The notes beneath the pieces are model-generated. The model was not told where the DNA came from. It saw only the letters and a program-made list of their open reading frames with translations, and made no database searches. This document shows positions 1-64,000 of a DNA stretch of 64,000 nt, in pieces. The position numbers and the translations under genes were made by a program. Positions within the stretch are counted from its first letter, which is position 1. Each line of letters begins with the position of its first letter. This DNA comes from a bacterium (GTDB lineage Bacteria; Patescibacteriota; Microgenomatia; Daviesbacterales; UBA10151). Where the stretch lies: NCBI GenBank assembly GCA_021786105.1, contig JAJYNW010000010.1, positions 26,301 through 90,300 on the forward strand, read 5' to 3'.

Positions 1-1
1 A

Positions 2-541
2 CAGTGGAGGAAATGGAAAACTTCAGATGGCAGAATTATTGATCAATTAGGCTGGGTGATTAAAGAACTCAAAACCACTCCTTTCAGGAAATCAATTCTG
101 GTATCAGCTTGGAATCCGGAGTTCATTTACGAGATGGCCTTGCCGGGAAAATCCATGGCTTTGCCGCCTTGTCATACCTTGTACCAATTTAATACCACCG
201 ACGACCGATTATCTTTGCAGCTATACCAGCGCAGCGCTGACTCTTTTTTGGGAGTGCCGTTTAACATTGCGTCATACGCTTTGTTTACGATGATGATGGC
301 TCAAGTGGTGGGGTTAAAACCCGGGGAATTTGTTCATACATTTGGTGATGTACACATTTACAGTAACCACATAGCTCAAGTCAAAGAGCAGCTAAAAAGA
401 AAACCCCGGCCTTTTCCGGTCATGAAAATAAATCCCAAAATCAAAAATATTGATGATTTCAAAATTGAAGATTTTACTGTAGAAGGTTATGATCCCTACC
501 CGCCAATTAAAGGTGAAGTCACGGTAGTAGGAGGATTTTGA
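2..541 (+). CDS. thyA: thymidylate synthase, 5' end truncated by the window edge
   Basis: The frame is open from nt 2. Translation carries ThyA motifs ([22 protein letters not shown]) and the 3' end overlaps folA. Confidence 0.9.
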
Positions 542-1026
542 TGGTTAGCATTATTGTGGCCATTGCCGGCCAAAAAAGAGTAATTGGGACTCAAGGGGGG
601 ATGCCCTGGTATATCCCCCAAGAGTTAAAAAGGTTTAAGGAGATTACCATGGGTCACCCGATTATCATGGGCAGGAAAACCTTTGAATCGATTGGCAAGG
701 CTTTACCCGGCAGAACCAATATTGTGATTACTCGGGATCCATCTTTTCAATCAGAAGGCGTAATTGTGGTAAATTCCCTGGAAGAAGCCCTTCAAAAAGC
801 CAAAGGCCAACCAGGGGATGAGGAAATTTTTATTATTGGCGGAGGAGAAATCTACAAACAGGCTTTGCCGCTGACTGACAAGCTTTACCTGACAATGATT
901 GATAAGGAAATTAAAGGCGATACCTTTTTCCCGGATTATTCTGATTTTAAAAAAGTGGTTTCAGGGTCAGCGGAGCAGCGGTCGGATGGGTTTAAGTATA
1001 AATTTTTGGAACTGGAAAGAATTTAG
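538..1026 (+). CDS. folA: dihydrofolate reductase
   Basis: The 162 aa product has DHFR motifs (IGxxGx[12 protein letters not shown]). It overlaps thyA by 4 nt, the classic thyA-folA pair. Confidence 0.9.
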
Positions 1027-1130
1027 CTCCTTTGTGGTTTAGCAGGTAAAACGAAGAAAAGAAAAATTAGGTACCTAAAATTGCTTCATAGGGTGTGTAA
1101 GTAATTGTAAAGTCCTATAGTTGATAGAAA

Positions 1131-1742
1131 GTGGCTTTTGTAGTAAAATTCCCAACTATGCTTACTATAGAAGAATTAGATGCATATTGTCTTTCATATC
1201 TGCTGCCTGAACCAGAGGTTGTTAGTACGCCTGTTGTTTCCACAGACCTAGGAAAAGTTATTGCAAAGCTTATGAAAGAAGTGGCAGGGAAAAATGGTAT
1301 TTTGTCTTGCAATATTAAATATTTAGCCTTGGCTGCGGGACAAGCGTATAAAGAACTTGCATTTGCAGAAGAGCTGAATATTAACAACCGTGATGTAACT
1401 TTGGTGGATAGAAAATATCAAGATGGTGACGAACGCTGGTTTAGAAGATTTCCAGGCATTAGGGTTGTAACATCTGGCATATTTGCTTTTCTAACACAAC
1501 CGCTTGAGAAAGATTTTACGCTCGTTTCTGTTTTCGGTATAGAATATTCATTAAAAGATTCACGTCGTATGAAAGCGCTAATTTCTTTGTTGCCAAATGT
1601 TTTAAGGCGGTCTGGGTTAGTTTGTATCGATCCATATGACGGTGCAGCTATGCAAGAAATTTGGCAACAGAATAGATTTCAGCCACTATATAATCCAGCA
1701 GCTTTGCCTGATTCTCCAATCGTATATTTATTTAATCCTTAA
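1131..1742 (+). CDS. hypothetical protein, no recognizable family
   Basis: 203 aa ORF followed by a hairpin (AGGCTTG..CAAGCCT). Codon usage is richer in A/T at third positions than the neighbouring housekeeping genes. Confidence 0.4.
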   Translation: MAFVVKFPTMLTIEELDAYCLSYLLPEPEVVSTPVVSTDLGKVIAKLMKEVAGKNGILSCNIKYLALAAGQAYKELAFAEELNINNRDVTLVDRKYQDGDERWFRRFPGIRVVTSGIFAFLTQPLEKDFTLVSVFGIEYSLKDSRRMKALISLLPNVLRRSGLVCIDPYDGAAMQEIWQQNRFQPLYNPAALPDSPIVYLFNP

Positions 1743-1851
1743 TGGTTAAACATAGGCTTGTTTTATTGGACCAAGCCTGTTAAAATACAACTTATTACAC
1801 ACTCATAGTTTAAGTCTCTAAAACCACTAACTATGAGGAGGAACAAGAGAC

Positions 1852-1935
1852 ATGTATAAGAACCTGTCGGTTCTTGCGATAGTTCCGCGCTTCGCGCGTA
1901 GTAACTATCTAAAATTACCTTTTTCCTTGGTGTAA
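1852..1935 (+). promoter_or_regulatory. 27-codon upstream ORF with a strong SD (GAGGAGG) that duplicates the rpsB start (ATG TAT AAG); part of a ~87 nt structured insertion in the rpsB leader
   Basis: ATGTATAA occurs at 1852 behind a perfect SD and again at 1947 (true rpsB start, no SD). Hairpins AAGAACC..GGTTCTT and CGCGC-TTC-GCGCG lie between them, and the uORF stops 12 nt before rpsB. Confidence 0.3.
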
Positions 1936-1946
1936 AATAGAAACTT

Positions 1947-2807
1947 ATGTATAAACTACCGACATTGCAAGAACTGCTGGAAGCCGGGGTGCATTTTGGG
2001 CACCAGGTTAGACGCGGCCATCCCAGGATGCGGCCATATATTTATGGAGCCCGGGAAGGCGTGCATGTTATTGATTTAACCCAATCCGAAAAATACTTAA
2101 AAGAAGCTGCTGAGTTTGTCTACAATTTAGGCAAAGAGGGCAGAGTACTGCTTTTCGTGGGTACTAAAAAACAAGCCCAGCCGATTATTGAAGAATTTGC
2201 CAAAGAGCTGGGAGCACCGTATTTAGCGGAAAGATGGATGGGCGGATTTTTAACTAATTTTGAACAAATGCAGAAAAATATCAAAAGGCTCAAAGAATAT
2301 TTAGAGCAAAAGAAAAAGGGTGAACTTTCCAAATATACCAAAAAAGAGCAATTGTTGTTGGAGAGAAAAATGGGCAAATTGGAAAAAGATTTTGCCGGAG
2401 TAATGGATCTGGCAAAATTGCCCGATGTTATTTTTGTAGTTGATGCAGTATCGGATAATATTGCTATCAGGGAAGCTAAAAGGTTAAACATTAAAGTAGT
2501 GGCGATCGCCGATTCAAATTCTGATCCTACACAAATTGACTACCCAATCCCAGGCAATGATGATGCAATCAAATCAATTAAAATATTAGTAGGGGCGGTA
2601 GCTTCTGCTTACGGAGAAGGCAAAAAATCCTCCTCCGCCAAGGCTTCGGAGGCAGAAGAAAAAACTGCTGAAAAGCCGGCTAAAGAAGGTAAAAAAGAAA
2701 CAGAGGAGAAAACTGAAGAGGGAATAGCAGAAGAATTAAAAGAGGAAGTGGCAGCAGCTGAGGAAATGGTGGAAAAAGAATCTGTTAAGGAATCAGAAGG
2801 GTTGTAG
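1947..2807 (+). CDS. rpsB: 30S ribosomal protein S2 with an acidic K/E-rich C-terminal tail
   Basis: N-terminus reads LLEAGVHFGHQ...RWNP-like. It is followed by tsf, the conserved rpsB-tsf pair. Confidence 0.95.
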   Translation: MYKLPTLQELLEAGVHFGHQVRRGHPRMRPYIYGAREGVHVIDLTQSEKYLKEAAEFVYNLGKEGRVLLFVGTKKQAQPIIEEFAKELGAPYLAERWMGGFLTNFEQMQKNIKRLKEYLEQKKKGELSKYTKKEQLLLERKMGKLEKDFAGVMDLAKLPDVIFVVDAVSDNIAIREAKRLNIKVVAIADSNSDPTQIDYPIPGNDDAIKSIKILVGAVASAYGEGKKSSSAKASEAEEKTAEKPAKEGKKETEEKTEEGIAEELKEEVAAAEEMVEKESVKESEGL

Positions 2808-2817
2808 AATAATATTT

Positions 2818-3273
2818 ATGGATATTAAGCTTGAAGATATCAAAAAACTACGCGAACAAATCGGGGCAGGAATTGCCGATTGCAAAGAAGCTTTAAAGCA
2901 GTCAAATGGTGATATAGAAAAAGCCAAAGAGTATTTAAAGAAAAAAGGTTTTGAAAAGGGGGCTTCCAAAGGTGAAAGGGAAACTAAAGCTGGTATTGTG
3001 GATGTCTACTCGCATGGCGGAAGAGTAGGAGTTTTGGTTGAACTGCTTTGTGAAACAGATTTTGTCGGGAGAACTGAAGATTTTAAAAATCTGGCCCACG
3101 AAATAGCTTTGCAAATTGCTTCCATGAACCCTTCTAGTGTTGAAGATCTTTTATCGCAAGAGTATATTAGAGATAATTCTTTGACGATAGATCAATTAGT
3201 TAAATCCGTAATAGGAAAATTAGGAGAAAATATTCAAGTTGGCAGGTTTGAAAGAATAGCAATCGGGGAATAA
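2818..3273 (+). CDS. tsf: elongation factor Ts, short 151 aa form
   Basis: UBA-like N-terminus (LREQIGAGIADCKEAL) and core motif (VLVELLCETDFVGRTEDF). Confidence 0.85.
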   Translation: MDIKLEDIKKLREQIGAGIADCKEALKQSNGDIEKAKEYLKKKGFEKGASKGERETKAGIVDVYSHGGRVGVLVELLCETDFVGRTEDFKNLAHEIALQIASMNPSSVEDLLSQEYIRDNSLTIDQLVKSVIGKLGENIQVGRFERIAIGE

Positions 3274-3828
3274 ATGGATCCAGTTTTAACTGAACCTAAT
3301 CAAAAGATTGAAGCTGCACTGAATCACTTTAAAGTGGAAATTGCCGGGATCAGAGCCGGCCGGGCTAATCCATCATTAATCGAAAACATTCCGGTTGAGG
3401 CTTACGGCTCCAGAATGAAACTTAATGAAGTGGGAAATATTTCCGTTCCTCAGCCTTCTCTGTTAACAGTTCAGGTTTGGGATGCCTCTGTTTTGGATAA
3501 GGTAATTAAAGCTATTCAGGAAGCAAATTTAGGTTTAAATCCCTCCAATGAAGGTACTTTGATCCGTTTGCCGATTCCCCCATTAACTACGGAAAGACGG
3601 GAAGAGTTTATTAAACTATTACATAAAAAGGTGGAAGAGGCTCACGTTTCAATTCGACAGATCAGGCAGGATTTTCGAAATGAGTGGAAAAAGCAGTCAG
3701 AAGAAGGTCAATTTGGAGAAGATGAATTCTTCCGGAGAGAAAAGATTTTACAAGAATTAATAGATAAAAAAACTGCTGAAATTGAAGAATTGGCTAAGGT
3801 AAAAGAAGAAGAGTTAACACAAATTTAA
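3274..3828 (+). CDS. frr: ribosome recycling factor
   Basis: 184 aa with RRF motifs (IRAGRANPSLIE, LNPSNEGTLIRLPIPPLT). Confidence 0.9.
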   Translation: MDPVLTEPNQKIEAALNHFKVEIAGIRAGRANPSLIENIPVEAYGSRMKLNEVGNISVPQPSLLTVQVWDASVLDKVIKAIQEANLGLNPSNEGTLIRLPIPPLTTERREEFIKLLHKKVEEAHVSIRQIRQDFRNEWKKQSEEGQFGEDEFFRREKILQELIDKKTAEIEELAKVKEEELTQI

Positions 3829-3829
3829 G

Positions 3830-4933
3830 ATGGTTCTTTCCGCCGTCATCTTTATTATTACGCTTCTGGTGTTAGTTTTAATCCATGAATTTGGCCATTT
3901 TTTGGTAGCCAAAAAATTTGGGATTAAAGTAGAAGAATTTGGTTTTGGGATTCCACCTAGGCTGTGGGGTAAAAAAATCGGCGAGACTTTATATTCTATC
4001 AACTGGCTGCCGTTTGGGGGGTTTGTCAAACTCCTGGGGGAAGATGAAGTAGATACAATCATGGTAAGCAAAAAAGACAAAAGCCGGGATTTCCGGGTTA
4101 AGTCGGTTTGGCAAAGGATTGCGGTGGTGGTGGCGGGAGTAGCAATGAACTTAATTTTGGCGTGGGTGCTTTTGTATATTGTGATTATAGCGCAAAATTT
4201 TAAAATTATTTATCCGACTTTAGAACCGGCAGTTTATATAGCGCAAGTAGAAAATAATTTTCCCGCCCAAAAAGCCGGTGTCCAGCCGGGAGAAAAGCTG
4301 GAGGCGGTTGATAACCAAAAAGTTTCAGATATTGATACTGCCAGGAAGCTGATTAAATCCAAAGACGAAAAGCCCGTGACTTTGACATTAGCTGACAGCG
4401 ATGGCAGAAACCCGCGAAAAATAAGCGTTACTCCGCAAAAGCAGCCCAATGGGGATGTGCTAATCGGAGTGGTGTTTAGCCCAATTCCATTCAGGGAATA
4501 TCAAACTGTTCCTCAAAAACTTTTTTCCGGAATTACTTATTCTTGGGATTTAGTCAGGCTGACTTTTGCCGGCTTGGGCAGATTACTGCATGATTTGATT
4601 TATGGAAATTTTGGAGCAGCTTCTCAATCAGTTAGCGGGCCAGTTGGTCTGGCTGTTGTCACCAATGATATCTTATCTTCCGGCGGCCTGGCGACGGTAA
4701 TTCTGCCGTATCTTTGGTTTGTGGGGGTAATCTCTTTAACCTTGAGCGTATTTAATGTTTTACCGATTCCGGCTTTGGATGGAGGCAGGTTGTTGTTTTT
4801 GGTGATTGAGGCCGTGACCGGCAAAAAGGTAAAGGAAGATGTTGAAAAGAATGTGCACATGATAGGTTTTATTATCTTGCTTGCTTTGGCTGTATTGATT
4901 ACTTTTTCGGATATCCGCAAACTGCTTCCGTAG
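3830..4933 (+). CDS. rseP: RIP zinc metalloprotease (site-2 protease, RseP family)
   Basis: HEFGH zinc motif in TM1, a PDZ-like middle region and a C-terminal LDGG motif. Confidence 0.85.
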   Translation: MVLSAVIFIITLLVLVLIHEFGHFLVAKKFGIKVEEFGFGIPPRLWGKKIGETLYSINWLPFGGFVKLLGEDEVDTIMVSKKDKSRDFRVKSVWQRIAVVVAGVAMNLILAWVLLYIVIIAQNFKIIYPTLEPAVYIAQVENNFPAQKAGVQPGEKLEAVDNQKVSDIDTARKLIKSKDEKPVTLTLADSDGRNPRKISVTPQKQPNGDVLIGVVFSPIPFREYQTVPQKLFSGITYSWDLVRLTFAGLGRLLHDLIYGNFGAASQSVSGPVGLAVVTNDILSSGGLATVILPYLWFVGVISLTLSVFNVLPIPALDGGRLLFLVIEAVTGKKVKEDVEKNVHMIGFIILLALAVLITFSDIRKLLP

Positions 4934-4941
4934 TCAACCAT

Positions 4942-5259
4942 ATGATAGCTGAATATGAATTAAGGAAACTATCTAATTCTAGGAGCATTTTTGCAGAAGG
5001 ACTTAAGAGGACAGAAGATCGTTATGGTTTTGAAGCTCCTGTAACAAAACTTGCTACTAGGTTGTGGGATAAGTGCGGATTATTACAACTACCGCAAGGA
5101 TATATAGAAAAAAAATCAGAAATTTGTGAAGTGATTGCCAAATCTTTTGTTGTGACACATTTCAGTATACCAGCTGTAACTTTAGATATTGCCCTTAACC
5201 TTTCTAGGTATATCCTCTGCACAACAGAGATAGCTTGGGAAAGAATACAGCAAAAATAG
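4942..5259 (+). CDS. hypothetical protein
   Basis: 105 aa ORF with no recognizable motifs. Codon usage (AGG/AGA/CTA-rich) is atypical for the neighbourhood. Confidence 0.35.
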   Translation: MIAEYELRKLSNSRSIFAEGLKRTEDRYGFEAPVTKLATRLWDKCGLLQLPQGYIEKKSEICEVIAKSFVVTHFSIPAVTLDIALNLSRYILCTTEIAWERIQQK

Positions 5260-5288
5260 TTAATTTACTACCCCGGATTGTTCCGTAA

Positions 5289-5317
5289 TTTAAAATCACC
5301 CCGATCTCCGCTATAAT
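5289..5317 (+). promoter_or_regulatory. candidate sigma70-type promoter for proS (-35 TTTAAA, 17 nt spacer, -10 TATAAT)
   Basis: The hexamers were read directly. A GAGGAGG SD follows 4 nt after the -10 and the ATG is at 5332. Confidence 0.3.
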
Positions 5318-5331
5318 GAAGAGGAGGTAAT

Positions 5332-6555
5332 ATGAAATATTCAAAACTTTTTCCGAAAACTATAAAACAGGTTCCAATTGGAGCTGAATCAGTAAATCAC
5401 CAGCTGTTGGTTCGTGCCGGATTTATCCATCAGGAAATGGCCGGGGTTTATACCTATTTGCCTTTGGGTTGGAGAGTAATCGAGAAAATCTCCAATATTG
5501 TGAGGGAGGAGATGAATAAAGTTAACGGTCAGGAAATACTGATGCCGGTTTTGCACCCCGGCGAAAATTGGAAGAAAACCGGCAGATTTGATAGCTTTGA
5601 TGTTTTGTTTAAGTTAAAGGGTGCAGGAGATAAAGATTTAGTGCTTGGGCCTACTCATGAAGAAATTATTTATCCTTTGCTTGCTGAGTATGTAAATTCA
5701 TATAAAGATTTACCGCTTCATTTATATCAGATCCAGACCAAATTTCGTAATGAGCCAAGAGCGAAGGCTGGGCTACTTCGTACCAGGGAATTTATTATGA
5801 AGGATTTGTATGCTTTTCATGAAAGCGATGAAGATAGGGATGAATATTATAAAATTGTTAGAGAGGCTTACTTGAGGATTTTTAAGAAATTAGAATTGCC
5901 TGTACTGATAACTAAAGCCTCGGGAGGAACTTTTTCTGATCTTTCGGAAGAATTTCAGGTAGTTACTCCTTCCGGCGAAGATACCATATTAATTTGCAGC
6001 AAATGTGATGTTGTAATTAACAAAGAAATTGCCGGAAAGGATTGTTCGGAATGCGGCGGGGTTATAAAAGAAGAAAAAGCTATTGAGGTGGGGAACATTT
6101 TCCCGCTTAAACGGGCTTATGCAGAAGTTTTTAACTTAAGTTTTACGGATAAAAAAGGAGAAAAGAAAATTGTTTCGGCAGGATGTTACGGTTTGGGGAT
6201 TTCCCGGGTAATGGGAGCTATTGTGGAAGTATCTCACGATGATAAGGGGATGATTTGGCCGGAAAGTGTGGCTCCGTTCCGGGTTCATTTGGTGGGTTTG
6301 GATTTGGAAGATAAAAGCGTAATGGAAATGGCAGAGAAGGTTCATAAATTGCTGGAGGCGGAAGGAATTGAGGTGTTGTTTGATGATCGGGTAGGAGTTT
6401 CAGCCGGGGCCAAATTTGCTGATGCGGACCTAATTGGCATTCCTTATAGAATTGTGATTTCTAAAAAGACCACAGAGGATAAATTGGAAGTTAAAAAGAG
6501 AAGCGAAAAAGAGACAAAATTTATGTCTTTTAAACAATTTCTGGAAATTGTTTAA
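5332..6555 (+). CDS. proS: prolyl-tRNA synthetase, bacterial type, minimal (no INS editing domain)
   Basis: Class II motifs (QIQTKFRNE, GCYGLGISR) and a C-terminal anticodon-binding domain. A CxxC-x13-CxxC zinc knuckle sits where the INS domain would be. Confidence 0.85.
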   Translation: MKYSKLFPKTIKQVPIGAESVNHQLLVRAGFIHQEMAGVYTYLPLGWRVIEKISNIVREEMNKVNGQEILMPVLHPGENWKKTGRFDSFDVLFKLKGAGDKDLVLGPTHEEIIYPLLAEYVNSYKDLPLHLYQIQTKFRNEPRAKAGLLRTREFIMKDLYAFHESDEDRDEYYKIVREAYLRIFKKLELPVLITKASGGTFSDLSEEFQVVTPSGEDTILICSKCDVVINKEIAGKDCSECGGVIKEEKAIEVGNIFPLKRAYAEVFNLSFTDKKGEKKIVSAGCYGLGISRVMGAIVEVSHDDKGMIWPESVAPFRVHLVGLDLEDKSVMEMAEKVHKLLEAEGIEVLFDDRVGVSAGAKFADADLIGIPYRIVISKKTTEDKLEVKKRSEKETKFMSFKQFLEIV

Positions 6556-6976
6556 AGTATTGCTTACCGAACCGAGAAGGGTGATGAATTTTCTGATAAA
6601 ATTCACTAGCCTCAGGATCATAATTTTCTAAGATAATGTCACCTACGAGGGCTTCTAGTGCTTCATCACGGTTTTGGGGACGTTTTCCTGTAAGCACTTC
6701 TATAATACCGAAGATACCAAGGCTTCTTCTTCTGAGCCAAAAAGAAGATCTATCTGTATTACTGATATTACAAGAACCGTCTCCGTAAATACGATCCTCG
6801 ATTATATCCTGAGTAAGATTTAATTCTTTGATGCCCTCCTGGTAAGACAATCCTTTTACCAGCCAACATTCCAAGATTTGTCTGTGCACTGGGAGGAAAG
6901 GATTGATTGGGGATAGGCAAAGTTGTCCCTCTATTCCTAAGCCTCTTTTCAATACTTGTTCTGTTGCTACTGCCAT
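6530..6976 (-). CDS. hypothetical protein
   Basis: 148 aa ORF convergent with proS, overlapping its 3' end by 26 nt. No confident family; codon usage is atypical. Confidence 0.35.
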   Translation of the reverse strand: MAVATEQVLKRGLGIEGQLCLSPINPFLPVHRQILECWLVKGLSYQEGIKELNLTQDIIEDRIYGDGSCNISNTDRSSFWLRRRSLGIFGIIEVLTGKRPQNRDEALEALVGDIILENYDPEASEFYQKIHHPSRFGKQYFKQFPEIV

Positions 6977-7076
6977 CGCGATAGTATATTATAGGGTAAC
7001 TAAAAAATCAACAGACTGATTTGAATAAACCTCTTCATTGATTTTAAAGCTGATTTCTGGTACATTAGCTGATTAG

Positions 7077-7124
7077 TGTCGTCAGGACAATTATTTATGG
7101 ATCCCGATTTTCATCGGGATGACA
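7077..7124. repeat. short palindromic element (family termini TGTCGTCAGGAC...ATCGGGATGACA) immediately upstream of tig
   Basis: An inverted repeat ATCCCGAT-TTTC-ATCGGGAT lies inside TGTCRTC/GATGACA termini. It ends 7 nt before the tig ATG and provides AAAGGA. Confidence 0.5.
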
Positions 7125-7131
7125 AAAGGAT

Positions 7132-8223
7132 ATGATTACTCAAAATATTGAAAAACTTCCTAAAAGTATTGTTGAAGTCACGGTGACAGTGCCGTGGATT
7201 GATTTGCAGCCGACTTGGGATGCTACTTTGCAAAGGATGGCCCAAGAGGTAGAGTTGCCGGGTTTTAGAAAAGGCCAGGCGCCTATTAACATGGCAGAAC
7301 AAAACCTGGGGATCAAGCTTCAGGATGAGGTTTTAAAAAATGCCATGCCCAATTTTTTGATTGAGGCTTTGAAGGGCACGGATATTGTCCCGATTGATTA
7401 TCCAAAATACGACCTGATTTCTTTTACTAAAGGCCAACAACTGCAATTTAAAGCCACTATTACCAACAGACCGGCGGTGACAGTGGGTAATTACAAAAAC
7501 ATTAAAGTTACTAAACCTACTCCCAAAGCAGTAACTGAAGAAGAAGTTAATAAAGTGGTTGATGATTTGTTTAAAAGATGGAAAGCCAGAGCAGGAGCTC
7601 AGCCAGCGGCCGGATCACAACCGGCAGCAGGCGGACAAACAGGTTCAATTAATTTTCAGGGCAATCAACCTCAGGCTCCAACCGGCGGGCAATCAGCTGG
7701 TCCTGATGATACTTTTGCCAGAGCCATGGGAGCTTTGGGTTTAACTGACCTAAAAGGCAAAATCAGAAAAGACCTGGAGGCCAATGTTTCCTACAATAAT
7801 GAATTAGACTATGAGGAGGCAATTTTGCAAGAAGTGGAGAAAATTACTACCGTAGAAATACCGGAAATTTTAATCCAGGACGAGCTCAACAGGATGTTGG
7901 TTTCGCTTCAAAGAAGAGTGGCAGATATGGGGCTTTTGCTTGAGGATTACTTAAAAAGCCAGGGGAAAACTTTAGAACAACTGAAAAGCGAATGGAGGGT
8001 ACAAGCTGAAAAAAATGTCCGGATGGAGCTTGGTTTGGCAGAAGTGGCCAGACTGGAAAATGTTTCAATTTCTGATGCTGAGTTGCAGGCAGAAGTAGAC
8101 AAGATCCAGGATGCCAAAGTCAAAGCGCAATTTGAGGCTCAGGAACCAAGATTGCACCTAAGACATGCTTTAAGACAGACTCGAACACTCGATCTTCTTA
8201 AGAAGATGGTTGCCAGCTCCTAA
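7132..8223 (+). CDS. tig: trigger factor; the PPIase domain is replaced by a G/Q/P/A-rich linker
   Basis: N-terminal ribosome-binding domain with the GFRKGQAPINM signature and a TF C-terminal arm domain. ~45 aa of low-complexity sequence sit where the FKBP domain normally is. Confidence 0.8.
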   Translation: MITQNIEKLPKSIVEVTVTVPWIDLQPTWDATLQRMAQEVELPGFRKGQAPINMAEQNLGIKLQDEVLKNAMPNFLIEALKGTDIVPIDYPKYDLISFTKGQQLQFKATITNRPAVTVGNYKNIKVTKPTPKAVTEEEVNKVVDDLFKRWKARAGAQPAAGSQPAAGGQTGSINFQGNQPQAPTGGQSAGPDDTFARAMGALGLTDLKGKIRKDLEANVSYNNELDYEEAILQEVEKITTVEIPEILIQDELNRMLVSLQRRVADMGLLLEDYLKSQGKTLEQLKSEWRVQAEKNVRMELGLAEVARLENVSISDAELQAEVDKIQDAKVKAQFEAQEPRLHLRHALRQTRTLDLLKKMVASS

Positions 8224-8261
8224 CCCCAAGAGGTATAATTTAACTGCCTTAAATTTAAATT

Positions 8262-8591
8262 ATGGATGATATCTTTTGCAAAATTATCAGGAAAGAAATA
8301 CCAAAAGAATTTATCTATGAATCGGAAAATTTAGTGGCTTTTGAGGATATCAATCCGTCGGCAGATGTTCATATTCTGATTGTGCCCAAGCAGCATATTG
8401 AGAGTATTAGAGATGTTAAGTCAGAACACGGACAGTTGCTGACAGAGGTTTATCAGGCAGTAAATAAATTAGTGACTGATAATAATCTGGAGAATGGCCT
8501 TTATCGGGTAGTAGTAAATGGGGGTAAAGCACAACACGTGCCTCATTTACATTTCCACCTTTTGGGTGGACAATGGAAAAAGATGGTTTAG
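8262..8591 (+). CDS. HIT family (histidine triad) hydrolase
   Basis: 109 aa with the HVPHLHFHLLGG histidine triad. Confidence 0.8.
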   Translation: MDDIFCKIIRKEIPKEFIYESENLVAFEDINPSADVHILIVPKQHIESIRDVKSEHGQLLTEVYQAVNKLVTDNNLENGLYRVVVNGGKAQHVPHLHFHLLGGQWKKMV

Positions 8592-8625
8592 TGAAACAAA
8601 AAAAAGGAGGTGTTTTTTATATTTT

Positions 8626-8823
8626 ATGTCAATAGTAGTAAAAGCAGGTCCGGGCGACAGCACGGATTCGGTGATCAGGAAATTTCAGAAAAGAGTTGTA
8701 GCAGAGGGAATTGTCCAAGAAATTAGGGACAGGTCTGTTTATAGAAAACCTTCTGAACTCCGACAGGAATACTTGGCGGAAAAACGCAGAAAAATTATGC
8801 GTGCAAGAAGATATAGCAAGTGA
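8626..8823 (+). CDS. rpsU: 30S ribosomal protein S21
   Basis: AAGGAGG SD 9 nt upstream. The basic 65 aa product (KFQKRVVAEGIVQEIRDR...RRKIMRARR) is S21-like. The longer track ORF 8518-8823 is a spurious 5' extension. Confidence 0.8.
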   Translation: MSIVVKAGPGDSTDSVIRKFQKRVVAEGIVQEIRDRSVYRKPSELRQEYLAEKRRKIMRARRYSK

Positions 8824-8828
8824 TTTTT

Positions 8829-9296
8829 ATGTTACTGGATCAGATTCAAACAGATTTAAAGAATGCTCAATTGGCCCGTGATGAGGTCAAGGTTTCAACT
8901 TTAAGGTTGCTTCTGTCTGAAGCCAAGAATAAGGAAATTGCCAAAGGCGAGAGTTTGACTGATGAGGAGGTGGTTTCCCTAATCCAGCGGGAAGTAAAAA
9001 AGAGAACAGAGGCTGCTGAAGGTTTTCGGAAAGGCGGCCGAGAAGACTCAGTATTAAAGGAAGAGAGTGAGGCAAAAGTTTTAGAAAACTATTTGCCAGC
9101 CCGTCTGTCAACTGAGGAATTGACTAAAATTGTTGAGGGTACTATAAATGAGTTGGGAGCCAGTACTATGCAGGATATGGGAAGAGTGATAGGAGCGGTG
9201 ATGGGTAAGGTTAAGGGTCAAGCGAGTGGCGGTGCAGTATCGGCTATTGTTAAAGAAAAGTTGTCAACTCTACAAGAAGGCTCTTCGGAGCCGTAG
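8829..9296 (+). CDS. yqeY: GatB/YqeY domain protein
   Basis: Sits directly after rpsU, a conserved pair. The product has a YqeY-like helical sequence. Confidence 0.75.
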   Translation: MLLDQIQTDLKNAQLARDEVKVSTLRLLLSEAKNKEIAKGESLTDEEVVSLIQREVKKRTEAAEGFRKGGREDSVLKEESEAKVLENYLPARLSTEELTKIVEGTINELGASTMQDMGRVIGAVMGKVKGQASGGAVSAIVKEKLSTLQEGSSEP

Positions 9297-9372
9297 GCCT
9301 GAGCGGTTAGCGAAGGATTGCGGTCGGAATGTGGAAGATTGCCACGTCGCCTTCGGCTTCTCGCAATGACAG
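9296..9372. repeat. ~77 nt palindromic element (CCTGAGCGGTTAGCGAAGGATTGCGG...GGAAGATTGCCACGTCGC...CTCGCAATGACAG), near-identical to the copy at 39632-39711
   Basis: Direct comparison of the two loci shows shared blocks GGAAGATTGCCACGTCGC and TCGCAATGACA. It overlaps the yqeY stop and ends 10 nt before the ybeY ATG. Confidence 0.55.
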
Positions 9373-9382
9373 AGAAACATTT

Positions 9383-9796
9383 ATGGTAAATATCATTGTA
9401 AATTCTGACCCCAGATATAATATTAATAAAGACAGCATTAAGACTGCAGTATCAGAGATTTTATCCCAGCATCGTATCTCTGGTAAGGTTGAATTAGGGA
9501 TTAATATTGTGGGTGACCGGAAAATGCATGAACTCAATCGTAAGTATCGCGGTTTAGACTCTACCACCAATATTTTATCTTTTGCCTTAGAAGATTCTAA
9601 TCCGGCCAACTTGCAACATATTCCCAGGATTGGTTTTGTGGCAGCACCTGATAAGTGGTTGAGGTTGGGTGATATTATCATTTCCTACCCACAAGCTTTG
9701 GAAGATGCTTCAATGGACGGAATTTCGGTTGATGAGGAGATTAGGGATTTAGTAGAGCATGGGTTAAACCATTTATTAGGGATTCACCACAATTAA
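9383..9796 (+). CDS. ybeY: rRNA maturation endoribonuclease YbeY
   Basis: C-terminal HGxLHLLGxxH zinc motif (VEHGLNHLLGIHH). The upstream 54 nt of the track ORF is encoded by the repeat element and was trimmed. Confidence 0.85.
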   Translation: MVNIIVNSDPRYNINKDSIKTAVSEILSQHRISGKVELGINIVGDRKMHELNRKYRGLDSTTNILSFALEDSNPANLQHIPRIGFVAAPDKWLRLGDIIISYPQALEDASMDGISVDEEIRDLVEHGLNHLLGIHHN

Positions 9797-11349
9797 TGGA
9801 AAACATTGCCTATTACTTAAAGTATCGTCCCCAAACTCTTGGCGAACTGGTAGGCCAGACATCGGTAAAAAAAACTCTCCTGTCATCTTTTCAAAATAAT
9901 AAGCTGTCTCACGCGTATCTTTTTGTCGGTCCCCGCGGTACCGGCAAAACCTCAACCGCCAGAATCTTGGCCAAGATGGTCAATTGTTCCGCAGAGCAAA
10001 ATATTCCTTGCAATAAGTGCGAAGCGTGTATATCTATAACAGACGGATCAAACCTTGATCTTATTGAAATTGATGCTGCTTCCAATCGCGGTATCGAAGA
10101 TATCAGATTGCTGCGCGACAAAATCAAACTCGCCCCCACTAGTGCTAAAAAGAAAGTTTACATCATTGACGAAGTGCATATGCTAACCACGGAGGCTTTT
10201 AATGCGCTTTTGAAGACTTTGGAAGAACCTCCTAAACATGCTTTATTTATTCTGGCAACTACGGAGGGTAATAAAGTTCCCCCAACAATTTTGTCCCGGG
10301 TGCAGAAGTTAGATTTTAAGTTGGCCACCTCAGAAGAATTGTTAGAAGCTTTGAAAAAAATTGTCACGGTGGAAAAAATTGATATTGACGAAGAGGCTTT
10401 AAAAAACCTGGTTAAAAAATCAAACGGTTCTTTTAGGGATGGAGTGAAATTATTGGACCAAGTTTCAATGGGAGAGAAAATTACTGTAAAGCTCGTTGAT
10501 GAAAGCTTAAAATCTTCCCAATTTGAAAATATTTTGGAGTTAGTGCAAAGCCTAAAAAACAAAAATGCCGAGGCCTGTTTATTGAGCTTATCGGGGCAAA
10601 TAGAAAATGGGGTTGATGTTAAAGAGCTAATGCTGTCTTTGATGGATATTTTGAGGAATTTAGTTTTCATAAAAAATGGATTAGGTGAACAATTAGTAAA
10701 AGTCCATTTAACGGAAGATAAATATAAACAACTGGAAGAGCTGGCGGAAAATTTTAGCCCTGATAATCTAATCAGAGCTTTAGATATTCTGCAAATCAGT
10801 CTTGAGAAAATGAAATTTGCTCCAATACCGTCATTGCCGCTGGAATTGGCAATTGTGGAAATCTGTGGGTTAGTAAATCAGCAGGTCAGAGCATCAGCAA
10901 GTCAGCAAGTCAGTGAACCAATGGATTCTGCCGATACTCCGATCTCATCTGAAACGCAGGTAGATGATCAGATTCCGGAAGCGCCTGTCTCAGGTAATGC
11001 TGATATTGCCAAACTGAAGGAAAAATGGACTTTTGTATTAGAGACAATAAGACCCTTTAATTTTTCTCTGGAAGCATTGTTAAGATCCATTAATATTGCA
11101 GAATGCACTGAAAGTTCAGTGATCATGGAAGTGCCATACTCGTTTCATCAAAGAATTTTAGAAGCTCCAAAAAATAGGGATTTGGTGGAAGGAATTCTGT
11201 CGGATATTTTAGGAAGAAGCATTAGGATCTCTGCCGTATTGGGAAGCCGGCCGGCCAAAAAAGATGATGTTGCCAATATTGAGGTAGCCCAGGATGATGA
11301 AATTATTAGAGCAGCTGCTGAAATCTTTAACTCTGATTCTGTTAACTAA
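9796..11349 (+). CDS. dnaX: DNA polymerase III subunit gamma/tau
   Basis: Walker A (GPRGTGKTS), a zinc module (CNKCEAC) and an SRC motif. Its start overlaps the ybeY stop (TAATG). Confidence 0.9.
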   Translation: MENIAYYLKYRPQTLGELVGQTSVKKTLLSSFQNNKLSHAYLFVGPRGTGKTSTARILAKMVNCSAEQNIPCNKCEACISITDGSNLDLIEIDAASNRGIEDIRLLRDKIKLAPTSAKKKVYIIDEVHMLTTEAFNALLKTLEEPPKHALFILATTEGNKVPPTILSRVQKLDFKLATSEELLEALKKIVTVEKIDIDEEALKNLVKKSNGSFRDGVKLLDQVSMGEKITVKLVDESLKSSQFENILELVQSLKNKNAEACLLSLSGQIENGVDVKELMLSLMDILRNLVFIKNGLGEQLVKVHLTEDKYKQLEELAENFSPDNLIRALDILQISLEKMKFAPIPSLPLELAIVEICGLVNQQVRASASQQVSEPMDSADTPISSETQVDDQIPEAPVSGNADIAKLKEKWTFVLETIRPFNFSLEALLRSINIAECTESSVIMEVPYSFHQRILEAPKNRDLVEGILSDILGRSIRISAVLGSRPAKKDDVANIEVAQDDEIIRAAAEIFNSDSVN

Positions 11350-11740
11350 ATCTCGGCATCTATACCATCAAAACAAGGAAGTATTCAGAATAAATATCCC
11401 TAGTATCTAGGGCTAAAAAATTGACATTCTTGAAGCTAGATTTCTTAAATTTACGTCCTTACTATTTATAATATAACTATGATTTCTGTTTTTTCTTTCA
11501 TGTTGATATATAATAAAAACAATGAAAAGAAGACTAGTAGGGAAAGATAAAAAATCGAAAGAGTTAATAGAATTTCTAAAAAAAGGTGGCAGGGAAAGAT
11601 CAAAAGAAGATTTTAAAAAATTACTTAAAAAGGCTGTGCAGTCAATAAAGAAATAACTATAGAGATATTCAAATCTTGTAATTTGGTATTTTTATTGCAA
11701 TAATAAATTAATAATTACAAAATAATCAATTTATAGATAA

Positions 11741-12268
11741 ATGGAAAAAACAGACAAAATCATTTTAGGTTTAAGAGGAAATGAAATTTTTGCGTATACA
11801 TTATTTGTAGTTGTATTTGGTGGACTGCCAATAATAGGTGGTCTGATGTTTCTTCAACTTCCACAAGTCCAACTATTAGGATTAATTCTTTTAATTGTAG
11901 GTTTAGTTCTTACTGGATATTTTGTATTCCTTGTAATTCTGCAAAGCAAAAAAAGCGTTTCAATAGACAAAAAAATCTTAACATTGATGACTCCAAACTG
12001 GAATGGTTCCTGGATAAAAAAGACAGTAGATCTATCAAAAACAAAAAGCATTGGATTTGTAAAAACAACAAGCTTACTCTATATGAAAAACGCAATAATG
12101 CCAGTGGGTATTCAGCACTTGGCTTTTATTTACGAAGATCAAAGTATTAATCAACTACCTATAAACCAATTTAAAACCACAGATGTTAAGAAAATATTAA
12201 ACTTAATTCATCAGAATAGTCCTTCTATTGGATTTGCTCCAGAAATAACTACTTATTTGAATAGCTAA
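11741..12268 (+). CDS. hypothetical membrane protein (two N-terminal TM helices plus a bPH/YdbT-like soluble domain)
   Basis: 175 aa ORF in an AT-rich accessory region. Hydrophobic segments were read from the translation. Confidence 0.4.
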   Translation: MEKTDKIILGLRGNEIFAYTLFVVVFGGLPIIGGLMFLQLPQVQLLGLILLIVGLVLTGYFVFLVILQSKKSVSIDKKILTLMTPNWNGSWIKKTVDLSKTKSIGFVKTTSLLYMKNAIMPVGIQHLAFIYEDQSINQLPINQFKTTDVKKILNLIHQNSPSIGFAPEITTYLNS

Positions 12269-12325
12269 ATAGTAGATAAAAAGCGGGTTTAAATTGTTTT
12301 TAAAAGACAGGAGGTGAAAATTTGT

Positions 12326-12484
12326 ATGAATAACAACATCATAAAAGTGGGAGCAATTGTTTGCATAGTGACAGGATCAGGATTAGCCTTTTCAAATTTA
12401 AGTGGAAGCAATGATCATATCCCCCTACTGTACCATGGAGCGATAATTGCATTTGGTTTTTATATGCTACTAAAGAAAAATTAA
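12326..12484 (+). CDS. small hydrophobic protein (52 aa, 2 predicted TM)
   Basis: Strong SD AGGAGGTG 8 nt upstream of the ATG and a palindromic terminator downstream. Confidence 0.35.
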   Translation: MNNNIIKVGAIVCIVTGSGLAFSNLSGSNDHIPLLYHGAIIAFGFYMLLKKN

Positions 12485-12514
12485 AGTGTCAGATAAATTT
12501 ACCATCCTTAAAAA

Positions 12515-12550
12515 AGTACCTACGCGTAGGTACTAAAATTTGTTGTTTTT
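12515..12550. terminator. bidirectional rho-independent terminator candidate (perfect 20 nt palindrome AGTACCTACGCGTAGGTACT followed by a T-run)
   Basis: Palindrome read directly. A-rich upstream and T-rich downstream, lying between the convergent small ORF and the transposase. Confidence 0.5.
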
Positions 12551-12559
12551 GAGGCTGAA

Positions 12560-13620
12560 TTTGTTAAAAACACAGACTCTTTATTCTTATATAAATATAA
12601 GATGATGCAAACTAAGCAACTTTGACTTGAGAGATAACTTTTATATTAGCTATTTCACTTAGTAACTTTTCAAACATTTTATCCTGATATTTTCTGTTAT
12701 TGTATCTCCAACTATATTCATCAATATATGCCTGTAAGTATTTTTTAGATACAACTCTGTACACTCCATAAATACCTCGTTTTAGAATTGACCAAAGATT
12801 TTCAACATTCTGGGTATAAATATCACCAACTACATAAGTTTCTTTATGTTTTACAAAATCATGTTTATAACAGTGATATTTTAATTGGGTATATCCATAA
12901 TATTCATCAGTTATAACTCGGGCTTTTGCATCGACATGATTTTTAATCTGCTCAAGCAGTGTCCATTTGCCAGTATTGGGGATATGTTTTAAATATACTT
13001 TGTTGCCTCCTGTATCTGTCCCGTTTTTGTCTTGTTCATTTCTTTGCACCATTCCCATAACGACCTCTTTTGGTATTTCATTAAAGTTTGGTTTAAAAGC
13101 TCTATTTTTTCCTTTTCCTCCAATAAAAGTTTCATCTATTTCAACTGTGCCATCAAGTAGCTCACCATTACCACCTGAGCTTTCTGTACCAATCGTATTT
13201 ACCATAAGCATTCTTATTTGCTTAAACATTCTCCAGGCAGTTTTGTAGGTTACACCAAGCATCCGTTCTAATTGTTTTGCAGAAGTACCACTCCTGGTTT
13301 GGGTCATCAGATACATGGCAAAAAACCAAAGATCAAGTGGGGTTGTAGTTTTTTCAAAAATAGTTCCAGCAAGTGGATAAATGTGATGACCGCAATTATT
13401 GCAAGCGTAAGCAGTTCTTCCTTTAACAGTATAAAACTTTTCTTTTCCTTTGCATTTGGGACATTCCATTAAGTCGGAGAAACGAAGTCTTTTAATTACC
13501 TCAAGACACTGCTCATGAGTACCATATTCTTGTCTAAATTCTTTGAGGCTAAATTTCATAGGATAAACTTATCTTAGCATGAATCTTCCTTGTCGTCAAG
13601 GGATAAATGCCTAAATCTCC
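12560..13620 (-). mobile_element. IS1595-family insertion sequence (ISXO2-like); exact ends not resolved
   Basis: Single transposase ORF. A possible imperfect terminal repeat AGATAACTTTTAT (12632) versus AGATAAGTTTAT (rc of 13561-13572) is visible. The element sits immediately upstream of glyA. Confidence 0.5.
12612..13559 (-). CDS. IS1595 family transposase (ISXO2-like DDE)
   Basis: N-terminal zinc ribbon (CPKC...CNNCGHH) and a DDE transposase-like core, 315 aa. Confidence 0.85.
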   Translation of the reverse strand: MKFSLKEFRQEYGTHEQCLEVIKRLRFSDLMECPKCKGKEKFYTVKGRTAYACNNCGHHIYPLAGTIFEKTTTPLDLWFFAMYLMTQTRSGTSAKQLERMLGVTYKTAWRMFKQIRMLMVNTIGTESSGGNGELLDGTVEIDETFIGGKGKNRAFKPNFNEIPKEVVMGMVQRNEQDKNGTDTGGNKVYLKHIPNTGKWTLLEQIKNHVDAKARVITDEYYGYTQLKYHCYKHDFVKHKETYVVGDIYTQNVENLWSILKRGIYGVYRVVSKKYLQAYIDEYSWRYNNRKYQDKMFEKLLSEIANIKVISQVKVA

Positions 13621-13649
13621 CCTTGACAACCGGCTTCTTGTGGTTAACA

Positions 13650-14957
13650 ATGGTTTCTTCCATGTCATCAAAGGTTTTTAAATTAATTGCAGAAGAAGCC
13701 CACCGTCAAAAGTATGGTTTGGAAATGATCCCTTCAGAAAATTATGTTTCCAAAGATGTTTTAAGAGCTTTGGGGTCTATCCTGACTAATAAATATTCAG
13801 AAGGTTTTCCCGGCAGACGTTATTATGGCGGCAATGAAGTGATTGATAAAATTGAAAATTATGCTGTGGATTTGGCAAAGGAATTGTTCGGTGTGCCGGC
13901 CGCGTTTGTCCAATCTTATTCCGGTTCCCCGGCCAATCAGGCTATCACGATGGCAGTTTGTGAGCCGGGTGAGATAGTGATGGGGTTGGCTTTGTCTTCC
14001 GGCGGACATTTAACCCACGGTGCTAAATTAAATTTTTCCAGTATTTTCTTTAAAGCAGTTAATTATACTGTCGGTGAAGACTGGAAAATAAATTTTGGAG
14101 AACTGGAAGCTTTGGCCAAAAAACATAAACCAAAAATGATTTGGGTGGGAACGACTGCATATCCTTTTAAGCTGGATTATAAGAAATTCAGAAAAATTGC
14201 CGATGAAGTAAATGCCACACTGGTTGCAGATATTTCCCACATTACCGGGTTAATTATCGGCGGTGTTCACGAGTCACCAGTACCTTACGTTGACATCATT
14301 ATGACAACTACCCATAAAACTTTGCGGGGTCCGAGGGGAGCCATGATTTTGGTAACTGACCGGGGATTAAAAAGGGATCCGGAAATCAAAGGAAAAATTG
14401 AAAGAGCGATAATTCCCGGGATCCAGGGCGGGCCGCATAATCATCAAACAGCCGCTATTGCAGTAAGTTTAGAAGAAGCTTTAAAACCTTCGTTTAAAAA
14501 ATATGCTGCCCAAGTTGCTAAAAATGCGGCAGTGCTGGCCAGAGAATTGGGAACAGTTTCAGAAACTCATTTGATACTTTTGACTTTAACTGAATATGGT
14601 TATGGTATGGGTTATCAGGCCCAATATGCATTGGAGGAAGCGGGGATTACAGTTAATAAAAATACGATCCCCGGAGAACCAGCTTCTCCTTTTTATCCTT
14701 CAGGTATCCGCTTGGGAACGCCGGCTTTAACAACCAGAGGGATGAAGGAAAAAGATATGGTTAAGGTGGCCAGTTGGATTAAGATGGTTTTGGAAGAAAT
14801 TAGGAGTTTGGATTTGCCGGAAGAACAGGAAAAAAGAAAAGATTTCTTAAAAGAAGTTAGAGTTAAATTGCACCAAAATAAAAATTTGAAAAAAATCAGA
14901 AAAGAAGTGGAGAAATTTGCTGGAAAATTTCCTATGCCAGGTGTAGATGATATTTAG
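13650..14957 (+). CDS. glyA: serine hydroxymethyltransferase
   Basis: SHMT motifs (IPSENYVS, LTNKYSEGFPGRRYYGG, TTTHKTLRGPRG). The track ORF start at 13590 is a spurious extension into the IS flank. Confidence 0.9.
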   Translation: MVSSMSSKVFKLIAEEAHRQKYGLEMIPSENYVSKDVLRALGSILTNKYSEGFPGRRYYGGNEVIDKIENYAVDLAKELFGVPAAFVQSYSGSPANQAITMAVCEPGEIVMGLALSSGGHLTHGAKLNFSSIFFKAVNYTVGEDWKINFGELEALAKKHKPKMIWVGTTAYPFKLDYKKFRKIADEVNATLVADISHITGLIIGGVHESPVPYVDIIMTTTHKTLRGPRGAMILVTDRGLKRDPEIKGKIERAIIPGIQGGPHNHQTAAIAVSLEEALKPSFKKYAAQVAKNAAVLARELGTVSETHLILLTLTEYGYGMGYQAQYALEEAGITVNKNTIPGEPASPFYPSGIRLGTPALTTRGMKEKDMVKVASWIKMVLEEIRSLDLPEEQEKRKDFLKEVRVKLHQNKNLKKIRKEVEKFAGKFPMPGVDDI

Positions 14958-15011
14958 TTTCCCAATCCCGGTTTGTAATTTCAAATCCAAACCCGGATTG
15001 TAGGTTCAATT

Positions 15012-15857
15012 ATGAAAGTATCTGGTAAAGCAGTTGCAGCAGCCATCTCCAAAAAGCTCCAAAAAAAAATTGAAAAATTAACAGTAAAACCAACCCTCGC
15101 CATTATTTTGGTCGGAGAAGATCCTTCCTCCCGGATGTATGTTGATTTTAAAATTAAGGCGGCCAAACGAATTGGGGTGGGGATAAAATTTTATGAATTT
15201 TCCGAAGATCAATACAGAGAAACTTTAAAAACCATCCAAAAGTTAAATGCCGATAAACAAGTTCACGGGATAATAATTCAATACCCAATTTATAAAAGTT
15301 GGGACTTTGATGAGCTGTTTTCAGCAGTTGATCCAGAAAAAGATGTAGATGGCTTTCATGAAAACTCTCCTTTTGGCGGGGCTACCGCCATTGGAGTTTG
15401 GGAAATGCTGACTGCTTTTGCGCTGATTGAGGGATTTAAAAAAACAGAGGAATTTTTGAAAGATAAAAAGATTGTGGTTTTAGGTAGAGGCAAAACAGCC
15501 GGCGGCCCGATTATAAAACTTTTGGGAAGTCATGGTTTGCAGGTAACGGTGGTAGCTCACGATACTGAAAATCCGCAAAGCGTAATCAAAAGCGGAGATG
15601 TGATAATCTCGGCAACCGGGGTGAAAAATATTGTTAATAAAACTAATCTTAAAAACGGCAGCTTTGTGATTGGAGTTGGGGTGGGTAAAGAAATAGTGGA
15701 CGGGCAGTCCAAAGTTTATGGAGATATTAATGAAGAAGATGTAGAAAAAATTGCCAAATTATATTGCCCGACCATTGGTGGGATTGGGCCTTTGACAATT
15801 GTGAGTTTGCTCGAGAATACGATAGAGGCAAGTATCAGACAACAAAAAAAAGATTAA
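15012..15857 (+). CDS. folD: bifunctional methylene-THF dehydrogenase/cyclohydrolase
   Basis: 281 aa with FolD-like N-terminal catalytic and C-terminal NAD(P)-binding domains. Confidence 0.9.
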   Translation: MKVSGKAVAAAISKKLQKKIEKLTVKPTLAIILVGEDPSSRMYVDFKIKAAKRIGVGIKFYEFSEDQYRETLKTIQKLNADKQVHGIIIQYPIYKSWDFDELFSAVDPEKDVDGFHENSPFGGATAIGVWEMLTAFALIEGFKKTEEFLKDKKIVVLGRGKTAGGPIIKLLGSHGLQVTVVAHDTENPQSVIKSGDVIISATGVKNIVNKTNLKNGSFVIGVGVGKEIVDGQSKVYGDINEEDVEKIAKLYCPTIGGIGPLTIVSLLENTIEASIRQQKKD

Positions 15858-16450
15858 TACTCTTTTCTTCCTTCCAAAGCTCTGGATAAGGTTGTTTCAT
15901 CAGCATATTCCAAATCAGACCCCACCGGCAAGCCTCGGGCAATCCGGGTAACTTTTACTCCCAAAGGAGAAATCAATCTTTGGATATACATGGCAGTGGC
16001 TTCTCCTTCCATAGTCGGATTGGTGGCCAAAATTATTTCTTTAACTTTGCCATTTTTGAGTCTTGGTAAAAGTTCCCTAATATGAATTTCTGAAGGACCG
16101 ATATTTTCCAAGGGGGAAATTACTCCATGCAAGACATGGTAAAGCCCTTTAAAGTTGGCTTTCTCCAAAGCCAAAACATCCAAAGGATTTTCTACTACTG
16201 TAATTACGGTTTGGTCGCGGTTTTGGTCGGAACAAATTTGGCAGGGATCTTCTTCTCCAATATTAAAACAAATTGAACAGATTTTGGTTTTTTCTTTCAT
16301 GCCTAATGCGGCCTCAGCCAAAGCTTTGGTTTCAGTATCCGGCGCATGCAGAAGGTAATAGGTGAGTCTTTGGGCGGTTTTTGGCCCAATGCCGGGGAGC
16401 CTTTCAAATGCCTCGATTAAATTTTGTACTGACTTGGGGATTTGTGCCAT
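15854..16450 (-). CDS. recR: recombination protein RecR
   Basis: HhH (LPGIGPKTAQR), a C4 zinc finger (CSIC...CQIC) and a Toprim domain. Confidence 0.9.
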   Translation of the reverse strand: MAQIPKSVQNLIEAFERLPGIGPKTAQRLTYYLLHAPDTETKALAEAALGMKEKTKICSICFNIGEEDPCQICSDQNRDQTVITVVENPLDVLALEKANFKGLYHVLHGVISPLENIGPSEIHIRELLPRLKNGKVKEIILATNPTMEGEATAMYIQRLISPLGVKVTRIARGLPVGSDLEYADETTLSRALEGRKEY

Positions 16451-16516
16451 GGTGGGTGAATTTTACCATTTATAGGAGACCATTGCGAGCGCTAGAGGAT
16501 TGAATTGGTATAAGTT

Positions 16517-16795
16517 TTACATTCCGGGGATGCCTAAACCGCCCATCATACCTTTCATCTCGTCAGCTGCTACTTTTTGGGATTGTTTTAAGGCTTCGTT
16601 TACTGCTTCGGTAATTTTGTCAAAATTTTGTTCACCGGAAATGGAAATTATCTTTTGGTCAGCAGTCATGATTACTGTTACGCCTTTATGTTCCACTGTA
16701 ATCTTAATCCCGGCCAGCTTTTTTTGCATTTCCAGGGCCTGATCCCGCATTTTCTTGAGGTCTCCAAGTTGTTTTAAATTATCCATTAAACCCAT
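16517..16795 (-). CDS. ybaB: nucleoid-associated protein YbaB/EbfC
   Basis: 92 aa YbaB-like product immediately upstream of recR in the same orientation, a conserved pair. Confidence 0.85.
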   Translation of the reverse strand: MGLMDNLKQLGDLKKMRDQALEMQKKLAGIKITVEHKGVTVIMTADQKIISISGEQNFDKITEAVNEALKQSQKVAADEMKGMMGGLGIPGM

Positions 16796-16853
16796 ATGCA
16801 GGAATTATATAATATCTTGAAAGTGAAGTCGAGATTTATGTTAAGATATCTGC

Positions 16854-17282
16854 ATGAATAGCGGAGTTAAGCAATTTGCCGGGGAGGTAAAACAGGCCAC
16901 GGGGGAAGTGGCTCAAGATGTGAAAGACCAGTTTGGGCAGGCGTTGGAACAGGGTGCTCAATCAATTGCCGGCAGCCAACTTACCCCGCAACAAATTCAG
17001 CAAAAACAACAGGAAGACCAAAAAAAAGAGTTAGAAAGACAAAGACAGCTGGTTTATACCAGGAAGTGGCTTAAGGATTTGGAAATGTCTCAGCAAAAAG
17101 CCAGGATGGAAAATAAACAGAAAGAACAGCAAAGATTGCAAGGCCAGCAGCGAGAGGTGCAGGAGAAAAAGATGGCGGAAATCCAAAAAACACAGGCCAC
17201 CAAAAGACCTGGTGGTACTACCCAAGATGCCATTCAAAGATCTCAGGCAGAACTAAAAGTTGGAAAAGGAGTCGGAGGGTAG
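16854..17282 (+). CDS. hypothetical Q/K/E-rich coiled-coil protein
   Basis: 142 aa of low-complexity Q-rich sequence with no family assignment. Confidence 0.4.
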   Translation: MNSGVKQFAGEVKQATGEVAQDVKDQFGQALEQGAQSIAGSQLTPQQIQQKQQEDQKKELERQRQLVYTRKWLKDLEMSQQKARMENKQKEQQRLQGQQREVQEKKMAEIQKTQATKRPGGTTQDAIQRSQAELKVGKGVGG

Positions 17283-17284
17283 GG

Positions 17285-18652
17285 ATGTTAAAGCTATATA
17301 ACACACTATCACGAAAAGTTGAGGACTTTGTTCCTATAAATACACCAAAGGTTGGACTTTATACTTGTGGCCCGACCGTTTATAACTTTGTCCATATCGG
17401 CAATTTAAGAACTTATATTTTTGAAGATATTTTGCAGAGGGTTTTAGAGGCTGATAGTTATGAAGTCAACAGAGTGATAAATATTACTGATATCGAAGAC
17501 AAAATTATCAAAAAAGCTGAGGAAGAAAGAGTAAGTATTGAGGTCATTACCAAGCCGTACGAGCAGGCTTTTTTGGAAAATTTACAAAAACTTAATATTA
17601 AATCAGCCAATGTTTATCCTAGGGCCACCGAGCACATTGGCAAAATGATCAAATATATTGAAGTTTTGATTGAAAAGGGTTTGGCGTATGTGGAAAAAGA
17701 TGGGTCAGTGTATTTTGATATTTCCAAATTCCCGGAATATGGGAAGTTATCTCAGCTTGATAAACGGGAAATTAAAGCCGGAGCTAGGGTAAAAGCTGAT
17801 GAATATTCCAAAGAAGATGTTGTCGATTTTGCCTTATGGAAAGCAGTCGGGTCGGATGAAATTGGTTATGATTCGCCGTGGGGCAAGGGTCGGCCGGGTT
17901 GGCATATTGAATGTTCGGTGATGAGTCAGGAATATTTGGGGGATACTTTTGATATTCACGCCGGAGCGGTTGATTTAATTTTTCCTCATCATGAAAATGA
18001 GATAGCTCAGTCTGAGGGTAAAACCGGTAAGAAGTTTGCTAATTTTTTTATTGAAGGCGAGCATTTGTTGGTAGACGGCCAAAAAATGGCCAAGTCTTTG
18101 GGTAATTTTTTCACCTTGAAGGATATTGAAGCCAAAGGATTTGACCCTTTGGCTTTCAGGTATTTGGTATTAACTGCCCATTACAGGGACAAATTAAATT
18201 TCACCTGGGAATCTTTGCAGGCTGCCCAAAATGCTTTAAATAATTTAAGGGAAATTATTCGTGATTGGCCTTCTTCTGTCATTGCGAGCCCCGAAGGGGT
18301 GCGGCAATCTTATTACCAGAAATTTATGAGTGCTGTCAATAATGATTTAAATATACCCCAAGCTTTGGCGGTAATGTGGGATATGGTCAAATCTGATAAT
18401 CCAACTTCTGCCAAAGCCAAATCAATTTTGGAAATGGATAAAATTTTAGGCTTAAAGTTAGATGAATATTTAGGGAAAAAACTGGAAATTCCGGAAGAAG
18501 TACAAAAGTTAGTTAACCAAAGGGAACAAGCGCGTAAATCTGGAGACTTCAAAAAATCAGATGAACTGCGCCATGAAATTAAAAAACTAGGTTTTGAAAT
18601 CGAAGATACTCCTCAAGGTCCCAAAATAAAAATTGACAAACAGCCCTCCTAG
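17285..18652 (+). CDS. cysS: cysteinyl-tRNA synthetase
   Basis: Class I HIGH-like (CGPTVYNFVHIGN) and KMSKS (KMAKSLGN) motifs. Confidence 0.9.
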   Translation: MLKLYNTLSRKVEDFVPINTPKVGLYTCGPTVYNFVHIGNLRTYIFEDILQRVLEADSYEVNRVINITDIEDKIIKKAEEERVSIEVITKPYEQAFLENLQKLNIKSANVYPRATEHIGKMIKYIEVLIEKGLAYVEKDGSVYFDISKFPEYGKLSQLDKREIKAGARVKADEYSKEDVVDFALWKAVGSDEIGYDSPWGKGRPGWHIECSVMSQEYLGDTFDIHAGAVDLIFPHHENEIAQSEGKTGKKFANFFIEGEHLLVDGQKMAKSLGNFFTLKDIEAKGFDPLAFRYLVLTAHYRDKLNFTWESLQAAQNALNNLREIIRDWPSSVIASPEGVRQSYYQKFMSAVNNDLNIPQALAVMWDMVKSDNPTSAKAKSILEMDKILGLKLDEYLGKKLEIPEEVQKLVNQREQARKSGDFKKSDELRHEIKKLGFEIEDTPQGPKIKIDKQPS

Positions 18653-18671
18653 ATATAAACTATCGGATAAT

Positions 18672-19190
18672 ATGACAGCAGAGTTTGAACAATTACCGAC
18701 AACCCATTTTTTAGTAAGACAAGGAATAATTGGATCAGGAAATTCAGTGTTGCCTTGGAAAGGGCGAATTTTTGAGAGAGTTCCTATTAATGTAACAGTG
18801 AATTGGAAACCAGGAATTACAGATGTAGAAATTAGCAATCAATTTGTTGCAGAGAGATTGCAGATCAGAGAAGTATTTGCTGATATGGTTATGCTAAGGC
18901 AAAATGCGTTTGGTATAAAAGGAATCATTCTGGAGCCAGACAACAAAGATTTTGACTGGTATTTTGGTTCTTTTGACCCAAATTCTCGTGATCTTTATTT
19001 AAAAAGAGAGGGCCGCGATTGGATAACAGTACCTACAAATATTGGAAGCTTTCCACAAAGAATAGTAGCTGATATTGATAGAGAGAAAACAGAAAGATAT
19101 TTACCTAAAGGGGGAACAGTGGATGAAGCTATTGAAGCATTTATGAGAATTAGAAGAATAATAGAATCTGCAATTCCGTTTACAACCTAA
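18672..19190 (+). CDS. hypothetical protein
   Basis: 173 aa from the internal Met (MTAEFEQL). No family recognized; A-ending codons dominate, unlike cysS. Confidence 0.4.
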   Translation: MTAEFEQLPTTHFLVRQGIIGSGNSVLPWKGRIFERVPINVTVNWKPGITDVEISNQFVAERLQIREVFADMVMLRQNAFGIKGIILEPDNKDFDWYFGSFDPNSRDLYLKREGRDWITVPTNIGSFPQRIVADIDREKTERYLPKGGTVDEAIEAFMRIRRIIESAIPFTT

Positions 19191-19242
19191 TTTATTTCCT
19201 GATTTTTATTTTCTTCACGGCTGTGAACATTTTGGAAATCAA

Positions 19243-19298
19243 GATTGCTTTGTCGCTTTTTGTCATCGCGAGACCAGAAGCGACAAAATAGCCAATGG
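19243..19298. repeat. palindromic element related to the TGTCAT..CGCGAG family (GATTGCTTTGTCGCTTTTTGTCATCGCGAGACCAGAAGCGACAAAATAGCC)
   Basis: Hairpin arms TTTGTCGCTT/AAGCGACAAA. The GATTGCTT and TGTCATCGCGAG blocks recur at other loci. Confidence 0.4.
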
Positions 19299-19326
19299 TT
19301 GTGGTATATTTTGTATAAAATCCTTA

Positions 19327-19358
19327 GGTGTAGCTACACTTCCACCTCGGAGGTGGAA
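19327..19358. repeat. two adjacent perfect palindromes (GTGTAGCTACAC and TTCCACCTCGGAGGTGGAA)
   Basis: The second is related to the CACCTCGAAGG/CCTTCGAGGTG palindrome found twice inside purL. Confidence 0.4.
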
Positions 19359-19411
19359 TCAGAATTACATAGATAGTTTTGAGCGGTTGAATTGTGGTAA
19401 ACTAGATCCTT

Positions 19412-20110
19412 GTGGAAACTGAAGTTATTACAATTGACGGGCCGACCAGTTCCGGGAAAAACAGCGTGGGTTTTTTACTGGCGCAAAAATTAGGCTACCA
19501 ATATATTGATTCCGGTTCAATTTACCGGGCCGGCAGTATTTTCGTTTTGCGGAACAATATTTCCCCAGATAGCGAAAAAGTTGCGGAAGTTTTCAAAAAT
19601 CTGCAAATAGAAACTAAAACTCAAGATCATGAGGTGAGGTTTTTGGTAAATGGGGAAGATATCACAGATCATTTGCATGATCCCGAGGTGACTAAAACTG
19701 TTCCAATTGTTGCTGCTATTGGGGAGGTTAGAGAAGAGGTTAAAAAAATCCAATACAATTTAGTAAATTCTAAAAATACGGTTATGACCGGTAGGGATAT
19801 CGGTTCAGAAATTTTTCCCGATGCCATGCATAAGTTTTATTTAACTGCTTCAGTTGAAGTAAGAGCCCAAAGGCGTTTTAAGCAGTTAGTGGAAAAAGAT
19901 CCAAAAGTAAAATATGAGGAAATTTTGAAGAGTATGGAAGACAGGGATGAGAAGGATATGACTAGAGAGGTGTCCCCCTTACGGATTCCGGAAGATGCGG
20001 TGGTGATAGATAACTCGGATTTAACTATTGAACAAACAGTGGAAAAGATGTTGAAGTATATACAATCAAATGTCATTGCGAACGAAGTGAAGCAATCTGG
20101 GTCGGGTTAA
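19412..20110 (+). CDS. cmk: cytidylate kinase (GTG start)
   Basis: P-loop GPTSSGK and CMP-binding motifs, 232 aa. Confidence 0.85.
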   Translation: METEVITIDGPTSSGKNSVGFLLAQKLGYQYIDSGSIYRAGSIFVLRNNISPDSEKVAEVFKNLQIETKTQDHEVRFLVNGEDITDHLHDPEVTKTVPIVAAIGEVREEVKKIQYNLVNSKNTVMTGRDIGSEIFPDAMHKFYLTASVEVRAQRRFKQLVEKDPKVKYEEILKSMEDRDEKDMTREVSPLRIPEDAVVIDNSDLTIEQTVEKMLKYIQSNVIANEVKQSGSG

Positions 20111-20120
20111 ACATTAACTA

Positions 20121-20156
20121 GATTGCTTCGTCACTCCGTTCCTCGCAATGGCAAGG
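20121..20156. repeat. degenerate copy of the palindromic element (GATTGCTTCGTCACTCCGTTCCTCGCAATGGCAAGG) just upstream of the M16 peptidase gene
   Basis: It shares the GATTGCTTCGTC and CTCGCAATG blocks with 32870-32903 and supplies AAGGAG upstream of the ATG at 20166. Confidence 0.4.
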
Positions 20157-20165
20157 AGTAGTTCT

Positions 20166-21431
20166 ATGCATAAGATGTTTACATTAAAAAATGGCTTAAC
20201 GGTGATGACCATAGATATGCCACATCTCGATTCGTTAACTACGTTGGTAGCCATAGGAGCGGGTTCAAGGTACGAGCAAAAAAGAACCAATGGTATTTCT
20301 CATTTTTTGGAGCACATGTTTTTCAAAGGATCGGTAAAATACCCCACCGCCGAACAGATTGCTACTTTAGTTGACGGCATCGGGGCAGTTAATAATGCTG
20401 CAACTGACAAAGAAATTACTTATTATTGGATTAAATCATCAGCCAAAAATGTCAAGTTAGCTTCCGATCTTCTTTCTTCGATGATCAAGGAATCACTGCT
20501 TGCAGAGGAAGAAATAGAACGCGAAAAAGGAGTGATTGTGGAAGAGCTGAGGATGTACCGGGATAACCCGACCAGGTATGTTTGGGAATTGTATGAAAGA
20601 TTGCAGTTTGGGAACCAGCCTTTAGGTTGGGATATCGGAGGGGATGAAAAAACAGTTACCAATATCAGCCGACAAGATTTAATTTCTTATATGGATTCGC
20701 TTTATTCCCCTAAAAATATAGCACTTATTTACGTCGGGAAATTACCAGAAGATATTAGAAAAATTGCCCAAGAGTATTTTGCAGATTTACCTGAACGGTC
20801 AGAGTATTCTCCCAAAGCCTATCAGAGGAAGAAGCAAATCGAGCCGAAAGCCAGGGCCTTTTATAAAGCTACGGATCAGGCAAACCTGGTTTTAGGAATG
20901 GAAGGTTTTGATCGTTATGATGACAAACGTTATCCTGCCAAGGTTTTAGCCTCAATCTTAGGAGAGGGAATGTCTTCGAGATTATTTATTCAGGTTAGGG
21001 AACGAAGAGGTTTGGCTTATCATATTAGTGCCCACCACAGCAGCTATAAAGATATCGGTACTTTTACTGTTTATGCCGGATTGAAACTGGAAAAAGTGTA
21101 TGAAGGGTTAGAAGTAATTTTAGCAGAGTTGCAAATTTTGACTTCCGAAAAAGTGACAGATGATGAGCTTAAAAAAGCCAAGGAAATGATTAGAGGGAGA
21201 ATTGCTTTGCAGTCCGAGTCCACTAATTTCTTGGCGGAATATTTTGGCACTAACTTTGTTTTGGATAGAAAAGTTGAAACCTTTGATGAAATTTTGAAAA
21301 AGGTTGACAAAACTACTAAAGAAGATATACAAAATCTGGCGCAAGAATTATTTGTCAAAAATAAGTATAACCTGCAGGTTATCGGTCCTTTTAAAAATGC
21401 CAATAAATTTGAGATTATCTTAAACAAGTAA
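20166..21431 (+). CDS. M16 family zinc peptidase (insulinase-like)
   Basis: HFLEHM inverted zincin motif. The start was trimmed to the Met after the repeat-encoded MARSSS extension. Confidence 0.8.
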   Translation: MHKMFTLKNGLTVMTIDMPHLDSLTTLVAIGAGSRYEQKRTNGISHFLEHMFFKGSVKYPTAEQIATLVDGIGAVNNAATDKEITYYWIKSSAKNVKLASDLLSSMIKESLLAEEEIEREKGVIVEELRMYRDNPTRYVWELYERLQFGNQPLGWDIGGDEKTVTNISRQDLISYMDSLYSPKNIALIYVGKLPEDIRKIAQEYFADLPERSEYSPKAYQRKKQIEPKARAFYKATDQANLVLGMEGFDRYDDKRYPAKVLASILGEGMSSRLFIQVRERRGLAYHISAHHSSYKDIGTFTVYAGLKLEKVYEGLEVILAELQILTSEKVTDDELKKAKEMIRGRIALQSESTNFLAEYFGTNFVLDRKVETFDEILKKVDKTTKEDIQNLAQELFVKNKYNLQVIGPFKNANKFEIILNK

Positions 21432-21438
21432 ATAAAAG

Positions 21439-22686
21439 ATGAATACTTTTGACTCTGCGCTTTCAAGGCTTACGCAGGCAGCAAAATATGAGTCTTTGCC
21501 GGAGTGGTTTTTAGAAACTTTATCTGTTCCTGAAAGGACTATCCAATTAAATTTTCCAGTCAAAAGAGATTCAGGAAAAATTGAGATAATGAGTGGTTAC
21601 CGGGTTCAATACAATAATTTGTTAGGTCCTTACAAAGGCGGTTTGCGTTTTCATACTAAGGTAGATATGGATGAAGTTAAGTCTTTGGCTTTTTGGATGA
21701 TGATTAAAAATGCCGTAATCAATATTCCTTTTGGCGGCGGTAAGGGCGGAGTCGAAGTTAATCCGAAAGATTTATCCAAGGCAGAACTGGAAAGATTAAC
21801 CAGGCAATTTACCAAAAAATTAGCTCCGAATATTGGTCCCTATACGGATGTGCCGGCACCGGATGTGAACACCAATGCCAAAATTATGGATTGGATAACT
21901 GATGAGTTTAGAGTCAGGAGCGAAGAACTAAAAATTAAATACAATGAGAATGAATCAAAGGCAGTAGTGACGGGAAAGTCGGTAGAGAACGGCGGATCCT
22001 TAGGGCGGGAAGAGGCAACGGGACTGGGGGGATTTTTTGTGCTAGAGCAGCTGATTAAAAAGTTAGATTTTAATAAGCCGTTAACTGTGGCAGTACAGGG
22101 TTTTGGAAATGTTGGTTCGCATATGGCGGCGCTGCTTTTTGAAAATGGTTATAAAGTTGTCGGACTTTCTGATTCCAAGGGAGGAATTGTTGAACAATCG
22201 GGCAAAGGTTTTAACGTTAATTCAGTAAAAAGTTGTAAGCTAGAAAAAGGCTTAATCAGCAGTTGCTCTCCCATCAATATTTCTAATGAAGAGTTATTTG
22301 AAATGGAGGTAGATATTTTAATTCCGGCTGCTTTGGAAAATGTTATAACTTCTGAAAACGCCAATAAAATAAAAGCCAAAATTGTTTTTGAGATGGCCAA
22401 CGGGCCGGTGATGGCAGAGGCTGATGAGATTTTAAAAGAAAAGGGAATTATTGTTGTGCCGGATGTTTTGGCCAATTCCGGAGGGGTGACTGTATCGTAT
22501 TTTGAATGGTTGCAGAATATTGAAGGTAAAAAGTGGACTTTGGAAGAAGTCAATAAAAAACTGCAAGAAAAAATGGAAACGGCTTTTGAAGAAGTCTGGA
22601 AGATGTATGCGGAGAAAAAAGTAGATCTGAGAACTGCAGCTTATGTTTTAGCGTTGCAAAGATTAGCGCAAAAAGCGGGCCTCTAA
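21439..22686 (+). CDS. gdhA: glutamate dehydrogenase
   Basis: GDH motifs (GPYKGGLRFH, GGGKGG) and a Rossmann GFGNVG. Confidence 0.9.
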   Translation: MNTFDSALSRLTQAAKYESLPEWFLETLSVPERTIQLNFPVKRDSGKIEIMSGYRVQYNNLLGPYKGGLRFHTKVDMDEVKSLAFWMMIKNAVINIPFGGGKGGVEVNPKDLSKAELERLTRQFTKKLAPNIGPYTDVPAPDVNTNAKIMDWITDEFRVRSEELKIKYNENESKAVVTGKSVENGGSLGREEATGLGGFFVLEQLIKKLDFNKPLTVAVQGFGNVGSHMAALLFENGYKVVGLSDSKGGIVEQSGKGFNVNSVKSCKLEKGLISSCSPINISNEELFEMEVDILIPAALENVITSENANKIKAKIVFEMANGPVMAEADEILKEKGIIVVPDVLANSGGVTVSYFEWLQNIEGKKWTLEEVNKKLQEKMETAFEEVWKMYAEKKVDLRTAAYVLALQRLAQKAGL

Positions 22687-23184
22687 ATTTTTTTTGATTT
22701 GTAAGGAAATAAAGATTGCCACAATTGCTGTTACAAATCCTCCCAATATATCCAAAGGATAATGTACGCCGACAAAAATCCTTGATAGTCCTACCCAACA
22801 CATGATAAACAATAAAAGCAGTGACCACCTGGATTTGAAATAAGTATAGGCAAAAGCCAATACAGCAGTAATGGCAGCATGATGGGAGGGAAAGGAGGCG
22901 CCTGCTTTTTCGGGAACAATAGGGGTGAAATGAAAATTGGCAAAAGGTCTGGGTTCAAAAAAGAAAAGGTGGATGATAACAATCAGTAAAAGGGCTATGG
23001 GTACGCTGACTAAAATTAATAACAGGGCTTTTTTCTCGCGGATGCTGCCTTTAATTCCCAGAATTAAAACCAGTAACAGCGCCAGATAGATCAAGTAAGT
23101 GGCACCAAACACCATTAATTTATCTAGGACTGGAAAGCGTCCGTTTAAATTAAATATTTGAAAGAAAAGGCTAACGTTGTCCAT
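22663..23184 (-). CDS. PAP2 family phosphatase (undecaprenyl-diphosphatase-like)
   Basis: PAP2 motifs PSHH and SRIFVGVHYPLD in a 173 aa membrane protein. Confidence 0.7.
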   Translation of the reverse strand: MDNVSLFFQIFNLNGRFPVLDKLMVFGATYLIYLALLLVLILGIKGSIREKKALLLILVSVPIALLLIVIIHLFFFEPRPFANFHFTPIVPEKAGASFPSHHAAITAVLAFAYTYFKSRWSLLLLFIMCWVGLSRIFVGVHYPLDILGGFVTAIVAIFISLQIKKNLEARFLR

Positions 23185-23193
23185 TATTTCGCT

Positions 23194-23559
23194 TCAGAAT
23201 GACAAAATGTAAGGCCAAAAGATTATGATCCCCAAAATTGCGGAAGTGATAGCAGCAATTAAAACTGCCCCGGCGGAAATATCTTTGGCATACTTGGCTC
23301 TCGGGTGTTCTTTGTCTGTAAATGCATCAACTACTGCCTCGACTGCGGTATTGGTTAATTCTACGGAAATGACAAACCCGATTAAGAAGACAATAATTAA
23401 CCAGTCCTGGCGGGAAAGATTTAAAATGAGAGAGACGATAATAACAGCTAATCCTGCAACAAAATGAAATTTTAAATTTGGTTCTTCTCTTAAGGCGGCA
23501 ATAATTCCGGCGCAAGCATATTTAAAAGAGAGTATTCTCCTGTTTGCCAAATTTTCCAT
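23194..23559 (-). CDS. dgkA: diacylglycerol kinase (prokaryotic DgkA/undecaprenol kinase family)
   Basis: 121 aa, three TM helices, NTAVEAVVD signature. Confidence 0.8.
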   Translation of the reverse strand: MENLANRRILSFKYACAGIIAALREEPNLKFHFVAGLAVIIVSLILNLSRQDWLIIVFLIGFVISVELTNTAVEAVVDAFTDKEHPRAKYAKDISAGAVLIAAITSAILGIIIFWPYILSF

Positions 23560-23592
23560 AACCTAATTTTAGTATACCATTTTTTAATACAC

Positions 23593-23621
23593 TTGACTCA
23601 TAGCTTAAATTTGGTTATATT
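23593..23621 (+). promoter_or_regulatory. candidate promoter for purF (-35 TTGACT, 17 nt spacer, -10 TATATT), 5 nt from the ATG, implying a near-leaderless transcript
   Basis: Hexamers read directly. There is no SD before purF. Confidence 0.35.
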
Positions 23622-23626
23622 AGGCT

Positions 23627-25045
23627 ATGGGAAAGAGATTGAAAGAGAAATGTGGAATATTTGGAGTTTATGGAACGGGATTTGAGGCAGCCCGATTAGT
23701 TCACCCCGGGCTTTGGGCCTTGCAACATCGAGGCCAAGAATCTTCCGGAATTGCATCTTCTGACGGTAAAAAGATCTATCTTCATAAAGGCATGGGCTTA
23801 GTTTCTCACGTTTTCGGAGAAGAAGACTTAAAAAAATTAAAAGGATATTTAGCAATTGGTCATAATCGTTATTCCACCTCAGGCGATTCAATTGACTCCC
23901 ACGCCCAACCAATTTTAGAAAAAATTAATGCTAATAAATTCATTGCCTTAGTCCATAACGGCAACCTTCCCTCCACTCAAAAGTTAGCAGAATTCCTAAA
24001 GGATAAAAAGGTTAGTGCATCCGGTCTTAATGATTCGGAAATGATTACTAAGGCAATTGCAGTTTTAGTCAAAGAAGGTTTAAGTTTGGAAGCGGCTATT
24101 AAAAAAGCATACCCTTTATTTACCGGTGTATTTTGTTTGTTGATTATGAATGAGGAAAAAATAATTGCGGTCAGGGATGGTTTCGGAATCAGGCCGCTTT
24201 GTTTGGGGAAATTAAACGGAGGGTTTATTGTAGCATCTGAAACCTGTGCCTTAGACATTATCGGAGCCAAATTTTTGCGGGAGGTGAAACCTGGTGAGAT
24301 GGTTATACTTGATGATAAAGGTTTACAAGGTGTCCAGATTGAAAAAGGTCAACAAAAGCTGGATGTTTTTGAATATGTCTATTTTGCCAGACCCGACAGT
24401 ATAATTTTGGGAAAAAGCGTTGATGAAGTCAGACAGAATTTAGGCAAAGAATTGGCTCGGGAAAATCAGATCAAAGCTGATATGGTCATCCCGGTTCCCG
24501 ATTCTGCAATACCGGCAGCCATAGGTTTTTCTAAAGAGTCAAAAATCCCTTTTGAAATGGGCCTTATTAAAAACCGCTATATTCACCGAACTTTTATTTC
24601 TCCGGAAGTACATGCCCGTCATAAAATGGTCCAATTAAAGCTTAACCCGATGCCGCATGTCCTCAAAGGGAAAAAGGTGATTATTATTGATGATTCAATA
24701 GTTAGAGGAACAACTTCAAAACAAATTATTAAAATGATTAAAGATGCCGGGGCTAAAGAAGTTCATTTATTGGTTTCCTCGCCTCCGGTGAAATTCCCGG
24801 ATTTTTATGGTATCGATACTCCTAAACAAAAGGATTTGATCGCGGCAGAAAAAAATATCAAGCAGATTGCCCAGGAGTTAGGGGTAGATTCCTTGCATTA
24901 TTTATCTTATCAAGGTTTGATAAAAGCCATTGGTTTGCCTGAAAATCTACTCTGCACCGCCCTTTTTAATGGCAATTATCCTGTGGATATCGGGGAAAGA
25001 AGGAAAGAGATAGTTTATGAAAAAAATAGCAGTTTTAATATCTAA
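23627..25045 (+). CDS. purF: amidophosphoribosyltransferase
   Basis: N-terminal CGIFGV glutamine amidotransferase nucleophile and a PRTase domain (VIIIDDSIVRGTT). Confidence 0.9.
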   Translation: MGKRLKEKCGIFGVYGTGFEAARLVHPGLWALQHRGQESSGIASSDGKKIYLHKGMGLVSHVFGEEDLKKLKGYLAIGHNRYSTSGDSIDSHAQPILEKINANKFIALVHNGNLPSTQKLAEFLKDKKVSASGLNDSEMITKAIAVLVKEGLSLEAAIKKAYPLFTGVFCLLIMNEEKIIAVRDGFGIRPLCLGKLNGGFIVASETCALDIIGAKFLREVKPGEMVILDDKGLQGVQIEKGQQKLDVFEYVYFARPDSIILGKSVDEVRQNLGKELARENQIKADMVIPVPDSAIPAAIGFSKESKIPFEMGLIKNRYIHRTFISPEVHARHKMVQLKLNPMPHVLKGKKVIIIDDSIVRGTTSKQIIKMIKDAGAKEVHLLVSSPPVKFPDFYGIDTPKQKDLIAAEKNIKQIAQELGVDSLHYLSYQGLIKAIGLPENLLCTALFNGNYPVDIGERRKEIVYEKNSSFNI

Positions 25046-26966
25046 CAAAGGTACAGGTACTAATCTACAAGCAATCATTAACGGGGTAGAAAGCGGAAAA
25101 ATTCCGGCTAAAATTGCAGCGGTAATTTCTGATACACCTGAAGCGCAAGGTTTAACAAGAGCCAAAAAACACAGACTTCCAATTAAAATAGTTCCGAAAA
25201 AAGAAGGACTGTCAGCAGTATTAAAAAAGCTGAACCCTGATTATATTTGTTTGGCTGGATGGAAACAGATTATTTTGGATGAGGTGATTGAGGCATTTCC
25301 TAATCGAATTTTAAATGTTCACCCCGGGCTTATACCGGATACAATGGACGGAGTTGTTAAAAATCCGGACGGAACCAACGGTCTATGGAATAAAGGGAAA
25401 ATGACCGATAAGGCCATGCAGAACTTTTTTGATAATAAGGCAACATATGCCGGTTCAAGCATTCATTTCTTAACTTTGGAATTTGATTTCGGACCGGTAT
25501 TGGGTAGAGGTTTTGAAGAGATAAGACGCGGGGATACCGTTGAATCTTTATATTCTAGATTAAAAATCAAAGAGAATAAATTGTATGCAGAGGTTTTGGC
25601 AAAACTTTGTTCTTCCCAAACCGTCTTAATTATTGATGGAGGCGGAAGAGGGTCAGTGCTGGTTGATAAATACGGGCAAAGCGAACAAATAGGGAAAATT
25701 TTAGTTATTCCCGGTAACGATCTGATGCAAATCAATACCAAAAAGCCGGTGATGACTTACCAACATTTGAAAACTACATCAGTTGACGAAATTTTAGAAA
25801 TTTGCCAAAAAGAAAAAGTGGATTTAGTGGATGTAGCTCAGGATAATGCAGTGGAAGTTGGGTTAGTAGATAAGCTGCAAAAAAATAAAATACCGGTAGT
25901 TGGTCCAACCAGGTTAGCCGGACAAATCGAATGGGATAAAGGATGGTCAAGGGATTTTATGAGAAAATATCAAATTGCGCACCCTAAGTATTATGTTTTC
26001 TCAACGGAAAAGGATGGAATAAAATTTGCAGAAGAATCAGAAAACCCTAAATGGTTTGTGAAAGCGGCTGGTTTGGCAGAGGGTAAAGGGGTGATACCGG
26101 CAGAGAATAAAAAAGATGTAATTAACGCTATCAAGCAAATGAGTAAATTTGGCAGCTCCGGCAAAACTTACTTATTGGAGGAATGGCTAACAGGTGAAGA
26201 ATTCTCGGCTTTTGCAATTTGCGATGGGAAAACTTTTAAATTGGTAGGTTTTGCTCAAGACCATAAAAGGGTAGATGATGGCGATCAAGGTCCTAATACC
26301 GGAGGGATGGGTTGTGTGTCCAGTCCTTTAATAGTTGATAAAAATATTAAAAGCCAGATAGAGGAAATCTTTAAAAAAGCTATGGCAGGTTTAAAAAAAG
26401 AAAAAAGGCCATACCAAGGAGTTTTGTATTTGGGTGGGATAGTAGTTGGAGGAAAAACTTATGTAATTGAATTTAATGCCAGGTGGGGAGATCCGGAGGC
26501 AGAAGTAATTGTGCCGTCTATCAAAAATGATTTGTTTGATTTATCAAAGGTTATAATTTCGGGAAGGATTAAAGACTTTGATGTCAGAACAGATAACAAA
26601 GTTAGAGTGGCAGTAGCGGGTGCAGCAAAAGGTTATCCGGTTGATTATTCTAAAGTTAAAGGTAAAAAAGTGTTGGGAATTGATAAAGCTATGCAAACAG
26701 GAGTTAAAATTTATGGCGCGGGTATTAAAAAAATTGACGGAGATTTTGTAGTTAATGGTGGCAGGGTTTTATATATGGTGGCGGAAGGAAAGAATATTAT
26801 GGACGCAAGAGAAAAAGCTTATAAAGCTATGAAATTGATAAAAATTGAGGGAGATAACTTGCATTACAGAAAAGATATTGGTTGGAGGGATGTTGAGCGA
26901 ATGCGAAATCCTGAGCGAGCGAAGCGAGTCGAAGGAGAAAGGCTGAAAAATGATACAAAAAGTTAG
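25017..26966 (+). CDS. purN-purD: fused GAR transformylase (PurN, N-terminal) and GAR synthetase (PurD, C-terminal)
   Basis: N-terminal PurN motifs (NVHPGLIPD) followed by a PurD ATP-grasp, 649 aa in total. The 3' tail is encoded by a degenerate copy of the GAGCGAAGCGAG element. Confidence 0.85.
   Translation: MKKIAVLISNKGTGTNLQAIINGVESGKIPAKIAAVISDTPEAQGLTRAKKHRLPIKIVPKKEGLSAVLKKLNPDYICLAGWKQIILDEVIEAFPNRILNVHPGLIPDTMDGVVKNPDGTNGLWNKGKMTDKAMQNFFDNKATYAGSSIHFLTLEFDFGPVLGRGFEEIRRGDTVESLYSRLKIKENKLYAEVLAKLCSSQTVLIIDGGGRGSVLVDKYGQSEQIGKILVIPGNDLMQINTKKPVMTYQHLKTTSVDEILEICQKEKVDLVDVAQDNAVEVGLVDKLQKNKIPVVGPTRLAGQIEWDKGWSRDFMRKYQIAHPKYYVFSTEKDGIKFAEESENPKWFVKAAGLAEGKGVIPAENKKDVINAIKQMSKFGSSGKTYLLEEWLTGEEFSAFAICDGKTFKLVGFAQDHKRVDDGDQGPNTGGMGCVSSPLIVDKNIKSQIEEIFKKAMAGLKKEKRPYQGVLYLGGIVVGGKTYVIEFNARWGDPEAEVIVPSIKNDLFDLSKVIISGRIKDFDVRTDNKVRVAVAGAAKGYPVDYSKVKGKKVLGIDKAMQTGVKIYGAGIKKIDGDFVVNGGRVLYMVAEGKNIMDAREKAYKAMKLIKIEGDNLHYRKDIGWRDVERMRNPERAKRVEGERLKNDTKS
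26895..26940. repeat. degenerate GAGCGAAGCGAG-type element forming the C-terminal codons of purN-purD
   Basis: CCTGAGCGAGCGAAGCGAGTCGAAGG resembles the TGTCATTCTGAGC..GCGAAGAATC elements at 28590 and 36124. Confidence 0.35.
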
Positions 26967-29736
26967 AGTACAAACAATAGGGCAACAAAACATTAAAGTT
27001 TATCGACTAGAGGGAATATTAGAAAAAGACGCCAAAATTTTGGCTGAAAAATTACTATCGGAATCAATCAACCAAAGGTATGCAATTAACCGTCCAATCC
27101 ACCTCGAAGGAGTTAAAGCCCACCTTCGAGGTGTGGCTGTAATAGAAATTGCTTATAAACCAGGGGTCATGAACCCGGAAGTAACATCGATTATGAAAGC
27201 TGCTTCTGATTTGGGGATTAAACTAATTGCCTGCGATAGCTCCATGGAGTACCTTAATAAAAAGGTTTCCTTTAATCCTTTAATAGAACATATAGTGACA
27301 GAAGAACCGCAAACACTTTTAATCAAAGAAAAACAAAGTCAAACTCAAATAATCCCAATCAGAAATCTTAATGATAAAGAGCTTTTGGATTTATCCAAAG
27401 ATAAACTTTTCTTAAATTTGGAAGAAATGCAAACCATCCAAAAATATTTTCAAAAAATCAACAGAGATCCGACTGATTTAGAACTGGAAACTTTAGCTCA
27501 AACTTGGAGCGAGCACTCCGGTCATAAAACTTTTAAAGCGAAATTAATTGTCGACGGCAAAGAAAAAGAACCGCTAATCCAAAGGATCAAAAAAGAGGCT
27601 TTGAAACATAATAAAAATATTGTGTCAGCATTTGAGGATAATTCCGGGGTGATGGATTTTTATGATGGTTTCGGAATTTGCGGCAAAGTGGAAACCCACA
27701 ATGCTCCGTCAGCTATTGAACCATATGGCGGGGCAATGACCGGTTCGGGTGGGGTGTTTCGCGATATCGCGGCAACCGGAAAAGGCGCAAAAAATATAGC
27801 CTCAACCGATATCTTTTGTTTTGCGCCGGTTGATTTACCTATTGAGAAATTACCTCAAGGTTGTTTGCCGCCGGAATATTTATTAAAAAGGGTGGTAGCC
27901 GGAGTGAGGGATTACGGGAATAGAATGGGAATTTCGACTAATAACGGATCAGTGCATTTCCAGGAAGATTTTCGGGCCAGACCAACAGTGATTGTGGGGG
28001 CATACGGCATAGTGCCGAAAAAATATGCTTTAAAAGACAAGCCGAAAATTGGAGATTTGATAATTTGTGTGGGCGGGCGGACAGGCAGGGATGGAATTCA
28101 CGGAGCCACTTTTTCTTCCGGTGAAATGACTGAACGGACAATTGAAGTGCATTCTTCAGCGGTGCAAATTGGCAATGCCATTGAGGAAAAAAGAATGTTT
28201 GATGCGCTCTTGGAAGCTAGAGACAGAGATTTAATCAGGTTGATACAGGATGTCGGTGGTGGAGGATTCTCGTCAGCTGTCGGTGAAATTGGAGAAAGTT
28301 TAGGGGTATCAGTTGATATTAAAAATGCGCCGTTAAAATACCAGGGTTTAGCACCTTGGGAAATTTGGGTGTCAGAGTCCCAGGAAAGAATGGTGGTGGT
28401 TTTAGAGGAAAAGAATCTGGAAGGATTTAAAGACCTTTGCAAAAAACATAACGTGGAGATGGCAGTTTTAGGAAAGTTTGATGGCAGTAAAAAATTAAAC
28501 GTGACTTTTGGAGAGGAAGTTGTCGGCGATTTAGATATGCATTTTTTGCATAAAGGGTTACCGAAAAGAATTCTTAAAGCCACCTCTCCTGTCATTCTGA
28601 GCACAGCGAAGAATCTCGAGATTAATGAATTTAGAGATCCTTCACTAATCGTTCAGGATGACAAAATTGAAGAGCCAAAAACAGAAAAAGAATGGATTGA
28701 AGTTTTGAAAAAGGTTTTGGGTCACGGTAATGTTTGTTCAAAAGAGCCAATTGTCCGGATGTATGACCATTCGGTCCAGGGGACTAATGATTTGCAGCCC
28801 TTTTCCGGTGTAACTTTAGACGGGCCAAATGATTCTCCGGTTTTGCGGCCATTCTTGGATAAAAAATATGGCATGGTAATTTCTCATGGATTAAATCCGA
28901 TACTAAATAATATTGATCCATATTGGGGGAGTATTTGGGCAGCAACAGAAAGCTTATCAAATTTTGTGGCAGTGGGAGGAGACTATAAAGAAGCTTGTCT
29001 GATAAATAATTATATTTGGCCGTTTCCGGATGAGGAATCACTTTGGTCATTGGATAGATCTGTTGATGCAGTAGTAGATTTTATGAAAGTTTTCCAAATC
29101 CCGGTAATTTCAGGCAAGGATAGTTTGTCCTCAACTTACCGGGCAGCAAACGGCACGATTATTAAAATTCCCCCAACACTTTGTATGTCAGTTTTTGGCA
29201 GAATTCTTGATGTCGATAAAACTGTCACTGCTGATTTTAAGAAAGTTGGTTCAACAATTTTGTTGGTAGGAAAAACGGATAAAAGTTTAGGCGGATCCAT
29301 ATATTATCAAGTAAATAATTTAGAAGGAAATTCTTTGCCGAAAGTAGATTTGAAATTATTGTCAGAAGTTTTTACAGCAGTTAATAACGCAATAACAAAT
29401 GGAAAAGCATTAGCAGTTCACGATGTATCAGAAGGGGGAATAATTTCTACAATCTTTGAAATGTGTGTGGGCGGAGGGATGGGGGCAGATATCCACCTCG
29501 AAGGAGTCAAAGCCCACCTTCGAGGTGATCAGATTTTGTTTAACGAAACTGCAGGGTGTTTTATTGTTGAGGTGGAAAACAAAAAAGTCGCTGAGCGACT
29601 TTTTAAAAATATTCCTTATCACATCTTAGGAGAAACAAAAGTAGATCAAAAAATAGAAGTAAAAAATCTGTTTAAAGCCGACGTTAATGATTTGAAAAAA
29701 GCTTGGCAGGAACCAATGAGGAGGTGCTTCAAATGA
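26950..29736 (+). CDS. purL: FGAM synthase PurL with an N-terminal PurS-like extension; carries three in-frame repeat insertions
   Basis: 928 aa with PurL AIRS-domain motifs (VETHNAPSAIEPYGGA, GDYKEACLINNYIWPF). purQ follows. Confidence 0.85.
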   Translation: MIQKVRVQTIGQQNIKVYRLEGILEKDAKILAEKLLSESINQRYAINRPIHLEGVKAHLRGVAVIEIAYKPGVMNPEVTSIMKAASDLGIKLIACDSSMEYLNKKVSFNPLIEHIVTEEPQTLLIKEKQSQTQIIPIRNLNDKELLDLSKDKLFLNLEEMQTIQKYFQKINRDPTDLELETLAQTWSEHSGHKTFKAKLIVDGKEKEPLIQRIKKEALKHNKNIVSAFEDNSGVMDFYDGFGICGKVETHNAPSAIEPYGGAMTGSGGVFRDIAATGKGAKNIASTDIFCFAPVDLPIEKLPQGCLPPEYLLKRVVAGVRDYGNRMGISTNNGSVHFQEDFRARPTVIVGAYGIVPKKYALKDKPKIGDLIICVGGRTGRDGIHGATFSSGEMTERTIEVHSSAVQIGNAIEEKRMFDALLEARDRDLIRLIQDVGGGGFSSAVGEIGESLGVSVDIKNAPLKYQGLAPWEIWVSESQERMVVVLEEKNLEGFKDLCKKHNVEMAVLGKFDGSKKLNVTFGEEVVGDLDMHFLHKGLPKRILKATSPVILSTAKNLEINEFRDPSLIVQDDKIEEPKTEKEWIEVLKKVLGHGNVCSKEPIVRMYDHSVQGTNDLQPFSGVTLDGPNDSPVLRPFLDKKYGMVISHGLNPILNNIDPYWGSIWAATESLSNFVAVGGDYKEACLINNYIWPFPDEESLWSLDRSVDAVVDFMKVFQIPVISGKDSLSSTYRAANGTIIKIPPTLCMSVFGRILDVDKTVTADFKKVGSTILLVGKTDKSLGGSIYYQVNNLEGNSLPKVDLKLLSEVFTAVNNAITNGKALAVHDVSEGGIISTIFEMCVGGGMGADIHLEGVKAHLRGDQILFNETAGCFIVEVENKKVAERLFKNIPYHILGETKVDQKIEVKNLFKADVNDLKKAWQEPMRRCFK
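27097..27133. repeat. 37 nt palindromic element (CACCTCGAAGG-loop-CCTTCGAGGTG) in-frame inside purL, encoding IHLEGVKAHLRG
   Basis: It matches 29491-29527 at 36 of 37 nt inside the same gene, while the flanking protein sequences are unrelated. Confidence 0.6.
28590..28663. repeat. 74 nt MITE-like element in-frame inside purL (TGTCATTCTGAGCACAGCGAAGAATCTCGAG...TCGTTCAGGATGACA), encoding VILSTAKNLEINEFRDPSLIVQDD
   Basis: Almost identical to the intergenic copy at 36124-36196, with the same termini and internal AGAGATCCTTCACTAATCGTTCAGGATGACA. Confidence 0.6.
29491..29527. repeat. second copy of the 37 nt CACCTCGAAGG/CCTTCGAGGTG palindrome in-frame in purL
   Basis: See 27097-27133. Confidence 0.6.
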
Positions 29737-30515
29737 GACCAAAAGTTTTAGTTTTAAAAGCAGATGGAACAAACCGGGATGAAGAAATGGCTTTTGCTTT
29801 TAAGATTGCAGGTGGGGATCCGAAAATAATTCATGTAAACGAATTGCGAAATGGATCAGAGAGAATGGAAAATTTTCAAATTTTGGCTTTACCGGGCGGG
29901 TTTGCTTATGGGGATGATATTGTGTCGGGAAAGATTTTAGCAATTGAATTAACCTCATTTTTTGCAGAAGAACTAAGGAAATTTATTGATAGGAAAGATA
30001 CGGCAATTTTGGGAATTTGTAATGGATTTCAAGTTTTGGTCCGAACAGGTTTGCTTCCATTTAGAAATGTGGGAAGAATGGATGTGACTTTGACTAATAA
30101 TGATTCCGGGCATTTTGAGTGCAGATGGGTGAAAGTAAAAGTTAATAAAAACAGTAGGTCTAAATTTTTGCGGGGACTTGAGGAGCGAATTATTTGGTAT
30201 CCGGTGGCACACGGTGAAGGAAAATTCTTTACAGACAATAAAACTTTAAAAAAAATAGAAGATAATAATTTAGTTGCATTTAGGTATGTTGATAATAATG
30301 GGAATCAGACCCAAAATTATCCGGCAAACCCTAACGGTTCTTTAAATGCGGTAGTAGGAATTTCTGATGAGACTGGCAGAATTTTAGGAATGATGCCGCA
30401 TCCGGAGTGTTTTGTGAGAGTTGAGCAGCACCCAAACTGGCGGCGTGGTAAAGTTAAAGTAATGGGTTTACCGCTTTTTGAAAATATAGTGGAATTCGTG
30501 AAAGGAGTAAAATGA
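29733..30515 (+). CDS. purQ: FGAM synthase glutaminase subunit
   Basis: GGAG SD, then MRPKVLVLKADGTN...GICNGFQ. Class I glutamine amidotransferase motifs present. Confidence 0.9.
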   Translation: MRPKVLVLKADGTNRDEEMAFAFKIAGGDPKIIHVNELRNGSERMENFQILALPGGFAYGDDIVSGKILAIELTSFFAEELRKFIDRKDTAILGICNGFQVLVRTGLLPFRNVGRMDVTLTNNDSGHFECRWVKVKVNKNSRSKFLRGLEERIIWYPVAHGEGKFFTDNKTLKKIEDNNLVAFRYVDNNGNQTQNYPANPNGSLNAVVGISDETGRILGMMPHPECFVRVEQHPNWRRGKVKVMGLPLFENIVEFVKGVK

Positions 30516-32047
30516 TAATACTTATTGATTTTGGATCACAAACAGCACATTTAATAGCCCGAAGAATTCGGGAGCTAGGGGTAGGGTGTGAAATTGTGGT
30601 GCCGTCTGAGGCAGCTGAAACAATAAAGCAGAAAAAACCGGAAGGAATTATTTTTTCCGGTGGACCCGCTTCAGTTTACGAAGATGATTCTCCAACTATT
30701 GAAAAAGAGATTTTTGAACTAGGGATTCCGATTTTGGGAATTTGTTACGGTCAGCAATTGATGTGCCAGCTTTTAGGGGGAGAGGTAAAGCCAGGATTTA
30801 AAAAAGAATATGGACCAGCAGTTCTGGAGTCAGTGGATCAGCGGATTGGCGAATCAGGGTTATTTCATGGTATTCCAAGCGGGATAACGGTTTGGATGAG
30901 CCACGGGGATGAGGTGGTTAAAATCCCGGCAGGTTTCCAAACTTTTGCTGTGACAAAAACAATCCCACACGCCGTGATTGAAAATAAAGACAAAAAGATT
31001 TACGGCATTCAATTTCATCCGGAAGTAGTCCATACAGAATTTGGTACCGAGATCTTGGAAAACTTTATTAAGATTTGTGGATTAACCCCCAAAAGGTCAG
31101 AAATAAATGAAGAGTTTGTTAAAAATATTATTGAAGATGTGAAAGATTCGGTGGGGGGCGAAAAAGCAATTTGTGCATTATCCGGAGGTGTTGATTCTTC
31201 TGTTGCAGCCCTCTTAGTTTTTAAAGCAATTGGTAGGAATTTAACCTCTCTTTATATTGATTCAGGACTCATGAGGGAAGGTGAGACAGATGCTTTGCGA
31301 CAAGTTTTTTCCAAACATTATGACATGAATATAAAAGTAATAGATGCAAAAGAAGAATTTTTAAAGAATCTAAAAGAAGTTACAGATCCAGAGCAAAAAA
31401 GAAAAATAATTGGTAAAATTTTTATTGAAGTTTTTGAAAAAGCTGCCAAAGAAAATGGGGCCAAGTTTTTAGTCCAGGGAACAATTTATCCGGATGTAAT
31501 CGAAAGTGCTGGCACCAAACATGCTAAAGTCATTAAATCCCACCATAACGTTGGTGGATTACCGGAAAATATGAATTTGGTTTTAATAGAACCACTCCGG
31601 AATTTTTATAAAGATGAAGTAAGAAAAATTGGTAAAGTCTTGGGATTGCCTGAGGAAATAATTAACCGGCAGCCTTTTCCGGGACCGGGGCTGGCGGTCA
31701 GAATTATCGGTGATGTGACAGAAAAGAAATTAGAGATTTTAAGAAAAGCGGATAAGATAATTCAGGAAGAAATCGGAAAAACTGAATGGTCAGAAAAACT
31801 TTGGCAAGTGTTTGCGGTATTTACCGGAGTAAAAACCACCGGAGTTCGGGGAGATGAACGGGCTTATGGGGAAACAATTGCCATTAGGGCAATTGAGGCT
31901 CAAGATGCCATGTCAGCCAATTTTGCCAAATTACCCTATGAACTTTTAGAAAAAATCTCCACTAGAATTGTGAATGAAGTAAAGGAAGTAAACAGGGTAG
32001 TCTACGACATCACCAACAAGCCTCCTGCTACCATGGAGTGGGAATAA
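30512..32047 (+). CDS. guaA: GMP synthase (glutamine-hydrolysing)
   Basis: Glutamine amidotransferase domain (GICYGQQ), ATP-PPase SGGVDSS and a C-terminal dimerisation domain, 511 aa. Confidence 0.9.
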   Translation: MIILIDFGSQTAHLIARRIRELGVGCEIVVPSEAAETIKQKKPEGIIFSGGPASVYEDDSPTIEKEIFELGIPILGICYGQQLMCQLLGGEVKPGFKKEYGPAVLESVDQRIGESGLFHGIPSGITVWMSHGDEVVKIPAGFQTFAVTKTIPHAVIENKDKKIYGIQFHPEVVHTEFGTEILENFIKICGLTPKRSEINEEFVKNIIEDVKDSVGGEKAICALSGGVDSSVAALLVFKAIGRNLTSLYIDSGLMREGETDALRQVFSKHYDMNIKVIDAKEEFLKNLKEVTDPEQKRKIIGKIFIEVFEKAAKENGAKFLVQGTIYPDVIESAGTKHAKVIKSHHNVGGLPENMNLVLIEPLRNFYKDEVRKIGKVLGLPEEIINRQPFPGPGLAVRIIGDVTEKKLEILRKADKIIQEEIGKTEWSEKLWQVFAVFTGVKTTGVRGDERAYGETIAIRAIEAQDAMSANFAKLPYELLEKISTRIVNEVKEVNRVVYDITNKPPATMEWE

Positions 32048-32074
32048 AGATTGATTCAATGATTCAACTCATAG

Positions 32075-34014
<1,940 letters not shown>

Positions 34015-34016
34015 TT

Positions 34017-35033
34017 ATGGGAATTAAAAATTACACAATTGTAACTTTAGGTTCTCACTCCGCCCTGCAAATTTTAAAAGGGGCAAAAGACGAAGGGTTC
34101 AAAACTGCGGTCGTAGCAACTCCCAACAGAATTCCCCTTTATAAATCTTACCCAAACTTTATTGACGAAATTTTAGAGGTAAAATCCTGGAATGAGTTTC
34201 CAAAACTTGAAAGTGAGTTAGTCAAAAGAAATTGTATTGTTATTCCTCATGGATCCTTTGTGGCATATTTGGGAATGGATGAAAATAAAGAAATGAAAGT
34301 GCCTTATTTCGGAAACAAGGCAGTTTTAGATTGGGAGGAAAACCGGAAAATGCAAAGGACTTGGATGGAAGAGTCGGGGGTAAAAGTGCCGCATAGATTC
34401 AAAAGAGGAGATAAGATAGACCGGCCGGTGATTGTAAAATCCCATGGGGCCTCTGGTGGAAAAGGCTATTTTACAGCCAGAAACCAAAAAGAATTTGATG
34501 AAAAATTAAAGAAATATAATGAGGAAAAATTTATGGTTCAAGAATATGTGATCGGAGTACCGCTTTATTTTTCATTTTTCTATTCACCCTTAACAAAAAA
34601 AGTAGAAATAATGAGTATTGATAAACGGTATGAAACGAACGTTGATTCCTTAGGTAGGATTCCGGCGAAAAACCAGAGAGGGTTAAATATTGAGCCATCC
34701 TTTGAGGTGGTGGCAAATATTCCATTGGCTGTTAGGGAATCAATGTTGGCGGAGGCAGTTTCAATGGCGGAAAGGGTGGTTGAAACTTCCCGGAAACTCA
34801 TACCGGAGAAAGGCCTTTTTGGACCATTTTGTCTGGAAACAATTATTACATCAAGTGAGGAAATTTATGTAATTGAAATATCAGCTAGGATTGTTGCCGG
34901 AACTAATTTTTTCATAAATGGTTCGCCTTATACATATCTTTTGTATGATGAACCGATGTCAACAGGTAGACGGATTGCCAGAGAGATTAAAAATGCAATA
35001 AACTTAAATAAATTGAAAGAGGTGTTAGATTGA
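34017..35033 (+). CDS. purP: archaeal-type formate-dependent FAICAR synthetase (PurP family, ATP-grasp)
   Basis: N-terminal TLGSHSALQILKGAKDEGF signature typical of PurP (DUF1246/DUF1297), 338 aa. Confidence 0.7.
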   Translation: MGIKNYTIVTLGSHSALQILKGAKDEGFKTAVVATPNRIPLYKSYPNFIDEILEVKSWNEFPKLESELVKRNCIVIPHGSFVAYLGMDENKEMKVPYFGNKAVLDWEENRKMQRTWMEESGVKVPHRFKRGDKIDRPVIVKSHGASGGKGYFTARNQKEFDEKLKKYNEEKFMVQEYVIGVPLYFSFFYSPLTKKVEIMSIDKRYETNVDSLGRIPAKNQRGLNIEPSFEVVANIPLAVRESMLAEAVSMAERVVETSRKLIPEKGLFGPFCLETIITSSEEIYVIEISARIVAGTNFFINGSPYTYLLYDEPMSTGRRIAREIKNAINLNKLKEVLD

Positions 35034-36118
35034 TGAATAATTACACAATTGCTGTTTTAGGTTCTCACTCTGCTTTAGACGTTTGCCGGGGTGCAAAAGA
35101 TTTAGGATTTAGGACTTTAGTGATTTGCAAAAAGGGAAGAGAAAAAACTTACAAAGATTATTATGCTTCTAATGGCAAATTAGGTTGTGTTGATGAAGTG
35201 ATTGTGCTGGATGAATTTAAAGATATTTTAAATAAAGAGATCCAAGAAGAACTCCTTAAAAAAAATTGTATTTTTGTTCCCCACCGGTCTTTTGAAGTTT
35301 ACATCAATGATTACAATGCGATTGAGAAAAAATTTAAAGTGCCGATGTTTGGGAACAGGTTCTTATTAAAAGCGGAAGAACGGGGAGTCAAACCAAACCA
35401 ATATGATTTATTGGATGCGGCCAAAATCCGCTACCCCAAACAATTTAAAAATCCGGAAAGTATTGACCGGCTTTGTATTGTTAAAGTTTTGGAAAAAGAA
35501 CGGGGATTTGAAAGGGCATTTTTCTTTGCCGAATCTTTTGAAGAGTATAAAGTGGGAGTAGCTCATGGATTGGGTCTAGGCAAGTTTACTGAGGAGCAGA
35601 TAAAAGCAGCAGTGATTGAGGAATTTATTGTGGGGGTGCAAGTAAATTTTAATTTCTTTTATTCACCAGTAAACAAACGGCTCGAACTAATTGGGACTGA
35701 TACCAGAAGGCAAACTAATATTGAGGGTTTAACTAAATTACCATCTATTTACGAAGAAGAGTTAATTAAAAAGATTGGAGTCAAATATGAAGAAGCCGGA
35801 CATATTGCGGTGACGGTTTTAGAATCACTTTTGGAAGATGCATTCGCAATGGGGGAAAGATTTGTAGAGGCTACTCAAAAAATGGTTAAGACCGGTGTGA
35901 TTGGTCCATTTGGTTTGCAAACTATGATTACGGCTGGTCCGCCTAAAAAAGAAATAATTGTTTTTGATGTTTCACCCAGAATGCCGGGGAGCCCGGGAAT
36001 TTTTGCAACTCCGTACGGTAATTATTTATATGGTGAGCATTTATCGATGGGTAAAAGAGTCGCCATGGAAATAAAGGAAGCTTTAGAGAAAGGAGAGTTA
36101 GACAAAGTTTTAACTTAA
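35030..36118 (+). CDS. second PurP-family paralog (ATP-grasp)
   Basis: VLGSHSALDVCRGAKDLGF. It is a paralog of the upstream gene and overlaps its stop by 4 nt. Confidence 0.7.
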   Translation: MMNNYTIAVLGSHSALDVCRGAKDLGFRTLVICKKGREKTYKDYYASNGKLGCVDEVIVLDEFKDILNKEIQEELLKKNCIFVPHRSFEVYINDYNAIEKKFKVPMFGNRFLLKAEERGVKPNQYDLLDAAKIRYPKQFKNPESIDRLCIVKVLEKERGFERAFFFAESFEEYKVGVAHGLGLGKFTEEQIKAAVIEEFIVGVQVNFNFFYSPVNKRLELIGTDTRRQTNIEGLTKLPSIYEEELIKKIGVKYEEAGHIAVTVLESLLEDAFAMGERFVEATQKMVKTGVIGPFGLQTMITAGPPKKEIIVFDVSPRMPGSPGIFATPYGNYLYGEHLSMGKRVAMEIKEALEKGELDKVLT

Positions 36119-36123
36119 CATAT

Positions 36124-36196
36124 TGTCATTCTGAGGCGTAGCCGAAGAATCTCAAGATTTAGTCCAGAGATCCTTCACTAATCGTTCAGGATGACA
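36124..36196. repeat. 73 nt MITE-like element (TGTCATTCTGAGG...TTCAGGATGACA) between purP2 and purH
   Basis: Near-identical to the in-frame copy at 28590-28663. Its 3' end (AGGATGACAG) lies 7 nt from the purH ATG. Confidence 0.6.
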
Positions 36197-36203
36197 GAAA
36201 CAT

Positions 36204-37742
36204 ATGAAAACTGATAAACGATTCGCCTTGCTGAGTGTTTATGATAAAACCGGAATTGCTGATTTTGCTAAAGTGCTCCAAAAGTTAGAATATACCATCA
36301 TTTCCACAGGCGGCACACTAAATGTTCTAGAAGAAAACGGCGTTAAGGTAATACCGATTGATGAAATTACCGGTAACCCTAGGGATTCGTTTGACGGCCG
36401 GATGAAAACCATTAGTTTCCAAATTGAGTCAGGTATTTTATTTGATAGAAAAAATTTCAAGCATGTGACAGAAGCTAATAAACTGAATGTGCCGCAAATC
36501 GATATGGTGGTTTGTAATCTTTACCCGTTTGAAGAAAAACCCGGTATTGAAACAATTGATGTGGGTGGTCCAACTATGATCAGGGCAGCTGCCAAAAATC
36601 ATAGCAATGTTTTAGTTGTAGTTAGCCCGGATGATTATGGATTAGTAGCTGATGCTTTGGAGAAAGGAAAGGTAACTGATAAATTAAGAAAGGAATTAGC
36701 ATCAAGAGCCTTTTACCATTTATCGTTTTATGATTCCCAAATTGGCAACTTTTTCTCTGATAAAAAATTTCCTAAGGAATTAACAGTACCACTTAGAAGA
36801 TTAAGCGTTTTGCGGTATGGGGAAAACCCGCACCAGGCCGGTGCTTTATATTTAATGCCAAAGGCTAATTCTCCTTTAGGTAAATTGAAACATCTTTGGG
36901 GTAGGGAATTATCCGGTACAAATATCGGAGATATCTATACCGGCTTGGAAACTGTTAGGCAATTTAGCGAACCGGCGGCAGCAGTGATGAAACATTTGAG
37001 TCCTTGCGGGATAGCTACCGGTAAGACGGCCGAAGAAGCATTAGACAGAGCAGTAAAAGCAGATCCGGTTTCCGCCTTTGGCGGGGTAGTTGTTTTGAAT
37101 AAACCAATGGACTTGAAGGCGGCCAAAATTATTGCCACTTTTAAAAACGAAAAAGAAGGTAATACGGATATCGTGGCAGTGCCGGAAATTTCTGCAGATG
37201 CTTTGGAGCTTTTGAAAAAAGTTAGAAAAACTATGGGAGTTTATACCTTTGGTAAGATTCCTGCAAACAGGACTGAAAATTGGGATTTGAAATATTTTGC
37301 CGGGGCAGTACTGTTGCAGGATTATGATGATAATGTAGAAAAAAGTTTTGCTAGTTGGAAAGTCGTGACTAAGAAAAAGCCAACTCAAAAACAGCTGGAG
37401 CTAATGCATTTTGGTTTTAAGGCAGTAAAGGCGGTTAAATCAAATTCTGTTTTGGTGGTGGATAAAAATATCCCAATGACGCGAGGAATTGGTTCCGGAC
37501 AAACTTCCCGGATTGGAGCTACTAAAATTGCTTTGGAACAAGCCGGGGATTTGGCCAAAAGTGGTATTCTAATAAGTGACAGCTTTTTTCCGTTTGATGA
37601 TAGCGTTAAGATGGCGGTGAAATTTGGCATTGGGGTAATCGCGGAACAGGGCGGATCGATAAATGACCAGATGTCCGTGATAGCTGCTGATGAGGCTGGT
37701 ATTGCAATGGTGTTTACCGGAAGGAGGGCATTCAGACACTAA
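36204..37742 (+). CDS. purH: bifunctional AICAR transformylase/IMP cyclohydrolase
   Basis: MGS-like IMPCH N-terminal domain (LSVYDKTG, ISTGGT) and an AICARFT C-terminal domain, 512 aa. Its stop overlaps the purB ATG (TAATG). Confidence 0.9.
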   Translation: MKTDKRFALLSVYDKTGIADFAKVLQKLEYTIISTGGTLNVLEENGVKVIPIDEITGNPRDSFDGRMKTISFQIESGILFDRKNFKHVTEANKLNVPQIDMVVCNLYPFEEKPGIETIDVGGPTMIRAAAKNHSNVLVVVSPDDYGLVADALEKGKVTDKLRKELASRAFYHLSFYDSQIGNFFSDKKFPKELTVPLRRLSVLRYGENPHQAGALYLMPKANSPLGKLKHLWGRELSGTNIGDIYTGLETVRQFSEPAAAVMKHLSPCGIATGKTAEEALDRAVKADPVSAFGGVVVLNKPMDLKAAKIIATFKNEKEGNTDIVAVPEISADALELLKKVRKTMGVYTFGKIPANRTENWDLKYFAGAVLLQDYDDNVEKSFASWKVVTKKKPTQKQLELMHFGFKAVKAVKSNSVLVVDKNIPMTRGIGSGQTSRIGATKIALEQAGDLAKSGILISDSFFPFDDSVKMAVKFGIGVIAEQGGSINDQMSVIAADEAGIAMVFTGRRAFRH

Positions 37743-39151
37743 TGGAAAATCAAAAATCAAAAATCAAAAATCAAAAATATGATAGTTATCAAAGCCCATT
37801 TTCCTGGAGATATGGCTCAGAAGAAATGAGAGGAATATTCTCTGAGGAAAATAAATACAAACTTTGGAGAAAAGTTTGGGTAGCATTGGCTCGGGCAGAA
37901 CATAGGGAAGGTTTGGTATCAAAGGAAGAACTGGAAGATTTAGAAAAAAATCAAGATAACATCGATATAGCAAGAATTTGGGAAATTGAAAAAGATACCC
38001 GGCATGACGTGGTGGCGGCCATCAGGGAGTTTTCCGAAAAAGCCAAAATCGGCGGGGGAAAAATCCACCTTGGCGCCACATCAATGGATATTTCTGATAA
38101 TGCAGAAACGATCAGAATCTTAGAAGCATTAGGATTGGTGGAAGATGGGTTAAAAAGACTGCTTAAAACTTTTAGTGCAAAAATAGAGAAATATGCTGAT
38201 TTTTCTTGTATGGGTTATACGCATTTGCAGCCGGCAGAACCAACTACTTTGGGTTACCGGTTTGCTTTTTATGCTCAAGATCTTTTGATGGATTTAGAGC
38301 TTTTGCAATTTGTTAAAGAGAGCTTAAAAAGCAAGGGGGTTAAAGGTGCAGTGGGAACTTCAGCCAGTTATGTAAAATTGCTGGATGAGACAAAAGCCAA
38401 AGAAATGGAAAATGGAATAATGGAGGAATTAGGGGTGGAGGCATTTGAAATTACTAATCAGACAGCTCCCCGAAAGATTGAATTTTGGTTGGGAAGTTTA
38501 CTTTCCTCAATTGCAGAGAGTCTTAATAAATTTGCTTTTGATTTAAGGATTATGCAGTCGCCGGGATTCGGAGAATGGCAGGAATCATTTGGCAGTTCAC
38601 AGATTGGTTCGTCCGCTATGCCTTTTAAGAAGAATCCCATTAAGGCTGAACAAATTTGTTCATTGGCGAGGCTGGTGGTTAACCTGTCAAAAACTGCCTG
38701 GGATAATGCCGCATATATGCTTTTGGAAAGGACACTGGATGATTCAGCTAATAGAAGAGTGGTGACTCCGGAAATGTTTTTGGCAGTGGACGAGATGCTA
38801 AATTCTTCTATAAAAATTGTTGATGGATTAATTATTAATGAAAGCAGGATACATAAAAATCTGGAAACCTATTGGCCTTTTTCTGCAACTGAGGGAATTA
38901 TCCTGGAATCAGTGAAAAAGGGGGCAGACCGGCAACAGATGCATGAGATACTCCGGGAGATTTCCATGAAAGCTTGGGAAACTATTTCCGGAGGTAATCC
39001 TAATCCAATGGAGAATTTATTAGAAGAGAACCCTATTATCAGGCTCTACTTAAAACCAATTGAAGTTGAAGAAATTTTAGATGCCAAAAATCATATTGGA
39101 AATGCCAAAGAAAAAGCTTTGAAGATTGCTGATATAATTAAAAAATTATGA
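37742..39151 (+). CDS. purB: adenylosuccinate lyase
   Basis: Fumarate lyase signature GSSAMPFKKNP and an N-terminus aligning to PurB (RYG...MRGIFSE). Confidence 0.9.
   Translation: MENQKSKIKNQKYDSYQSPFSWRYGSEEMRGIFSEENKYKLWRKVWVALARAEHREGLVSKEELEDLEKNQDNIDIARIWEIEKDTRHDVVAAIREFSEKAKIGGGKIHLGATSMDISDNAETIRILEALGLVEDGLKRLLKTFSAKIEKYADFSCMGYTHLQPAEPTTLGYRFAFYAQDLLMDLELLQFVKESLKSKGVKGAVGTSASYVKLLDETKAKEMENGIMEELGVEAFEITNQTAPRKIEFWLGSLLSSIAESLNKFAFDLRIMQSPGFGEWQESFGSSQIGSSAMPFKKNPIKAEQICSLARLVVNLSKTAWDNAAYMLLERTLDDSANRRVVTPEMFLAVDEMLNSSIKIVDGLIINESRIHKNLETYWPFSATEGIILESVKKGADRQQMHEILREISMKAWETISGGNPNPMENLLEENPIIRLYLKPIEVEEILDAKNHIGNAKEKALKIADIIKKL
37746..37778 (+). repeat. 7 nt tandem repeat (AAAAATC) x ~4.7 in codons 2-12 of purB
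   Basis: Read directly. The unit length is not a multiple of 3. Confidence 0.6.
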
Positions 39152-39642
39152 CAAAAGTAATGATCATAACTGGTTCTGATTCTGATTTGCCGGTGATGAA
39201 GGAGGTGGCAAAAGTTATGGAGGAATTTGGGGTAAGTTTCGAAATGACAATTTCTTCAGCGCACCGATCACCGGAAAGAACCAAGGAGCTAGTGGAAAAT
39301 GCCAAAAGCAGCGGAATAAAAGTAATTATTGCCGGGGCGGGAATGGCAGCACATCTTGCCGGCGTATTGGCGGCAGAATTTCCTTTGCCGGTGATTGGAG
39401 TACCTCTCCAAAGCGGAGTTTTGCATGGGATAGATGCTTTACTTTCGACAATGCAAATGCCCTCGGGGATTCCGGTAGCAACTGTAGCGATAAACGGAAC
39501 AAAAAATGCCGGGATTTTGGCAGTGCAAATTTTAGCAACTTCGGATAAAAGTTTGGAAGAAAAGCTGGTGGAATACAAAAAGAAATTAGCTGAAGGTGTT
39601 TTAGAAAAGGCAAAAAAATTGGCACAAGAAATGTCGTCCTGA
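39148..39642 (+). CDS. purE: AIR carboxylase / N5-CAIR mutase PurE
   Basis: 164 aa with SAHR and GAGMAAHLAGV motifs. No purK is present in the window. Confidence 0.9.
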   Translation: MTKVMIITGSDSDLPVMKEVAKVMEEFGVSFEMTISSAHRSPERTKELVENAKSSGIKVIIAGAGMAAHLAGVLAAEFPLPVIGVPLQSGVLHGIDALLSTMQMPSGIPVATVAINGTKNAGILAVQILATSDKSLEEKLVEYKKKLAEGVLEKAKKLAQEMSS

Positions 39643-39711
39643 GTGATTAGCCGAAAGATTTCCCACGGACTGGGAAGATTGCCACGTCGCTACGCTCCTC
39701 GCAATGACAAG
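39632..39711. repeat. ~80 nt palindromic element (TGTCGTCCTGAGTG...GGAAGATTGCCACGTCGC...CCTCGCAATGACA), paralog of 9296-9372, overlapping the purE stop and the purC start
   Basis: Direct comparison with 9296-9372. It supplies the ATG that gives the track ORF its spurious MTRY extension. Confidence 0.55.
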
Positions 39712-39715
39712 GTAT

Positions 39716-40696
39716 ATGGTTGATGAAAAAACTGTTATCGCAAATATTCATAATGTTTTAAAAACTGTAAATCTGTCTGGTTTTGGTAAAAAGCATTCCG
39801 GTAAAGTCCGCGATAGCTATGAATTGGACGGTAAGCGGATTATCATTACCACTGATCGCCAATCCGCTTTTGATAAAATTCTCGGTTTCATTCCTTTTAA
39901 AGGACAAGTGTTAACAAAACTTTCAGAATTTTGGTTTAAAAAAACAGCAGATATTATCCAAAATCATTTAATTTCCGTCCCTGATCCCAATGTTATGGTA
40001 GTAAAAAATTGCCAGGTAATCCCAATTGAAATGGTGGTTCGCGGTTACATTACCGGCGTGACCGATACTTCGATTTGGGGATCATATGAAAAAAGGGAAA
40101 GGGTAATTTACGGCATTAAATTTCCGGAGGGTTTGCGAAAAAATCAAAAATTAGCAAGCCCGGTAATCACCCCAACCACCAAAGCGGAAAAAGGACATGA
40201 TGAAAGGTTAACTGAAAAAGAAATTATCCAAAGAAAAATTGTGACTCCGGCAATTTGGAAACAAATGAAGAAGGTAGCTTTAGAACTTTTTGAAAAGGGA
40301 CAAAAAGTTTGTGAAAAGGCGGGAATAATTTTGGTGGATACAAAGTATGAGTTTGGCTTGGATGAAAAGGGGAAACTAATTTTAGTTGATGAAATACATA
40401 CTCCTGATTCTTCCAGGTACTGGGTTAAAAAAACTTATCAGGCAAGATTTAAAAAAGGGTTAGAGCCGGAAAGTTATGACAAAGAACCGTTAAGGATTTG
40501 GTTTAAAACTCATGGTTACACCGGCAAAGGAAAAATTCCTCAAATGCCCCCGGAGTTTATTGCCAAAATGAGCAGGCTTTATATGGGAATTTATGAAAAA
40601 ATCACCGGCCAAAAGATTATCCCGGATACAACTAAAGACGCTGATAATAGAATCAAAAATAATCTGTTAAAATCTGAGTTTGCAAAAGATCGATAA
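39716..40696 (+). CDS. purC: SAICAR synthetase
   Basis: GKVRDSYE and DRQSAFD motifs. Start trimmed to the second ATG, after the repeat. Confidence 0.9.
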   Translation: MVDEKTVIANIHNVLKTVNLSGFGKKHSGKVRDSYELDGKRIIITTDRQSAFDKILGFIPFKGQVLTKLSEFWFKKTADIIQNHLISVPDPNVMVVKNCQVIPIEMVVRGYITGVTDTSIWGSYEKRERVIYGIKFPEGLRKNQKLASPVITPTTKAEKGHDERLTEKEIIQRKIVTPAIWKQMKKVALELFEKGQKVCEKAGIILVDTKYEFGLDEKGKLILVDEIHTPDSSRYWVKKTYQARFKKGLEPESYDKEPLRIWFKTHGYTGKGKIPQMPPEFIAKMSRLYMGIYEKITGQKIIPDTTKDADNRIKNNLLKSEFAKDR

Positions 40697-40722
40697 GACA
40701 GATATAATTTAATATAAGCTTT

Positions 40723-41706
40723 ATGGCAAGTAGCAACGGTTTTGTATTATTAACAGGAACTGCAAATTTAAAGCTGGCAAGAGATATTGCTAAAGCTTTA
40801 GGTAAAGATGCTGACGAAACCGTGACGGTTTTTTCTGACGGCGAAAAAAGAGTTATCATCCCCGAGAATTTACGTAAACGCGATGTTTTCATTATCCAAC
40901 CAACCTGTCCGCCGGTTGATGCTAATATCGTCGAGCTTCTTTTAATCATTGATGCAGCCAAAAGGTCATCCGCCAATGAAGTTTCTGCAGTTATTCCTTA
41001 TTTCGGTTATTCAAGACAAGACAGAAAAGACAGGCCTAGGGTCCCGATATCTGCATCTTTAATTGCCAGATTAATAGAATTTGCTGGTGCAGATCGGATT
41101 ATTTCAGTTGATATCCATAGTGAACAAGAGCCGGGTTTTGTCGAAATCCCCTGGGATGTCTTATATGGAAGCTATGCACTTCTGCCGGAGCTAAAAAAGA
41201 ATTTTCCTGATGGAGATTTAGTGATAGCATCACCGGATAAAGGCGGGGTTCCTAAGGCCACCTTTTATGCGGATTTACTTAAAGCGTCAGGCGTGGCCAT
41301 TGTTTATAAGGAAAGAGATGTGATGAAAGCAAACGAGAGTCAGGTGATGGATATGATAGGTGATGTTAAGGGTAAAAATGTATTAATTGTTGATGACATG
41401 ATTGATACAGCCGGCACTATTTGCAACGCTGCCCAACTAATTAGGGAAAGAGGAGCAAAAAGCGTATCTGCTGCAGCCACTCACGGGATTTTCTCCGGTT
41501 CGGCGCCCGAAAGAATCAAGGCTGCTGATTTTGATAAAATTTTTATCACTGATACTGTGCCAATCAGAAAAGAAATGATGGATAATCCGAAGTTGACAGT
41601 AGTTTCTATCGCTAATCTTTTAGCAGAAGCTATTAAACGTATTTATCAAGGTGATTCGCTTTCTGAAGAATTAATTCCCAAAGGCCATAAAGAAGAAAGA
41701 AACTGA
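40723..41706 (+). CDS. prs: ribose-phosphate pyrophosphokinase
   Basis: PRPP synthetase motifs (DIHSEQ, VIASPDKGG, VLIVDDMIDTAGT). Confidence 0.9.
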   Translation: MASSNGFVLLTGTANLKLARDIAKALGKDADETVTVFSDGEKRVIIPENLRKRDVFIIQPTCPPVDANIVELLLIIDAAKRSSANEVSAVIPYFGYSRQDRKDRPRVPISASLIARLIEFAGADRIISVDIHSEQEPGFVEIPWDVLYGSYALLPELKKNFPDGDLVIASPDKGGVPKATFYADLLKASGVAIVYKERDVMKANESQVMDMIGDVKGKNVLIVDDMIDTAGTICNAAQLIRERGAKSVSAAATHGIFSGSAPERIKAADFDKIFITDTVPIRKEMMDNPKLTVVSIANLLAEAIKRIYQGDSLSEELIPKGHKEERN

Positions 41707-41729
41707 AAATTCTGAGCAACGTCGAAGGA

Positions 41730-42890
41730 TTAACGTAAATCCAAAGTTTCGCCCCCAAAGGTAATATTTTTTGACTTGATAACAACTTGTCTTTTTCCTT
41801 CTTCCAAATATCCAGCGTCCAAGCTTTCAAAACCATTTTCCTTGATAATTTCTTGAGCTTTTTCGACATCCTCAGTCGGTAAGAATATTGCATAATCTTG
41901 CCCCATGTTATAAGTGCCGTACATTTCCTCATCGGACAAATTGCTGTGTTTCTGAATAAAAGCAAATAATTCCGGGGCGGGATAAACCTTTTCTATCACG
42001 TAAACGAAATCTTGAGGCGCCCGCATAACTTTGCGAAGTCCATGGCCGGTTATATTGGAGATGTAATGGATATTCACCCATTGATCAAGTAAGCTCTGGA
42101 TTAATTTGACATAAATATTAGTTTTGGAAAGAAGTGCTTCGCCGTACAATTGTCCGCTGGGAAGTTTGGTTGCGTATCCATCAGGTAATTCTTTAGCAAC
42201 TGCTCTGGCCAGCGAAACTCCATTAGCATTAATGCCGTTGCTTTTTAAGAAAATAATTCTGTCTCCTTTTTGTAAATTCCCGGCTTTGATTAACCGGCCA
42301 TTTTTAATGGTTCCTATGGCTGATCCGGCCAGATCAACAGTTCCTTCCTTAATAATTCCTTTAAGCGTAGGTGTTTCTCCGCCGCCCCAAGCTACTCCTG
42401 ACTCATTACAAGCATTTTTCCAGCCTTGGATTAAATCTTTCATTCTTTCTTCGTCCTGCAGCCAGCTGTTATCCTCGATGGCCCAATAGGCATGCAACAC
42501 AAACGGCTTAGCTCCTGAGGTAATAAGGTCGTTTATTATTGTAGCCACGGTATCATGGGCGATAATATCGTAATAAGTTTTCTTGGTGATTGTTCTCATC
42601 TCGTCCGCCACTAAGTTTTTTGTCCCCAATCCTTCAATTACCGAAGCCATGAAGGTTTTTTCATCAACTTGCCAAACAAAGGCTGATTCGCCCCGGCTGT
42701 CTGATATTTCTTTATAATTAATTGCTGCTAAATTTTTAGCGGTTTGGGCTGCCGCGGTTTGGGCTAATTTTTTAATCGGATCTTTGGTGCCGTAGTTGTC
42801 TCCGACTTGAGAATAAGTCAAGCTTGTCGCTGCGCGATAAGTGATAGATTGTTTATTACGAAGTGACAAACTTGTTTTATCTTGTGCCAT
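41730..42890 (-). CDS. purM: AIR synthetase (phosphoribosylformylglycinamidine cyclo-ligase), divergent
   Basis: The N-terminus MAQDKTSLSLR aligns to E. coli PurM MTDKTSLSYK. AIRS N/C domain motifs are present. Start trimmed from the longer track ORF. Confidence 0.7.
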   Translation of the reverse strand: MAQDKTSLSLRNKQSITYRAATSLTYSQVGDNYGTKDPIKKLAQTAAAQTAKNLAAINYKEISDSRGESAFVWQVDEKTFMASVIEGLGTKNLVADEMRTITKKTYYDIIAHDTVATIINDLITSGAKPFVLHAYWAIEDNSWLQDEERMKDLIQGWKNACNESGVAWGGGETPTLKGIIKEGTVDLAGSAIGTIKNGRLIKAGNLQKGDRIIFLKSNGINANGVSLARAVAKELPDGYATKLPSGQLYGEALLSKTNIYVKLIQSLLDQWVNIHYISNITGHGLRKVMRAPQDFVYVIEKVYPAPELFAFIQKHSNLSDEEMYGTYNMGQDYAIFLPTEDVEKAQEIIKENGFESLDAGYLEEGKRQVVIKSKNITFGGETLDLR

Positions 42891-42924
42891 TTGTGTGATT
42901 AATATACCATATTTATTACTCTCA

Positions 42925-43779
42925 ATGAAATTGAAATTGTCCAAAGAAAATAAATTACGCTCCGCAAAACACCACACCCGTTTATTATTAATTTTTCTTC
43001 TGGCATGTTCAGTTTTACTTTTAGTTACAGTATTGGATTACCAAGAGCTAATCTATCCGCCTCCTCACGAGAATCAGGTTTCCCCTAAGCAATATATTAA
43101 CGGTAAAGCGGAAGTAGTTGAGCATGGCCCCAGGGATAAAAAAAGAATAGCATTAACTTTTGATGCCGATATGACTCCGGGGATGTACCTACTTTTAGAA
43201 AAGGGGATTGTTAAATCTTGGTATAACAAGCCCATCAAAGAAACATTAGATCGCGAGCGGGTAAAAGCCACGGTATTTTTAGGAGGTCTTTGGACAAAAG
43301 CGTATCCCAAGGAAGCGTATAATTTGGCCCATGATTCACTGATAGAAATAGGAAACCATTCTTATAGCCATTATGCATTTACCAAAAACTGCTTTGGATT
43401 AAGTGTTTTGAAAGATGGGGGGCATACGGATGATGTAGGGGCTGCGCAAAGAGAAATTTTTAAGGCTACGGGGATTATCCCCAGGTACTTCCGTTTTCCC
43501 GGCGGTTGTTTTAATCAGGTTGATGTAGAAGCATTAGCTAAAAGAGGTTTGAAGGTGGTTCATTGGGATGTGATAGCCGGAGATGGATTTAATCAAAATG
43601 CCGATTCGATCGTGAGAAAAGTAGAAGGAAATGTGCAAAACGGGTCGATTGTAGTTTTCCATATCCATGATGGTCCTTATGCGCCCAAGACAAATGATGC
43701 TCTAATAAGAATTATCCCGGATTTAAAAAAAAGAGGTTTTGAATTTGTGACAATTTCTGAGATGATAGGAGATAGCTAA
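42925..43779 (+). CDS. polysaccharide deacetylase (NodB homology domain), membrane-anchored
   Basis: TFDAD..., GNHSYSH and RFPGG NodB motifs with an N-terminal TM helix. Confidence 0.75.
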   Translation: MKLKLSKENKLRSAKHHTRLLLIFLLACSVLLLVTVLDYQELIYPPPHENQVSPKQYINGKAEVVEHGPRDKKRIALTFDADMTPGMYLLLEKGIVKSWYNKPIKETLDRERVKATVFLGGLWTKAYPKEAYNLAHDSLIEIGNHSYSHYAFTKNCFGLSVLKDGGHTDDVGAAQREIFKATGIIPRYFRFPGGCFNQVDVEALAKRGLKVVHWDVIAGDGFNQNADSIVRKVEGNVQNGSIVVFHIHDGPYAPKTNDALIRIIPDLKKRGFEFVTISEMIGDS

Positions 43780-43834
43780 ATGATAAATTGGCCATTAAAT
43801 CCTTAGTTTACCCTGGCTTAATCACAGCAAACTT

Positions 43835-43843
43835 TGGTATAAT
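43835..43843 (+). promoter_or_regulatory. extended -10 promoter candidate (TGGTATAAT) upstream of the second deacetylase gene
   Basis: TGnTATAAT read directly, followed by a T-run. No good -35. Confidence 0.25.
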
Positions 43844-43857
43844 TTTTTTTAAACCTA

Positions 43858-44739
43858 ATGAGTAAACGTCATGTCCGTCATTTTCCCGTCTCCGTAATTT
43901 TAATCCTTTTATTTTTGTCGATCGTTTCAACTTTTAAAGCATCAAATTTCAAAAAATCTATTCCTGATGTTGTTGAAATGCCCAAAGACGTTAAGGAGTC
44001 GATTAAAAATACCAAACCGCAAAAAGTTTTATATGTACCGATTTTGATGTATCACTATGTTGAGTATGTTAAAGATCAGGGCGATACCATCAGGAAATCA
44101 CTAAATATCATGCCATATACATTTGATTTAGAAATAAAGACTTTAAAAGATGCCGGTTTTCATTTTATTACTACTGCTGATTTGGCAGAGGCTTTAGATG
44201 ATAAAAAAACCTTGCCTCCAAAATCTATAATTTTAACTTTTGATGACGGTTACCGGGATTTCTATACGGATGTATTTCCGATTTTGAAAAAATACCAAGC
44301 CAAGGCAGTGTCGTATGTCGTGCCCAACTTTTTAGATAAACCAAATAATTTAACAACTAGGCAGCTTAAAGAAATTGCTAAAAGCGGTTTGGTAGAAATC
44401 GGAGCGCATACAATGGATCATACTTATTTAGCCGGTTTGCCTTTGCATCGGGTGGAGTATGAAGTTGATCAAAGCAAAAAGACTCTTGAAAAATTATTAG
44501 GTATACCGGTGGTATCATTTGCTTATCCATATGGAGCGTTTGATAACCAGGCAATTGGTGTGGTGAAAAAAGCCGGTTTTAAATCTGCCGTCACCACTTT
44601 GCCCGGAATTTATACCTTGGATATTAACAGATTTTTCCTTTACCGGATTCGGCCGGGCGGCAGGATAGGAGAGATGCTTTTGGATTTATTTAAATCTGAA
44701 TCTTTGAAAACAAGTAGCTCCCCAGCACAAATAAAATAG
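43858..44739 (+). CDS. polysaccharide deacetylase (NodB homology domain), membrane-anchored
   Basis: TFDDGYRD and GAHTMDH motifs with an N-terminal TM helix. Confidence 0.75.
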   Translation: MSKRHVRHFPVSVILILLFLSIVSTFKASNFKKSIPDVVEMPKDVKESIKNTKPQKVLYVPILMYHYVEYVKDQGDTIRKSLNIMPYTFDLEIKTLKDAGFHFITTADLAEALDDKKTLPPKSIILTFDDGYRDFYTDVFPILKKYQAKAVSYVVPNFLDKPNNLTTRQLKEIAKSGLVEIGAHTMDHTYLAGLPLHRVEYEVDQSKKTLEKLLGIPVVSFAYPYGAFDNQAIGVVKKAGFKSAVTTLPGIYTLDINRFFLYRIRPGGRIGEMLLDLFKSESLKTSSSPAQIK

Positions 44740-45436
44740 CAGTTAAAACACCTAAGACTGTTAAGTCTAAGGATAATCCAAAGTGAGATGACCCGGTCAA
44801 AGTCTGTCTGAGGCCGTCGATGCCAAAAGACAGCGGGTTAACTTTAGAGATCGTCTGCAAAAAAGGAGGAGCGGATTGAAGGGGAAACAGGGCCCCGGAC
44901 AGGAAAAACAAGGGCATTACCAGAAAATTCATAATCAGTTGAAATCCCTGGAAGTCTTCGAGGGTAGAGGCAATGGCAGTGCCTAAAGCTGTAAAAAGCA
45001 GGGCAATTAAAAACATAATAAAAATTGCTCCCGGCACGGCCCATAAATTATTTGGCCTAAAGCCAACTAATAAAGTTAAAATTAAAACAATGACTCCCTG
45101 TATGGTAGCAATGGTAGCCCCGCCCAAAGTTCTGCCGATCATGATTTCCAATCTGGAAACCGGGGCAACTAACGTTTCTTTCAAAAATCCAAACTGCCGG
45201 TCCCAAATTAGCTCAATTCCGGAAAAGATGGCAGTAAAAAGAATACCTTGGGCAATGACTCCCGGGCCTAAAAATTCGATATAATTTCCGCCGCCGGCTT
45301 TTTGGAAAATCGGGCCGAATCCGAAACCAAGCGCCACTAGGAAAAGCAGAGGTTGTCCTAGTGATCCGATTATTCTGGATTTGGATCTAAGGTATCTTTT
45401 TATTTGTCTTAACCAAAGAATATAAATTGTTGACAT
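44690..45436 (-). CDS. ABC-2 type transporter permease
   Basis: 248 aa with 6 predicted TM helices, downstream of and overlapping the ATPase gene. Confidence 0.7.
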   Translation of the reverse strand: MSTIYILWLRQIKRYLRSKSRIIGSLGQPLLFLVALGFGFGPIFQKAGGGNYIEFLGPGVIAQGILFTAIFSGIELIWDRQFGFLKETLVAPVSRLEIMIGRTLGGATIATIQGVIVLILTLLVGFRPNNLWAVPGAIFIMFLIALLFTALGTAIASTLEDFQGFQLIMNFLVMPLFFLSGALFPLQSAPPFLQTISKVNPLSFGIDGLRQTLTGSSHFGLSLDLTVLGVLTAILFVLGSYLFSKIQI

Positions 45437-46239
45437 TATCGTCTTCCTGTAAACATTCTTCTTCTCATTCTCAAACGGTCAACTCCGCTGACTTCTTCTT
45501 CCCGGATTTTGCGGCCGGTTAAGGATAGGAAGGCTTCTTCCAAAGAGTTGGTTTTGGTTTGTTTCTCAAGTTGATTTGATGTGCCTTGGGCAACAATTTT
45601 GCCGTGGTCAATAATGGCAATCCTTTGAGCTACTTTTTCTGCTTCTTCCATATAATGAGTGGTGAAAAAAATGGTAATTTGTTCTGATTTGTTTAAATTT
45701 TGGATATATGACCACATTTGATTTCTGGTTTGCGGATCCAAGCCGATGGTCGGTTCATCCAGAAAAAAAACTTTCGGGTGGTGAAGTAGGCCGCGGGCAA
45801 TTTCCAGTCGTCTTTTCATGCCACCGGAGAAAGTTTTTACCAAATCATTCTTGCGGTCCCAAAGGTCAACTATCTCCAAAAGTTCTTTAATGCGGGATCT
45901 CCGTAAAGTACCGGAGACTTTATACAAAATGCCATGGAAATCCATGTTTTCGTATGCGGTTAACTCGTCGTCTAAACTTGGATCTTGGAAAACAATCCCA
46001 AAAGATTTTCTGGCTTGGTCTTGTTGGGTTTTTGGGTCAAAGCCATTGACCTCCATGCGGCCGCTGGTGGGAGACAGTAGAGTGGTCAGCATTTTAATGG
46101 TGGTGGATTTGCCAGCGCCGTTTGGTCCTAAAAAGGCAAAAATTTCTCCCTTTTTGACTTCAAAACTGATATTATCAACAGCGGTAAAATCGCCGAATTT
46201 TTTAGTGAGATCCTTAACTTCAATTGCTAAATCTGTCAT
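45436..46239 (-). CDS. ABC transporter ATP-binding protein
   Basis: Walker A GPNGAGKST, signature LSGGMKRRL and Walker B FLDEPT. Confidence 0.85.
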   Translation of the reverse strand: MTDLAIEVKDLTKKFGDFTAVDNISFEVKKGEIFAFLGPNGAGKSTTIKMLTTLLSPTSGRMEVNGFDPKTQQDQARKSFGIVFQDPSLDDELTAYENMDFHGILYKVSGTLRRSRIKELLEIVDLWDRKNDLVKTFSGGMKRRLEIARGLLHHPKVFFLDEPTIGLDPQTRNQMWSYIQNLNKSEQITIFFTTHYMEEAEKVAQRIAIIDHGKIVAQGTSNQLEKQTKTNSLEEAFLSLTGRKIREEEVSGVDRLRMRRRMFTGRR

Positions 46240-46258
46240 TTTTTTTTGCAGAATTATC

Positions 46259-47827
46259 TTAATCTAATTTCTCTTGATTGGTCAACATAAATTTTTGTAC
46301 AGTAAAACCACCAATGGTTTTTTGTTCAATCAATTTGCCATGATCTTGAGCCCAGGTTCTGCCTTTATTTTTAAAAACCTCGGGAATCCTGCCGGTTTCA
46401 GAAATCAATAAATAAAAGTACTTTTCTTTATTCGTGGCCTTGGGAAGCAAATCGTAGGGGTGGAGCTGGTCTCCGCCTAACCAGCCCGGCACATACCCAA
46501 AGTGATTTTTGCCGTACCAATTATACAAATAAGCCCACATGCCGTTATAGTAAAGAGGATAAGTAACGGCGTTGATGGCAAACGGTTCTCCGTTGGATTG
46601 TTGATAAGTAAAATCTATGACTTGTAACTGGGAATTAAGGTCTGTGGTTGAATCATAGACATTATCAAACAACTCGTAATTTTTATGGGATCTTGCAAGT
46701 ATTAAATTAGTATTACCCCAGACAATCAACAAAAGAACCGGCAGGATTAAAATAAGTTTTTTGAGTCTATAAAGTGCATATCCGGTAATTAAGGCGATGG
46801 CTCCCGGTAAACCAATCAAAAACCAGGGTTTTTGGTGATATCCCAAAATGAGAGTGACCAGAGGGGAAAATAAATATAGCAATAAAAAATAAATGCCGCG
46901 CTTCTCCTCTTTTATTGTTTTGCGCTGAATTAGGGGATAGACAGAAAGGAGAATTACTGTGACTGCAAACAATAGGCCTAAATCCAATCTCTGGGGATAG
47001 AGATTTAAAGAAAACTGCTTGCCAAAATCATGAATGAAAAAATTCAAACGTTCCGGGTAAGTAAACCTGGCTTCCGGAGAATTGGCAGACAAAGTTAGAA
47101 TGGTTTTAACTCCGGAAAAATTTAACTTAATCTCCGTTAAGATCATAGTAGAAACTGATAGAGTAAAAGCTATCAAGCTTAAAATAGTTAGTTTCAAACC
47201 GGGGATTTTGGGTTTGAAGATAAGCCAAAAGATTAAAGTTATGGGAATTAAGTAAATAAAAGATATAGAACTTTCTATAGATAATCCTAAGAAAATTGCC
47301 GAAAGTACCAACCCCCATTTTTTGTTTTTAAAGTAGCTCCATAAACCAAAATAAAACAAGGGCACCGTGGTAAAGGCTGTGGTTTCATTAAACAATAAAC
47401 CAGCAAACTTGATGGCTTCAAATGAAACGGCAGCTAAGATAGCCGTTAAAAGGGCGGGAAGTTTTTTCCCAAAAATTGATTTTGATAGGAAAAATAAAAT
47501 AACTGCAGAGAGTAAATTAAAAAAACTATTCCAGTAAGCGCTTGCTATCAGATCTCCGCCAGAGAAAAAGAAGGGGATAACATTGTAGTAAAAAAATAAC
47601 ACGCCGTGATGAAGTCTGGGATCACCATAGATAGCGCGCCCGATAATTGGCAGTTGGTGATCAACGGTGATCTTGTAGGTATAAAAGGCGTCCTCGATTT
47701 GATCAAAATCAAAAACTAAATTAAATCCCCGGATATTTTCGTATCTTAACCAACCACCTAAAGCTAAAAGGCTTAGTAGAATTAGAATGATTACTATTGT
47801 ATGTTTTTTAAAACCGATTTTAAGCAC
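46259..47827 (-). CDS. polytopic membrane protein, GT-C (ArnT/PMT-like) glycosyltransferase-like
   Basis: 522 aa, more than 10 hydrophobic segments, aromatic-rich loops. The family call is tentative. Confidence 0.4.
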   Translation of the reverse strand: MLKIGFKKHTIVIILILLSLLALGGWLRYENIRGFNLVFDFDQIEDAFYTYKITVDHQLPIIGRAIYGDPRLHHGVLFFYYNVIPFFFSGGDLIASAYWNSFFNLLSAVILFFLSKSIFGKKLPALLTAILAAVSFEAIKFAGLLFNETTAFTTVPLFYFGLWSYFKNKKWGLVLSAIFLGLSIESSISFIYLIPITLIFWLIFKPKIPGLKLTILSLIAFTLSVSTMILTEIKLNFSGVKTILTLSANSPEARFTYPERLNFFIHDFGKQFSLNLYPQRLDLGLLFAVTVILLSVYPLIQRKTIKEEKRGIYFLLLYLFSPLVTLILGYHQKPWFLIGLPGAIALITGYALYRLKKLILILPVLLLIVWGNTNLILARSHKNYELFDNVYDSTTDLNSQLQVIDFTYQQSNGEPFAINAVTYPLYYNGMWAYLYNWYGKNHFGYVPGWLGGDQLHPYDLLPKATNKEKYFYLLISETGRIPEVFKNKGRTWAQDHGKLIEQKTIGGFTVQKFMLTNQEKLD

Positions 47828-47896
47828 AGAATTTATTATATACTTTTCTTAAAGGAGACTATAACTTATTTTGTTTCGAGGATCGCTTAGGGAAGA

Positions 47897-48829
47897 TTAA
47901 AAAGAGATTAGCTTAATTAAGTTAGCTAGCAGGGATTGTTCTTGCGTTACTAAGTTACCTGATTCCGCTGAAACAAAAGCTGTGACCGGCGTGGAAATAG
48001 GTATAAACCCTAATACTTTATATTCTTTCTCACCATTTACTTTATAGACTACCGTTTGATCTTTTACCTCCAGTTTAATTGTTCCGTTGATATTTCCAAG
48101 TTTCGCAGATGGAGAGGCATTTGCTATTTGCCCTTGAATTTTGTTGATGATATTGGCGGAAAGAAGTGTTTGGATTGCTTGGTCAGGCAAAACTGTAACA
48201 GCTTTTTGACCGTTTGGCGTGGTCACGGTTAGTTGTCGGGTAGCGATATCAACTGATAAGGGAAAATCTATTTCGGCCTTGATATTATTTTTGGTAATTA
48301 CTGGTTTACCGCTCTCCGTGGAGATTTTAATGCCTTCATTTTCCAACTTATTATCAATATCTTCTTGAGCTTTTTCCATTCCATCATCTTTTAATTCCAC
48401 TTTTTTTCCATTCTTGTTTTCAGCGTCTATCTTAACTTGTCCGTTTTCTGATTCATATTTCAGTTTCAGCTTATCTTGTTCAATCTCTATCTTAGTTGCG
48501 CCATTATCCTCAACTTTGGTTTTTATTTTTTGGCCACTTAATGTTTCTGTTTCTGTTTCACTCTTTTGATTTGATTCTTTTTGTTGCTCCTGTTGTTTTT
48601 GTTGGGTTTCTTGCTGTTGTTCGGAGATTTTTTTAGCTGTTTCTTGGGCTTGTTCATTATTCTTATCTGTGTCTTCGCCTAGAACATATTGGGAGGTAGA
48701 AGTAGGGAATTGTTGTGTAGTAGTAATATTGGCTGAGGCAATAAGGCCTGTGGCCACTAAAACAGCTATTAAAAGCAGGATATGGCTAAATCCTTCTTCG
48801 TTTGAACAGTGGAGCGGTGATTTAGACAT
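47897..48829 (-). CDS. hypothetical secreted/membrane-anchored protein with a Q/E/K-rich segment
   Basis: N-terminal hydrophobic anchor (ILLLIAVLVATGLIA). No family recognized. Confidence 0.4.
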   Translation of the reverse strand: MSKSPLHCSNEEGFSHILLLIAVLVATGLIASANITTTQQFPTSTSQYVLGEDTDKNNEQAQETAKKISEQQQETQQKQQEQQKESNQKSETETETLSGQKIKTKVEDNGATKIEIEQDKLKLKYESENGQVKIDAENKNGKKVELKDDGMEKAQEDIDNKLENEGIKISTESGKPVITKNNIKAEIDFPLSVDIATRQLTVTTPNGQKAVTVLPDQAIQTLLSANIINKIQGQIANASPSAKLGNINGTIKLEVKDQTVVYKVNGEKEYKVLGFIPISTPVTAFVSAESGNLVTQEQSLLANLIKLISF

Positions 48830-48916
48830 TAAAATAACATTAAAGTATTGGCCAATATTTGTCAATTGATTAATGCTAATTTGACAAGACAGCTTGGCAG
48901 TGGGATAGTAAAATTA

Positions 48917-50041
48917 ATGAATCAAAAAGGCCTTGCCCCTATCTTTTTGATAGTTGCTGTTTTGGTTGTATCTGTAGTAGCTTTTTTGGGTTTATCAAAG
49001 TTTAATGGACAAAGATTTGGTCCCCCTCAAAACAATCCAGGTTGGGGCCAAAAGCCTGGAGGGGCCCAAGATTTTGGCGGGCCTCCTTCTACCATTCAAA
49101 AGCAGCGTTGGAACGGCCCAATTCCAAATCCTCCCAAAAATAAAATTACCTATTATAAAGGGCTTTGGGGAGCTGGCTGGTTTTATCCTGAAGAATTTAC
49201 TGGTTTAAAATTTGATCCCCAAAAATATGAAAAATGGGGAGTAAACATTGTTATGCTTCAGCCTGGTTTTGAGATCAACAGTAATGGTGATGTGCGATAT
49301 CCTCCTGACTTTCCCACCTATGTAGATATGGATGCCAGGATTGGGGAGCTAGCAACAAAGTTTTATCAGGCAAATGTACATATAGGCTTAACTCTGATTC
49401 TTACTTATAAAAAGGAATTTTCAAATGGAGGACAAGGAGATATGTGGGCCGGAGAACCGCAACCTTTTCCCAAGGAAATTGTGGAAAAACCCGGCTACTT
49501 TGATAAATTTAACAAGGTGGTTGAGGATATGGCTAAGATTGCCGAAAAATACCATGTTTATATGTTTGCTCCCATGGGAGAAGCGGATGGAATTTTTGGT
49601 ATGAAGGTGGCACCCTTCCTGACCCAGCAAATGGTACCTTTGGTCAGAAAATATTATACAGGCAAGCTGTATTATAAAGGGGATTTACATAATGGCGAGG
49701 GAGATAAGATGAATTTTAAAGGTTATGATGTATTAGGATTTGTCATAGGTCCTTCTGACCGTATTACTAATACAGAAGACTTAAGAAAGTTTTTTGATTC
49801 TAGTATGGACAGGGCTGTAGCTTGGGCAAAACGCGACAATATTCCGGAGGTGGTCGTTTCCGAACATGGATATATAGGGAATAATCAAATGGCATCCGCA
49901 GAAAATATCGGGTTAGCCTTAGAAGAAGGCAATAAAAAATTAAATGGCGTATTTTTGACAGAACCAATCCCTGATGTTTTTAAAACAGCCCAAGGGGATG
50001 AAATAGTAGAGCAAATGAAAAAGTGGTTTTTAGCCAACTAA
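48917..50041 (+). CDS. hypothetical secreted protein, possibly a TIM-barrel glycoside hydrolase (GH5-like)
   Basis: Signal anchor present. Motifs resembling GH5 acid/base and nucleophile (PMGEA, SEHGYIG). Weak. Confidence 0.35.
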   Translation: MNQKGLAPIFLIVAVLVVSVVAFLGLSKFNGQRFGPPQNNPGWGQKPGGAQDFGGPPSTIQKQRWNGPIPNPPKNKITYYKGLWGAGWFYPEEFTGLKFDPQKYEKWGVNIVMLQPGFEINSNGDVRYPPDFPTYVDMDARIGELATKFYQANVHIGLTLILTYKKEFSNGGQGDMWAGEPQPFPKEIVEKPGYFDKFNKVVEDMAKIAEKYHVYMFAPMGEADGIFGMKVAPFLTQQMVPLVRKYYTGKLYYKGDLHNGEGDKMNFKGYDVLGFVIGPSDRITNTEDLRKFFDSSMDRAVAWAKRDNIPEVVVSEHGYIGNNQMASAENIGLALEEGNKKLNGVFLTEPIPDVFKTAQGDEIVEQMKKWFLAN

Positions 50042-50116
50042 CTTATTAATTTCCCTCGGTACACTTTTGGCTTATTGTTGTATAATAGCTCATTCAAACT
50101 AAAGGGAGGTGAGGAG

Positions 50117-50263
50117 ATGTTAAATCGAAGAGTAATTATTCCGGTAGTGGCAGCTGCGGTCGTTACAGCAACTATTATTTTCGGTATTACCCATTCAAGA
50201 GTCAAAAATAGTCATCTGTTGTCTGGACTAGTTGGTATGGTAACTCAGCAGTATCATAAATAG
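50117..50263 (+). CDS. small membrane protein (48 aa)
   Basis: Strong SD GGGAGGTGAGGAG before the ATG, one TM helix and a TATAAT 40 nt upstream. Confidence 0.35.
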   Translation: MLNRRVIIPVVAAAVVTATIIFGITHSRVKNSHLLSGLVGMVTQQYHK

Positions 50264-50299
50264 TAACCGGTTTGGTATGATGGATAATAAAACTAACGG

Positions 50300-51232
50300 A
50301 TGAGTAGAAAATACCACAAAGTCACCCTCTTCCTGCCAATTGCCTATTTTGTAATTGTCAGCATCTTTTTAATCCGGCATGGAACTTGGCTTTCTCCTGA
50401 CCTTTTTTTCTTAGTTGCGCTTTTTATTACTCTCATTCTGGGCAGAACTAAGCAATTTATACATGATTGGTCTATCCCGATATTACTTTTGCTTAGTTAT
50501 GATTATCTTCGGGGGTTGGCGCCAAAGCTGACGCAGGCGGCCAATATTTATCCGATGATTAATTTCGACAAAGCGCTTTTTGGAAGCCTGCCGACAAATA
50601 GCTTGCAAAGTGCATTATTTTCTGACGGTTTAGTTCACTGGTATGACTATTTAGGAACGGCTTTATATATGTCGCATTTTATAGCCCCCATGATAATCGG
50701 TTTCATTTTTTGGTTAAAAGATAAAGAATACTTTCGCCGATTTTTTCTGGCGTTACTGCTACTTTCCTATGCTGCTTTTTTTACTTATGTAATTTTTCCG
50801 GCCACGCCGCCCTGGATGGCAGCTCAGCAAGGATTAATTCCGCCGGTTCACAAGGTGATGGATCAGGTGTTTGTTAATCTTCCGCATTCAATTAATCTGC
50901 CTTCAGTTTATAAATTTATCGGCGTTAATTTGGTAGCTGCAGTTCCCTCGCTTCATGCAGCTTATCCGTTTCTTATTCTGCTCTTTTTAGTCCGGAAATA
51001 TAAAGCTAAAGGGTTGTTATTCTTGCCGTATATGCTAGGCGTTTGGTTTTCAATTGTCTATTTTGGGGAACATTATGTTTTTGATATTGTAGTAGGGGTT
51101 ATATATGCCGTAGTAATTTTTAGTTTAGTAATAAATGCAGAAAAACTTTGGCAAAGATTGATGATGCCATTTTACAAAATTAATTTCAGGTATAATGAGA
51201 AAATATGGAATTTGATCCGGAGAAGGATTTAG
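50300..51232 (+). CDS. PAP2-superfamily integral membrane protein
   Basis: PSLH and GEHYVFD motifs in the PAP2 arrangement, with multiple TM helices. Confidence 0.45.
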   Translation: MSRKYHKVTLFLPIAYFVIVSIFLIRHGTWLSPDLFFLVALFITLILGRTKQFIHDWSIPILLLLSYDYLRGLAPKLTQAANIYPMINFDKALFGSLPTNSLQSALFSDGLVHWYDYLGTALYMSHFIAPMIIGFIFWLKDKEYFRRFFLALLLLSYAAFFTYVIFPATPPWMAAQQGLIPPVHKVMDQVFVNLPHSINLPSVYKFIGVNLVAAVPSLHAAYPFLILLFLVRKYKAKGLLFLPYMLGVWFSIVYFGEHYVFDIVVGVIYAVVIFSLVINAEKLWQRLMMPFYKINFRYNEKIWNLIRRRI

Positions 51233-52104
51233 AAATCTTCAGGCCAGTATTTGGTAAACGGCCGGAAGTGTCCAAAGAAGTTTTGAAGCAGGATTTGAAC
51301 AGATATTATCTGCCGTACATTCAAAAGTTAATTGAGGTCAAACAAAAAAAAGGCAATTCAATTGGTTTGATCGTTGGTGTTTCTGCCATCCAGGGTACCG
51401 GTAAAACTACCCAAGGCGAGATTTTGGAAATTTTACTTAAGCACCTGGGCCATTCTTCAATTTCTTTATCGATTGATGATCATTACCTGACTCATGCCGA
51501 ATTAAATGAACTTCGCCAAAAAGACCCCCGTTATATTAGACGCGGTGTTACTCATGATATTACTTTAGCCATCCAAAACTTAAAGGACCTGCAAGTTATG
51601 CAGAATGGAATGGAAGTAAAGATACCAATATATGACAAAGGGGCAGAGAGCGGAGATGGGGACAGGGTGGGTTGGAAAAGTGTTACCCAAAAACCGGATT
51701 TTATTTTTTATGACGGCTGGATGCTGGGGGCCAGGCGGGTGGAAGATGAATCAGTATTTGAGAGTGGTTTACCTGCTTTAGATACTCCGGAGCATATCCA
51801 GTTTGCCAAAGATATTAATAAAAAGTTGGATGAATATTTGTCTTTGTGGGATTTGATTGAATTTATGAATGTTTTATATGTGCCGAATTATCAAATTTCT
51901 TTAGAATGGAGGGATCAGGCTGAAGAGGTGTTGCGAAAGCAGGGAAAGGGTATGAGCAAAGAGGAAATCCGGGAATTTGTTTACTATTTTTGGCGGTCTG
52001 TCCACCCTGCCATCCAGATTAAAAATTTAGCTCATGATTCTGCCCATGCCCAGCAAGTCACTGTTATCAATGATGACCATTCGATAAAAGAGGTTCGGAA
52101 TTGA
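51205..52104 (+). CDS. P-loop kinase resembling D-glycerate 3-kinase (GLYK family)
   Basis: P-loop GVSAIQGTGKTT followed by LSIDDHYLT, as in plant/yeast-type glycerate kinases. Confidence 0.45.
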   Translation: MEFDPEKDLEIFRPVFGKRPEVSKEVLKQDLNRYYLPYIQKLIEVKQKKGNSIGLIVGVSAIQGTGKTTQGEILEILLKHLGHSSISLSIDDHYLTHAELNELRQKDPRYIRRGVTHDITLAIQNLKDLQVMQNGMEVKIPIYDKGAESGDGDRVGWKSVTQKPDFIFYDGWMLGARRVEDESVFESGLPALDTPEHIQFAKDINKKLDEYLSLWDLIEFMNVLYVPNYQISLEWRDQAEEVLRKQGKGMSKEEIREFVYYFWRSVHPAIQIKNLAHDSAHAQQVTVINDDHSIKEVRN

Positions 52105-52879
52105 TGAATAAACTTTTTTCCTCAGAAAACAACAAACTTATCTTTATCCTGGTTACCATGTTTTTAAACTTTCTGGGGTTTAGCATTCTTTTTCCCATCC
52201 TGCCGTTTATGGTGGAACAATATGTCCCAAATCCACACGAAATTGCTTTATATGTCGGATTACTTTTGTCTGTATATGCCTTTTGCCAATTTTTTGCTGC
52301 ACCGGGTTTAGGGGCGCTAAGCGACAGATTCGGCAGAAAGCCAATTCTTTTGATTAGTTTATTTGGTTCAGCCATCGGTTATATTTTGTTGGGGATAGGC
52401 GGAGCATTGTGGGTATTATTTTTAGGCCGGATTATTGATGGGTTAACGGGCGGGAATATCAGCACTATTTTTCCCAGGGGTTTTTAATCAATAAATTATT
52501 GCCAAAACTCGGTGAAATAAGAGTGGCGATATTGGGATTAGTGTTGACTTTTGTTGGATTTGTAATTGTAGCATCAACTGCTTTTTTTGCTTCTGTAATC
52601 TTGATTTATTTGGGTTTAATTATTCTCAATATCGGTGATGGTTTGTTTGAACCGGCAGAGGCTAGTTTAATTTCTGCCGCAGTCGGTCCCCAGATGCAGG
52701 GTAGGGTTTCGGGAGCAAATCAGGGCATGCAGTCAGTTGCCAGGATCATTGGTCCGTTTTTTGCCGCCTACATTTACCGTTACTTTAGGGGTTTGCCCTA
52801 TATGTCGGAAGCAGTGCTGGTGAGCTTATCTTTATTGGTATTTATTTTTTCTTTCTCCGTAATTCGAAGGAAAGCTTAA
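52101..52879 (+). pseudogene. degraded MFS transporter gene (N-terminal TM1-4 fragment plus C-terminal fragment, ~150 codons missing)
   Basis: Fragment 1 has the MFS motif GRIIDGLTGGNIS and then a stop. Fragment 2 resumes with distal TM helices. Together they give 254 aa against the ~400 aa expected. Confidence 0.5.
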
Positions 52880-52937
52880 AGAAAACAAAAACAATACTTT
52901 ATTAATTGAAATAAATTAGGCTACAATAAGATTAGGT

Positions 52938-55310
52938 ATGTCTGAGGGTTACATCAAACACTTTGAAGAGATTGATATTGGTGATGTTCCTGAGGTGGGA
53001 GGGAAAAATGCTTCTTTAGGGGAAATGATTCAGAGCTTTAAGGGGACGGATATTAATATTCCGGGCGGATTTGTGGTTACAGCGACTGCTTATAAACACT
53101 TCTTGTCGCAAACCGGACTCGCTGATTATATTAAAGAACAACTAAAGGACTTAAATACCAAGAATTTAGAAAACCTGCAAAACCGGGGCAAAAATATCCG
53201 GGAAAAAATTAAAAGTACTAATTTACCGGAAGATTTAAAACAAGCCATCAAAGTTGCTTTCGAAAAAGCTGAAAAACAGTACGGTAAGAATACTGCTTTT
53301 GCGGTTCGGTCATCTGCTACGGCTGAAGATTTGCCGGAAGCTTCCTTTGCCGGAGAGCAGGAAACCTTCTTAAATATTAGGGGGGTGGAAAATATTATGG
53401 AAGGGATTCGGGCTTGTATGGCTTCTTTGTTTACGGACCGGGCAATTTCCTACCGGGTTGATAAGGGGTTTGATCATCTGAAGGTTTATTTATCGGTTGG
53501 GGTGCAAAAAATGGTCCGTTCGGATTTGGCTTGTTCCGGAGTGATGTTTACGCTTGATACTGAAACAGGTTTTCCTAATGTGGTTTTGATCAATGGTTCC
53601 TGGGGGTTGGGGGAAATGATTGTTCAAGGGGAAGTTATCCCAGATGAGTTTTTGGTCTTTAAAAAAACCTCCTCCATCATCGAGAAAAAGCTGGGAACCA
53701 AAATGAGAAAGATGGTTTATGGCCAGGACAGGCCGACTAAAATAGTGGAAACTTCGGATAAAGAAAAAGAATCATTTACTTTAACCGATGCGGAAATTTT
53801 AAAGTTGGCTAGTTGGGGGATGAAAATTGAAGAGCATTACAGCAAGAAAAAAGGCAAATGGACGCCAATGGATACCGAGTGGGCTAAAGACGGAGTGGAC
53901 AGCAAGCTTTACATGATTCAGGCCAGGCCGGAAACAGTGCATGCGGTTAGGGATTTTTCGAAAATCCGCGAATATGTGTTAATAGGTAGCGGTGAAAAAA
54001 TAGTCAGCGGGTCATCAGTTGGTAATAAAATAGCCAGTGGCCAAGCCAAAGTTATTTTGGATCCCAAAGATATTGAGTCGTTTAAAGAGGGGGAGGTGTT
54101 GGTAACAAAGATGACTGACCCCGATTGGGAGCCGATTATGAAAATTGCCTCAGCGATTGTGACTGATCAAGGCGGACGGACTTCTCATGCGGCGATAGTT
54201 TCCCGGGAGTTGGGGATTCCGGCAGTTGTTGGCTGTGTTCACGCTACAACGAAAATCAAAAGCGGTGAGGAGATTACAGTTGATTGTTCCGGTACTGAAG
54301 GAGTAGTTTATCAAGGGAAATTGCATTTTAAGGTGGTGGAGCACGATGCCTCAAAAATTCCGGAAACTAAAACTCATATTATGATTAACATTGCTACTCC
54401 GGAAACCGCTTTTGAAAAATCCTTTCTGCCCAATAAAGGAGTGGGGCTGGCCCGTGAAGAATTTATTATTGCGTCTAATATCGGCATTCATCCGCTAACT
54501 TTAATTAATTATGAGAAACTGCCGCCAAAAGTTAAAGCTGCAGTTAATAAAAAAACTGAAGGATATCCTGATAAGAAAAAATTTTATGTTGAAAAACTGG
54601 CTTACGGCATTGCCAAAATTTCCGCGAGTTTTTATCCCAACCCGGTGATTGTTCGTTTTTCTGATTTTAAAACTAATGAATACAGGTCTTTGTTAGGCGG
54701 ATATTTATTTGAACCGGTTGAAGAAAATCCGATGATTGGTTGGAGGGGGGCATCCCGCTATTATTCACCCGAGTTTGCCCGAGCTTTCGTTTTGGAAATT
54801 GGAGCGATCAAAAAGGTGATCGGGGAAATGGGTTTAAATAATACCATGGTGATGGTGCCGTTTTGTCGGACTGCGGAAGAAGGTAGAAAAGTTATCAAAT
54901 TAATGGAAGACAATGGTTTGACTAAGAATAAGTTCCCCAAACTTAAAGTTTATGTAATGTGTGAGATTCCGGCCAACGTAATACTGGCTGATAAATTTTT
55001 GGATGTGTTTGACGGGATGAGTATCGGCAGCAATGATTTGACTCAACTAACTTTAGGAATTGACCGGGACGGTAATGAAAAAATTAAAGGTATTGCCAAT
55101 GAAAATGATGAAAGTGTAAAAGGTTTGATTACTCAAGTAATAAAAAAATGTAAAGCCCGGGGCAAATACATTGGCATTTGCGGTCAAGCGCCATCTGATT
55201 ACCCTGATTTTGTGGAATTTTTAGTCAAAGCCGGTATTGACAGTATTTCCTTAAACCCTGATACTCTTATCCAAACTACTCTCGCTGTCCACAAATTAGA
55301 ACGAAGTTGA
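52938..55310 (+). CDS. ppsA: phosphoenolpyruvate synthase (pyruvate, water dikinase)
   Basis: 790 aa with an ATP-grasp N-terminus, phosphohistidine motif GGRTSHAAIVSRELGIP and a PEP-utilizing C-terminus. Confidence 0.9.
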   Translation: MSEGYIKHFEEIDIGDVPEVGGKNASLGEMIQSFKGTDINIPGGFVVTATAYKHFLSQTGLADYIKEQLKDLNTKNLENLQNRGKNIREKIKSTNLPEDLKQAIKVAFEKAEKQYGKNTAFAVRSSATAEDLPEASFAGEQETFLNIRGVENIMEGIRACMASLFTDRAISYRVDKGFDHLKVYLSVGVQKMVRSDLACSGVMFTLDTETGFPNVVLINGSWGLGEMIVQGEVIPDEFLVFKKTSSIIEKKLGTKMRKMVYGQDRPTKIVETSDKEKESFTLTDAEILKLASWGMKIEEHYSKKKGKWTPMDTEWAKDGVDSKLYMIQARPETVHAVRDFSKIREYVLIGSGEKIVSGSSVGNKIASGQAKVILDPKDIESFKEGEVLVTKMTDPDWEPIMKIASAIVTDQGGRTSHAAIVSRELGIPAVVGCVHATTKIKSGEEITVDCSGTEGVVYQGKLHFKVVEHDASKIPETKTHIMINIATPETAFEKSFLPNKGVGLAREEFIIASNIGIHPLTLINYEKLPPKVKAAVNKKTEGYPDKKKFYVEKLAYGIAKISASFYPNPVIVRFSDFKTNEYRSLLGGYLFEPVEENPMIGWRGASRYYSPEFARAFVLEIGAIKKVIGEMGLNNTMVMVPFCRTAEEGRKVIKLMEDNGLTKNKFPKLKVYVMCEIPANVILADKFLDVFDGMSIGSNDLTQLTLGIDRDGNEKIKGIANENDESVKGLITQVIKKCKARGKYIGICGQAPSDYPDFVEFLVKAGIDSISLNPDTLIQTTLAVHKLERS

Positions 55311-55311
55311 G

Positions 55312-56493
55312 ATGAAGATTGGTCAAGTTAATCTAAAGATAATAAACGACTCCCGTAAAGAGCCAACGCTGGAAGCGGAATTGGTGGTGGATGGAGTACA
55401 GGGTGCTGCCAGTGTACCATCAGGCAAAAGCAAAGGTTCTAATGAGGTATTTGTTTTAGATCCTCAAGCAGTCATCCAAAAATTGGATGAGATAAAACCT
55501 AAGTTAATTCGGGATTTTAATTCATTGGAAGAATTTGACCAATTTTTGATTCAATTGGATGGAACTCCAAAGAAAGAAAATTTAGGTGGTAATTTAATTT
55601 TAGCCCTAAGTATTGCTTTTGTTAGGGCTTGGGCTAAACTGCAAAATCTGGAAACTTTTCAACTGATTTCCAAAATTTCTAAACAAGAGACAAAATTGCC
55701 CTTATGTTTTTTTAATTTAATAGAAGGCGGGGTGCATGCTGAAAACTCCTTGCCCTTTCAGGAATACTTATTTATTCCCCAAACAAATTCACCAAAGGAA
55801 AGTTTAAATATGGTTGGGGAATTTATTAAAGCATTGGCAGAATATGAACATGAAGAATTTGGCAAATTAAAAATGGGAGATGAGGGTGGATTTACTGTGC
55901 CTTCTAAAGATCCGGAAATTGGCCTAAGAATTTTGCAGGAAGTGATGGGCAAAATAACTGGAAATGCAAAATCGGGGCTTGATATTGCTGCTTCAACTTT
56001 TTTGGAAAATGATTCATATAATGTTAGCGGAAAGATTATGGATAGAGATGACTTAATCTCTTACTACCAGCTACTTGCTGTTAACTACCAACTACTTTCC
56101 ATAGAGGATCCTTTCGCGGAAAATGACTGGGAAGGGTTTGAAAAAATCATGACCAATTTAGGTGAAAAAGTTTGGATTGTGGGCGATGATTTAACAACAA
56201 CTAACGTAGAAAGTATTAAGCTGGCCTATGAGAGAAATGCTGTTAATGCCGTAATTATTAAACCCAATCAAATTGGTTCGGTAACAGAAGCGATCAATGC
56301 GGCAGTTTTGGCTAAAAGTTATGGTTGGAAAATTATTGTCTCTCATCGGTCCGGAGAAACTATGGATAATTTTATTGCCGATTTCGCAGCGGGGTTAGGG
56401 GCAGACGGATTAAAATCCGGCTGCCCTTTACAGCAGGAAAGGTTAGTTAAATATCGAAGACTGGAGGAGATTGAAAAAATATGGCGTATCTAA
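55312..56493 (+). CDS. eno: enolase (divergent)
   Basis: C-terminal IIKPNQIGSVTEA...SHRSGET enolase signature and an N-terminal domain. Confidence 0.8.
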   Translation: MKIGQVNLKIINDSRKEPTLEAELVVDGVQGAASVPSGKSKGSNEVFVLDPQAVIQKLDEIKPKLIRDFNSLEEFDQFLIQLDGTPKKENLGGNLILALSIAFVRAWAKLQNLETFQLISKISKQETKLPLCFFNLIEGGVHAENSLPFQEYLFIPQTNSPKESLNMVGEFIKALAEYEHEEFGKLKMGDEGGFTVPSKDPEIGLRILQEVMGKITGNAKSGLDIAASTFLENDSYNVSGKIMDRDDLISYYQLLAVNYQLLSIEDPFAENDWEGFEKIMTNLGEKVWIVGDDLTTTNVESIKLAYERNAVNAVIIKPNQIGSVTEAINAAVLAKSYGWKIIVSHRSGETMDNFIADFAAGLGADGLKSGCPLQQERLVKYRRLEEIEKIWRI

Positions 56494-57089
56494 TTTTGGC
56501 AAGACATGGAATAACTGAGTGGAATGCAGCTGGTAAGTGGCAAGGATTAACGGATATTCCCTTAAGCGAAGAAGGCAAAAGGCAGGCCAAAGAAATGGCA
56601 GGGTCTTTAAAAGGAATAAGAATTGATTTAGTTTATACCTCTGAGCTTAGCAGGGTTAAGCAGACCTCTGAAGAGATTTGTAATAGTTTAGGTTTGATTT
56701 GTCCGGTTGCAGCCAATCCGGCTTTAAATGAACGGGATTATGGAATATATACGGGTAAGAATAAATGGGAGATGGAAAATGAATTGGGACAGGAAAGGTT
56801 TACCCGCTTAAGGAGAGGTTGGGATTTTCCGGTGCCGGAGGGTGAAACCTTAAAGGATGTTTATAACAGGGTAGTGCCTTTTTACAGGGAAAAAATCTTG
56901 CCGGATTTACAAAAAGGCAAAAATGTTTTAGCGGTGGCGCATGGAAATTCTTTGCGGGCATTGGTTAAATTTCTGGAAAATATTTCCGATGAAAATATTG
57001 CTAAACTGGAAATCCCGATCGGCCAAATTTTAGTTTATTCAGTTGATAATAGTGGGAAAATTATTGATAAACAGATTTTAAACTCCTGA
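56481..57089 (+). CDS. gpm: phosphoglycerate mutase family (histidine phosphatase)
   Basis: LILARHGITEWN (RHG motif). Placed after ppsA-eno. Confidence 0.75.
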   Translation: MAYLILARHGITEWNAAGKWQGLTDIPLSEEGKRQAKEMAGSLKGIRIDLVYTSELSRVKQTSEEICNSLGLICPVAANPALNERDYGIYTGKNKWEMENELGQERFTRLRRGWDFPVPEGETLKDVYNRVVPFYREKILPDLQKGKNVLAVAHGNSLRALVKFLENISDENIAKLEIPIGQILVYSVDNSGKIIDKQILNS

Positions 57090-58121
57090 CTACTTTAAAT
57101 ATTTATCAAAAAAAGATATTGCTTGTGACATGACCTGGGAAAGACTGGGAGTTAAGTTGTGATCAGCGCCGGGGTACTCAATATAATCAACATTTTTGCT
57201 GGAGCTTTTCAGTTTGCCACTCAATGATGAGGAAAAGTTGGGTGGCACCGTATCATCAGCAGAGCCTACTTGGATCTGAATAGGAGTTGTAATATCGGTA
57301 ATGAATTGGGTCGGATCAATTGCATTCCAAAAGGTCGGATTTTCTTTTGGCAAACCCCGCTCTTTGATTATTTGTTGGATAGCATAATATGTATCTAAAT
57401 CATTGCCCGTAATCGTTTGGGCGGCAAAGCGTTGGTTCCACCAATTTAAGATATCAGTTTCATTTCCCACCACCCCGGAAATAATTTCCGCCGCTTTAAA
57501 ATCATGGGTTACGACTAACTCATGCAAAGTAACATTGCCGCCCATCGAATGACCAAAAACGCCGATTTTATTAGGATCAGCATCAGGATATTTTTTTATT
57601 GATGCCAAGGCATTCATGCTGTCGGTGACATAGCTTGGTGAGATATAAGGCTGCTCAGGTTTTCCTTGTGAGGAGCCGTTGCCCCGGTAATCAGGCTTGA
57701 AAACAATATATCCGGCGCTGGCAAGCGGTTCAACCATAACTGCATAACTTTCAGCAGTGGAGTATTGTGCTGGCGGGATATAGCCATGGTTAAAAATGAT
57801 CACCGGCCAGCCGCCATTTGGTTTTTGTCCTTGGGGAACAGTTAAAAGGGCAAATTGTTTTAAGCCTTCTGATTGATAGGAAACTATATATTGATTGTAA
57901 ATCGCGCCGGGCGTCAAAGTTTGCTCGATGGTGATATTGCTGCCTGGATAGGATTTTTGTTGCATGGCAGCAATGGTCAGCGGAGACTGGTTGGTGACCG
58001 GGGCTGAGGGTGCGGAAGAAGGGGAAACTGTTGGGGACGGAGCGGGTTTTTTAAGCCGGAGGTATAGGCCTAGCCCTAAAAAGATGACGATCAACAAGGT
58101 TATTACGGCCGCTAGTTTCAT
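57090..58121 (-). CDS. secreted alpha/beta hydrolase (dienelactone hydrolase / S9-like)
   Basis: Signal anchor, GHSMGG nucleophile elbow and a C-terminal D/H. Confidence 0.6.
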   Translation of the reverse strand: MKLAAVITLLIVIFLGLGLYLRLKKPAPSPTVSPSSAPSAPVTNQSPLTIAAMQQKSYPGSNITIEQTLTPGAIYNQYIVSYQSEGLKQFALLTVPQGQKPNGGWPVIIFNHGYIPPAQYSTAESYAVMVEPLASAGYIVFKPDYRGNGSSQGKPEQPYISPSYVTDSMNALASIKKYPDADPNKIGVFGHSMGGNVTLHELVVTHDFKAAEIISGVVGNETDILNWWNQRFAAQTITGNDLDTYYAIQQIIKERGLPKENPTFWNAIDPTQFITDITTPIQIQVGSADDTVPPNFSSSLSGKLKSSSKNVDYIEYPGADHNLTPSLSQVMSQAISFFDKYLK

Positions 58122-58199
58122 AGTCCAATTATTTCTTCCTTATTTATTACAGTGATTTTACCAAAAACTAGATAAATCTTTTGTAAGATTAAAAACACT

Positions 58200-58967
58200 A
58201 TGCCAAATGTCGGAACATCTGTGGTTGCAACTGTCACTGATACTTTTAATAGGATCATTTTGTTTATTCCGCAGTTTATAGCCGGGTTGGTTATTTTAGT
58301 GATTGGTTGGGCGTTGGCGGTGATTTTAAAATATGTTGCCAAAAGGCTGTTTGACTGGATCGGGCTGGATAGGTTTTTGACCAGGGTAGGTTTGGAGGAA
58401 AAAACCGGGACTCACCACATTTGGACGGAGATTGCTTCCCAGGTGGTTTTCTGGTTTGTCTTTTTAGCTTTTCTGATCCCGGCATTTAATGCCTGGCAGC
58501 TTACCAATGTGACGGCTCTTTTAAATCAAATTCTGTTTTACATTCCTAACGTCTTTGCGGCAGTGGTAATTGGGTTTATTGGTTATGTTATTGCCAATAT
58601 TGCTTATAATTTAGTGAAGAATGCCGCGAGCGGAGCAGGGACTGCGGGCGCTAGCCTGCTTGGTCAGGTGGCCAAATATGCTTTGTATATTTTTACTGCC
58701 CTGGTGGTTTTAAATCAGTTGCAAATTGCTTCTAATTTGATCCAGCTGTTTGTAGCAGGATTGGTGGCTATGGCGGCTTTAGCCGGAGGGTTAGCTTTTG
58801 GTTTAGGCGGGCAAGACGTTGCCAGGGATATGCTTAATCGGTTGTCCGGTTTAAAAGCAGCCCGTCAAATTGGTGGACAGGCTGGCAGGCAGGCAGTTTA
58901 TGCCAGCCAGGTTCGTCCGGGCAAAACTTCAAAGCATTCTCAAAACAAAGAAGAAAAGAAAGCATAA
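58200..58967 (+). CDS. hypothetical polytopic membrane protein (TM-helix repeat, MscS-N-terminal-like)
   Basis: 255 aa with repeated hydrophobic helices. The family call is tentative. Confidence 0.4.
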   Translation: MPNVGTSVVATVTDTFNRIILFIPQFIAGLVILVIGWALAVILKYVAKRLFDWIGLDRFLTRVGLEEKTGTHHIWTEIASQVVFWFVFLAFLIPAFNAWQLTNVTALLNQILFYIPNVFAAVVIGFIGYVIANIAYNLVKNAASGAGTAGASLLGQVAKYALYIFTALVVLNQLQIASNLIQLFVAGLVAMAALAGGLAFGLGGQDVARDMLNRLSGLKAARQIGGQAGRQAVYASQVRPGKTSKHSQNKEEKKA

Positions 58968-58972
58968 TTTCT

Positions 58973-59839
58973 TTAAGTGCGAAGCCACTCGATAATTATT
59001 GATTTCAGTTCATCTTCATATCTTCTGAACCAATGATCGGCATTGTCAATTAATTTTGTGGTGACTGCTGGTAGTTGTTGGCTAAGGATTTCTAAGGCAG
59101 AAGCAGGGTTTTCCTGGTATTGGGTTTTTGCTCCATACACAGCTAGTATAGGGCAATTAATTCTTTTTAATTCATTTAAATCATCACTAAAATGGAAAAG
59201 CTGGCCTTCTGCGGACTTTGGATCCGCCAAACTTAAAAACCGTTGGGCACTCAGCTCCACCCCGAAAGGAATCCAGTCAGGCATGGCTTTTTGGGGATTT
59301 CCTGAATCAATATATTCCCGGGCTATTCCTAAAGCCTCTTTGTACCGGCTACCCAAATCCTTTTTGGTTACGGCCGGATCATCAGTCGGTTCCAAAAGAA
59401 TTAAACCTTTGATATCTGTTTTTGTTTGAGATGCATAGTAAGCTGCTTTTTGGGAACCAGTGCTGTGGCCTTGCAGATAAAGGTTGTTGTAGCCTAGGCT
59501 TTGCATAAAATTAACAGCGGATTCGATGTCGATTAAGCAGTCTTCGAAGCGCTCCAAACTTCCGCCCAGTTTGGCATACTCAATATTCGAGCCATTCTTT
59601 TTCATAAATTCCTGCACAAATCCAGCTCCCCGGTTATTAAAAGTCAGAAAGGAAAAGCTTTTATCAATTAATCCCTGGGCAATATGCTCCAGGAAAATAT
59701 TTTCATAAAAATTGCCGGTCCAACCATGGATATGGATGACAGCACTTTTGGTTGGTTGTTCCGTTTCAAATAGCAAACCTTGCAGCTCTAAGTTATCTTT
59801 GGTTTGCAGTCTAACTATTTTTGCTTTTAATTTAGCCAT
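58973..59839 (-). CDS. alpha/beta hydrolase
   Basis: GHSTGS nucleophile elbow and an HGW oxyanion region. Start trimmed to MAKLK. Confidence 0.6.
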   Translation of the reverse strand: MAKLKAKIVRLQTKDNLELQGLLFETEQPTKSAVIHIHGWTGNFYENIFLEHIAQGLIDKSFSFLTFNNRGAGFVQEFMKKNGSNIEYAKLGGSLERFEDCLIDIESAVNFMQSLGYNNLYLQGHSTGSQKAAYYASQTKTDIKGLILLEPTDDPAVTKKDLGSRYKEALGIAREYIDSGNPQKAMPDWIPFGVELSAQRFLSLADPKSAEGQLFHFSDDLNELKRINCPILAVYGAKTQYQENPASALEILSQQLPAVTTKLIDNADHWFRRYEDELKSIIIEWLRT

Positions 59840-59874
59840 TGGGTTTATTATATACATTTTGTTATTATTGGGGT

Positions 59875-60735
59875 ATGTCAGATGTGAGCTTAAATGAAAC
59901 TTCGTATGTTTGGAAACAAATCGCCCAAAGTTGGGGGACTTATTTTGATTCTCCCAGCCGGCCCTCAAAAATGGAAGTGGACCAATACAAAAAATGGCTG
60001 AAAAATATTTCCGAAGGCAAAACCGGACTAAAGGGATTGGTATTAGGGGCTACGCCGGAACTGCGGGATGCACTGGTTGAAAGCAACTTTAATTCCTGCA
60101 TAATTGATATTAATTGGGAAATGATTTTGGCCATGACTGAACTTTTAAAGACCAAAAATCCCAATGAGGTGATTATCAAAGCCAACTGGTTAAATAACCC
60201 TTTACAGAACGGGTATTTTGATGTGGTGTTAGGAGATGCTGTTTTGCCGAATCTGCCGTGGGAAAAAAGGGATGAGTTTTATTGTGAGATTAAAAGATTG
60301 TTGAAAACAGGCGGCTATTTTATGAATCGGGCGTTTTTTGTGCCGGAAAAGAAGCCTTTTGCTAATATTGATGAATTACTAAAAGCTTTTGCACAAAAGC
60401 CAGCTTCGAATAAAACTGCTTTAGAGTTGGTTTTTGAAATCCAAATTCTGACCCACTCAGAAACTGATCATCTGGGATCAATGGAAAAAGTAGTGGCAGT
60501 GGTGGAAAAACTACGGGGCAACAACGGATTCAATTTTGACAGCGAAGAGCTTAATAAAACACTGGATATCGTGTGGGATTACTGGTTAAAGACTGCCCGT
60601 CAGAAGATTTGGATTTATCCCTTTGAAAGGGAGGAAGAGGCAGAGTATAAAAAGTATTTTGAAACCGAGGCCAAATTTTGCTCCACCGATCACCCTTACG
60701 GCAAAATTACCCCAATGTATCTGCTGAAATCATAA
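59875..60735 (+). CDS. putative class I SAM-dependent methyltransferase
   Basis: Weak motifs (VLGATPE, DVVLGDAV, LLKTGGYFM). The start was chosen at MSDVSL. Confidence 0.35.
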   Translation: MSDVSLNETSYVWKQIAQSWGTYFDSPSRPSKMEVDQYKKWLKNISEGKTGLKGLVLGATPELRDALVESNFNSCIIDINWEMILAMTELLKTKNPNEVIIKANWLNNPLQNGYFDVVLGDAVLPNLPWEKRDEFYCEIKRLLKTGGYFMNRAFFVPEKKPFANIDELLKAFAQKPASNKTALELVFEIQILTHSETDHLGSMEKVVAVVEKLRGNNGFNFDSEELNKTLDIVWDYWLKTARQKIWIYPFEREEEAEYKKYFETEAKFCSTDHPYGKITPMYLLKS

Positions 60736-60969
60736 CTGCAGCTCAAATACTTTATATTTTGATTTGGCTCCGGAAATAAGCTTCACATTTGATTTACTGG
60801 TTTTAAAATAATCTGCCAAAGCTTCACGGGTAGCTTTATTGGCTTTACCCTCCAAAGGCGGCTGGTTAACGTAAACATGCAAGGTTCCCAGTAAATCTTT
60901 TTCTATCCTTTCCCGTCTGGCTCCGGGATGAACAATAACGGTAATTTTCATGATTTGATCATACATCAA
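60730..60969 (-). CDS. DUF167 (YggU/UPF0235) family protein
   Basis: 79 aa with ITVIVHPGARRE...GKANKA, typical of YggU. Confidence 0.65.
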   Translation of the reverse strand: MMYDQIMKITVIVHPGARRERIEKDLLGTLHVYVNQPPLEGKANKATREALADYFKTSKSNVKLISGAKSKYKVFELQL

Positions 60970-61016
60970 TTTCTTACCAAAATCTTCCGGGATACTGATG
61001 GGGGATTATTACAGAT

Positions 61017-61607
61017 TTGTTAAGGTTAAGCTTCAAAATGAAAAGGAGGATTATTTTGGGAATATTTACCAGGCATGGAGATGCTGATAAGGCTTTGTTA
61101 CGTTTAAGAAAAGAAGGAATAGAAGTCAAAGAGATTTCAGTTATTGTCAGGCAAGACATAGTAAGCAGCTATCGTTCACCCAAAAATGAATCAGAGGGGA
61201 TTCTGACAGGGAGTGTTTTAGGAGGCTTGGCCGGTCTTTTAATCGGTCTGACCCCGGTGATTTTGCCGGGGATAGGTGCAGTTTTGGTGGTTGGACCACT
61301 GACGATGTTAACGACTACCTTAATGGGAGTTTTGGCCGGCGGGTTAATCGGCACGCTGGTGGAAATAGGCGTGCCGGAGCGTTCGGCCAAAATTTTTGAA
61401 AAAAGCATCAAAAAAGGGGGAGTTTTACTGGCTGTTACAGCTAATTACAAAAATGAGAAGCAGGTGCGGCAAATTTTGGACATGCATGATGTTAAGGACT
61501 TAACTATTATCCCTTCCGCTAGAAAGGTCAGCGGGCAACTGTTGGAACAACAAATCAGTGTAGCTTACCCAAGCAGGATTGCCAAGCCTGTCAGAAGAAA
61601 GGAGTAA
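61017..61607 (+). CDS. hypothetical membrane protein with a glycine-zipper TM region
   Basis: 196 aa with GxxxG-rich hydrophobic segments and no family call. Confidence 0.4.
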   Translation: MLRLSFKMKRRIILGIFTRHGDADKALLRLRKEGIEVKEISVIVRQDIVSSYRSPKNESEGILTGSVLGGLAGLLIGLTPVILPGIGAVLVVGPLTMLTTTLMGVLAGGLIGTLVEIGVPERSAKIFEKSIKKGGVLLAVTANYKNEKQVRQILDMHDVKDLTIIPSARKVSGQLLEQQISVAYPSRIAKPVRRKE

Positions 61608-61618
61608 GGTAAATAGTA

Positions 61619-61834
61619 ATGACGCAACTGGCTGTTCCGGTGGGAAAAGATGACCATACTTTAGGAAATCCTAAAGCTACGGTGATATTGTTGGAGTATG
61701 GGGATTTTGAATGCCCTAATTGCGGAGAAGCTTTTCCGGTTGTGCAGGTTGAGGAGCGGATACACCAGAATTTTATTAGCGGTGTTGAAAGTGGGGTTAA
61801 TGGCACGCCAACCTTTCTTATAAATGGAGGCTGA
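61619..61834 (+). pseudogene. DsbA/thioredoxin-like remnant (71 aa; CPNC active site fused directly to a GTPTFLING C-terminal strand)
   Basis: The CxxC motif and the cis-Pro loop are present, but the helical insertion and the C-terminal helix are missing. Confidence 0.35.
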
Positions 61835-61889
61835 AAAAACTAGAATTTTAATCTTCCAGAAAGTATAATTTTCAAGCCGGAATTTTTGG

Positions 61890-62807
61890 ATGGATAATAA
61901 TTATATTGTTGGTTTGAAATTAAAGCCGCAAAGACAAAAGAAAAAGGTATGGGCTTGGATACTATTGCTGATCCTTGTGGCGATTGGTATATCCGGAGTT
62001 TTTAAGCGGTCTCCGGAATTGATCAGTCCATTAAGTAGAATAAACAATTCCCTAAGAAATATCGTAGATGAATCTTTAACAGGAGCCAGGGGTACATATG
62101 GGATTGCTATAAAAAACTTAAAAAGTGGTGAAAGTTATTATTTTAATGAGCATAGAGTTTTTGAAACCGGAAGTCTTTATAAATTATGGATTATGGCCAC
62201 GGTTTTTAAACAAATTCAAGACGGTGGGTTAACCGAAGACCAAGTTTTGAGTGAGGATATCGCCGCTTTAAATGAAAAATTTAACATCGATCCTGATTCG
62301 GCAGAGCTTAAGGAAGGGACAGTAACTTTGACAGTACATGATGCGTTATTGCAGATGATTGCTATTTCCCATAACTATGCAGCTTTGCTCCTGACTGAAA
62401 AAGTTAAATTATCTTCTGTGGCTGCTTTTTTGAAAGAAAATGGCTTTAGTGAATCATCTGTTGGAACTGATGGCGACCCGCCGAAATCTACCCCTGCCGA
62501 TATCGCCCTTTTTTATGAAAGGCTATACAAAGGTGAATTAGCTAATCAGCAATATACACAGGAGATGGCTGATTTATTAAAGAATCAACAATCCGATGAT
62601 GGGTTACCTAAATATTTGCCGGATGAAGTACCCGTCGCTAACAAAACCGGGGATATTGGTTGGTTTAAGCATGATGCCGGGATCATTTACACCGGTAATG
62701 GAGATTACATAATAACCATCATGTCAGAAAGTGATTATCCCCCGGGAGCCCAGGAAAGAATAGCCATGATTTCTAAAGAGGTTTATGAATACTTCACTAA
62801 AAAGTAA
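61890..62807 (+). CDS. class A beta-lactamase-like serine hydrolase
   Basis: SxxK (ETGSLYK), SDN-like (SHN) and KTG motifs at canonical spacing, plus an N-terminal TM anchor. Confidence 0.65.
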   Translation: MDNNYIVGLKLKPQRQKKKVWAWILLLILVAIGISGVFKRSPELISPLSRINNSLRNIVDESLTGARGTYGIAIKNLKSGESYYFNEHRVFETGSLYKLWIMATVFKQIQDGGLTEDQVLSEDIAALNEKFNIDPDSAELKEGTVTLTVHDALLQMIAISHNYAALLLTEKVKLSSVAAFLKENGFSESSVGTDGDPPKSTPADIALFYERLYKGELANQQYTQEMADLLKNQQSDDGLPKYLPDEVPVANKTGDIGWFKHDAGIIYTGNGDYIITIMSESDYPPGAQERIAMISKEVYEYFTKK

Positions 62808-62817
62808 CTAAGCAACT

Positions 62818-63534
62818 TCATATCTCTAAGATCATATATGGTTGGTGGGGTGAGATTCTGGAGAGCAGGGGGAAAGAGACATTGTAAACCGGAACACCTC
62901 GGGCAGTTTTACCCTTCGGACTGCCGTGATGAGCATGGCCATGAAAGACTGCTGTTACGCCAAAATTTTCAATCGGTTCAATCAATCGGCTGCTTCCTAA
63001 CATCGGGTAGATTTCTAAAGATTCACCCACCACTGTTTGACGGATGGGGGAATAGTGAAGCAGGACAACCTTTTTGTCAGTCTCCAGTCTTATTAAGGAT
63101 TCCTCTAACTTTATGGATTCATTGACTGCTTCATAAACAAATTGTTTAAGGACTCGTTCTCCAAAGGGGTCGGTTTGGTGATTATCAAAACCGCCGCAAA
63201 AGCCTTTGACACCGGCAAAACCGATTCCTTTATAAATATAGGGGTGATTTCCTAAAAGAAATAAATGTTCGGCCGAAAGAATTTTTTTAATTTCCTCATG
63301 TTGGTTATTTTCGTGATCGTGATTTCCCAATACTCCGACCATCGGTATTTTGCAAAAGCTTAACTCCTCAGCCAACACTTTCGCCTCAGAAACCAAGCCT
63401 TCGTTGGTTAAGTCTCCGCAAATTAATAAGATATCAGCCTTCCCGGAGACTTCTTCAAAGACTTGTCTGAAAGCTCCTACGTTTTCTTCTTGAGTATGTA
63501 AATCAGCCATGGCGGCAATACGGACTTTGGTCAT
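62818..63534 (-). CDS. calcineurin-like metallophosphoesterase
   Basis: Motifs D-x-H, GDLT, GNHD and GHAHHG. Confidence 0.8.
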   Translation of the reverse strand: MTKVRIAAMADLHTQEENVGAFRQVFEEVSGKADILLICGDLTNEGLVSEAKVLAEELSFCKIPMVGVLGNHDHENNQHEEIKKILSAEHLFLLGNHPYIYKGIGFAGVKGFCGGFDNHQTDPFGERVLKQFVYEAVNESIKLEESLIRLETDKKVVLLHYSPIRQTVVGESLEIYPMLGSSRLIEPIENFGVTAVFHGHAHHGSPKGKTARGVPVYNVSFPLLSRISPHQPYMILEI

Positions 63535-63980
63535 GCTAAAACTTCAAATCCCAACTCAGTAATATCAAACTTATATTGGGTTCGGGAAAGCAGTGGCCCC
63601 CGGCAAATTTTATCCTGGGGGATTGGATTTTGGATTTGGTACTTTACGCGGGAAATGAGTTCTTCCAGGAGCCAGTTGGGGATAATATCCCTTTCTGAAG
63701 GGTAAACAAAGCGGAAGTTAAGGATCAGTGATAAAAGTATTTCCCAGTGATTTTCCATGCGGACGAGTAGTCTTTTCCAATTTAACTGCCTGCCGGTTAT
63801 TAAAATAAGGTGGTTGATATCAGCGCCGTCATAATGATCGCGGTCTTGGATATACGCTTTGCACCAAATTAATTCTTCTTTTGGGATAAGTTTGACCTGG
63901 TAGCCCAGAAGCTTAATATAAACGGCATTTTCAAACCAGGAATCGTCAACAGTGATGATATAGTTTGGTGAAGAAAACAA
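63531..63980 (-). CDS. hypothetical protein
   Basis: 149 aa ORF overlapping the phosphoesterase start by 4 nt. No family recognized. Confidence 0.35.
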   Translation of the reverse strand: MFSSPNYIITVDDSWFENAVYIKLLGYQVKLIPKEELIWCKAYIQDRDHYDGADINHLILITGRQLNWKRLLVRMENHWEILLSLILNFRFVYPSERDIIPNWLLEELISRVKYQIQNPIPQDKICRGPLLSRTQYKFDITELGFEVLA

Positions 63981-64000
63981 TATGTCAACATGATCCTTGG

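Follow-up and report, generated by a model that had tools for sequence, protein, structure and literature searches.

In an uncultured Daviesbacteria species, the essential gene rpsB (ribosomal protein uS2, hereafter S2) has been displaced from its own leader RNA by an insertion that duplicated its start context. S2 synthesis is probably relayed through the 27-codon upstream open reading frame (uORF) that now begins at the ancestral start site. Ribosomes that terminate on this uORF and reinitiate at the rpsB AUG would keep S2 under leader control, a reading to which we give about an even chance of being right. Termination-reinitiation is the most likely mechanism, and direct initiation at an rpsB start without a Shine-Dalgarno (SD) sequence is a serious rival. 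The locus lies within the 64-kb stretch of DNA analysed here (the window), and the finding rests on this one species.

The gene order is the normal rpsB-tsf-frr-rseP context, and rpsB is full length (Table 1). The N terminus of its product, MYKLPTLQELLEAGVHFGHQ, agrees with that of all relatives. A TAG (1938-1940) in the rpsB frame, two codons upstream of AUG1947, makes an N-terminal extension of S2 impossible, and the offset of 95 nt, which puts the uORF and rpsB in different frames, likewise led us to reject a frameshift fusion of the two. Downstream genes are tightly packed. Translation of frr begins directly at the end of tsf, and the gene after it begins 1 nt past the frr stop. Within this operon, tsf provides a precedent for coupled initiation without an SD.

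Table 1. Features of the rpsB locus, in window coordinates
Feature	Position	Strand	Remarks
rpsB promoter	1758-1786	+	-35 TTGTTT 1758-1763, 17-nt spacer, TG-extended -10 TGtTAAAAT 1778-1786; architecture conserved
Conserved rpsB leader RNA (type A)	1794-1851	+	5'-AUUACACA, P1 hairpin, pseudoknot, SD; covariance model R1
P1 hairpin	1802-1837	+	Arms 1802-1809 / 1830-1837; 3' arm covers first 3 nt of SD
Pseudoknot 5' strand, GUCUCU	1814-1819	+	Within P1 loop; partner AGAGAC 1846-1851
SD, GAGGAGG	1835-1841	+	-11.5 kcal/mol anti-SD duplex; ancestral rpsB SD, today uORF SD
Pseudoknot 3' strand, AGAGAC	1846-1851	+	Adjoins upstream AUG
Upstream copy of ATGTATAA	1852-1859	+	Start codon of ancestral rpsB and the next 5 nt; terminal AUG of leader model aligns here, as does the rpsB start of relatives
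uORF, 27 codons	1852-1935	+	Product MYKNLSVLAIVPRFARSNYLKLPFSLV; stop TAA 1933-1935; rpsB out of frame
Hairpin 1	1858-1875	+	AAGAACC-UGUC-GGUUCUU; -7.1 kcal/mol
Orphan insert, 87 nt	1860-1946	+	Between the repeat copies; absent in 58 relatives; identical in 4 independent assemblies
Hairpin 2	1878-1909	+	GAUAGUU-CCGCGC-UUC-GCGCG-UAGU-AACUAUC; about -9 kcal/mol
Pyrimidine tract CUUUUUCCUUGGUGUAA	1919-1935	+	Predicted (MFE) to pair with SD region and leader 5' end
AU-rich spacer, 11 nt	1936-1946	+	uORF stop to rpsB AUG; predicted 83% unpaired
rpsB (ribosomal protein uS2, 286 aa)	1947-2807	+	PF00318; opens with the downstream copy of ATGTATAA
tsf (EF-Ts)	2818-3273	+	Starts 10 nt after rpsB stop; no SD

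The start context ATGTATAA occurs exactly twice in the window, at 1852 and 1947. As an earlier note on this DNA had described, the upstream copy belongs to an initiation region, GAGGAGG-N10-ATGTATAAG (1835-1860, with the ATG after a 10-nt spacer), whereas the true rpsB frame starts at the downstream copy. The same note was right that the downstream start has no SD. The best anti-SD duplex there reaches -5.3 kcal/mol, compared with -11.5 kcal/mol upstream, with a GGTG at a distance of 15 nt as the sole candidate. This absence is less exceptional than had been implied, given that a core SD is found at approximately 25% of crude gene starts in the window (13% in background). SD-less starts are common in this genome.

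Evidence for the insertion comes from 58 non-redundant rpsB upstream regions of Ca. Daviesbacteria/Microgenomates. None of these relatives carries the 95-nt segment, which comprises the insert and one copy of ATGTATAA; the same leader and SD continue straight into ATGTA(C/T)AAA. An SD near the rpsB ATG is present in 58/58, with its GGAGG/GAGGU core at the same leader position, and the uORF is found in this species only. Leaders of relatives measure 59-67 nt (81-128 nt in those with extra hairpins), compared with 153 nt in the window. The earlier note had proposed this alignment as a test of its own idea, and the result favours insertion. Because the 95 nt are absent from all relatives, the upstream copy is the ancestral initiation region, as had been suggested, and the segment is an insertion specific to this lineage that duplicated the start context. 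The insert itself spans 1860-1946, one nucleotide more than the 1861-1946 first given for it. The same sequence is found without change in NCBI assembly GCA_023487645.1 and in three Logan assemblies built from separate runs.

The 8-mer ATGTATAA is AT-rich, with about three copies expected by chance per 64 kb, and its recurrence within 100 nt is not remarkable when taken alone. The upstream copy is positioned exactly where the conserved leader puts the ancestral start codon. Only one of 60 window genes, and one of 59 rpsB loci, has its first 8 nt repeated in the 200 nt upstream. In addition, the sequence just before the rpsB AUG, AGAAACUU (1939-1946), matches AGAGACUU of relatives at 7 of 8 positions (anchored test, p = 0.03 for the best match and 0.002 for the mean). 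The duplication may thus originally have covered about 16 nt. Only these last 8 nt of the insert look like ancestral spacer.

The insert has no similarity to the rest of the window or to 0.9 Mb of related loci, and scans of metagenome and viral collections gave no exact match to its 23-mer core. Two local sources were considered and rejected. As a diverged tandem copy of the preceding 95 nt, the insert gives a local score of 16 compared with 13.8 +/- 2.2 (p = 0.19). As a degraded type A or type B leader, its local similarity is again unconvincing (p = 0.15-0.19), and no second covariance-model match is present.

The earlier note took the repeats for a target-site duplication. The 8-bp direct repeat is indeed perfect, and the target is unduplicated in all 58 relatives. 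The insert could therefore be a small non-autonomous, MITE-like element that transposed into rpsB. Short, non-coding, hairpin-rich DNA between perfect 8-bp direct target repeats is typical of MITEs and other small insertion elements, and at least eight identical flanking bases would surround a random insertion by chance with a probability of only ~1e-4 (a rough estimate). Moreover, the genome has other dispersed small palindromic elements, and small hairpins have been gained in the same leader by 14 of the 58 relatives. However, unlike such elements, the insert has no terminal inverted repeats (at most 8/14 matches in any of nine possible registers), and no second copy turned up in the searches described above. 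It also has no similarity to the window's own palindromic elements. The resemblance that continues 8 nt beyond the downstream copy would be better explained by a longer duplication or rearrangement. A transposed element is consequently a doubtful source for the 87 nt, a question that touches only their origin.

Upstream of the insert, the conserved promoter and leader are intact. In all 58 relatives, the promoter is followed by a leader of approximately 60 nt that begins with 5'-AUUACACA, folds into a covarying hairpin and a loop-to-spacer pseudoknot around the SD, and directly adjoins rpsB. The shared promoter pattern reads cTTG, ~17 nt, (TG)nTA[A/G]AAT, 6-7 nt, then AUUA[C/A]ACA. The spacing of 6-7 nt between the -10 element and the leader holds in 51 of the 58 sequences analysed, the window among them, and would place the transcription start near 1794. 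A strict consensus scan of 1600-2100 called no promoter, the conserved rpsB promoter included.

Covariance model R1, which describes this leader, has a single strong match in the window (1794-1854, 71 bits, E 1e-11) that falls inside the 37-80 bits scored by relatives. It matches 64 of 73 Daviesbacteria-type loci, once each, and has no match in 474 kb around the rpsB genes of other phyla, loci that were collected by a contig search with the whole S2 protein that is dominated by the universal EAGVHFGH motif and in which relatives share at most 50% identity. In an alignment of 40 leaders, 99.4% of P1 cells are paired and all eight pairs show compensatory changes. P1 covariation is 0.968, compared with 0.393 after shuffling and at most 0.30 when the arms are slid. 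The pseudoknot forms in relatives as (A/G)GUCUCU:AGAGAC(U) or as GUUUUCCU:AGGAAAAC. Loops pair with their own spacers over a mean of 7.3 bp, compared with 3.8 and 5.4 bp when the two types are swapped and 4.5 bp when sequences are shuffled.

The window leader has the promoter-proximal 5' motif with an 8-bp P1 (1794-1837) and the pseudoknot (1814-1819:1846-1851). It departs from the family in one respect: the terminal AUG should be the rpsB start, but AUG1852 opens the uORF and rpsB lies 95 nt further on. The suggestion that the region contains a regulatory leader is thus borne out in the form of a conserved hairpin-pseudoknot RNA before the upstream ATG. Rfam searches returned no match to this leader (gathering threshold for the whole window, E<=10 for 1600-2200, and E<=1 for 12 relatives); matches to mir-3015, Lnt and AMV were put down to chance (E 0.85-8.7). 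Absent from Rfam, the RNA is probably a new ribosomal-protein leader. By analogy with known systems, it is a good candidate for one that responds to S2.

The uORF has the 27 codons first attributed to it and halts before rpsB, although the gap to the rpsB ATG is 11 nt rather than 12. Its peptide is shorter than gene callers accept, and the sequence, rich in hairpins, appears non-coding. The two hairpins previously noticed in the insert are both predicted to be stable, and the segment 1852-1954 folds with -24.4 kcal/mol (z = -2.97; 0/200 shuffles as stable). In the predicted minimum free energy structure, the pyrimidine tract pairs with GAGGAA (1838-1843), AAG (1845-1847) and UUACAC (1795-1800), and the SD has an unpaired probability of 0.11 in the full 5' UTR fold. 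The predicted opening energy is 2.2 kcal/mol for the rpsB start region versus 5.2 kcal/mol for the uORF start. No intrinsic terminator or attenuator was called in the insert. A potential long-range pairing between 1870-1880 and 1964-1974 was discarded, being near chance (estimate about 0.2) and missing from the minimum free energy structure.

These features suggest the following course of events. In an ancestor of the species, a 95-bp event struck codon 3 of rpsB, bringing in 87 nt of orphan hairpin-forming DNA and duplicating ATGTATAA. The duplication remade the start codon and first codons downstream, which explains how an essential gene could survive the insertion. The insertion nevertheless cut rpsB off from the promoter-proximal leader that adjoins its AUG in every relative, leaving the ancestral SD and AUG at the head of a uORF that runs through the insert. 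Presumably, ribosomes load at the conserved leader SD and melt both insert hairpins as they translate the uORF. On termination at UAA 1933-1935, the rpsB AUG would fall within or next to the ribosome footprint, and reinitiation would take place at that AUG. S2 production would then continue to require initiation at the leader and to be subject to any control that the leader exerts. By analogy, this control is most plausibly feedback by free S2.

We infer translation of the uORF and reinitiation from the layout of the locus. Coupling calls for a competent initiation site on the first reading frame, and the uORF has the conserved ancestral rpsB ribosome binding site (RBS), GAGGAGG-N10-AUG at -11.5 kcal/mol. 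It also calls for a stop near the second start. The gap of 11 nt from UAA to AUG is comparable to the 10 nt that separate rpsB from tsf. The tight spacing of the operon as a whole, including tsf without an SD, frr and the gene that follows, is the geometry of coupled genes. An rpsB start that is predicted to be open, combined with the only strong SD at the uORF start, points in the same direction. On the other side, the predicted pairing of most of the uORF SD with the pyrimidine tract could make uORF translation inefficient.

Alternatively, the uORF may be incidental. Free 30S or 70S ribosomes would then initiate independently of an SD around AUG1947 of the full-length mRNA, and the old leader would no longer control S2. 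Because SD-less starts are common and the rpsB start is predicted to be open, with low opening energy and a mostly unpaired spacer, ribosomes could initiate at 1947 without the uORF. The lack of an SD at most gene starts in the window and the predicted occlusion of the uORF SD by the insert favour this route as well. However, a strong SD is retained at rpsB in 58/58 relatives, which indicates that making S2 at a high level normally depends on such a sequence. No decay is visible in the leader, SD or promoter, although an intact leader could simply reflect a recent insertion. Furthermore, if the uORF is translated to any extent, its stop 11 nt upstream would make reinitiation difficult to avoid. 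For these reasons, direct initiation is unlikely to be the main route, while deserving to be taken seriously.

Another way to bypass the uORF would be a promoter within the insert. The hexamer TAAAAT (1933-1938) resembles a -10 element and ends 8 nt before the rpsB ATG, so that transcripts starting at about 1945-1947 would be leaderless or nearly so. This geometry, which counts against reinitiation, recurs in about 25% of genes: a -10-like hexamer ends 3-14 nt before the start codon in 15 of 59 window genes, compared with 3.3% in background. One report (PMC10491246) describes enhanced translation of leaderless lambda cI mRNA in uS2-deficient rpsB mutants. If rpsB mRNA is leaderless, its better translation by S2-deficient ribosomes could itself give feedback. 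Yet the hexamer has neither a -35 TTG nor a properly placed TG extension, the promoter scan was negative, and TAAAAT occurs 145 times in the window. It overlaps the uORF stop, in the same way that TAGAAT before tsf overlaps the stop of rpsB, and may therefore be just a stop codon followed by AT-rich spacer. With the strong conserved upstream promoter still in place, a promoter in the insert is improbable.

Much less probable still is that the 95 nt are skipped, by a ribosome hop or 70S scan from AUG1852 to AUG-UAU-AAA at 1947, or that the RNA is excised between the 8-nt repeats. Identical codons, AUG-UAU-AA(G/A), flank the gap at both sites, a stable hairpin begins exactly at the codon after UAU (1858), and removal of one repeat with the insert gives the ancestral sequence exactly. 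Matching codons beside a non-coding gap and a hairpin at its 5' edge recall bypassing in phage T4 gene 60 and the yeast mitochondrial 'byps'. Unlike those systems, the putative take-off site is followed by no stop or rare codon, the uORF being open for 27 codons. There is also no nascent-peptide signal, as only 2-3 residues would have been made at take-off, and the gap is 95 nt rather than the 50 nt of gene 60. Since an AUG is present at the downstream site itself, ordinary initiation or reinitiation is enough and no bypass is needed. Rfam searches detected no intron family that might account for excision, and simpler routes exist. If skipping did occur, a CPR bacterium would have, in the gene for an essential ribosomal protein, a chromosomal counterpart of gene 60 and 'byps'.

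An assembly artefact or a dying rpsB pseudogene copy, for which nothing speaks beyond the oddity of the arrangement, can be set aside in view of the four identical independent assemblies and a full-length rpsB with a conserved N terminus in its normal gene context.

The leader and the proposed coupling have parallels in established systems. In E. coli, the S2-binding rpsB-tsf leader of proteobacteria is known as Rfam t44 (RF00127) or the 'rpsB motif' (Aseev et al. 2008; PMC3616713, PMC10931766). Both RNAs are structured 5' UTRs that precede rpsB-tsf, contain a predicted pseudoknot and have a promoter of the extended -10 type; both are presumed sites of feedback by free S2. They have no sequence or structure match to each other (cmscan at E<=10 for the window and at E<=1 for 12 relatives). 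In the E. coli leader, the RBS is reported to lie outside the operator (PMC10931766). The SD described here, by contrast, sits between the pseudoknot strands, the 3' strand adjoins the AUG, and S2 binding is proposed by analogy.

A second parallel is the E. coli infC-rpmI-rplT operon, where L20 reportedly acts at a pseudoknot to repress rpmI, and translational coupling extends this repression to rplT. The proposed arrangement at rpsB is similar in having a pseudoknotted operator at the first reading frame, with repression relayed to the coupled downstream gene of the regulator itself. In the L20 system, however, the first reading frame encodes ribosomal protein L35 in an ancient, conserved arrangement. 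At rpsB, by contrast, an accidental insertion in a single species created a first reading frame of 27 codons, and coupling is proposed from geometry alone.

The compact hairpin-pseudoknot leader that follows a conserved promoter before rpsB in Daviesbacteria-type genomes thus has no counterpart in Rfam. It is a candidate S2-responsive leader with its SD inside the pseudoknot, unlike the E. coli case. The displaced gene further indicates how an insertion into the first codons of a gene can be survived when duplication of the target remakes the start codon. The locus amounts to a natural experiment in which an essential, highly expressed gene lies 95 nt away from its only strong RBS and conserved leader, and yet several samples show this arrangement to be stable in the population. 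To our knowledge, translation initiation in CPR bacteria is almost unstudied. This locus offers a concrete case for asking how far the production of ribosomal proteins in these organisms can be supported by reinitiation after a uORF or by initiation that needs no SD.

The window derives from a metagenome-assembled genome of Candidatus Daviesbacteria (Microgenomates/CPR), and its S2 protein is 100% identical to those in NCBI GCA_023487645.1 and three Logan assemblies. The octamer ATGTATAA that opens rpsB has exactly two copies in the 64 kb (1852 and 1947), and the 87 nt separating them (1860-1946) carry two hairpins. The fold predicted for 1852-1954 reaches -24.4 kcal/mol (z = -2.97), a stability equalled by no shuffle out of 200. 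Among 59 rpsB loci and 60 window genes, only this locus repeats the first 8 nt of its gene within 200 nt upstream. An N-terminal extension of S2 is excluded because an in-frame TAG sits two codons 5' of the rpsB ATG. The Shine-Dalgarno (SD) sequence, direct repeat, hairpins and upstream open reading frame (uORF) described in an earlier note are all found here. That note also placed the uORF stop just before rpsB, which is correct, although the distance is 11 nt rather than the 12 nt it gave.

Features of the window and their positions
Feature	Position	Remark
SD sequence GAGGAGG	1835-1841	followed by 10 nt and the ATG at 1852
uORF, 27 codons	1852-1935	out of frame with rpsB
rpsB	1947-2807	downstream genes: tsf, frr, RseP-type protease gene
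(A)GATTGC-N18-20-CTCGCAATGACA element	9337 (+), 18309 (-), 20121 (+), 32870 (+), 39677 (+)	
Second small repeat family (…TTCAGGATGACA / TGTCATTCTGAGG…)	23190-23220, 28633-28666, 36108-36138, 36166-36199	one 34-nt pair 97% identical

Relatives' loci were gathered from a protein database with contig look-ups and from a metagenome scan using a DNA pattern specific to the Daviesbacteria-type S2 N-terminus, yielding 58 non-redundant rpsB upstream regions. The 95-nt segment (insert plus one repeat copy) and the uORF are absent from all 58. In every one, the rpsB ATG has either an SD 10-17 nt away or one that a small hairpin draws near. The window sequence 5' of 1852 is the same as that upstream of rpsB in relatives. 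For example, the related locus L087 reads ...ATTACACACTCATAGC..CTATGAGGAGGATAAGAGACT-ATGTACAAATTACC, and the window reads ...ATTACACACTCATAGT..CTATGAGGAGGAACAAGAGAC-ATGTATAAG. The upstream ATG thus marks where rpsB began ancestrally. Judged from these alignments, the window carries a lineage-specific insertion with the start context duplicated at its flanks, a reading that the earlier note had proposed and that its own alignment test bears out. Four independent assemblies of this Daviesbacteria species are identical through the region, which rules out an assembly artefact. The arrangement is known from one species.

The sequence preceding the upstream ATG belongs to a conserved leader. Relatives share a promoter with a -35 cTTG, a gap of about 17 nt and (TG)nTA[A/G]AAT, and an invariant 5'-AUUA[C/A]ACA begins 6-7 nt after the -10. 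An 8-bp hairpin (P1), the SD and a short spacer adjoining the AUG follow in that order. Pairing in P1 holds for 99.4% of cells, compensatory changes occur at all eight pairs, and covariation is 0.968 (0.393 for shuffled controls; no more than 0.30 in slid registers). Bases of the P1 loop can pair with the spacer immediately 5' of the AUG in two co-varying forms, type A ((A/G)GUCUCU:AGAGAC(U), 31 loci) and type B (GUUUUCCU:AGGAAAAC, about 26 loci). Each loop forms a mean of 7.3 contiguous pairs with its own spacer, and at least six in 100% of leaders; the means drop to 3.8 and 5.4 with the types exchanged and to 4.5 with shuffled loops. This co-variation indicates an H-type pseudoknot whose two strands flank the SD.

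A covariance model built from the leader has a single window match (1794-1854, 71 bits), which ends exactly at the upstream ATG. It has one match in each of 64 Daviesbacteria-type loci out of 73, and the leader adjoins rpsB in the 58 non-redundant regions read. In the window, the insertion separates it from its gene, leaving it orphaned. In 80 genomes of other phyla, the model finds no match across a combined 474 kb surrounding rpsB. Nor does the leader match any Rfam family, the known S2-binding RNA (t44 / rpsB motif) included.

The S2 autoregulation described in the literature uses another leader, which is conserved in Proteobacteria as well as outside them and has its ribosome binding site outside the operator (PMC10931766, PMC3616713). 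The Daviesbacteria SD, by contrast, lies between pseudoknot strands. Recent discoveries of ribosomal leaders include no CPR rpsB leader (PMC7247131). By analogy, the Daviesbacteria leader would sense S2. Leader and promoter (window 1758-1851; relatives' loci L085-L160) constitute a candidate new S2-responsive ribosomal leader. The regulatory leader suspected in the earlier note has a structural counterpart before the upstream ATG, its response to S2 being argued by analogy.

Other parts of this neighborhood vary among relatives. Upstream of rpsB in locus L140 (about 130 nt away), a type B leader is reduced to its 3' half (…GAGATAGAGAAGATCAAGGAAAAC), with apparent GA-rich coding sequence in place of the 5' half; either this leader too was rearranged or the contig is chimeric. 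The stretch from folA to the rpsB promoter (window 1027-1757; equivalents in loci L086-L095) also differs. It holds a 203-aa ORF with no Pfam hits in the window (1131-1742), and elsewhere Bro-N, FemAB or MFS genes, small reverse ORFs or nothing.

Terminal inverted repeats are missing from the insert in every register, and it shows no significant similarity in the window, 0.9 Mb of related loci or relatives' leaders. Its 23-nt core has no match in metagenome and viral collections. Derivation of the insert from the preceding 95 nt by tandem duplication and decay was rejected (p = 0.19). Immediately 5' of the displaced ATG, an octamer (AGAAACTT) agrees with relatives' AGAGACTT at seven of eight positions (anchored test, p = 0.03 for best match and 0.002 for mean score; controls mostly non-significant), so the duplication may originally have been about 16 nt. 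Such a length is no better explained by a transposon target-site duplication than by rearrangement or duplication with filler DNA, and a mobile element is a candidate source. Whatever the mechanism, the insertion would have hit the third codon of essential rpsB, with the duplicate regenerating the ATG and first codons so that the gene survived. Such start regeneration would explain why this arrangement is seen today.

The rpsB leader seems to be a hot spot of hairpin gain. Extra small hairpins occur in 14 of 58 relatives (loci L089, L091, L096, L098, L100, L113, L121, L125, L131, L132, L151, L155, L158 and L159) at four or more positions, with flanking repeats of 0-5 nt. They span 21-63 nt and are often of the GCGAAGC type, several lying between direct repeats of 3-5 nt.

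As the earlier note held, the true rpsB start lacks a good SD: its anti-SD duplex is worth -5.3 kcal/mol, versus -11.5 at the upstream start, where the single strong SD lies. Folding predicts an open rpsB start region (opening energy 2.2 kcal/mol vs 5.2 at the uORF start; spacer 83% unpaired). The tsf gene begins 10 nt past the rpsB stop without an SD, and frr and the next gene begin 0-1 nt past the preceding stop, so SD-less coupling at close range is normal in this operon. Termination-reinitiation from the uORF is the favored model for S2 synthesis because it accommodates the upstream SD, the open rpsB start, the 11-nt spacing and the SD-less neighbors. Its closest functional parallel is the E. 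coli L20 system (rpmI-rplT), where coupling operates downstream of a ribosomal-protein leader. In a single-sequence prediction of the full-length fold, a pyrimidine tract in the insert pairs with the uORF SD and the leader's 5' end, which could damp uORF translation. An 11-bp complementarity (one G-U) between the 3' arm of hairpin 1 (1870-1880) and rpsB codons 6-10 (1964-1974) would offer an alternative to that hairpin; it is near chance level and absent from the MFE structure.

Direct SD-less initiation at the open, AU-rich rpsB start is a credible rival, since SD-less starts are common in this genome: a core SD precedes about 25% of 59-61 crude window gene starts, against a 13% background. 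The second rival is a promoter immediately before rpsB. TAAAAT ends 8 nt upstream of the gene, and a TATAAT-like box ends 3-14 nt ahead of about 25% of the crude starts (background 3.3%), a sign that many mRNAs of this CPR genome may be leaderless or have very short leaders. However, this rival is weakened by the lack of a -35 and a proper TG extension, by a silent promoter scan and by the overlap of TAAAAT with the uORF stop codon, as with TAGAAT before tsf. There (2805-2820), the rpsB stop TAG lies inside TAGAAT, which ends 7 nt before the tsf ATG in the same geometry. Hopping or excision across the gap is very improbable: the codons shared by both sides and a hairpin beginning right after UAU recall translational bypassing in T4 gene 60, but the take-off site lacks both a stop codon and a nascent peptide, and an AUG is present at the downstream site itself.

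Dispersed palindromic elements elsewhere in the window are unrelated to the insert. One, of about 35 nt ((A)GATTGC-N18-20-CTCGCAATGACA), has conserved ends and a variable center and often overlaps predicted gene starts (ATG within GCAATGACA). The window also contains a second small repeat family.

This case varies known themes, namely a uORF or coupling after a ribosomal-protein leader and an insertion rescued by target duplication. Reinitiation from the uORF, if true, would keep S2 under leader control. The by-product is an rpsB leader family in Daviesbacteria, probably undescribed so far, in two co-varying forms (GUCUCU:AGAGAC and GUUUUCCU:AGGAAAAC).

Follow-up and report, generated by a model that had tools for sequence, protein, structure and literature searches.

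The window, i.e. the whole stretch of 64 kb that was analysed, contains a family of palindromic hairpins of about 25-37 nt per unit, which occupies 13 loci in the interval from 7 to 42 kb (Table 1). The units are CGTC/TGTC-tagged REPs, or, in the terms of the more recent literature, Ssn-related motifs. The class as such is known, and is now found in a bacterium of the candidate phyla radiation (CPR). We consider it probable, at roughly 70%, that the tagged units represent the NTS/SRM class of ssDNA hairpins cut by Ssn, and that they have spread as selfish DNA in this Daviesbacteria lineage.

The family stands out clearly from the background. The head motif TGTCATYNYGAR (TGTCAT heads) is present in 12 copies, compared to 0.15 copies expected from dinucleotide shuffles of the window, which amounts to an approximately 80-fold enrichment, and none of 100 shuffles reached 12. 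With a descriptor made of the tag, the AT and a complementary stem, 13 units were found, versus 1.65 in Markov simulations. A covariance model (CM) recovered the same copies across the window as the descriptor and the motif. The dispersed REP-like palindromic family that had been proposed in the preliminary description is thus real. A generic scan for GC-rich hairpins returned 61 regions, while simulations gave 50-68, so that hairpins in general are not abundant in the window, and the signal is specific to the family. The CM scan of the regions from 1 to 7 kb and from 42 to 64 kb gave nothing convincing, the Rfam search of the window gave no matches at gathering thresholds and no tRNAs, and literature matches to the raw motif strings were confined to primers and vectors. 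A candidate at 10829-10853 (CGTCATTGCCGCTGGAATTGGCAAT in dnaX) was judged to be a chance resemblance, because it has no C tail and was not recovered by the CM. Outside the window, the same unit is carried by Nitrospinota and other phyla.

Table 1. Loci of the repeat family in the window (positions refer to the window; parts on the plus and minus strands are marked + and -)
Positions	Strand	Element	Details
7077..7124		Inverted doublet, tig 5' leader	DNA fold z -3.9; CM 28.6 bits
9297..9371		Heterodimer, yqeY/ybeY	Tagless type A 9297-9320 (+), type B 9335-9371 (-)
16475..16507		Degenerate resemblance CCATTGCGAGCGCTAGAGGATTG, recR/ybaB	Weak; not recovered by CM; doubtful
18277..18311	+	Single type-B unit in cysS	In frame; linker between catalytic and DALR domains; encodes SVIASPEGVRQS
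19243..19298		Rearranged type-B composite	Spacer upstream of cmk; tail half GATTGCTTTGTCGC and head TGTCATCGCGAG
20071..20154		84-nt inverted doublet, cmk/M16	Units 20071-20099 (+) and 20121-20154 (-), tags outward; right tag TGCC; RNA fold -37.7 kcal/mol, z -6.1
23181..23204	-	Decayed unit, dagK/pap2 junction	Head TGTCATTCTGA
26913..26940	+	Tagless unit ATCCTGAGCGAGCGAAGCGAGTCGAAGGAG, end of purN-purD fusion	Insertion of ~28 nt relative to L013
28590..28663		74-nt inverted doublet in purL	In frame; CM 39.1 and 36.8 bits; encodes VILSTAKNLEINEFRDPSLIVQDD; RNA fold -30.3 kcal/mol, z -6.0
32868..32902	-	Single type-B unit in purA	In frame; with its flank encodes a stretch of 14 residues
36124..36196		73-nt inverted doublet, purP2/purH	CM 36.7 and 36.8 bits; fold z -4.4
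39632..39709		Heterodimer, purE/purC	Degenerate type A with TGTCGTC tag, 39632-39661 (+); type B 39675-39709 (-)
41709..41732	+	Tagless unit ATTCTGAGCAACGTCGAAGGAT, between convergent prs and purM	Insertion relative to orthologous sites

Single units have a length of 33-37 nt and doublets of 48-84 nt. The doublets are inverted, with outward pointing tags, at 6 of the 13 loci, and inward or tandem tags occur at none. Four units are located in frame inside coding sequences (in PurA, PurL and CysS), and others form part of a 5' leader or provide a gene with its C-terminal tail or stop codon. Most of the loci in the preliminary description are clear (7077-7124, 9296-9372, 20121-20156, 28590-28663, 32870-32903, 36124-36196 and 39632-39711), except for 16475-16507, which is weak. 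The copies at 26895-26940 and 41707-41735 are tagless, but were confirmed as units by insertion relative to orthologous sites, and 19243-19298 contains pieces of the family in a rearranged composite. The segment 20121-20156 is only the right half of the doublet at 20071-20154. Overlooked were the copies at 18277-18311 (cysS) and 20071-20099, and the decayed copy at 23181-23204. The preliminary description also contained neither the connection with a family of nucleases nor the observation that units reside in frame in PurA, PurL and CysS. The copy at 32870-32903, which had been placed upstream of a start codon, actually lies within purA on the minus strand, and 28590-28663 lies within purL. 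The GC content of the copies, described as much higher than that of the host DNA, is raised only modestly (42-58% versus 39% in the background).

In all intact units, an unpaired (T/C)GTC tag is followed by a stem that opens with an A-T and a T-A pair, and the stem is followed by a C. An alignment of 33 units shows no variation at the G, T and C of the tag, and the opening A-T and T-A pairs of the stem, which covers 9 positions, are present in all 33; three units of the window are tagless relics. In most window copies, the outer stem leads into a 2x2 internal loop with G.A/A.G oppositions, then an inner stem of 2-4 bp and a GNA-type loop. Two types can be distinguished, type A with a conserved tandem G.A/A.G interruption, and type B with an asymmetric GAG../GACGWR internal loop. 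In the alignment, columns 10/24 and 11/23 (stem positions 6-7) are non-Watson-Crick, with G.A/A.G, in 20-22 of the 33 units, and loops comprise 3-7 nt. In the unfiltered alignment of the 33 units, conservation of the C after the stem amounts to at least 90%; the larger set of 71 units is not informative in this respect, as its selection filter had fixed tail position 1 as C. In that set, tail position 2 is T in 58 units and C in 11, and position 3 is variable. The flank 5' of the tag is weakly pyrimidine-rich, with at most 0.25 bit per position, and CCTYCTTC was dropped as a part of the element. The internal blocks GATTGC..GTCGC and GAGCGAAGCGA, previously listed among the building blocks, are present, but represent the unit read on the other strand.

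The stems show compensatory changes. In the 33 units, 76% of the cells assigned to pairs are indeed paired, compared to 60% in shuffles (none of 500 reached the observed value) and 17-42% in slid controls. Covariation is found in inner pairs that were not forced by the alignment, such as columns 12/22, with 17 GC, 6 AU, 6 CG and 1 UA combinations. Under nearest-neighbour energies, the folds of single units are weak (z from +1.4 to -1.6, with the exception of 7098-7124), and the case for structure is therefore based on covariation instead. The homodimeric doublets fold into long hairpins (z from -4.4 to -6.1), and the folds of the heterodimers are no better than those of shuffles. The exceptional unit 7098-7124 is the right half of the tig doublet. 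On the minus strand it reads TGTC-ATCCCGAT-GAAA-ATCGGGAT-CCA, a textbook unit of the CGTC-1 type with a stem of 8 bp, a loop of 4 nt and a CCA tail, and the left part of the doublet (7077-7097) is a decayed tag remnant, TGTCGTCAGGAC.

Comparison with about 30 syntenic Daviesbacteria relatives distinguishes filled from empty sites. Nearly every locus is empty in these relatives, usually with overlapping stop and start codons; this applies in most of them to the purA, cysS, purL, purD-tail, cmk/M16, yqeY/ybeY, tig-leader, purP2/purH, purE/purC and prs/purM sites. The presence/absence variation anticipated in the preliminary description is thus borne out. Within coding sequences, the 12-residue insertion in PurA is missing from all 11 relatives compared (L004-L014). 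CysS of the window has PSSVIASPEGVRQSY where 9 of 11 relatives have a DxPxIGCAE-type sequence, a net gain of 5 residues. The PurL doublet occupies a variable linker between the AIRS_C and PurM_N-like domains, and one relative (L014) has a peptide of the same family, SHPERAKRVEGSL, at this linker. In-frame units are also found in DnaX of 5 relatives. The unit at the end of the purN-purD fusion, which encodes the extra C-terminal tail NPERAKRVEGE of the fusion protein, is missing from 9 of 9 relatives read.

At gene junctions, the elements remodel gene ends. The yqeY/ybeY heterodimer follows the yqeY stop codon without a gap and extends to 11 nt 5' of the ybeY ATG at 9383. The two genes abut or overlap in 7 relatives; among the others, L084 has a short spacer without a unit, L099 an unrelated insert, and L088 and L114 have different doublets. 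The cmk/M16 doublet provides the C-terminal tail and the stop codon of cmk and separates this gene from the M16 peptidase gene, whereas the two genes overlap as TAATG in L084, L085, L087 and L100, and are accompanied by a different single unit in L092. At the dagK/pap2 junction, the head of the decayed unit provides the dagK stop codon (TGA), its decayed 3' stem holds the pap2 ATG, and a full unit in the opposite orientation is found in L006. The purP2/purH doublet fills the spacer between the two genes, with the right tag ending 7 nt before the purH ATG at 36204; the genes overlap as ATGA in 9 relatives, and L013 has an orthologous doublet with the same spacer sequence. The purE/purC heterodimer supplies the purE stop codon (TGA at 39640-39642), and in 9 of 9 relatives read the genes overlap or abut. 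Between prs and purM, 6 relatives have no unit, and L004, L006 and L010 have one whose interior is flipped. Upstream of tig, the promoter TTGATT-N17-TAMATT is conserved and is followed in 7 relatives by about 12 nt and then the ATG; leader doublets are present only in the window, L084 and L088. The tig leader, yqeY/ybeY, cmk/M16 and prs/purM junctions were filled repeatedly in different lineages.

Some of the insertions create misleading start codons. ATG triplets at 9329, 20148 and 39704 give rise to the MWKIATSPSASR extension of ybeY and to the MARSSS and MTRY starts of the M16 peptidase and purC genes, respectively. That these extensions are spurious, as had been suggested, is confirmed by alignments with orthologues, which start at 9383, 20166 and 39716.

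In view of the location of many copies next to start codons, it has to be considered that the hairpins, instead of being selfish DNA, could be functional RNA or operon punctuation, kept because they shield mRNA 3' ends or contribute stop codons, 5' leaders or Shine-Dalgarno (SD) sequences. At those junctions that were read, both in relatives and in the window itself, 6-11 nt separate the end of the tag from the ATG. Earlier, SD-like motifs had been described together with this adjacency, but such purines follow the tag only in some copies, as AAAGGA, AAGGAG, AGGAG or AAGG at tig, purL, M16 and purC (for purL, AAGGAG is located in the unit at 26913..26940, 10 nt before the ATG at 26950). A functional role would also fit with the long hairpins of the homodimers and with the refilling of junctions in different lineages. 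However, most close relatives are devoid of elements at the same junctions, where their genes overlap, and copies inside coding sequences cannot serve initiation. Moreover, the same SD-like flank (GAAGGAGG) is also found beside the purA copy, on the antisense strand, and the low conservation of the flank, the unremarkable folds of the heterodimers and the IS-like arrangement of the same units around nuclease genes all speak against such a role as the reason for their maintenance. On balance, it appears unlikely. The closeness to start codons is real, but follows for the most part from the extremely tight packing of the genes. Next to nothing of the spacer lies outside the elements, and the ancestral junctions overlap (ATGA, TAATG), so that any intergenic insertion that survives must abut a start codon. 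In a region of 35 kb, nearly all sizeable spacers are due to the elements, and at least 6 genes have had their ends rewritten by them.

The genes that are embraced by such units in other genomes point to a nuclease. Among the fetched loci, all 8 independent Ssn-like GIY-YIG genes (single-domain, cd10448-type; L102, L124, L164, L174, L176, L177, L178 and L181) are flanked by units on either side, at a distance of up to about 50 nt and with the tags pointing outward. The subtypes of the window are represented: the gene in L177 is flanked by type B (TGTCATTGCGAG..GACGAAGCAATCTA), and those in L124, L176 and L181 by the G.A-mismatch type. The L102 locus is syntenic with the window (dnaX-SHMT-[cassette]-folD). 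A search of the 64-kb window, and of 455 kb of Daviesbacteria loci, revealed neither ssn nor any other GIY-YIG gene. Chenal et al. (2025, Nat Commun 16:2388, PMC11893778) have described the NTS, CGTCATTCCCGCGMAVGCGGGAATCYRG, the NTS-ssnA-NTS architecture and the cleavage of ssDNA; the idea of a "GIY-YIG REPtron" as a new discovery was therefore withdrawn. According to these authors, Ssn binds and cuts ssDNA specifically, with the C after the palindrome being important for binding and the 3 nt upstream for cleavage (PMC11893778). The critical nucleotides are kept in the present family, in the form of the invariant upstream G-T-C and the C after the stem. The published SRM string, HGTCWYN(0-2)YYVSBRHN(0-5)WNVSBRGN(0-2)RNCYNB, has 0 matches in the window. 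It matches the canonical NTS, but misses clear NTS-like units that flank ssn in L164 and L174, and is thus a narrow search tool rather than a definition of membership. In the literature, there is no demonstration that Ssn mobilises hairpins, and the effect demonstrated in Neisseria is on natural transformation.

Inverted hairpin doublets with an unpaired tag also resemble REPINs, and a lack of target-site duplications is expected for transposition of a single strand. It could thus be argued that the units are classical REP/REPIN elements, mobilised by a RAYT, i.e. a Y1 HUH transposase of the IS200/IS605 type. This is very improbable, as the tag is (T/C)GTC and not GTAG or GTGG, no Y1_Tnp domain or Y1 transposase was found among the 62 window ORFs scanned, and the window contains no RAYT or cognate transposase. 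In addition, no RAYT was linked to CGTC repeats by Di Nocera and colleagues (PMC3733652), and the embraced gene encodes a GIY-YIG nuclease in 8 of 8 cases. The preliminary description had also spoken of MITEs. The only transposase of the window belongs to an IS1595-family element (12612-13559, minus strand), and doublets carry terminal inverted repeats, as MITEs derived from a DDE insertion sequence would. However, the units have nothing in common with the ends of the IS1595 island, so that IS1595 was rejected as the parent element, and filled and empty sites do not exhibit consistent target-site duplications, the sole possible case being AACATAT at purP2/purH. The term MITE in its usual sense is thus not supported. 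Chance is at odds with the enrichment over shuffles, and assembly chimeras are excluded by identical copies in three independent assemblies. Together with the occurrence of the same unit in Nitrospinota and other phyla, these findings effectively refute an origin from a DDE element, by chance or by artefact.

For the tagged REPs of the window, we favour a spread of units and tag-outward doublets as selfish DNA in this Daviesbacteria lineage. A doublet could then be regarded as the gene-less counterpart of the hairpin-ssn-hairpin cassette. An Ssn-type enzyme may drive, or may once have driven, the spread in this genome. In a genome of overlapping genes, survivors would be expected exactly at junctions, as sources of 5' leaders, C-terminal tails, stop codons and, in some cases, SD-like purines; other survivors would be those tolerated in frame in protein linkers, comparable to the RPEs of Rickettsia. 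Current activity is doubtful, since several copies are tagless, and since 21 kb compared with other assemblies of the population show no indel and a single SNP, which is located within the 36124..36196 doublet. A more far-reaching possibility is that Ssn-type hairpins in compact CPR genomes inserted preferentially at overlaps of stop and start codons and were co-opted as punctuation, with types A and B as new Ssn recognition classes outside the SRM consensus. We regard this as doubtful, though conceivable. If co-option took place, structured leaders, SD sequences, and start and stop codons would come from the elements, and a near-leaderless tig mRNA would have become a tig mRNA with a leader.

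The results do not overturn current understanding, but place a well-defined and little-known class of repeats (CGTC REPs / Ssn-related motifs) in the candidate phyla radiation. They show that such repeats can strongly reshape a minimal genome, by way of spacers, gene ends and added peptides in PurA, PurL and CysS. For the annotation of MAGs, the elements are a source of wrong start-codon calls and inflated protein lengths; gene callers accepted a PurA of 437 aa and a PurL of 928 aa. The variant hairpins that flank Ssn genes are candidates for new specificities of ssDNA-nuclease tools.

Among known systems, the RPE repeats of Rickettsia (Ogata et al. 2000) are reportedly palindromic, and inserted in frame into tolerant loops of conserved proteins; their host genome is small and reduced. 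Like these, the inserts of the window add short peptide segments that orthologues lack. However, RPEs are mostly about 100-150 nt long, and thus longer than the units and doublets described here, and many window copies lie between genes and reshape leaders as well as start and stop codons. With the REP/REPIN-RAYT system (Nunvar 2010, Bertels & Rainey 2011), the family shares tagged hairpins, inverted doublets that fold into long structures, action on ssDNA, and an enzyme gene that is present once and has its own repeats on both sides. The difference is in the tag, which is xGTC instead of GTAG, and in the enzyme, which is a GIY-YIG nuclease instead of a Y1 HUH transposase.

The NTS/SRM elements and the units of the window both have an oriented, unpaired xGTC tag upstream, an AT start of the stem, a C after the palindrome and many dispersed copies, and the hairpin-ssn-hairpin cassette with outward tags is shared by 8 of 8 Ssn-like genes in other genomes, including cases with the subtypes of the window. 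Unlike the NTS/SRM elements, the units of the window lack a neighbouring ssn, miss the SRM string, and mostly have type A or B interruptions instead of a perfect stem of 8-9 bp. The host belongs to the CPR (Daviesbacteria), a group that was not discussed in the survey of RefSeq reference and representative genomes by Chenal et al. (2025).

The family is also close to the CGTC REPs (Di Nocera, De Gregorio & Rocco 2013, BMC Genomics 14:522). These are defined by a CGTC tag (often TGTC, with CCTC also allowed), a stem of 8-9 bp that opens with AT, a loop of 4-5 nt and a tail of 3 nt with the consensus CCA, and their superfamily takes in Rickettsia RPE-4/RPE-6 and Neisseria dRS3 (PMC3733652). As in the window, tag-outward (HH) dimers predominate, with spacers of 16-100 nt, units occur in frame within genes, and there is no associated transposase (PMC3733652). 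The tag, the A-T/T-A start of the stem and the C-initial tail are shared, and so are in-frame copies in housekeeping genes, which are translated as V-I-x... from one strand and as ...x-(N/D)-D from the other. The published peptides VIPAKAGI, VIAGLDPAIH and ..RFRGND (PMC3733652) indeed have the same reading frames as a run of 21 residues in the window and ..LIVQDD. In contrast to the published repeats, the window units mostly end in CTN rather than CCA, have loops of 3-7 nt and, in most cases, stems with non-Watson-Crick interruptions, and they come from a phylum other than the five reported in 2013.

The window holds, as the preliminary description had proposed, a family of TGTC-tagged hairpin repeats; their numbers are far above chance. 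The head motif TGTCATYNYGAR has 12 copies where 0.15 would be expected. Searching with a structural descriptor (tag, then AT and three bases, an interior, the complement of those bases and a closing AT) gives 13 units, of which about 10 are clearly real; simulations give 1.65. The same copies come back with a covariance model trained on 33 units, whose scan of 1-7 kb and 42-64 kb gave no convincing copy. General richness of the window in GC hairpins is not seen (61 regions, 50-68 simulated). The copies occupy 13 loci: six inverted doublets with outward tags, three single tagged units (one decayed), two tagless units, one rearranged composite and one doubtful copy. The earlier list of copies was largely right, but it overlooked three, took half of a doublet for a whole element, and placed upstream of a start codon a copy that lies inside purA.

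Units have the layout (T/C)GTC / AT + three bases / interior / complement + AT / C(T/C)N, with an invariant, unpaired tag and an invariant 3' C. Type A units read ATYCT-GA-(2-4 bp stem, 3-5 nt loop)-GA-AGRAT, and type B units ATTGC-GAG..hairpin..GACGWR-GCAAT. The hairpin structure is supported by covariation in an alignment of 33 units, drawn from both the window and other genomes. In it 76% of cells are paired; column shuffles give 60%, none of the 500 attaining the real figure, and sliding the partner gives 17-42%. The three outer variable pairs are forced by the unit collection and are therefore not counted as evidence. The inner pairs, which the descriptor does not force, covary (columns 12/22: GC 17, AU 6, CG 6, UA 1), and columns 10/24 and 11/23 are Watson-Crick, or G.A/A.G in 20-22 units. 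By nearest-neighbour energies, single units fold weakly, homodimers form long hairpins (z -4.4 to -6.1), and heterodimers (one unit of each type) fold no better than shuffles.

The host belongs to Candidatus Daviesbacteria (Microgenomates/Patescibacteria) in the candidate phyla radiation (CPR). Its closest species-level genomes are Daviesbacteria MAGs, some mislabelled, with 65-79% PurA identity. We compared eleven genomes over the purA region and about twenty metagenome contigs over the glyA region, all syntenic. The mobile, REP-like character suspected at the outset was rightly sensed, since units have been gained and lost at orthologous sites (see the table). Element load differs sharply between close relatives: L085, L096 and L097 have no units in 21 kb, L100 has a single doubtful descriptor match and nothing else, and L088 and L114 have four units each within 9-11 kb. 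The window PurA is letter-identical on contigs of NCBI MAG GCA_027424735.1 and two ENA assemblies. The copies are not assembly artefacts, because further assemblies from this population agree with the window over 21 kb but for one SNP, which falls inside a unit; over this length the copies show no sign of current movement.

Copies and other features of the window, and the corresponding state in relatives
Feature	Position	Window	Relatives
Aminoacyl-tRNA synthetase gene, class II	5332-6555	Pfam tRNA-synt_2b + HGTP_anticodon	L084, L085, L092, L096, L101, L139: two aligned pieces, ~400-540 nt between
tig promoter, sigma-70-like	7025-7075	TTGATT-N17-TAMATT	conserved: L085, L092, L099, L100, L101, L114, L139
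tig 5' leader		doublet between -10 box and ATG	ATG ~12 nt past the promoter in 7; doublets: L084, L088
Unit	7098-7124	perfect 8-bp stem, GAAA loop, CCA tail	
YqeY C-terminal extension	9272-9293	TLQEGSSEP, from small hairpin GGCTCTTCGGAGCC directly before doublet	absent
yqeY/ybeY		heterodimer	abut or overlap in 7; other doublets: L088, L114
Low-GC island (~35%)	11350-13616	between dnaX and glyA; small unknown ORFs	dnaX and glyA adjoin in most
Island inverted repeats	11350-11381, 13585-13616	imperfect, 32 nt	
IS1595-family DDE transposase	12612-13559	minus strand, in island	
glyA promoter	13623-13652	TTGACA-N16-TAACAAT-ATG	
ybaB-recR block	15854-16795	minus strand, order recR, ybaB	same strand as folD, order ybaB, recR, in all covering it
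Doubtful copy	16475-16507		
Overlooked copies	18277-18311, 20071-20099, 23181-23204	last one: decayed single unit	
CysS		PSSVIASPEGVRQSY	DxPxIGCAE-type linker 9/11; other inserts: L090, L097
Hairpin upstream of cmk	19340-19361	TTCCACCTCGGAGGTGGAA, related to CACCTCGRAGGTG family	
Half of a doublet	20121-20156		
cmk/M16		84-nt doublet	TAATG overlap: L084, L085, L087, L100; different single unit: L092
Purine cluster	23627-42977	full de novo pathway	
PurN-PurD tail		~28 nt tagless unit	absent in the 9 read
CACCTCGRAGGTG copies in purL	27097-27133, 29491-29527	in frame, encoding IHLEGVKAHLRG	both sites: L006; variants: L005, L013; most without
PurL linker		doublet gives 24 codons	variable linker; same-family peptide: L014
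PurA		12-aa insert	absent, 11/11
Copy inside purA	32870-32903	other strand	
PurP paralogues	34017-36118	two in tandem, archaeal-type (DUF1246/DUF1297), beside purH	
purP2/purH		73-nt doublet	ATGA overlap in 9; same doublet + spacer: L013
Unit with the SNP	36167-36196		
purE/purC		heterodimer	overlap or abut, 9/9
prs/purM		tagless unit	absent in 6; flipped interior in 3
MFS transporter	52101-52879	two short ORFs (52101-52487, 52499-52879)	

Surviving copies are limited to gene junctions and in-frame sites. Four in-frame units lie within PurA, PurL and CysS; the forward strand is always read GTC ATT.. (V-I-..) and the reverse ..AAT/GAT GAC (N/D-D), and the DnaX linker of relatives contains VIASEAKQS..PRNDD, VILSPKDEGSLA..ILRFAQNDK and similar peptides. 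Copies also supply the stop codons of purE, cmk and dagK, C-terminal tails of Cmk and PurN-PurD, the pap2 ATG and the tig leader, and ATGs inside elements do produce spurious N-terminal extensions. The proximity to start codons first described is borne out: at tig, ybeY, M16, purH and purC, 6-11 nt separate the end of the tag from the ATG downstream, and the filled junctions read in relatives show the same spacing. As the ancestral junctions overlap, an insertion that spares both genes must sit at the start codon. SD-like purines follow the tag in some copies only, an SD-like flank is also present beside the antisense copy inside purA, and conservation of the flank overall does not exceed 0.25 bit per position; the elements may secondarily act in translation or in the stability of mRNA. 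In repeat-free relatives the tig ATG lies only ~12 nt after the -10 box, implying a leaderless or near-leaderless mRNA. The promoter arrangement at glyA is similar to that of tig.

Searches of Rfam, and of the literature with the raw motif, were uninformative on class. The CGTC-tagged REP superfamily (Di Nocera 2013, PMC3733652), whose tag is often TGTC, has 8-9 bp stems beginning with AT, a 3-nt tail and mostly tag-outward dimers; intragenic in-frame copies are known, there is no transposase association, and Rickettsia RPE-4/6 and Neisseria dRS3 are included. Neisseria NTS hairpins (CGTCATTCCCGCGMAVGCGGGAATCYRG) and their SRM relatives flank genes of Ssn proteins, small single-domain GIY-YIG nucleases that bind the hairpin solely as ssDNA and cut just upstream; binding needs the C after the palindrome, and cleavage three upstream bases (Chenal 2025, PMC11893778).

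The window subtypes embrace Ssn genes in other genomes. A 94-aa GIY-YIG ORF lies between two three-unit clusters in L124, and L102, which shares the gene order of the window, carries a cassette between glyA and folD with a GIY-YIG ORF between two identical units. A homology search with the cut-off E <= 1e-5 yielded at least 7,996 small GIY-YIG proteins, and the six homologues whose context was read are all unit-flanked on both sides, within ~50 nt and with tags outward, so that with L102 and L124 eight of eight independent loci have this arrangement. The L177 cassette has type B units as in the window, and those of L124, L176 and L181 show the G.A-mismatch architecture. Nitrospinota, Omnitrophota and other MAGs contain the same units together with near-canonical NTS copies such as TGTCATTCCCGCGCAGGCGGGAATCCA. 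Many Ssn homologues are on 0.5-2 kb contigs, and many contigs with an Ssn gene (L164-L173) stop at its flanking hairpin, ~34 nt past the gene. Metagenome assemblies apparently break at the repeats, whose abundance in MAGs is therefore probably underestimated.

Such hairpins are recognised and nicked in ssDNA by Ssn, and mobilisation by the enzyme is a hypothesis even in the literature (PMC11893778). The doublets may be derivatives of hairpin-ssn-hairpin cassettes that carry no gene, and an Ssn-type enzyme may have driven the spread of units in this lineage. The 64-kb window encodes neither a GIY-YIG protein nor a Y1 transposase. Its sole transposase, the IS1595 DDE enzyme, was considered as parent, but its ends are unrelated to the units.

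A second, unrelated palindromic family with the core CACCTCGRAGGTG consists of 37-nt elements with an 11-bp stem. Relatives carry assorted short inserts that are not of the TGTC type (YKRSLKTSFEKQAFKLV in L010 PurA, ~10900-11000; PSFAEASAGKDFRSS in L097 CysS; another in L090 CysS; an 82-nt palindrome at yqeY/ybeY in L099, 7103-7183), and several small-repeat families thus seem to circulate in the clade.

The segment has 39% GC and tightly packed genes, mostly on the plus strand, whose GC skew is strongly positive; tig, yqeY, ybeY, dnaX, glyA, folD, cysS and cmk are accompanied by a complete purine cluster (purF, purN-purD fusion, purL, purQ, guaA, purA, purH, purB, purE, purC, prs, purM). Nucleotide biosynthesis is usually absent from CPR bacteria. 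The ybaB-recR orientation indicates a local inversion of ~0.95 kb, and the spacer of this block varies from 3 to ~1950 nt among relatives. The split MFS gene may be a frameshifted pseudogene. For the synthetase gene, the difference is either a segment of up to ~170 aa missing from the window but present in most relatives, or a gain in the relatives.

The two papers settle the class of the TGTC-tagged repeats, which was described in 2013 and linked to a nuclease in 2025. The new aspects are the host group and hairpin variants beyond the published SRM search string, and the window illustrates clearly how insertions can lie in frame or remodel gene junctions in a minimal genome.

Follow-up and report, generated by a model that had tools for sequence, protein, structure and literature searches.

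The 2.26-kb interval between dnaX and glyA in the 64,000-nucleotide stretch of DNA analysed here (the window) reads as a single IS1595-family mobile element carrying three passenger genes. We hold with high confidence that the best overall explanation is one passenger-carrying IS1595 element that inserted into the dnaX-glyA spacer, its choice of target directed by a promoter -35 box. On balance we also lean, by a modest degree, towards a broader reading in which this element belongs to an undescribed clade of IS1595 transporter ISs in CPR/Patescibacteria, whose members read a -35 sequence resembling their own inverted repeat (IR), insert 11 nt upstream of it, and carry a second core gene of ~45 aa along with variable cargo (restriction-modification, toxin-antitoxin, membrane proteins). 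The features listed in a first-pass annotation of this DNA (the ORFs, the palindrome, the transposase, dnaX, glyA and ybaB-recR) were all recovered where it had placed them; their interpretation changed in several respects, as described below.

The boundaries of the element are demonstrated by its terminal repeats and target site duplication (TSD). It spans window positions 11355-13611 (2,257 bp), and its imperfect terminal inverted repeats (GGCATCTATACC... and GGCATTTATCCC...) agree at 18 of the first 24 bases (75%). The transposase-distal repeat, IRR (GGCATCTATACCATCAAAACAAGGAAG, 11355..11381, plus strand), is complementary to the transposase-proximal repeat, IRL (GGCATTTATCCCTTGACGACAAGGAAG, 13585..13611, minus strand), and fits the clade IRR consensus GGcACtTATcCCcTcAagaCAaGg; the corresponding IRL consensus is GGCAcTTATCCCTTGACAACAaGtA, and the asymmetry between the two ends is kept throughout the clade. 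A perfect 8-bp duplication, TAAATCTC, directly abuts both tips, its left copy (11347..11354) including the dnaX stop codon TAA (11347-11349) and its right copy lying at 13612..13619. When position pairs with an 8/8 direct repeat were compared in a shuffle test, the maximum in 200 shuffles was 15 matches, against the 18/24 observed, and the analytic expectation, corrected for the search space, was ~1e-4. GC content is 0.22-0.32 across 11300-12950 vs ~0.40 in the flanks, in line with the earlier description of very AT-rich intervening DNA and of a horizontally acquired insertion. An Rfam search of 11200-13800 returned no match. Neither blastn nor tblastn detected a second copy or fragment of the element within the 64-kb window; a compound transposon was rejected on this ground, together with the presence of only one transposase gene. 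Integron-like cassette boundaries at the hairpin modules were likewise unsupported, the best reading of these modules being the 3' UTR and terminator of the transposase gene.

The first-pass annotation had described an accessory island next to a separate IS. Under such a history of two events, a simple IS of ~1.1 kb (roughly 12500-13620) would lie beside an independently acquired AT-rich islet with three ORFs, and indeed the transposase and its 3' UTR alone make up a module of typical IS1595 size, with a weak IRR-like stretch, AAGGATGGTAAAT, after the terminator hairpin at ~12495-12510 (13/24 match to IRR, by eye). However, the vicinity of 12500-12610 contains no 8-bp duplication and no repeat that pairs with IRL at 15/24 or better, the true IRR with its perfect TSD is found at 11355, the gene for a 44-aa protein within the supposed islet is a core family gene that an HMM search placed within the IRs of 20 of the 21 clade elements, and none of the related elements examined is as short as 1.1 kb. 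We therefore regard two separate events as very improbable; since the mate of the transposase-proximal repeat lies at 11355, past dnaX, the three small ORFs are passengers of a single element.

The transposase gene (12612..13559, minus strand) encodes an intact protein of 315 aa that matches PF12762 (E 2e-34, profile positions 2-153 of 153), PF12760 (E 9e-10) and NF033547 (E 8e-53), bearing out its original assignment as an intact IS1595-family transposase. No variation was seen among 10 homologues at its Zn-ribbon cysteines (C33, C36, C53 and C56) or at the acidic residues D142, D218 and E253. One may ask whether the arrangement is instead ancestral, the transposase being domesticated or a decaying relic and no mobile insertion having occurred. 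The element is single-copy, the aligned parts of window positions 11301-13700 are 100% identical on five contigs from four samples, and no strain with an empty site was found, all of which would suit this idea; against it stand the perfect TSD, the family-typical IRs, the intact catalytic triad and Zn ribbon, a GC content 10-18 points lower than that of the flanks, and a relative, L008, that has no insert. We accord it very little credence, and the intactness of the terminal repeats, which had been proposed as the check for a relic, together with that of the target duplication, indicates that the element is not one. The suggested comparison with an empty site succeeded insofar as L008, a distant relative, has no insert; a same-species empty site was not found, exact-protein look-ups with the transposase, orf175 and dnaX giving only the occupied locus, and the identical transposase occurs on 10 public contigs, each time at this locus. 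The window copy, single and at one locus throughout, may currently be active.

Transcription of the transposase gene would start from a predicted inward-facing promoter, TTGACG-17-TAAGAT (13571..13599, minus strand), with its -35 inside IRL; clade IRLs conserve TTGACA at IR positions 13-18, with a -10 ~17 nt further. The distance from the -10 to the ATG is ~11 nt and a Shine-Dalgarno sequence is absent; the mRNA therefore probably has little or no leader. At the other end of the gene, a perfect 20-nt palindrome (AGTACCTACGCGTAGGTACT, 12515..12534) was flagged as terminator-like on both strands, with a T-run following on the minus strand. This is the predicted intrinsic terminator of the transposase gene and would likely also serve as a barrier to the convergent cargo operon. 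In the two closely related elements L088 and L089, a hairpin of different sequence occupies the matching position and is followed by a T-run, with cargo starting directly after it. Also conserved in L088 and L089 is the hairpin of a self-complementary AT-rich palindrome, CTTATATAAATATAAG (12586..12601), just past the transposase stop codon. A short GC hairpin, CCCTAGTATCTAGGG (11398..11412), lies in the IRR-proximal leader and is scored as a terminator-like site on the minus strand. The 14-nt motif AAATYYAGCYTCAA occurs three times on the minus strand, overlying transposase codons 2-6 (13543..13556), in the transposase 3' UTR (12549..12562), and 76-89 nt inside IRR (11430..11443); these are its only matches in the 64 kb, all within the IS and on one strand, vs 0.04 expected, for a pattern that was defined post hoc.

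Convergent to the transposase gene lies the gene for the small, basic, KR-rich protein of 44 aa (11522..11656, plus strand), with the motif KELIEFLKKGGRE...DF..LLK.A. At least 151 database homologues exist, all unnamed and without a Pfam assignment, and a pN/pS of 0.27-0.70 shows the protein to be under purifying selection. An AF2 model shows two helices (pLDDT 77), for which Foldseek found no fold match in the PDB. A regulatory or nucleic-acid-binding role may be envisaged.

The two remaining genes, orf175 and orf52, are lineage-specific membrane-protein passengers. The 175-aa protein (11741..12268, plus strand) consists of an N-terminal two-helix membrane hairpin and a C-terminal domain. In an AF2 model, residues 13-38 and 41-70 form confidently predicted helices of membrane type, in keeping with the membrane character noticed at the outset, and pLDDT was <50 over most of the C-terminal domain (71-77, 85-94, 100-147) in what is a single-sequence model. 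No match above threshold came from Pfam, NCBIfam or PHROGs; the earlier bPH-like label found no confirmation, the sole Pfam match being a sub-threshold hit to EbsA (E 0.012), and among 1.84 billion representatives the only homologue besides the protein itself was one 83%-identical fragment. The 52-aa hydrophobic peptide (ATG at 12326, end at 12484, plus strand), predicted as a gene of that length on public contigs, has only a sub-threshold LiaF-TM match. The strong Shine-Dalgarno sequence first credited to it, AGGAGGTG, is present at 12310-12317, 8 nt 5' of the ATG.

On the host side, dnaX (9796-11349, plus strand; Pfam DNA_pol3_delta2, gamma3 and DnaX_C) precedes the element and glyA follows it, the IS end at 13611 being 39 or 51 nt from the candidate glyA start codons (13650 and 13662), within the ~60 nt reported initially. 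This proximity had raised the possibility that glyA is transcribed from an IS-borne or hybrid promoter. The predicted glyA promoter, CCC-TTGACA-N17-AACAAT (13620..13651, plus strand; 10/12 consensus matches), is wholly native and outside the IS: its -35 hexamer TTGACA (13623-13628) starts 12 nt outside the IS tip, the right TSD copy ends 3 nt upstream of that hexamer, and the entire promoter lies beyond the target duplication. The sole promoter-like site in this end of the IS faces inward, toward the transposase gene. Since glyA keeps its own promoter in native DNA, no IS-borne or hybrid promoter is needed. The insertion had also been held to split dnaX from ybaB-recR, which lie on the minus strand after glyA and folD (recR at 15854-16450, then ybaB at 16517-16795). 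In a contig scan with dnaX, the only useful relative was L008, the remaining matches coming from distant phyla. L008 has the order YqeY-YbeY-dnaX-glyA without the insert, a dnaX-glyA gap of ~30-60 nt, and ybaB and recR about 3.3-4.1 kb downstream on the dnaX strand; it is a distant relative (dnaX 50% identical) with an unalignable spacer, and the nearest analogue of an empty site available. Because L008 has the same order without the insert, glyA between dnaX and ybaB-recR is ancestral, and dnaX was separated from ybaB-recR before the IS arrived, not by it. That ybaB-recR run the other way in the window is a separate inversion; a role of the IS in it was dropped, since recombination would have required a second copy and none is present.

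The same architecture is demonstrated across a family. Twenty related elements, found on other CPR metagenome contigs, share the IR type, measure 1,609-4,233 bp and differ in their cargo, which includes restriction-modification genes (a methylase-specificity fusion), toxin-antitoxin pairs and ORFan membrane proteins; the TSD is a perfect 8 bp in 19 further clade elements and matches at 7/8 in L113. In L089 the transposase is 73% identical, the IRs lie at 34-58 and 2445-2469, the TSD is GTCAGTTT, and a homologous 54-aa protein is encoded adjoining IRR; L088, with a transposase 82% identical, has the same layout on a contig that carries only one element flank. Conserved among the window element, L088 and L089 are the transposase, its 3' UTR, the small gene and the IRs. 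A common IR type and an 8-bp TSD extend to 26 elements further removed and to a copy on a Sulfitobacter plasmid. In public metagenomes the clade transposase has over 7,600 homologues (E <= 1e-10); in plasmid and phage collections, transposases were at most 40% identical and annotated only as 'IS1595 family'.

Assignment to IS1595 follows from the DDE_Tnp_IS1595 catalytic domain, the N-terminal Zn ribbon (a trait of every group but IS1016), the 8-bp TSD, and terminal IRs beginning GG. The element ends, GGCATTTAT and GGCATCTAT, fit the ISfinder end consensus of the ISNwi1 group (ggnnatTAT), and by its terminal sequence the element probably belongs to that group. Passenger-carrying members of the IS1595 family are reportedly termed 'transporter IS'. 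The family definition includes a single transposase gene (PMC8101967), and passenger genes inside the IRs of IS1595-family elements are recognized as blurring the line between IS and transposon (PMC3129680). The window element has three ORFs more than a transposase gene between its IRs, orf175 and orf52 lie inside 11355-13611, and cargo varies among it, L088 and L089; these extra ORFs place it among the transporter IS members, within the IS1595 family. Unlike described IS1595 elements, the clade adds a conserved convergent gene for a ~45-aa basic two-helix protein, resides in CPR/Patescibacteria hosts, and has a strong sequence-specific target preference. The literature searched contained no paper linking IS1595 with CPR/Patescibacteria.

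The target bias is demonstrated by the flanks of the clade. Of the 21 elements, 10 have an exact TTGACA outside one IS end, at positions 12-17 (P ~1e-21). Counted over 41 flanks, offset 12 holds the exact hexamer in 10 and a hexamer with at most one mismatch in 13 (P 2e-18), against background rates per position of 0.0006 (exact) and 0.007 (one mismatch); no TTGACA signal was present at other offsets or in the opposite flank. Five of the 21 elements have no clear TTGACA-like hexamer at offset 12, and insertions occur in both orientations (10 IRL-side, 6 IRR-side). In most flanks a -10-like hexamer follows at 16-18 nt, as does a host ORF in the same direction (e.g. glyA). The clade target takes the form N8-(Y)(Y)C-TTGACA at the upstream edge of sigma-70-type promoters and mimics positions 10-18 of the clade's own IRL (CCC-TTGACA). 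The window element and its relatives in ultra-small (CPR) bacteria appear to integrate with exactly 11 bases between the IS tip and the -35 box of a host promoter, an exact box being present in those 10 of 21. We know of no report of sequence-specific target preference for IS1595, and none was found in the literature searched.

Could the flanking TTGACA be a remnant of older IRLs, left by IS30-type targeting of IRs, or a sign that AT-rich intergenic DNA is preferred in general? Over 11 nt, beyond the hexamer, the window flank CCCTTGACAAC agrees with the IRL consensus, and CCCTTGAC has just 3 occurrences in the 64 kb. The flanks as a set, however, share only (Y)(Y)C-TTGACA, the expected outer 9 nt of an IRL (GGCAYTTAT) are absent, and most have the -10-like hexamer and co-directional ORF of a promoter; a general AT preference would not give a spike at a single offset. 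We consider both explanations improbable. Targeting through the transcription machinery, with the transposase tethered to sigma or RNA polymerase at promoters, deserves more weight, as the targets look like functional promoters with -10 boxes and a more distant clade shares TTGACA in its IRL without any offset-12 bias. Because of that distant clade, IR mimicry alone is insufficient for targeting. The fixed single-base register and the conserved C at -1 nonetheless mirror the CCC-TTGACA of the IR, which is in better accord with direct reading, and we judge tethering unlikely, if plausible; we infer direct recognition of the motif by the transposase.

Taken as a whole, the element is organized from its IRL end as an inward promoter, the DDE transposase gene and a conserved 3' UTR ending in a hairpin terminator, and its IRR end opens an oppositely oriented operon with the gene for the 44-aa protein and then the two lineage-specific membrane-protein passengers. 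It transposed into the ~35-nt dnaX-glyA spacer, duplicating TAAATCTC in such a way that the left copy preserved the dnaX stop codon. We propose that the sequence-specific DNA-binding module of the transposase, which would normally read the IR, also docks on a -35-like motif in target DNA, and that docking sets strand transfer at a fixed 3 and 11 nt upstream of the motif; the element would thus land in non-coding DNA, leaving the core promoter intact.

A comparable strategy is known from TnGBS ICEs and from ISLre2 and ISKra4 ISs, which have Mutator-like DDE transposases and insert a fixed short distance upstream of the sigma-A/sigma-70 -35, sparing genes (PMC3942029). The clade likewise keeps a short, constant spacing between its insertion point and the -35 box downstream. 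Unlike in these elements, its transposase is of the IS1595/Merlin type and not Mutator-like (p-MULT), matching IS1595 models only; the distance from IS tip to -35 is 11 nt (the 8-bp TSD plus 3) vs 15-17 nt in TnGBS/ISLre2; insertions occur in both orientations vs mostly oriented insertions in TnGBS/ISLre2; and the target motif reproduces the IR of the element itself. IS30-type elements target IR-like sequences and the ends of resident ISs. The clade resembles them in that its target is similar to its own terminal repeat, and differs in sharing only a 7-9-nt sub-motif that coincides with a promoter -35, and in having host promoters as its targets.

For annotation, the locus should be corrected to a single mobile element in place of an island plus an IS, with glyA retaining its own promoter. 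If the targeting model holds, it would be the first sequence-defined promoter targeting in the IS1595/Merlin superfamily, convergent with TnGBS/ISLre2, and a target that mimics the element's own IR would offer a simple, testable model of target selection by a DDE transposase. It would also explain how ISs persist in genomes that are ~95% coding (a crude ORF map puts the coding fraction outside the IS at ~0.95), where ~95% of random insertions would strike genes. The element belongs to a widespread, undescribed IS1595 clade in CPR bacteria, whose cargo marks it as a small-scale carrier of accessory genes among organisms for which few other mobile elements are known.

The stretch directly after dnaX (9796-11349, plus strand) has a GC content of 0.22-0.32, compared with approximately 0.40 in its flanks, and carries all of the features listed in the first-pass annotation: a KR-rich 44-codon ORF (11522-11656), a 175-aa ORF (orf175, 11741-12268), a 52-aa hydrophobic ORF (orf52) with its ATG at 12326 and AGGAGGTG 8 nt upstream of it, a perfect 20-nt palindrome (12515-12534), and a minus-strand gene for a 315-aa IS1595-family transposase (12612-13559) with profile matches to PF12762 (E 2e-34), PF12760 (9e-10) and NF033547 (8e-53). 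These are followed by glyA, folD and, on the minus strand, recR and ybaB. The arrangement was therefore confirmed as described, while the interpretation placed on it is supported in part only. What had been read as an accessory island with a separate IS is replaced, on the basis of its boundaries and of the layout shared by its relatives, by one transporter IS, a category first described for the IS1595 family (PMC3129680). The longest inverted repeat in the region brackets more than the transposase gene alone: one arm (11350-11381) follows the dnaX stop directly and the other (13585-13616) lies just ahead of glyA. Resolved to the base, the element (11355-13611, 2,257 bp) has its tips at 11355 (GGCATC...) and 13611 (...ATGCC). 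A copy of TAAATCTC adjoins each tip (11347-11354 and 13612-13619), and 8 bp is the duplication length typical for the IS1595 family (PMC8101967). In a shuffle test on every pair of positions that has a perfect direct repeat of 8 bp, the repeat match of the element (18/24) exceeded that of all 200 shuffles (maximum 15), with an analytic expectation of ~1e-4 for the whole search space. It is thus an intact, passenger-carrying IS1595-family element, probably still mobile, inserted at the dnaX stop codon and 11 nt upstream of the native glyA -35 box. Since the left copy of the target-site duplication (TSD) contains the dnaX stop codon, dnaX is unchanged; the pre-insertion site would read dnaX-TAAATCTC-CCCTTGACA-glyA, and removal of the element leaves a dnaX-glyA spacer of ~35-47 nt.

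An identical transposase was found on 10 public contigs, all at the same locus, one of them from a MAG annotated as 'Patescibacteria group bacterium' (GCA_023487645.1). Five contigs from four samples (L001-L004 and L203) were 100% identical to the window wherever they overlapped 11301-13700, three of the five spanning all 2,400 nt, and the 64-kb window holds no second copy of the element. Two contigs from the same sample (L003 and L203, SRR10252151) break inside orf175, at approximately window 12059 and 12267; low coverage could explain this, as could variation between strains in this passenger gene.

The nearest genome available, a relative without the insert (L008), has dnaX, glyA, recR and ybaB products 50%, 63%, 79% and 78% identical to those of the window, in the order YqeY-YbeY-dnaX-glyA with a short spacer; ybaB and recR follow ~3.3-4.1 kb further on, on the same strand as dnaX. 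From this gene order, the position of glyA between dnaX and ybaB-recR predates the IS, so the element did not split dnaX from ybaB-recR as had been proposed, and the reversed direction of ybaB-recR in the window (15854-16795, compared with 12999-14341 in L008) is a separate inversion in which the IS had no part. As no alignment of the spacers is possible, L008 is an empty-site analogue only; an empty site from the same species was not found. The folD product of L008 is only 26% identical to that of the window, and its glyA and folD are separated by an additional minus-strand ORF of 198 aa. The contig (CAZZEB010000006.1) is recorded as 'uncultured Gammaproteobacteria bacterium', a label that seems wrong, judging by the gene order and by proteins 50-79% identical to those of this Patescibacteria window. 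Between ybaB and cysS, the window also carries a 142-aa, Q/K/E-rich, low-complexity ORF (16854-17282) without a Pfam match, in a setting of extreme AT skew (0.42-0.50), which is kept on the public contigs of the same strain.

The proximity of the IS to glyA had led to the proposal that glyA is transcribed from an IS-borne or hybrid promoter. This is not needed, as the native DNA that adjoins the right duplication holds the region's best promoter-like match, CCC-TTGACA-N17-AACAAT at 13620-13651 (10/12 consensus positions), and the sole promoter-like site in the adjacent IS end, TTGACG-17-TAAGAT (13599-13571), faces inward, to the transposase. When set beside that of L008, glyA is best read as starting at ATG 13662.

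The same layout as in the window is seen on the short contigs that encode its two closest transposase homologues (82% and 73% identical). L089 has inverted repeats at 34-58 and 2445-2469 and the duplication GTCAGTTT; L088 begins inside the transposase-proximal inverted repeat (IRL), and its transposase-distal repeat (IRR) ends at 2229. In both, a 50-54-aa homologue of the 44-aa ORF adjoins IRR and is convergent to the transposase, and the intervening cargo is entirely unlike that of the window. Alignment showed that ~115 nt 3' of the transposase stop are conserved, comprising an AT hairpin, a TTAGCCTCAAA motif, a GC hairpin whose pairing is kept while its sequence differs, and a T-run, after which homology stops, to restart at the stop codon of the small gene. 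The conserved GC hairpin and T-run make the 'perfect palindromic terminator' a conserved part of the IS: the 20-nt palindrome is the terminator of the transposase gene, and the cargo is placed between this palindrome and the small gene. Scanning metagenome contigs, with further look-ups, extended this GGCAYTTATCCCTTGAC clade, hereafter the CPR clade, to 21 elements including that of the window, with transposases 46-100% identical to it, all 21 bounded by GGCAcTTATCCCTTGACAAC / GGcACtTATcCCcTcAagaC repeats. Perfect 8-bp TSDs were seen in 19 relatives and a 7/8 match in L113, with one flank only available for L088; because every duplication sequence differs, the insertions are independent. Element lengths range from 1,609 to 4,233 bp (median 2,188 bp), and none of the 21 is of bare-IS length. 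A more distant clade of 26 elements from soil and peat metagenomes (transposases 40-47% identical) has GGTAATTATCCCTTGAC-type inverted repeats and 8-bp duplications, as does a copy on a Sulfitobacter plasmid.

Cargo across the CPR clade includes an N6-methylase/specificity-subunit fusion, a DUF433/DUF5615 pair, a SocA-Panacea antitoxin, DUF3467 proteins, a Bro-N protein, many ORFans, and a nested IS3-family element (HTH_Tnp_1 and rve ORFs; L102 943-1990, inside element 124-3354). The L102 cargo also holds a DUF433/DUF5615 pair and a DUF3467 gene. In the window, orf52 encodes a hydrophobic peptide and orf175 a confidently predicted two-helix membrane hairpin with a C-terminal domain that could not be modelled; no match confirmed the earlier 'bPH-like' label. 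Searches of 5.8 and 1.84 billion sequences returned no homologue of orf175 other than one 83%-identical fragment, adjoining an XRE-type HTH gene in a non-IS context (L204 787-1307), with 79% nucleotide identity over 521 nt that is confined to the coding sequence. The N-terminal frame of this fragment is seemingly interrupted by a TGA, and its sample also contains the strain of the window.

The gene for the 44-aa basic protein recurs throughout the clade: an HMM built from 32 homologues detected it in 20/21 elements (e.g. L088 1738-1890, L089 2219-2383, and also L100, L101, L184 and others), always convergent to the transposase except for L108, in which both genes point the same way, and either overlapping the transposase 3' end or adjoining IRR as in the window. 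The distant clade has weak HMM matches at the corresponding position. With a pN/pS of 0.27-0.70 at near-saturated synonymous sites it is therefore a real coding gene, and this substitution pattern is that of purifying selection. The protein, with the motif KGGREG..K.DF..LLKRA over ~45 aa, has at least 151 database homologues, all 'hypothetical' and none with a Pfam domain, and those with an organism name come from Microgenomates-type CPR bacteria. An AF2 model (pLDDT 77) predicts a lysine-rich tail and helices at residues 10-20 and 27-43 joined by the invariant GGRE loop, and Foldseek found no PDB match to this fold. Our best guess, inferred and rather doubtful, is a nucleic-acid-binding regulator or cofactor of transposition. 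A 14-nt motif, AAATYYAGCYTCAA, defined post hoc, occurs three times in 64 kb where 0.04 copies are expected, always inside the IS and on the transposase-sense (minus) strand: in transposase codons 2-6 (13543-13556), in the transposase 3' UTR (12549-12562), and 76-89 nt inside IRR within a promoter-like spacer (11430-11443). It may be an operator or subterminal binding site. Similar copies lie 62-98 nt inside IRR in L088, L092 and L106.

Of the three occurrences of CCCTTGAC in the 64 kb, two stand back to back across the IS-glyA junction. In the 41 available flanks of the 21 CPR-clade elements, an exact TTGACA begins at position 12 outside the IS tip, i.e. after the 8-bp TSD and 3 nt, in 10 flanks from 10 different elements (window 13612-13651, L088, L092, L096, L099, L101, L115, L165, L175 and L192), and a hexamer with at most one mismatch in 13 (binomial P of 1e-21 and 2e-18, given background rates per position of 0.0006 and 0.007); other offsets have at most one such match each. 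In the better flank, hexamer positions match in 17 (T), 18 (T), 19 (G), 17 (A), 13 (C) and 16 (A) of 21 elements, with a C just before the hexamer (-1) in 10 and a T at -2 in 13, and the same counts gave no signal in the opposite flank. Most offset-12 hexamers are followed by a TATAAT-like box 16-18 nt on and then by a co-directional ORF; the promoter lies beyond IRL in 10 elements and beyond IRR in 6. The L192 element (4455-6222) lies immediately ahead of a TTGACA-N16-TATAAT promoter for a small RHH-type gene, inside a phage-like region (L192-L200) with RusA upstream and a P22-type portal downstream. The offset-12 signal is absent from the distant clade, where four members (L142, L147, L150 and the plasmid copy L205, NZ_CP083567.1, element 3941-5610 of the locus) have TTGAC beginning on the final base of the duplication, which brings it 4 nt nearer to the IS; this hints at a related but shifted target register in that clade and on a cultured alphaproteobacterial plasmid.

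The target, N8-YYC-TTGACA, reproduces what the element itself carries at IRL positions 10-18 (GGCAYTTAT-CCC-TTGACA), and we infer that the DNA-binding module that reads the inverted repeats would also dock on the -35-like motif of the target, fixing the register; a serious alternative is that the transposase would be tethered to RNA polymerase bound at the promoter. TnGBS, ISLre2 and ISKra4, which have Mutator-like transposases, unlike the IS1595-family clade described here, are known to insert at a fixed distance (15-17 bp) upstream of -35 boxes (PMC3942029). The literature searched held no report of -35 targeting in IS1595 and no paper linking IS1595 with CPR or Patescibacteria. Taken singly, the insertion in the window is ordinary; clade-wide promoter-edge targeting and a conserved second gene set the element apart as a variant. 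With a coding density of ~0.95 outside the IS (crude ORF map), targeting of promoter edges would spare genes.
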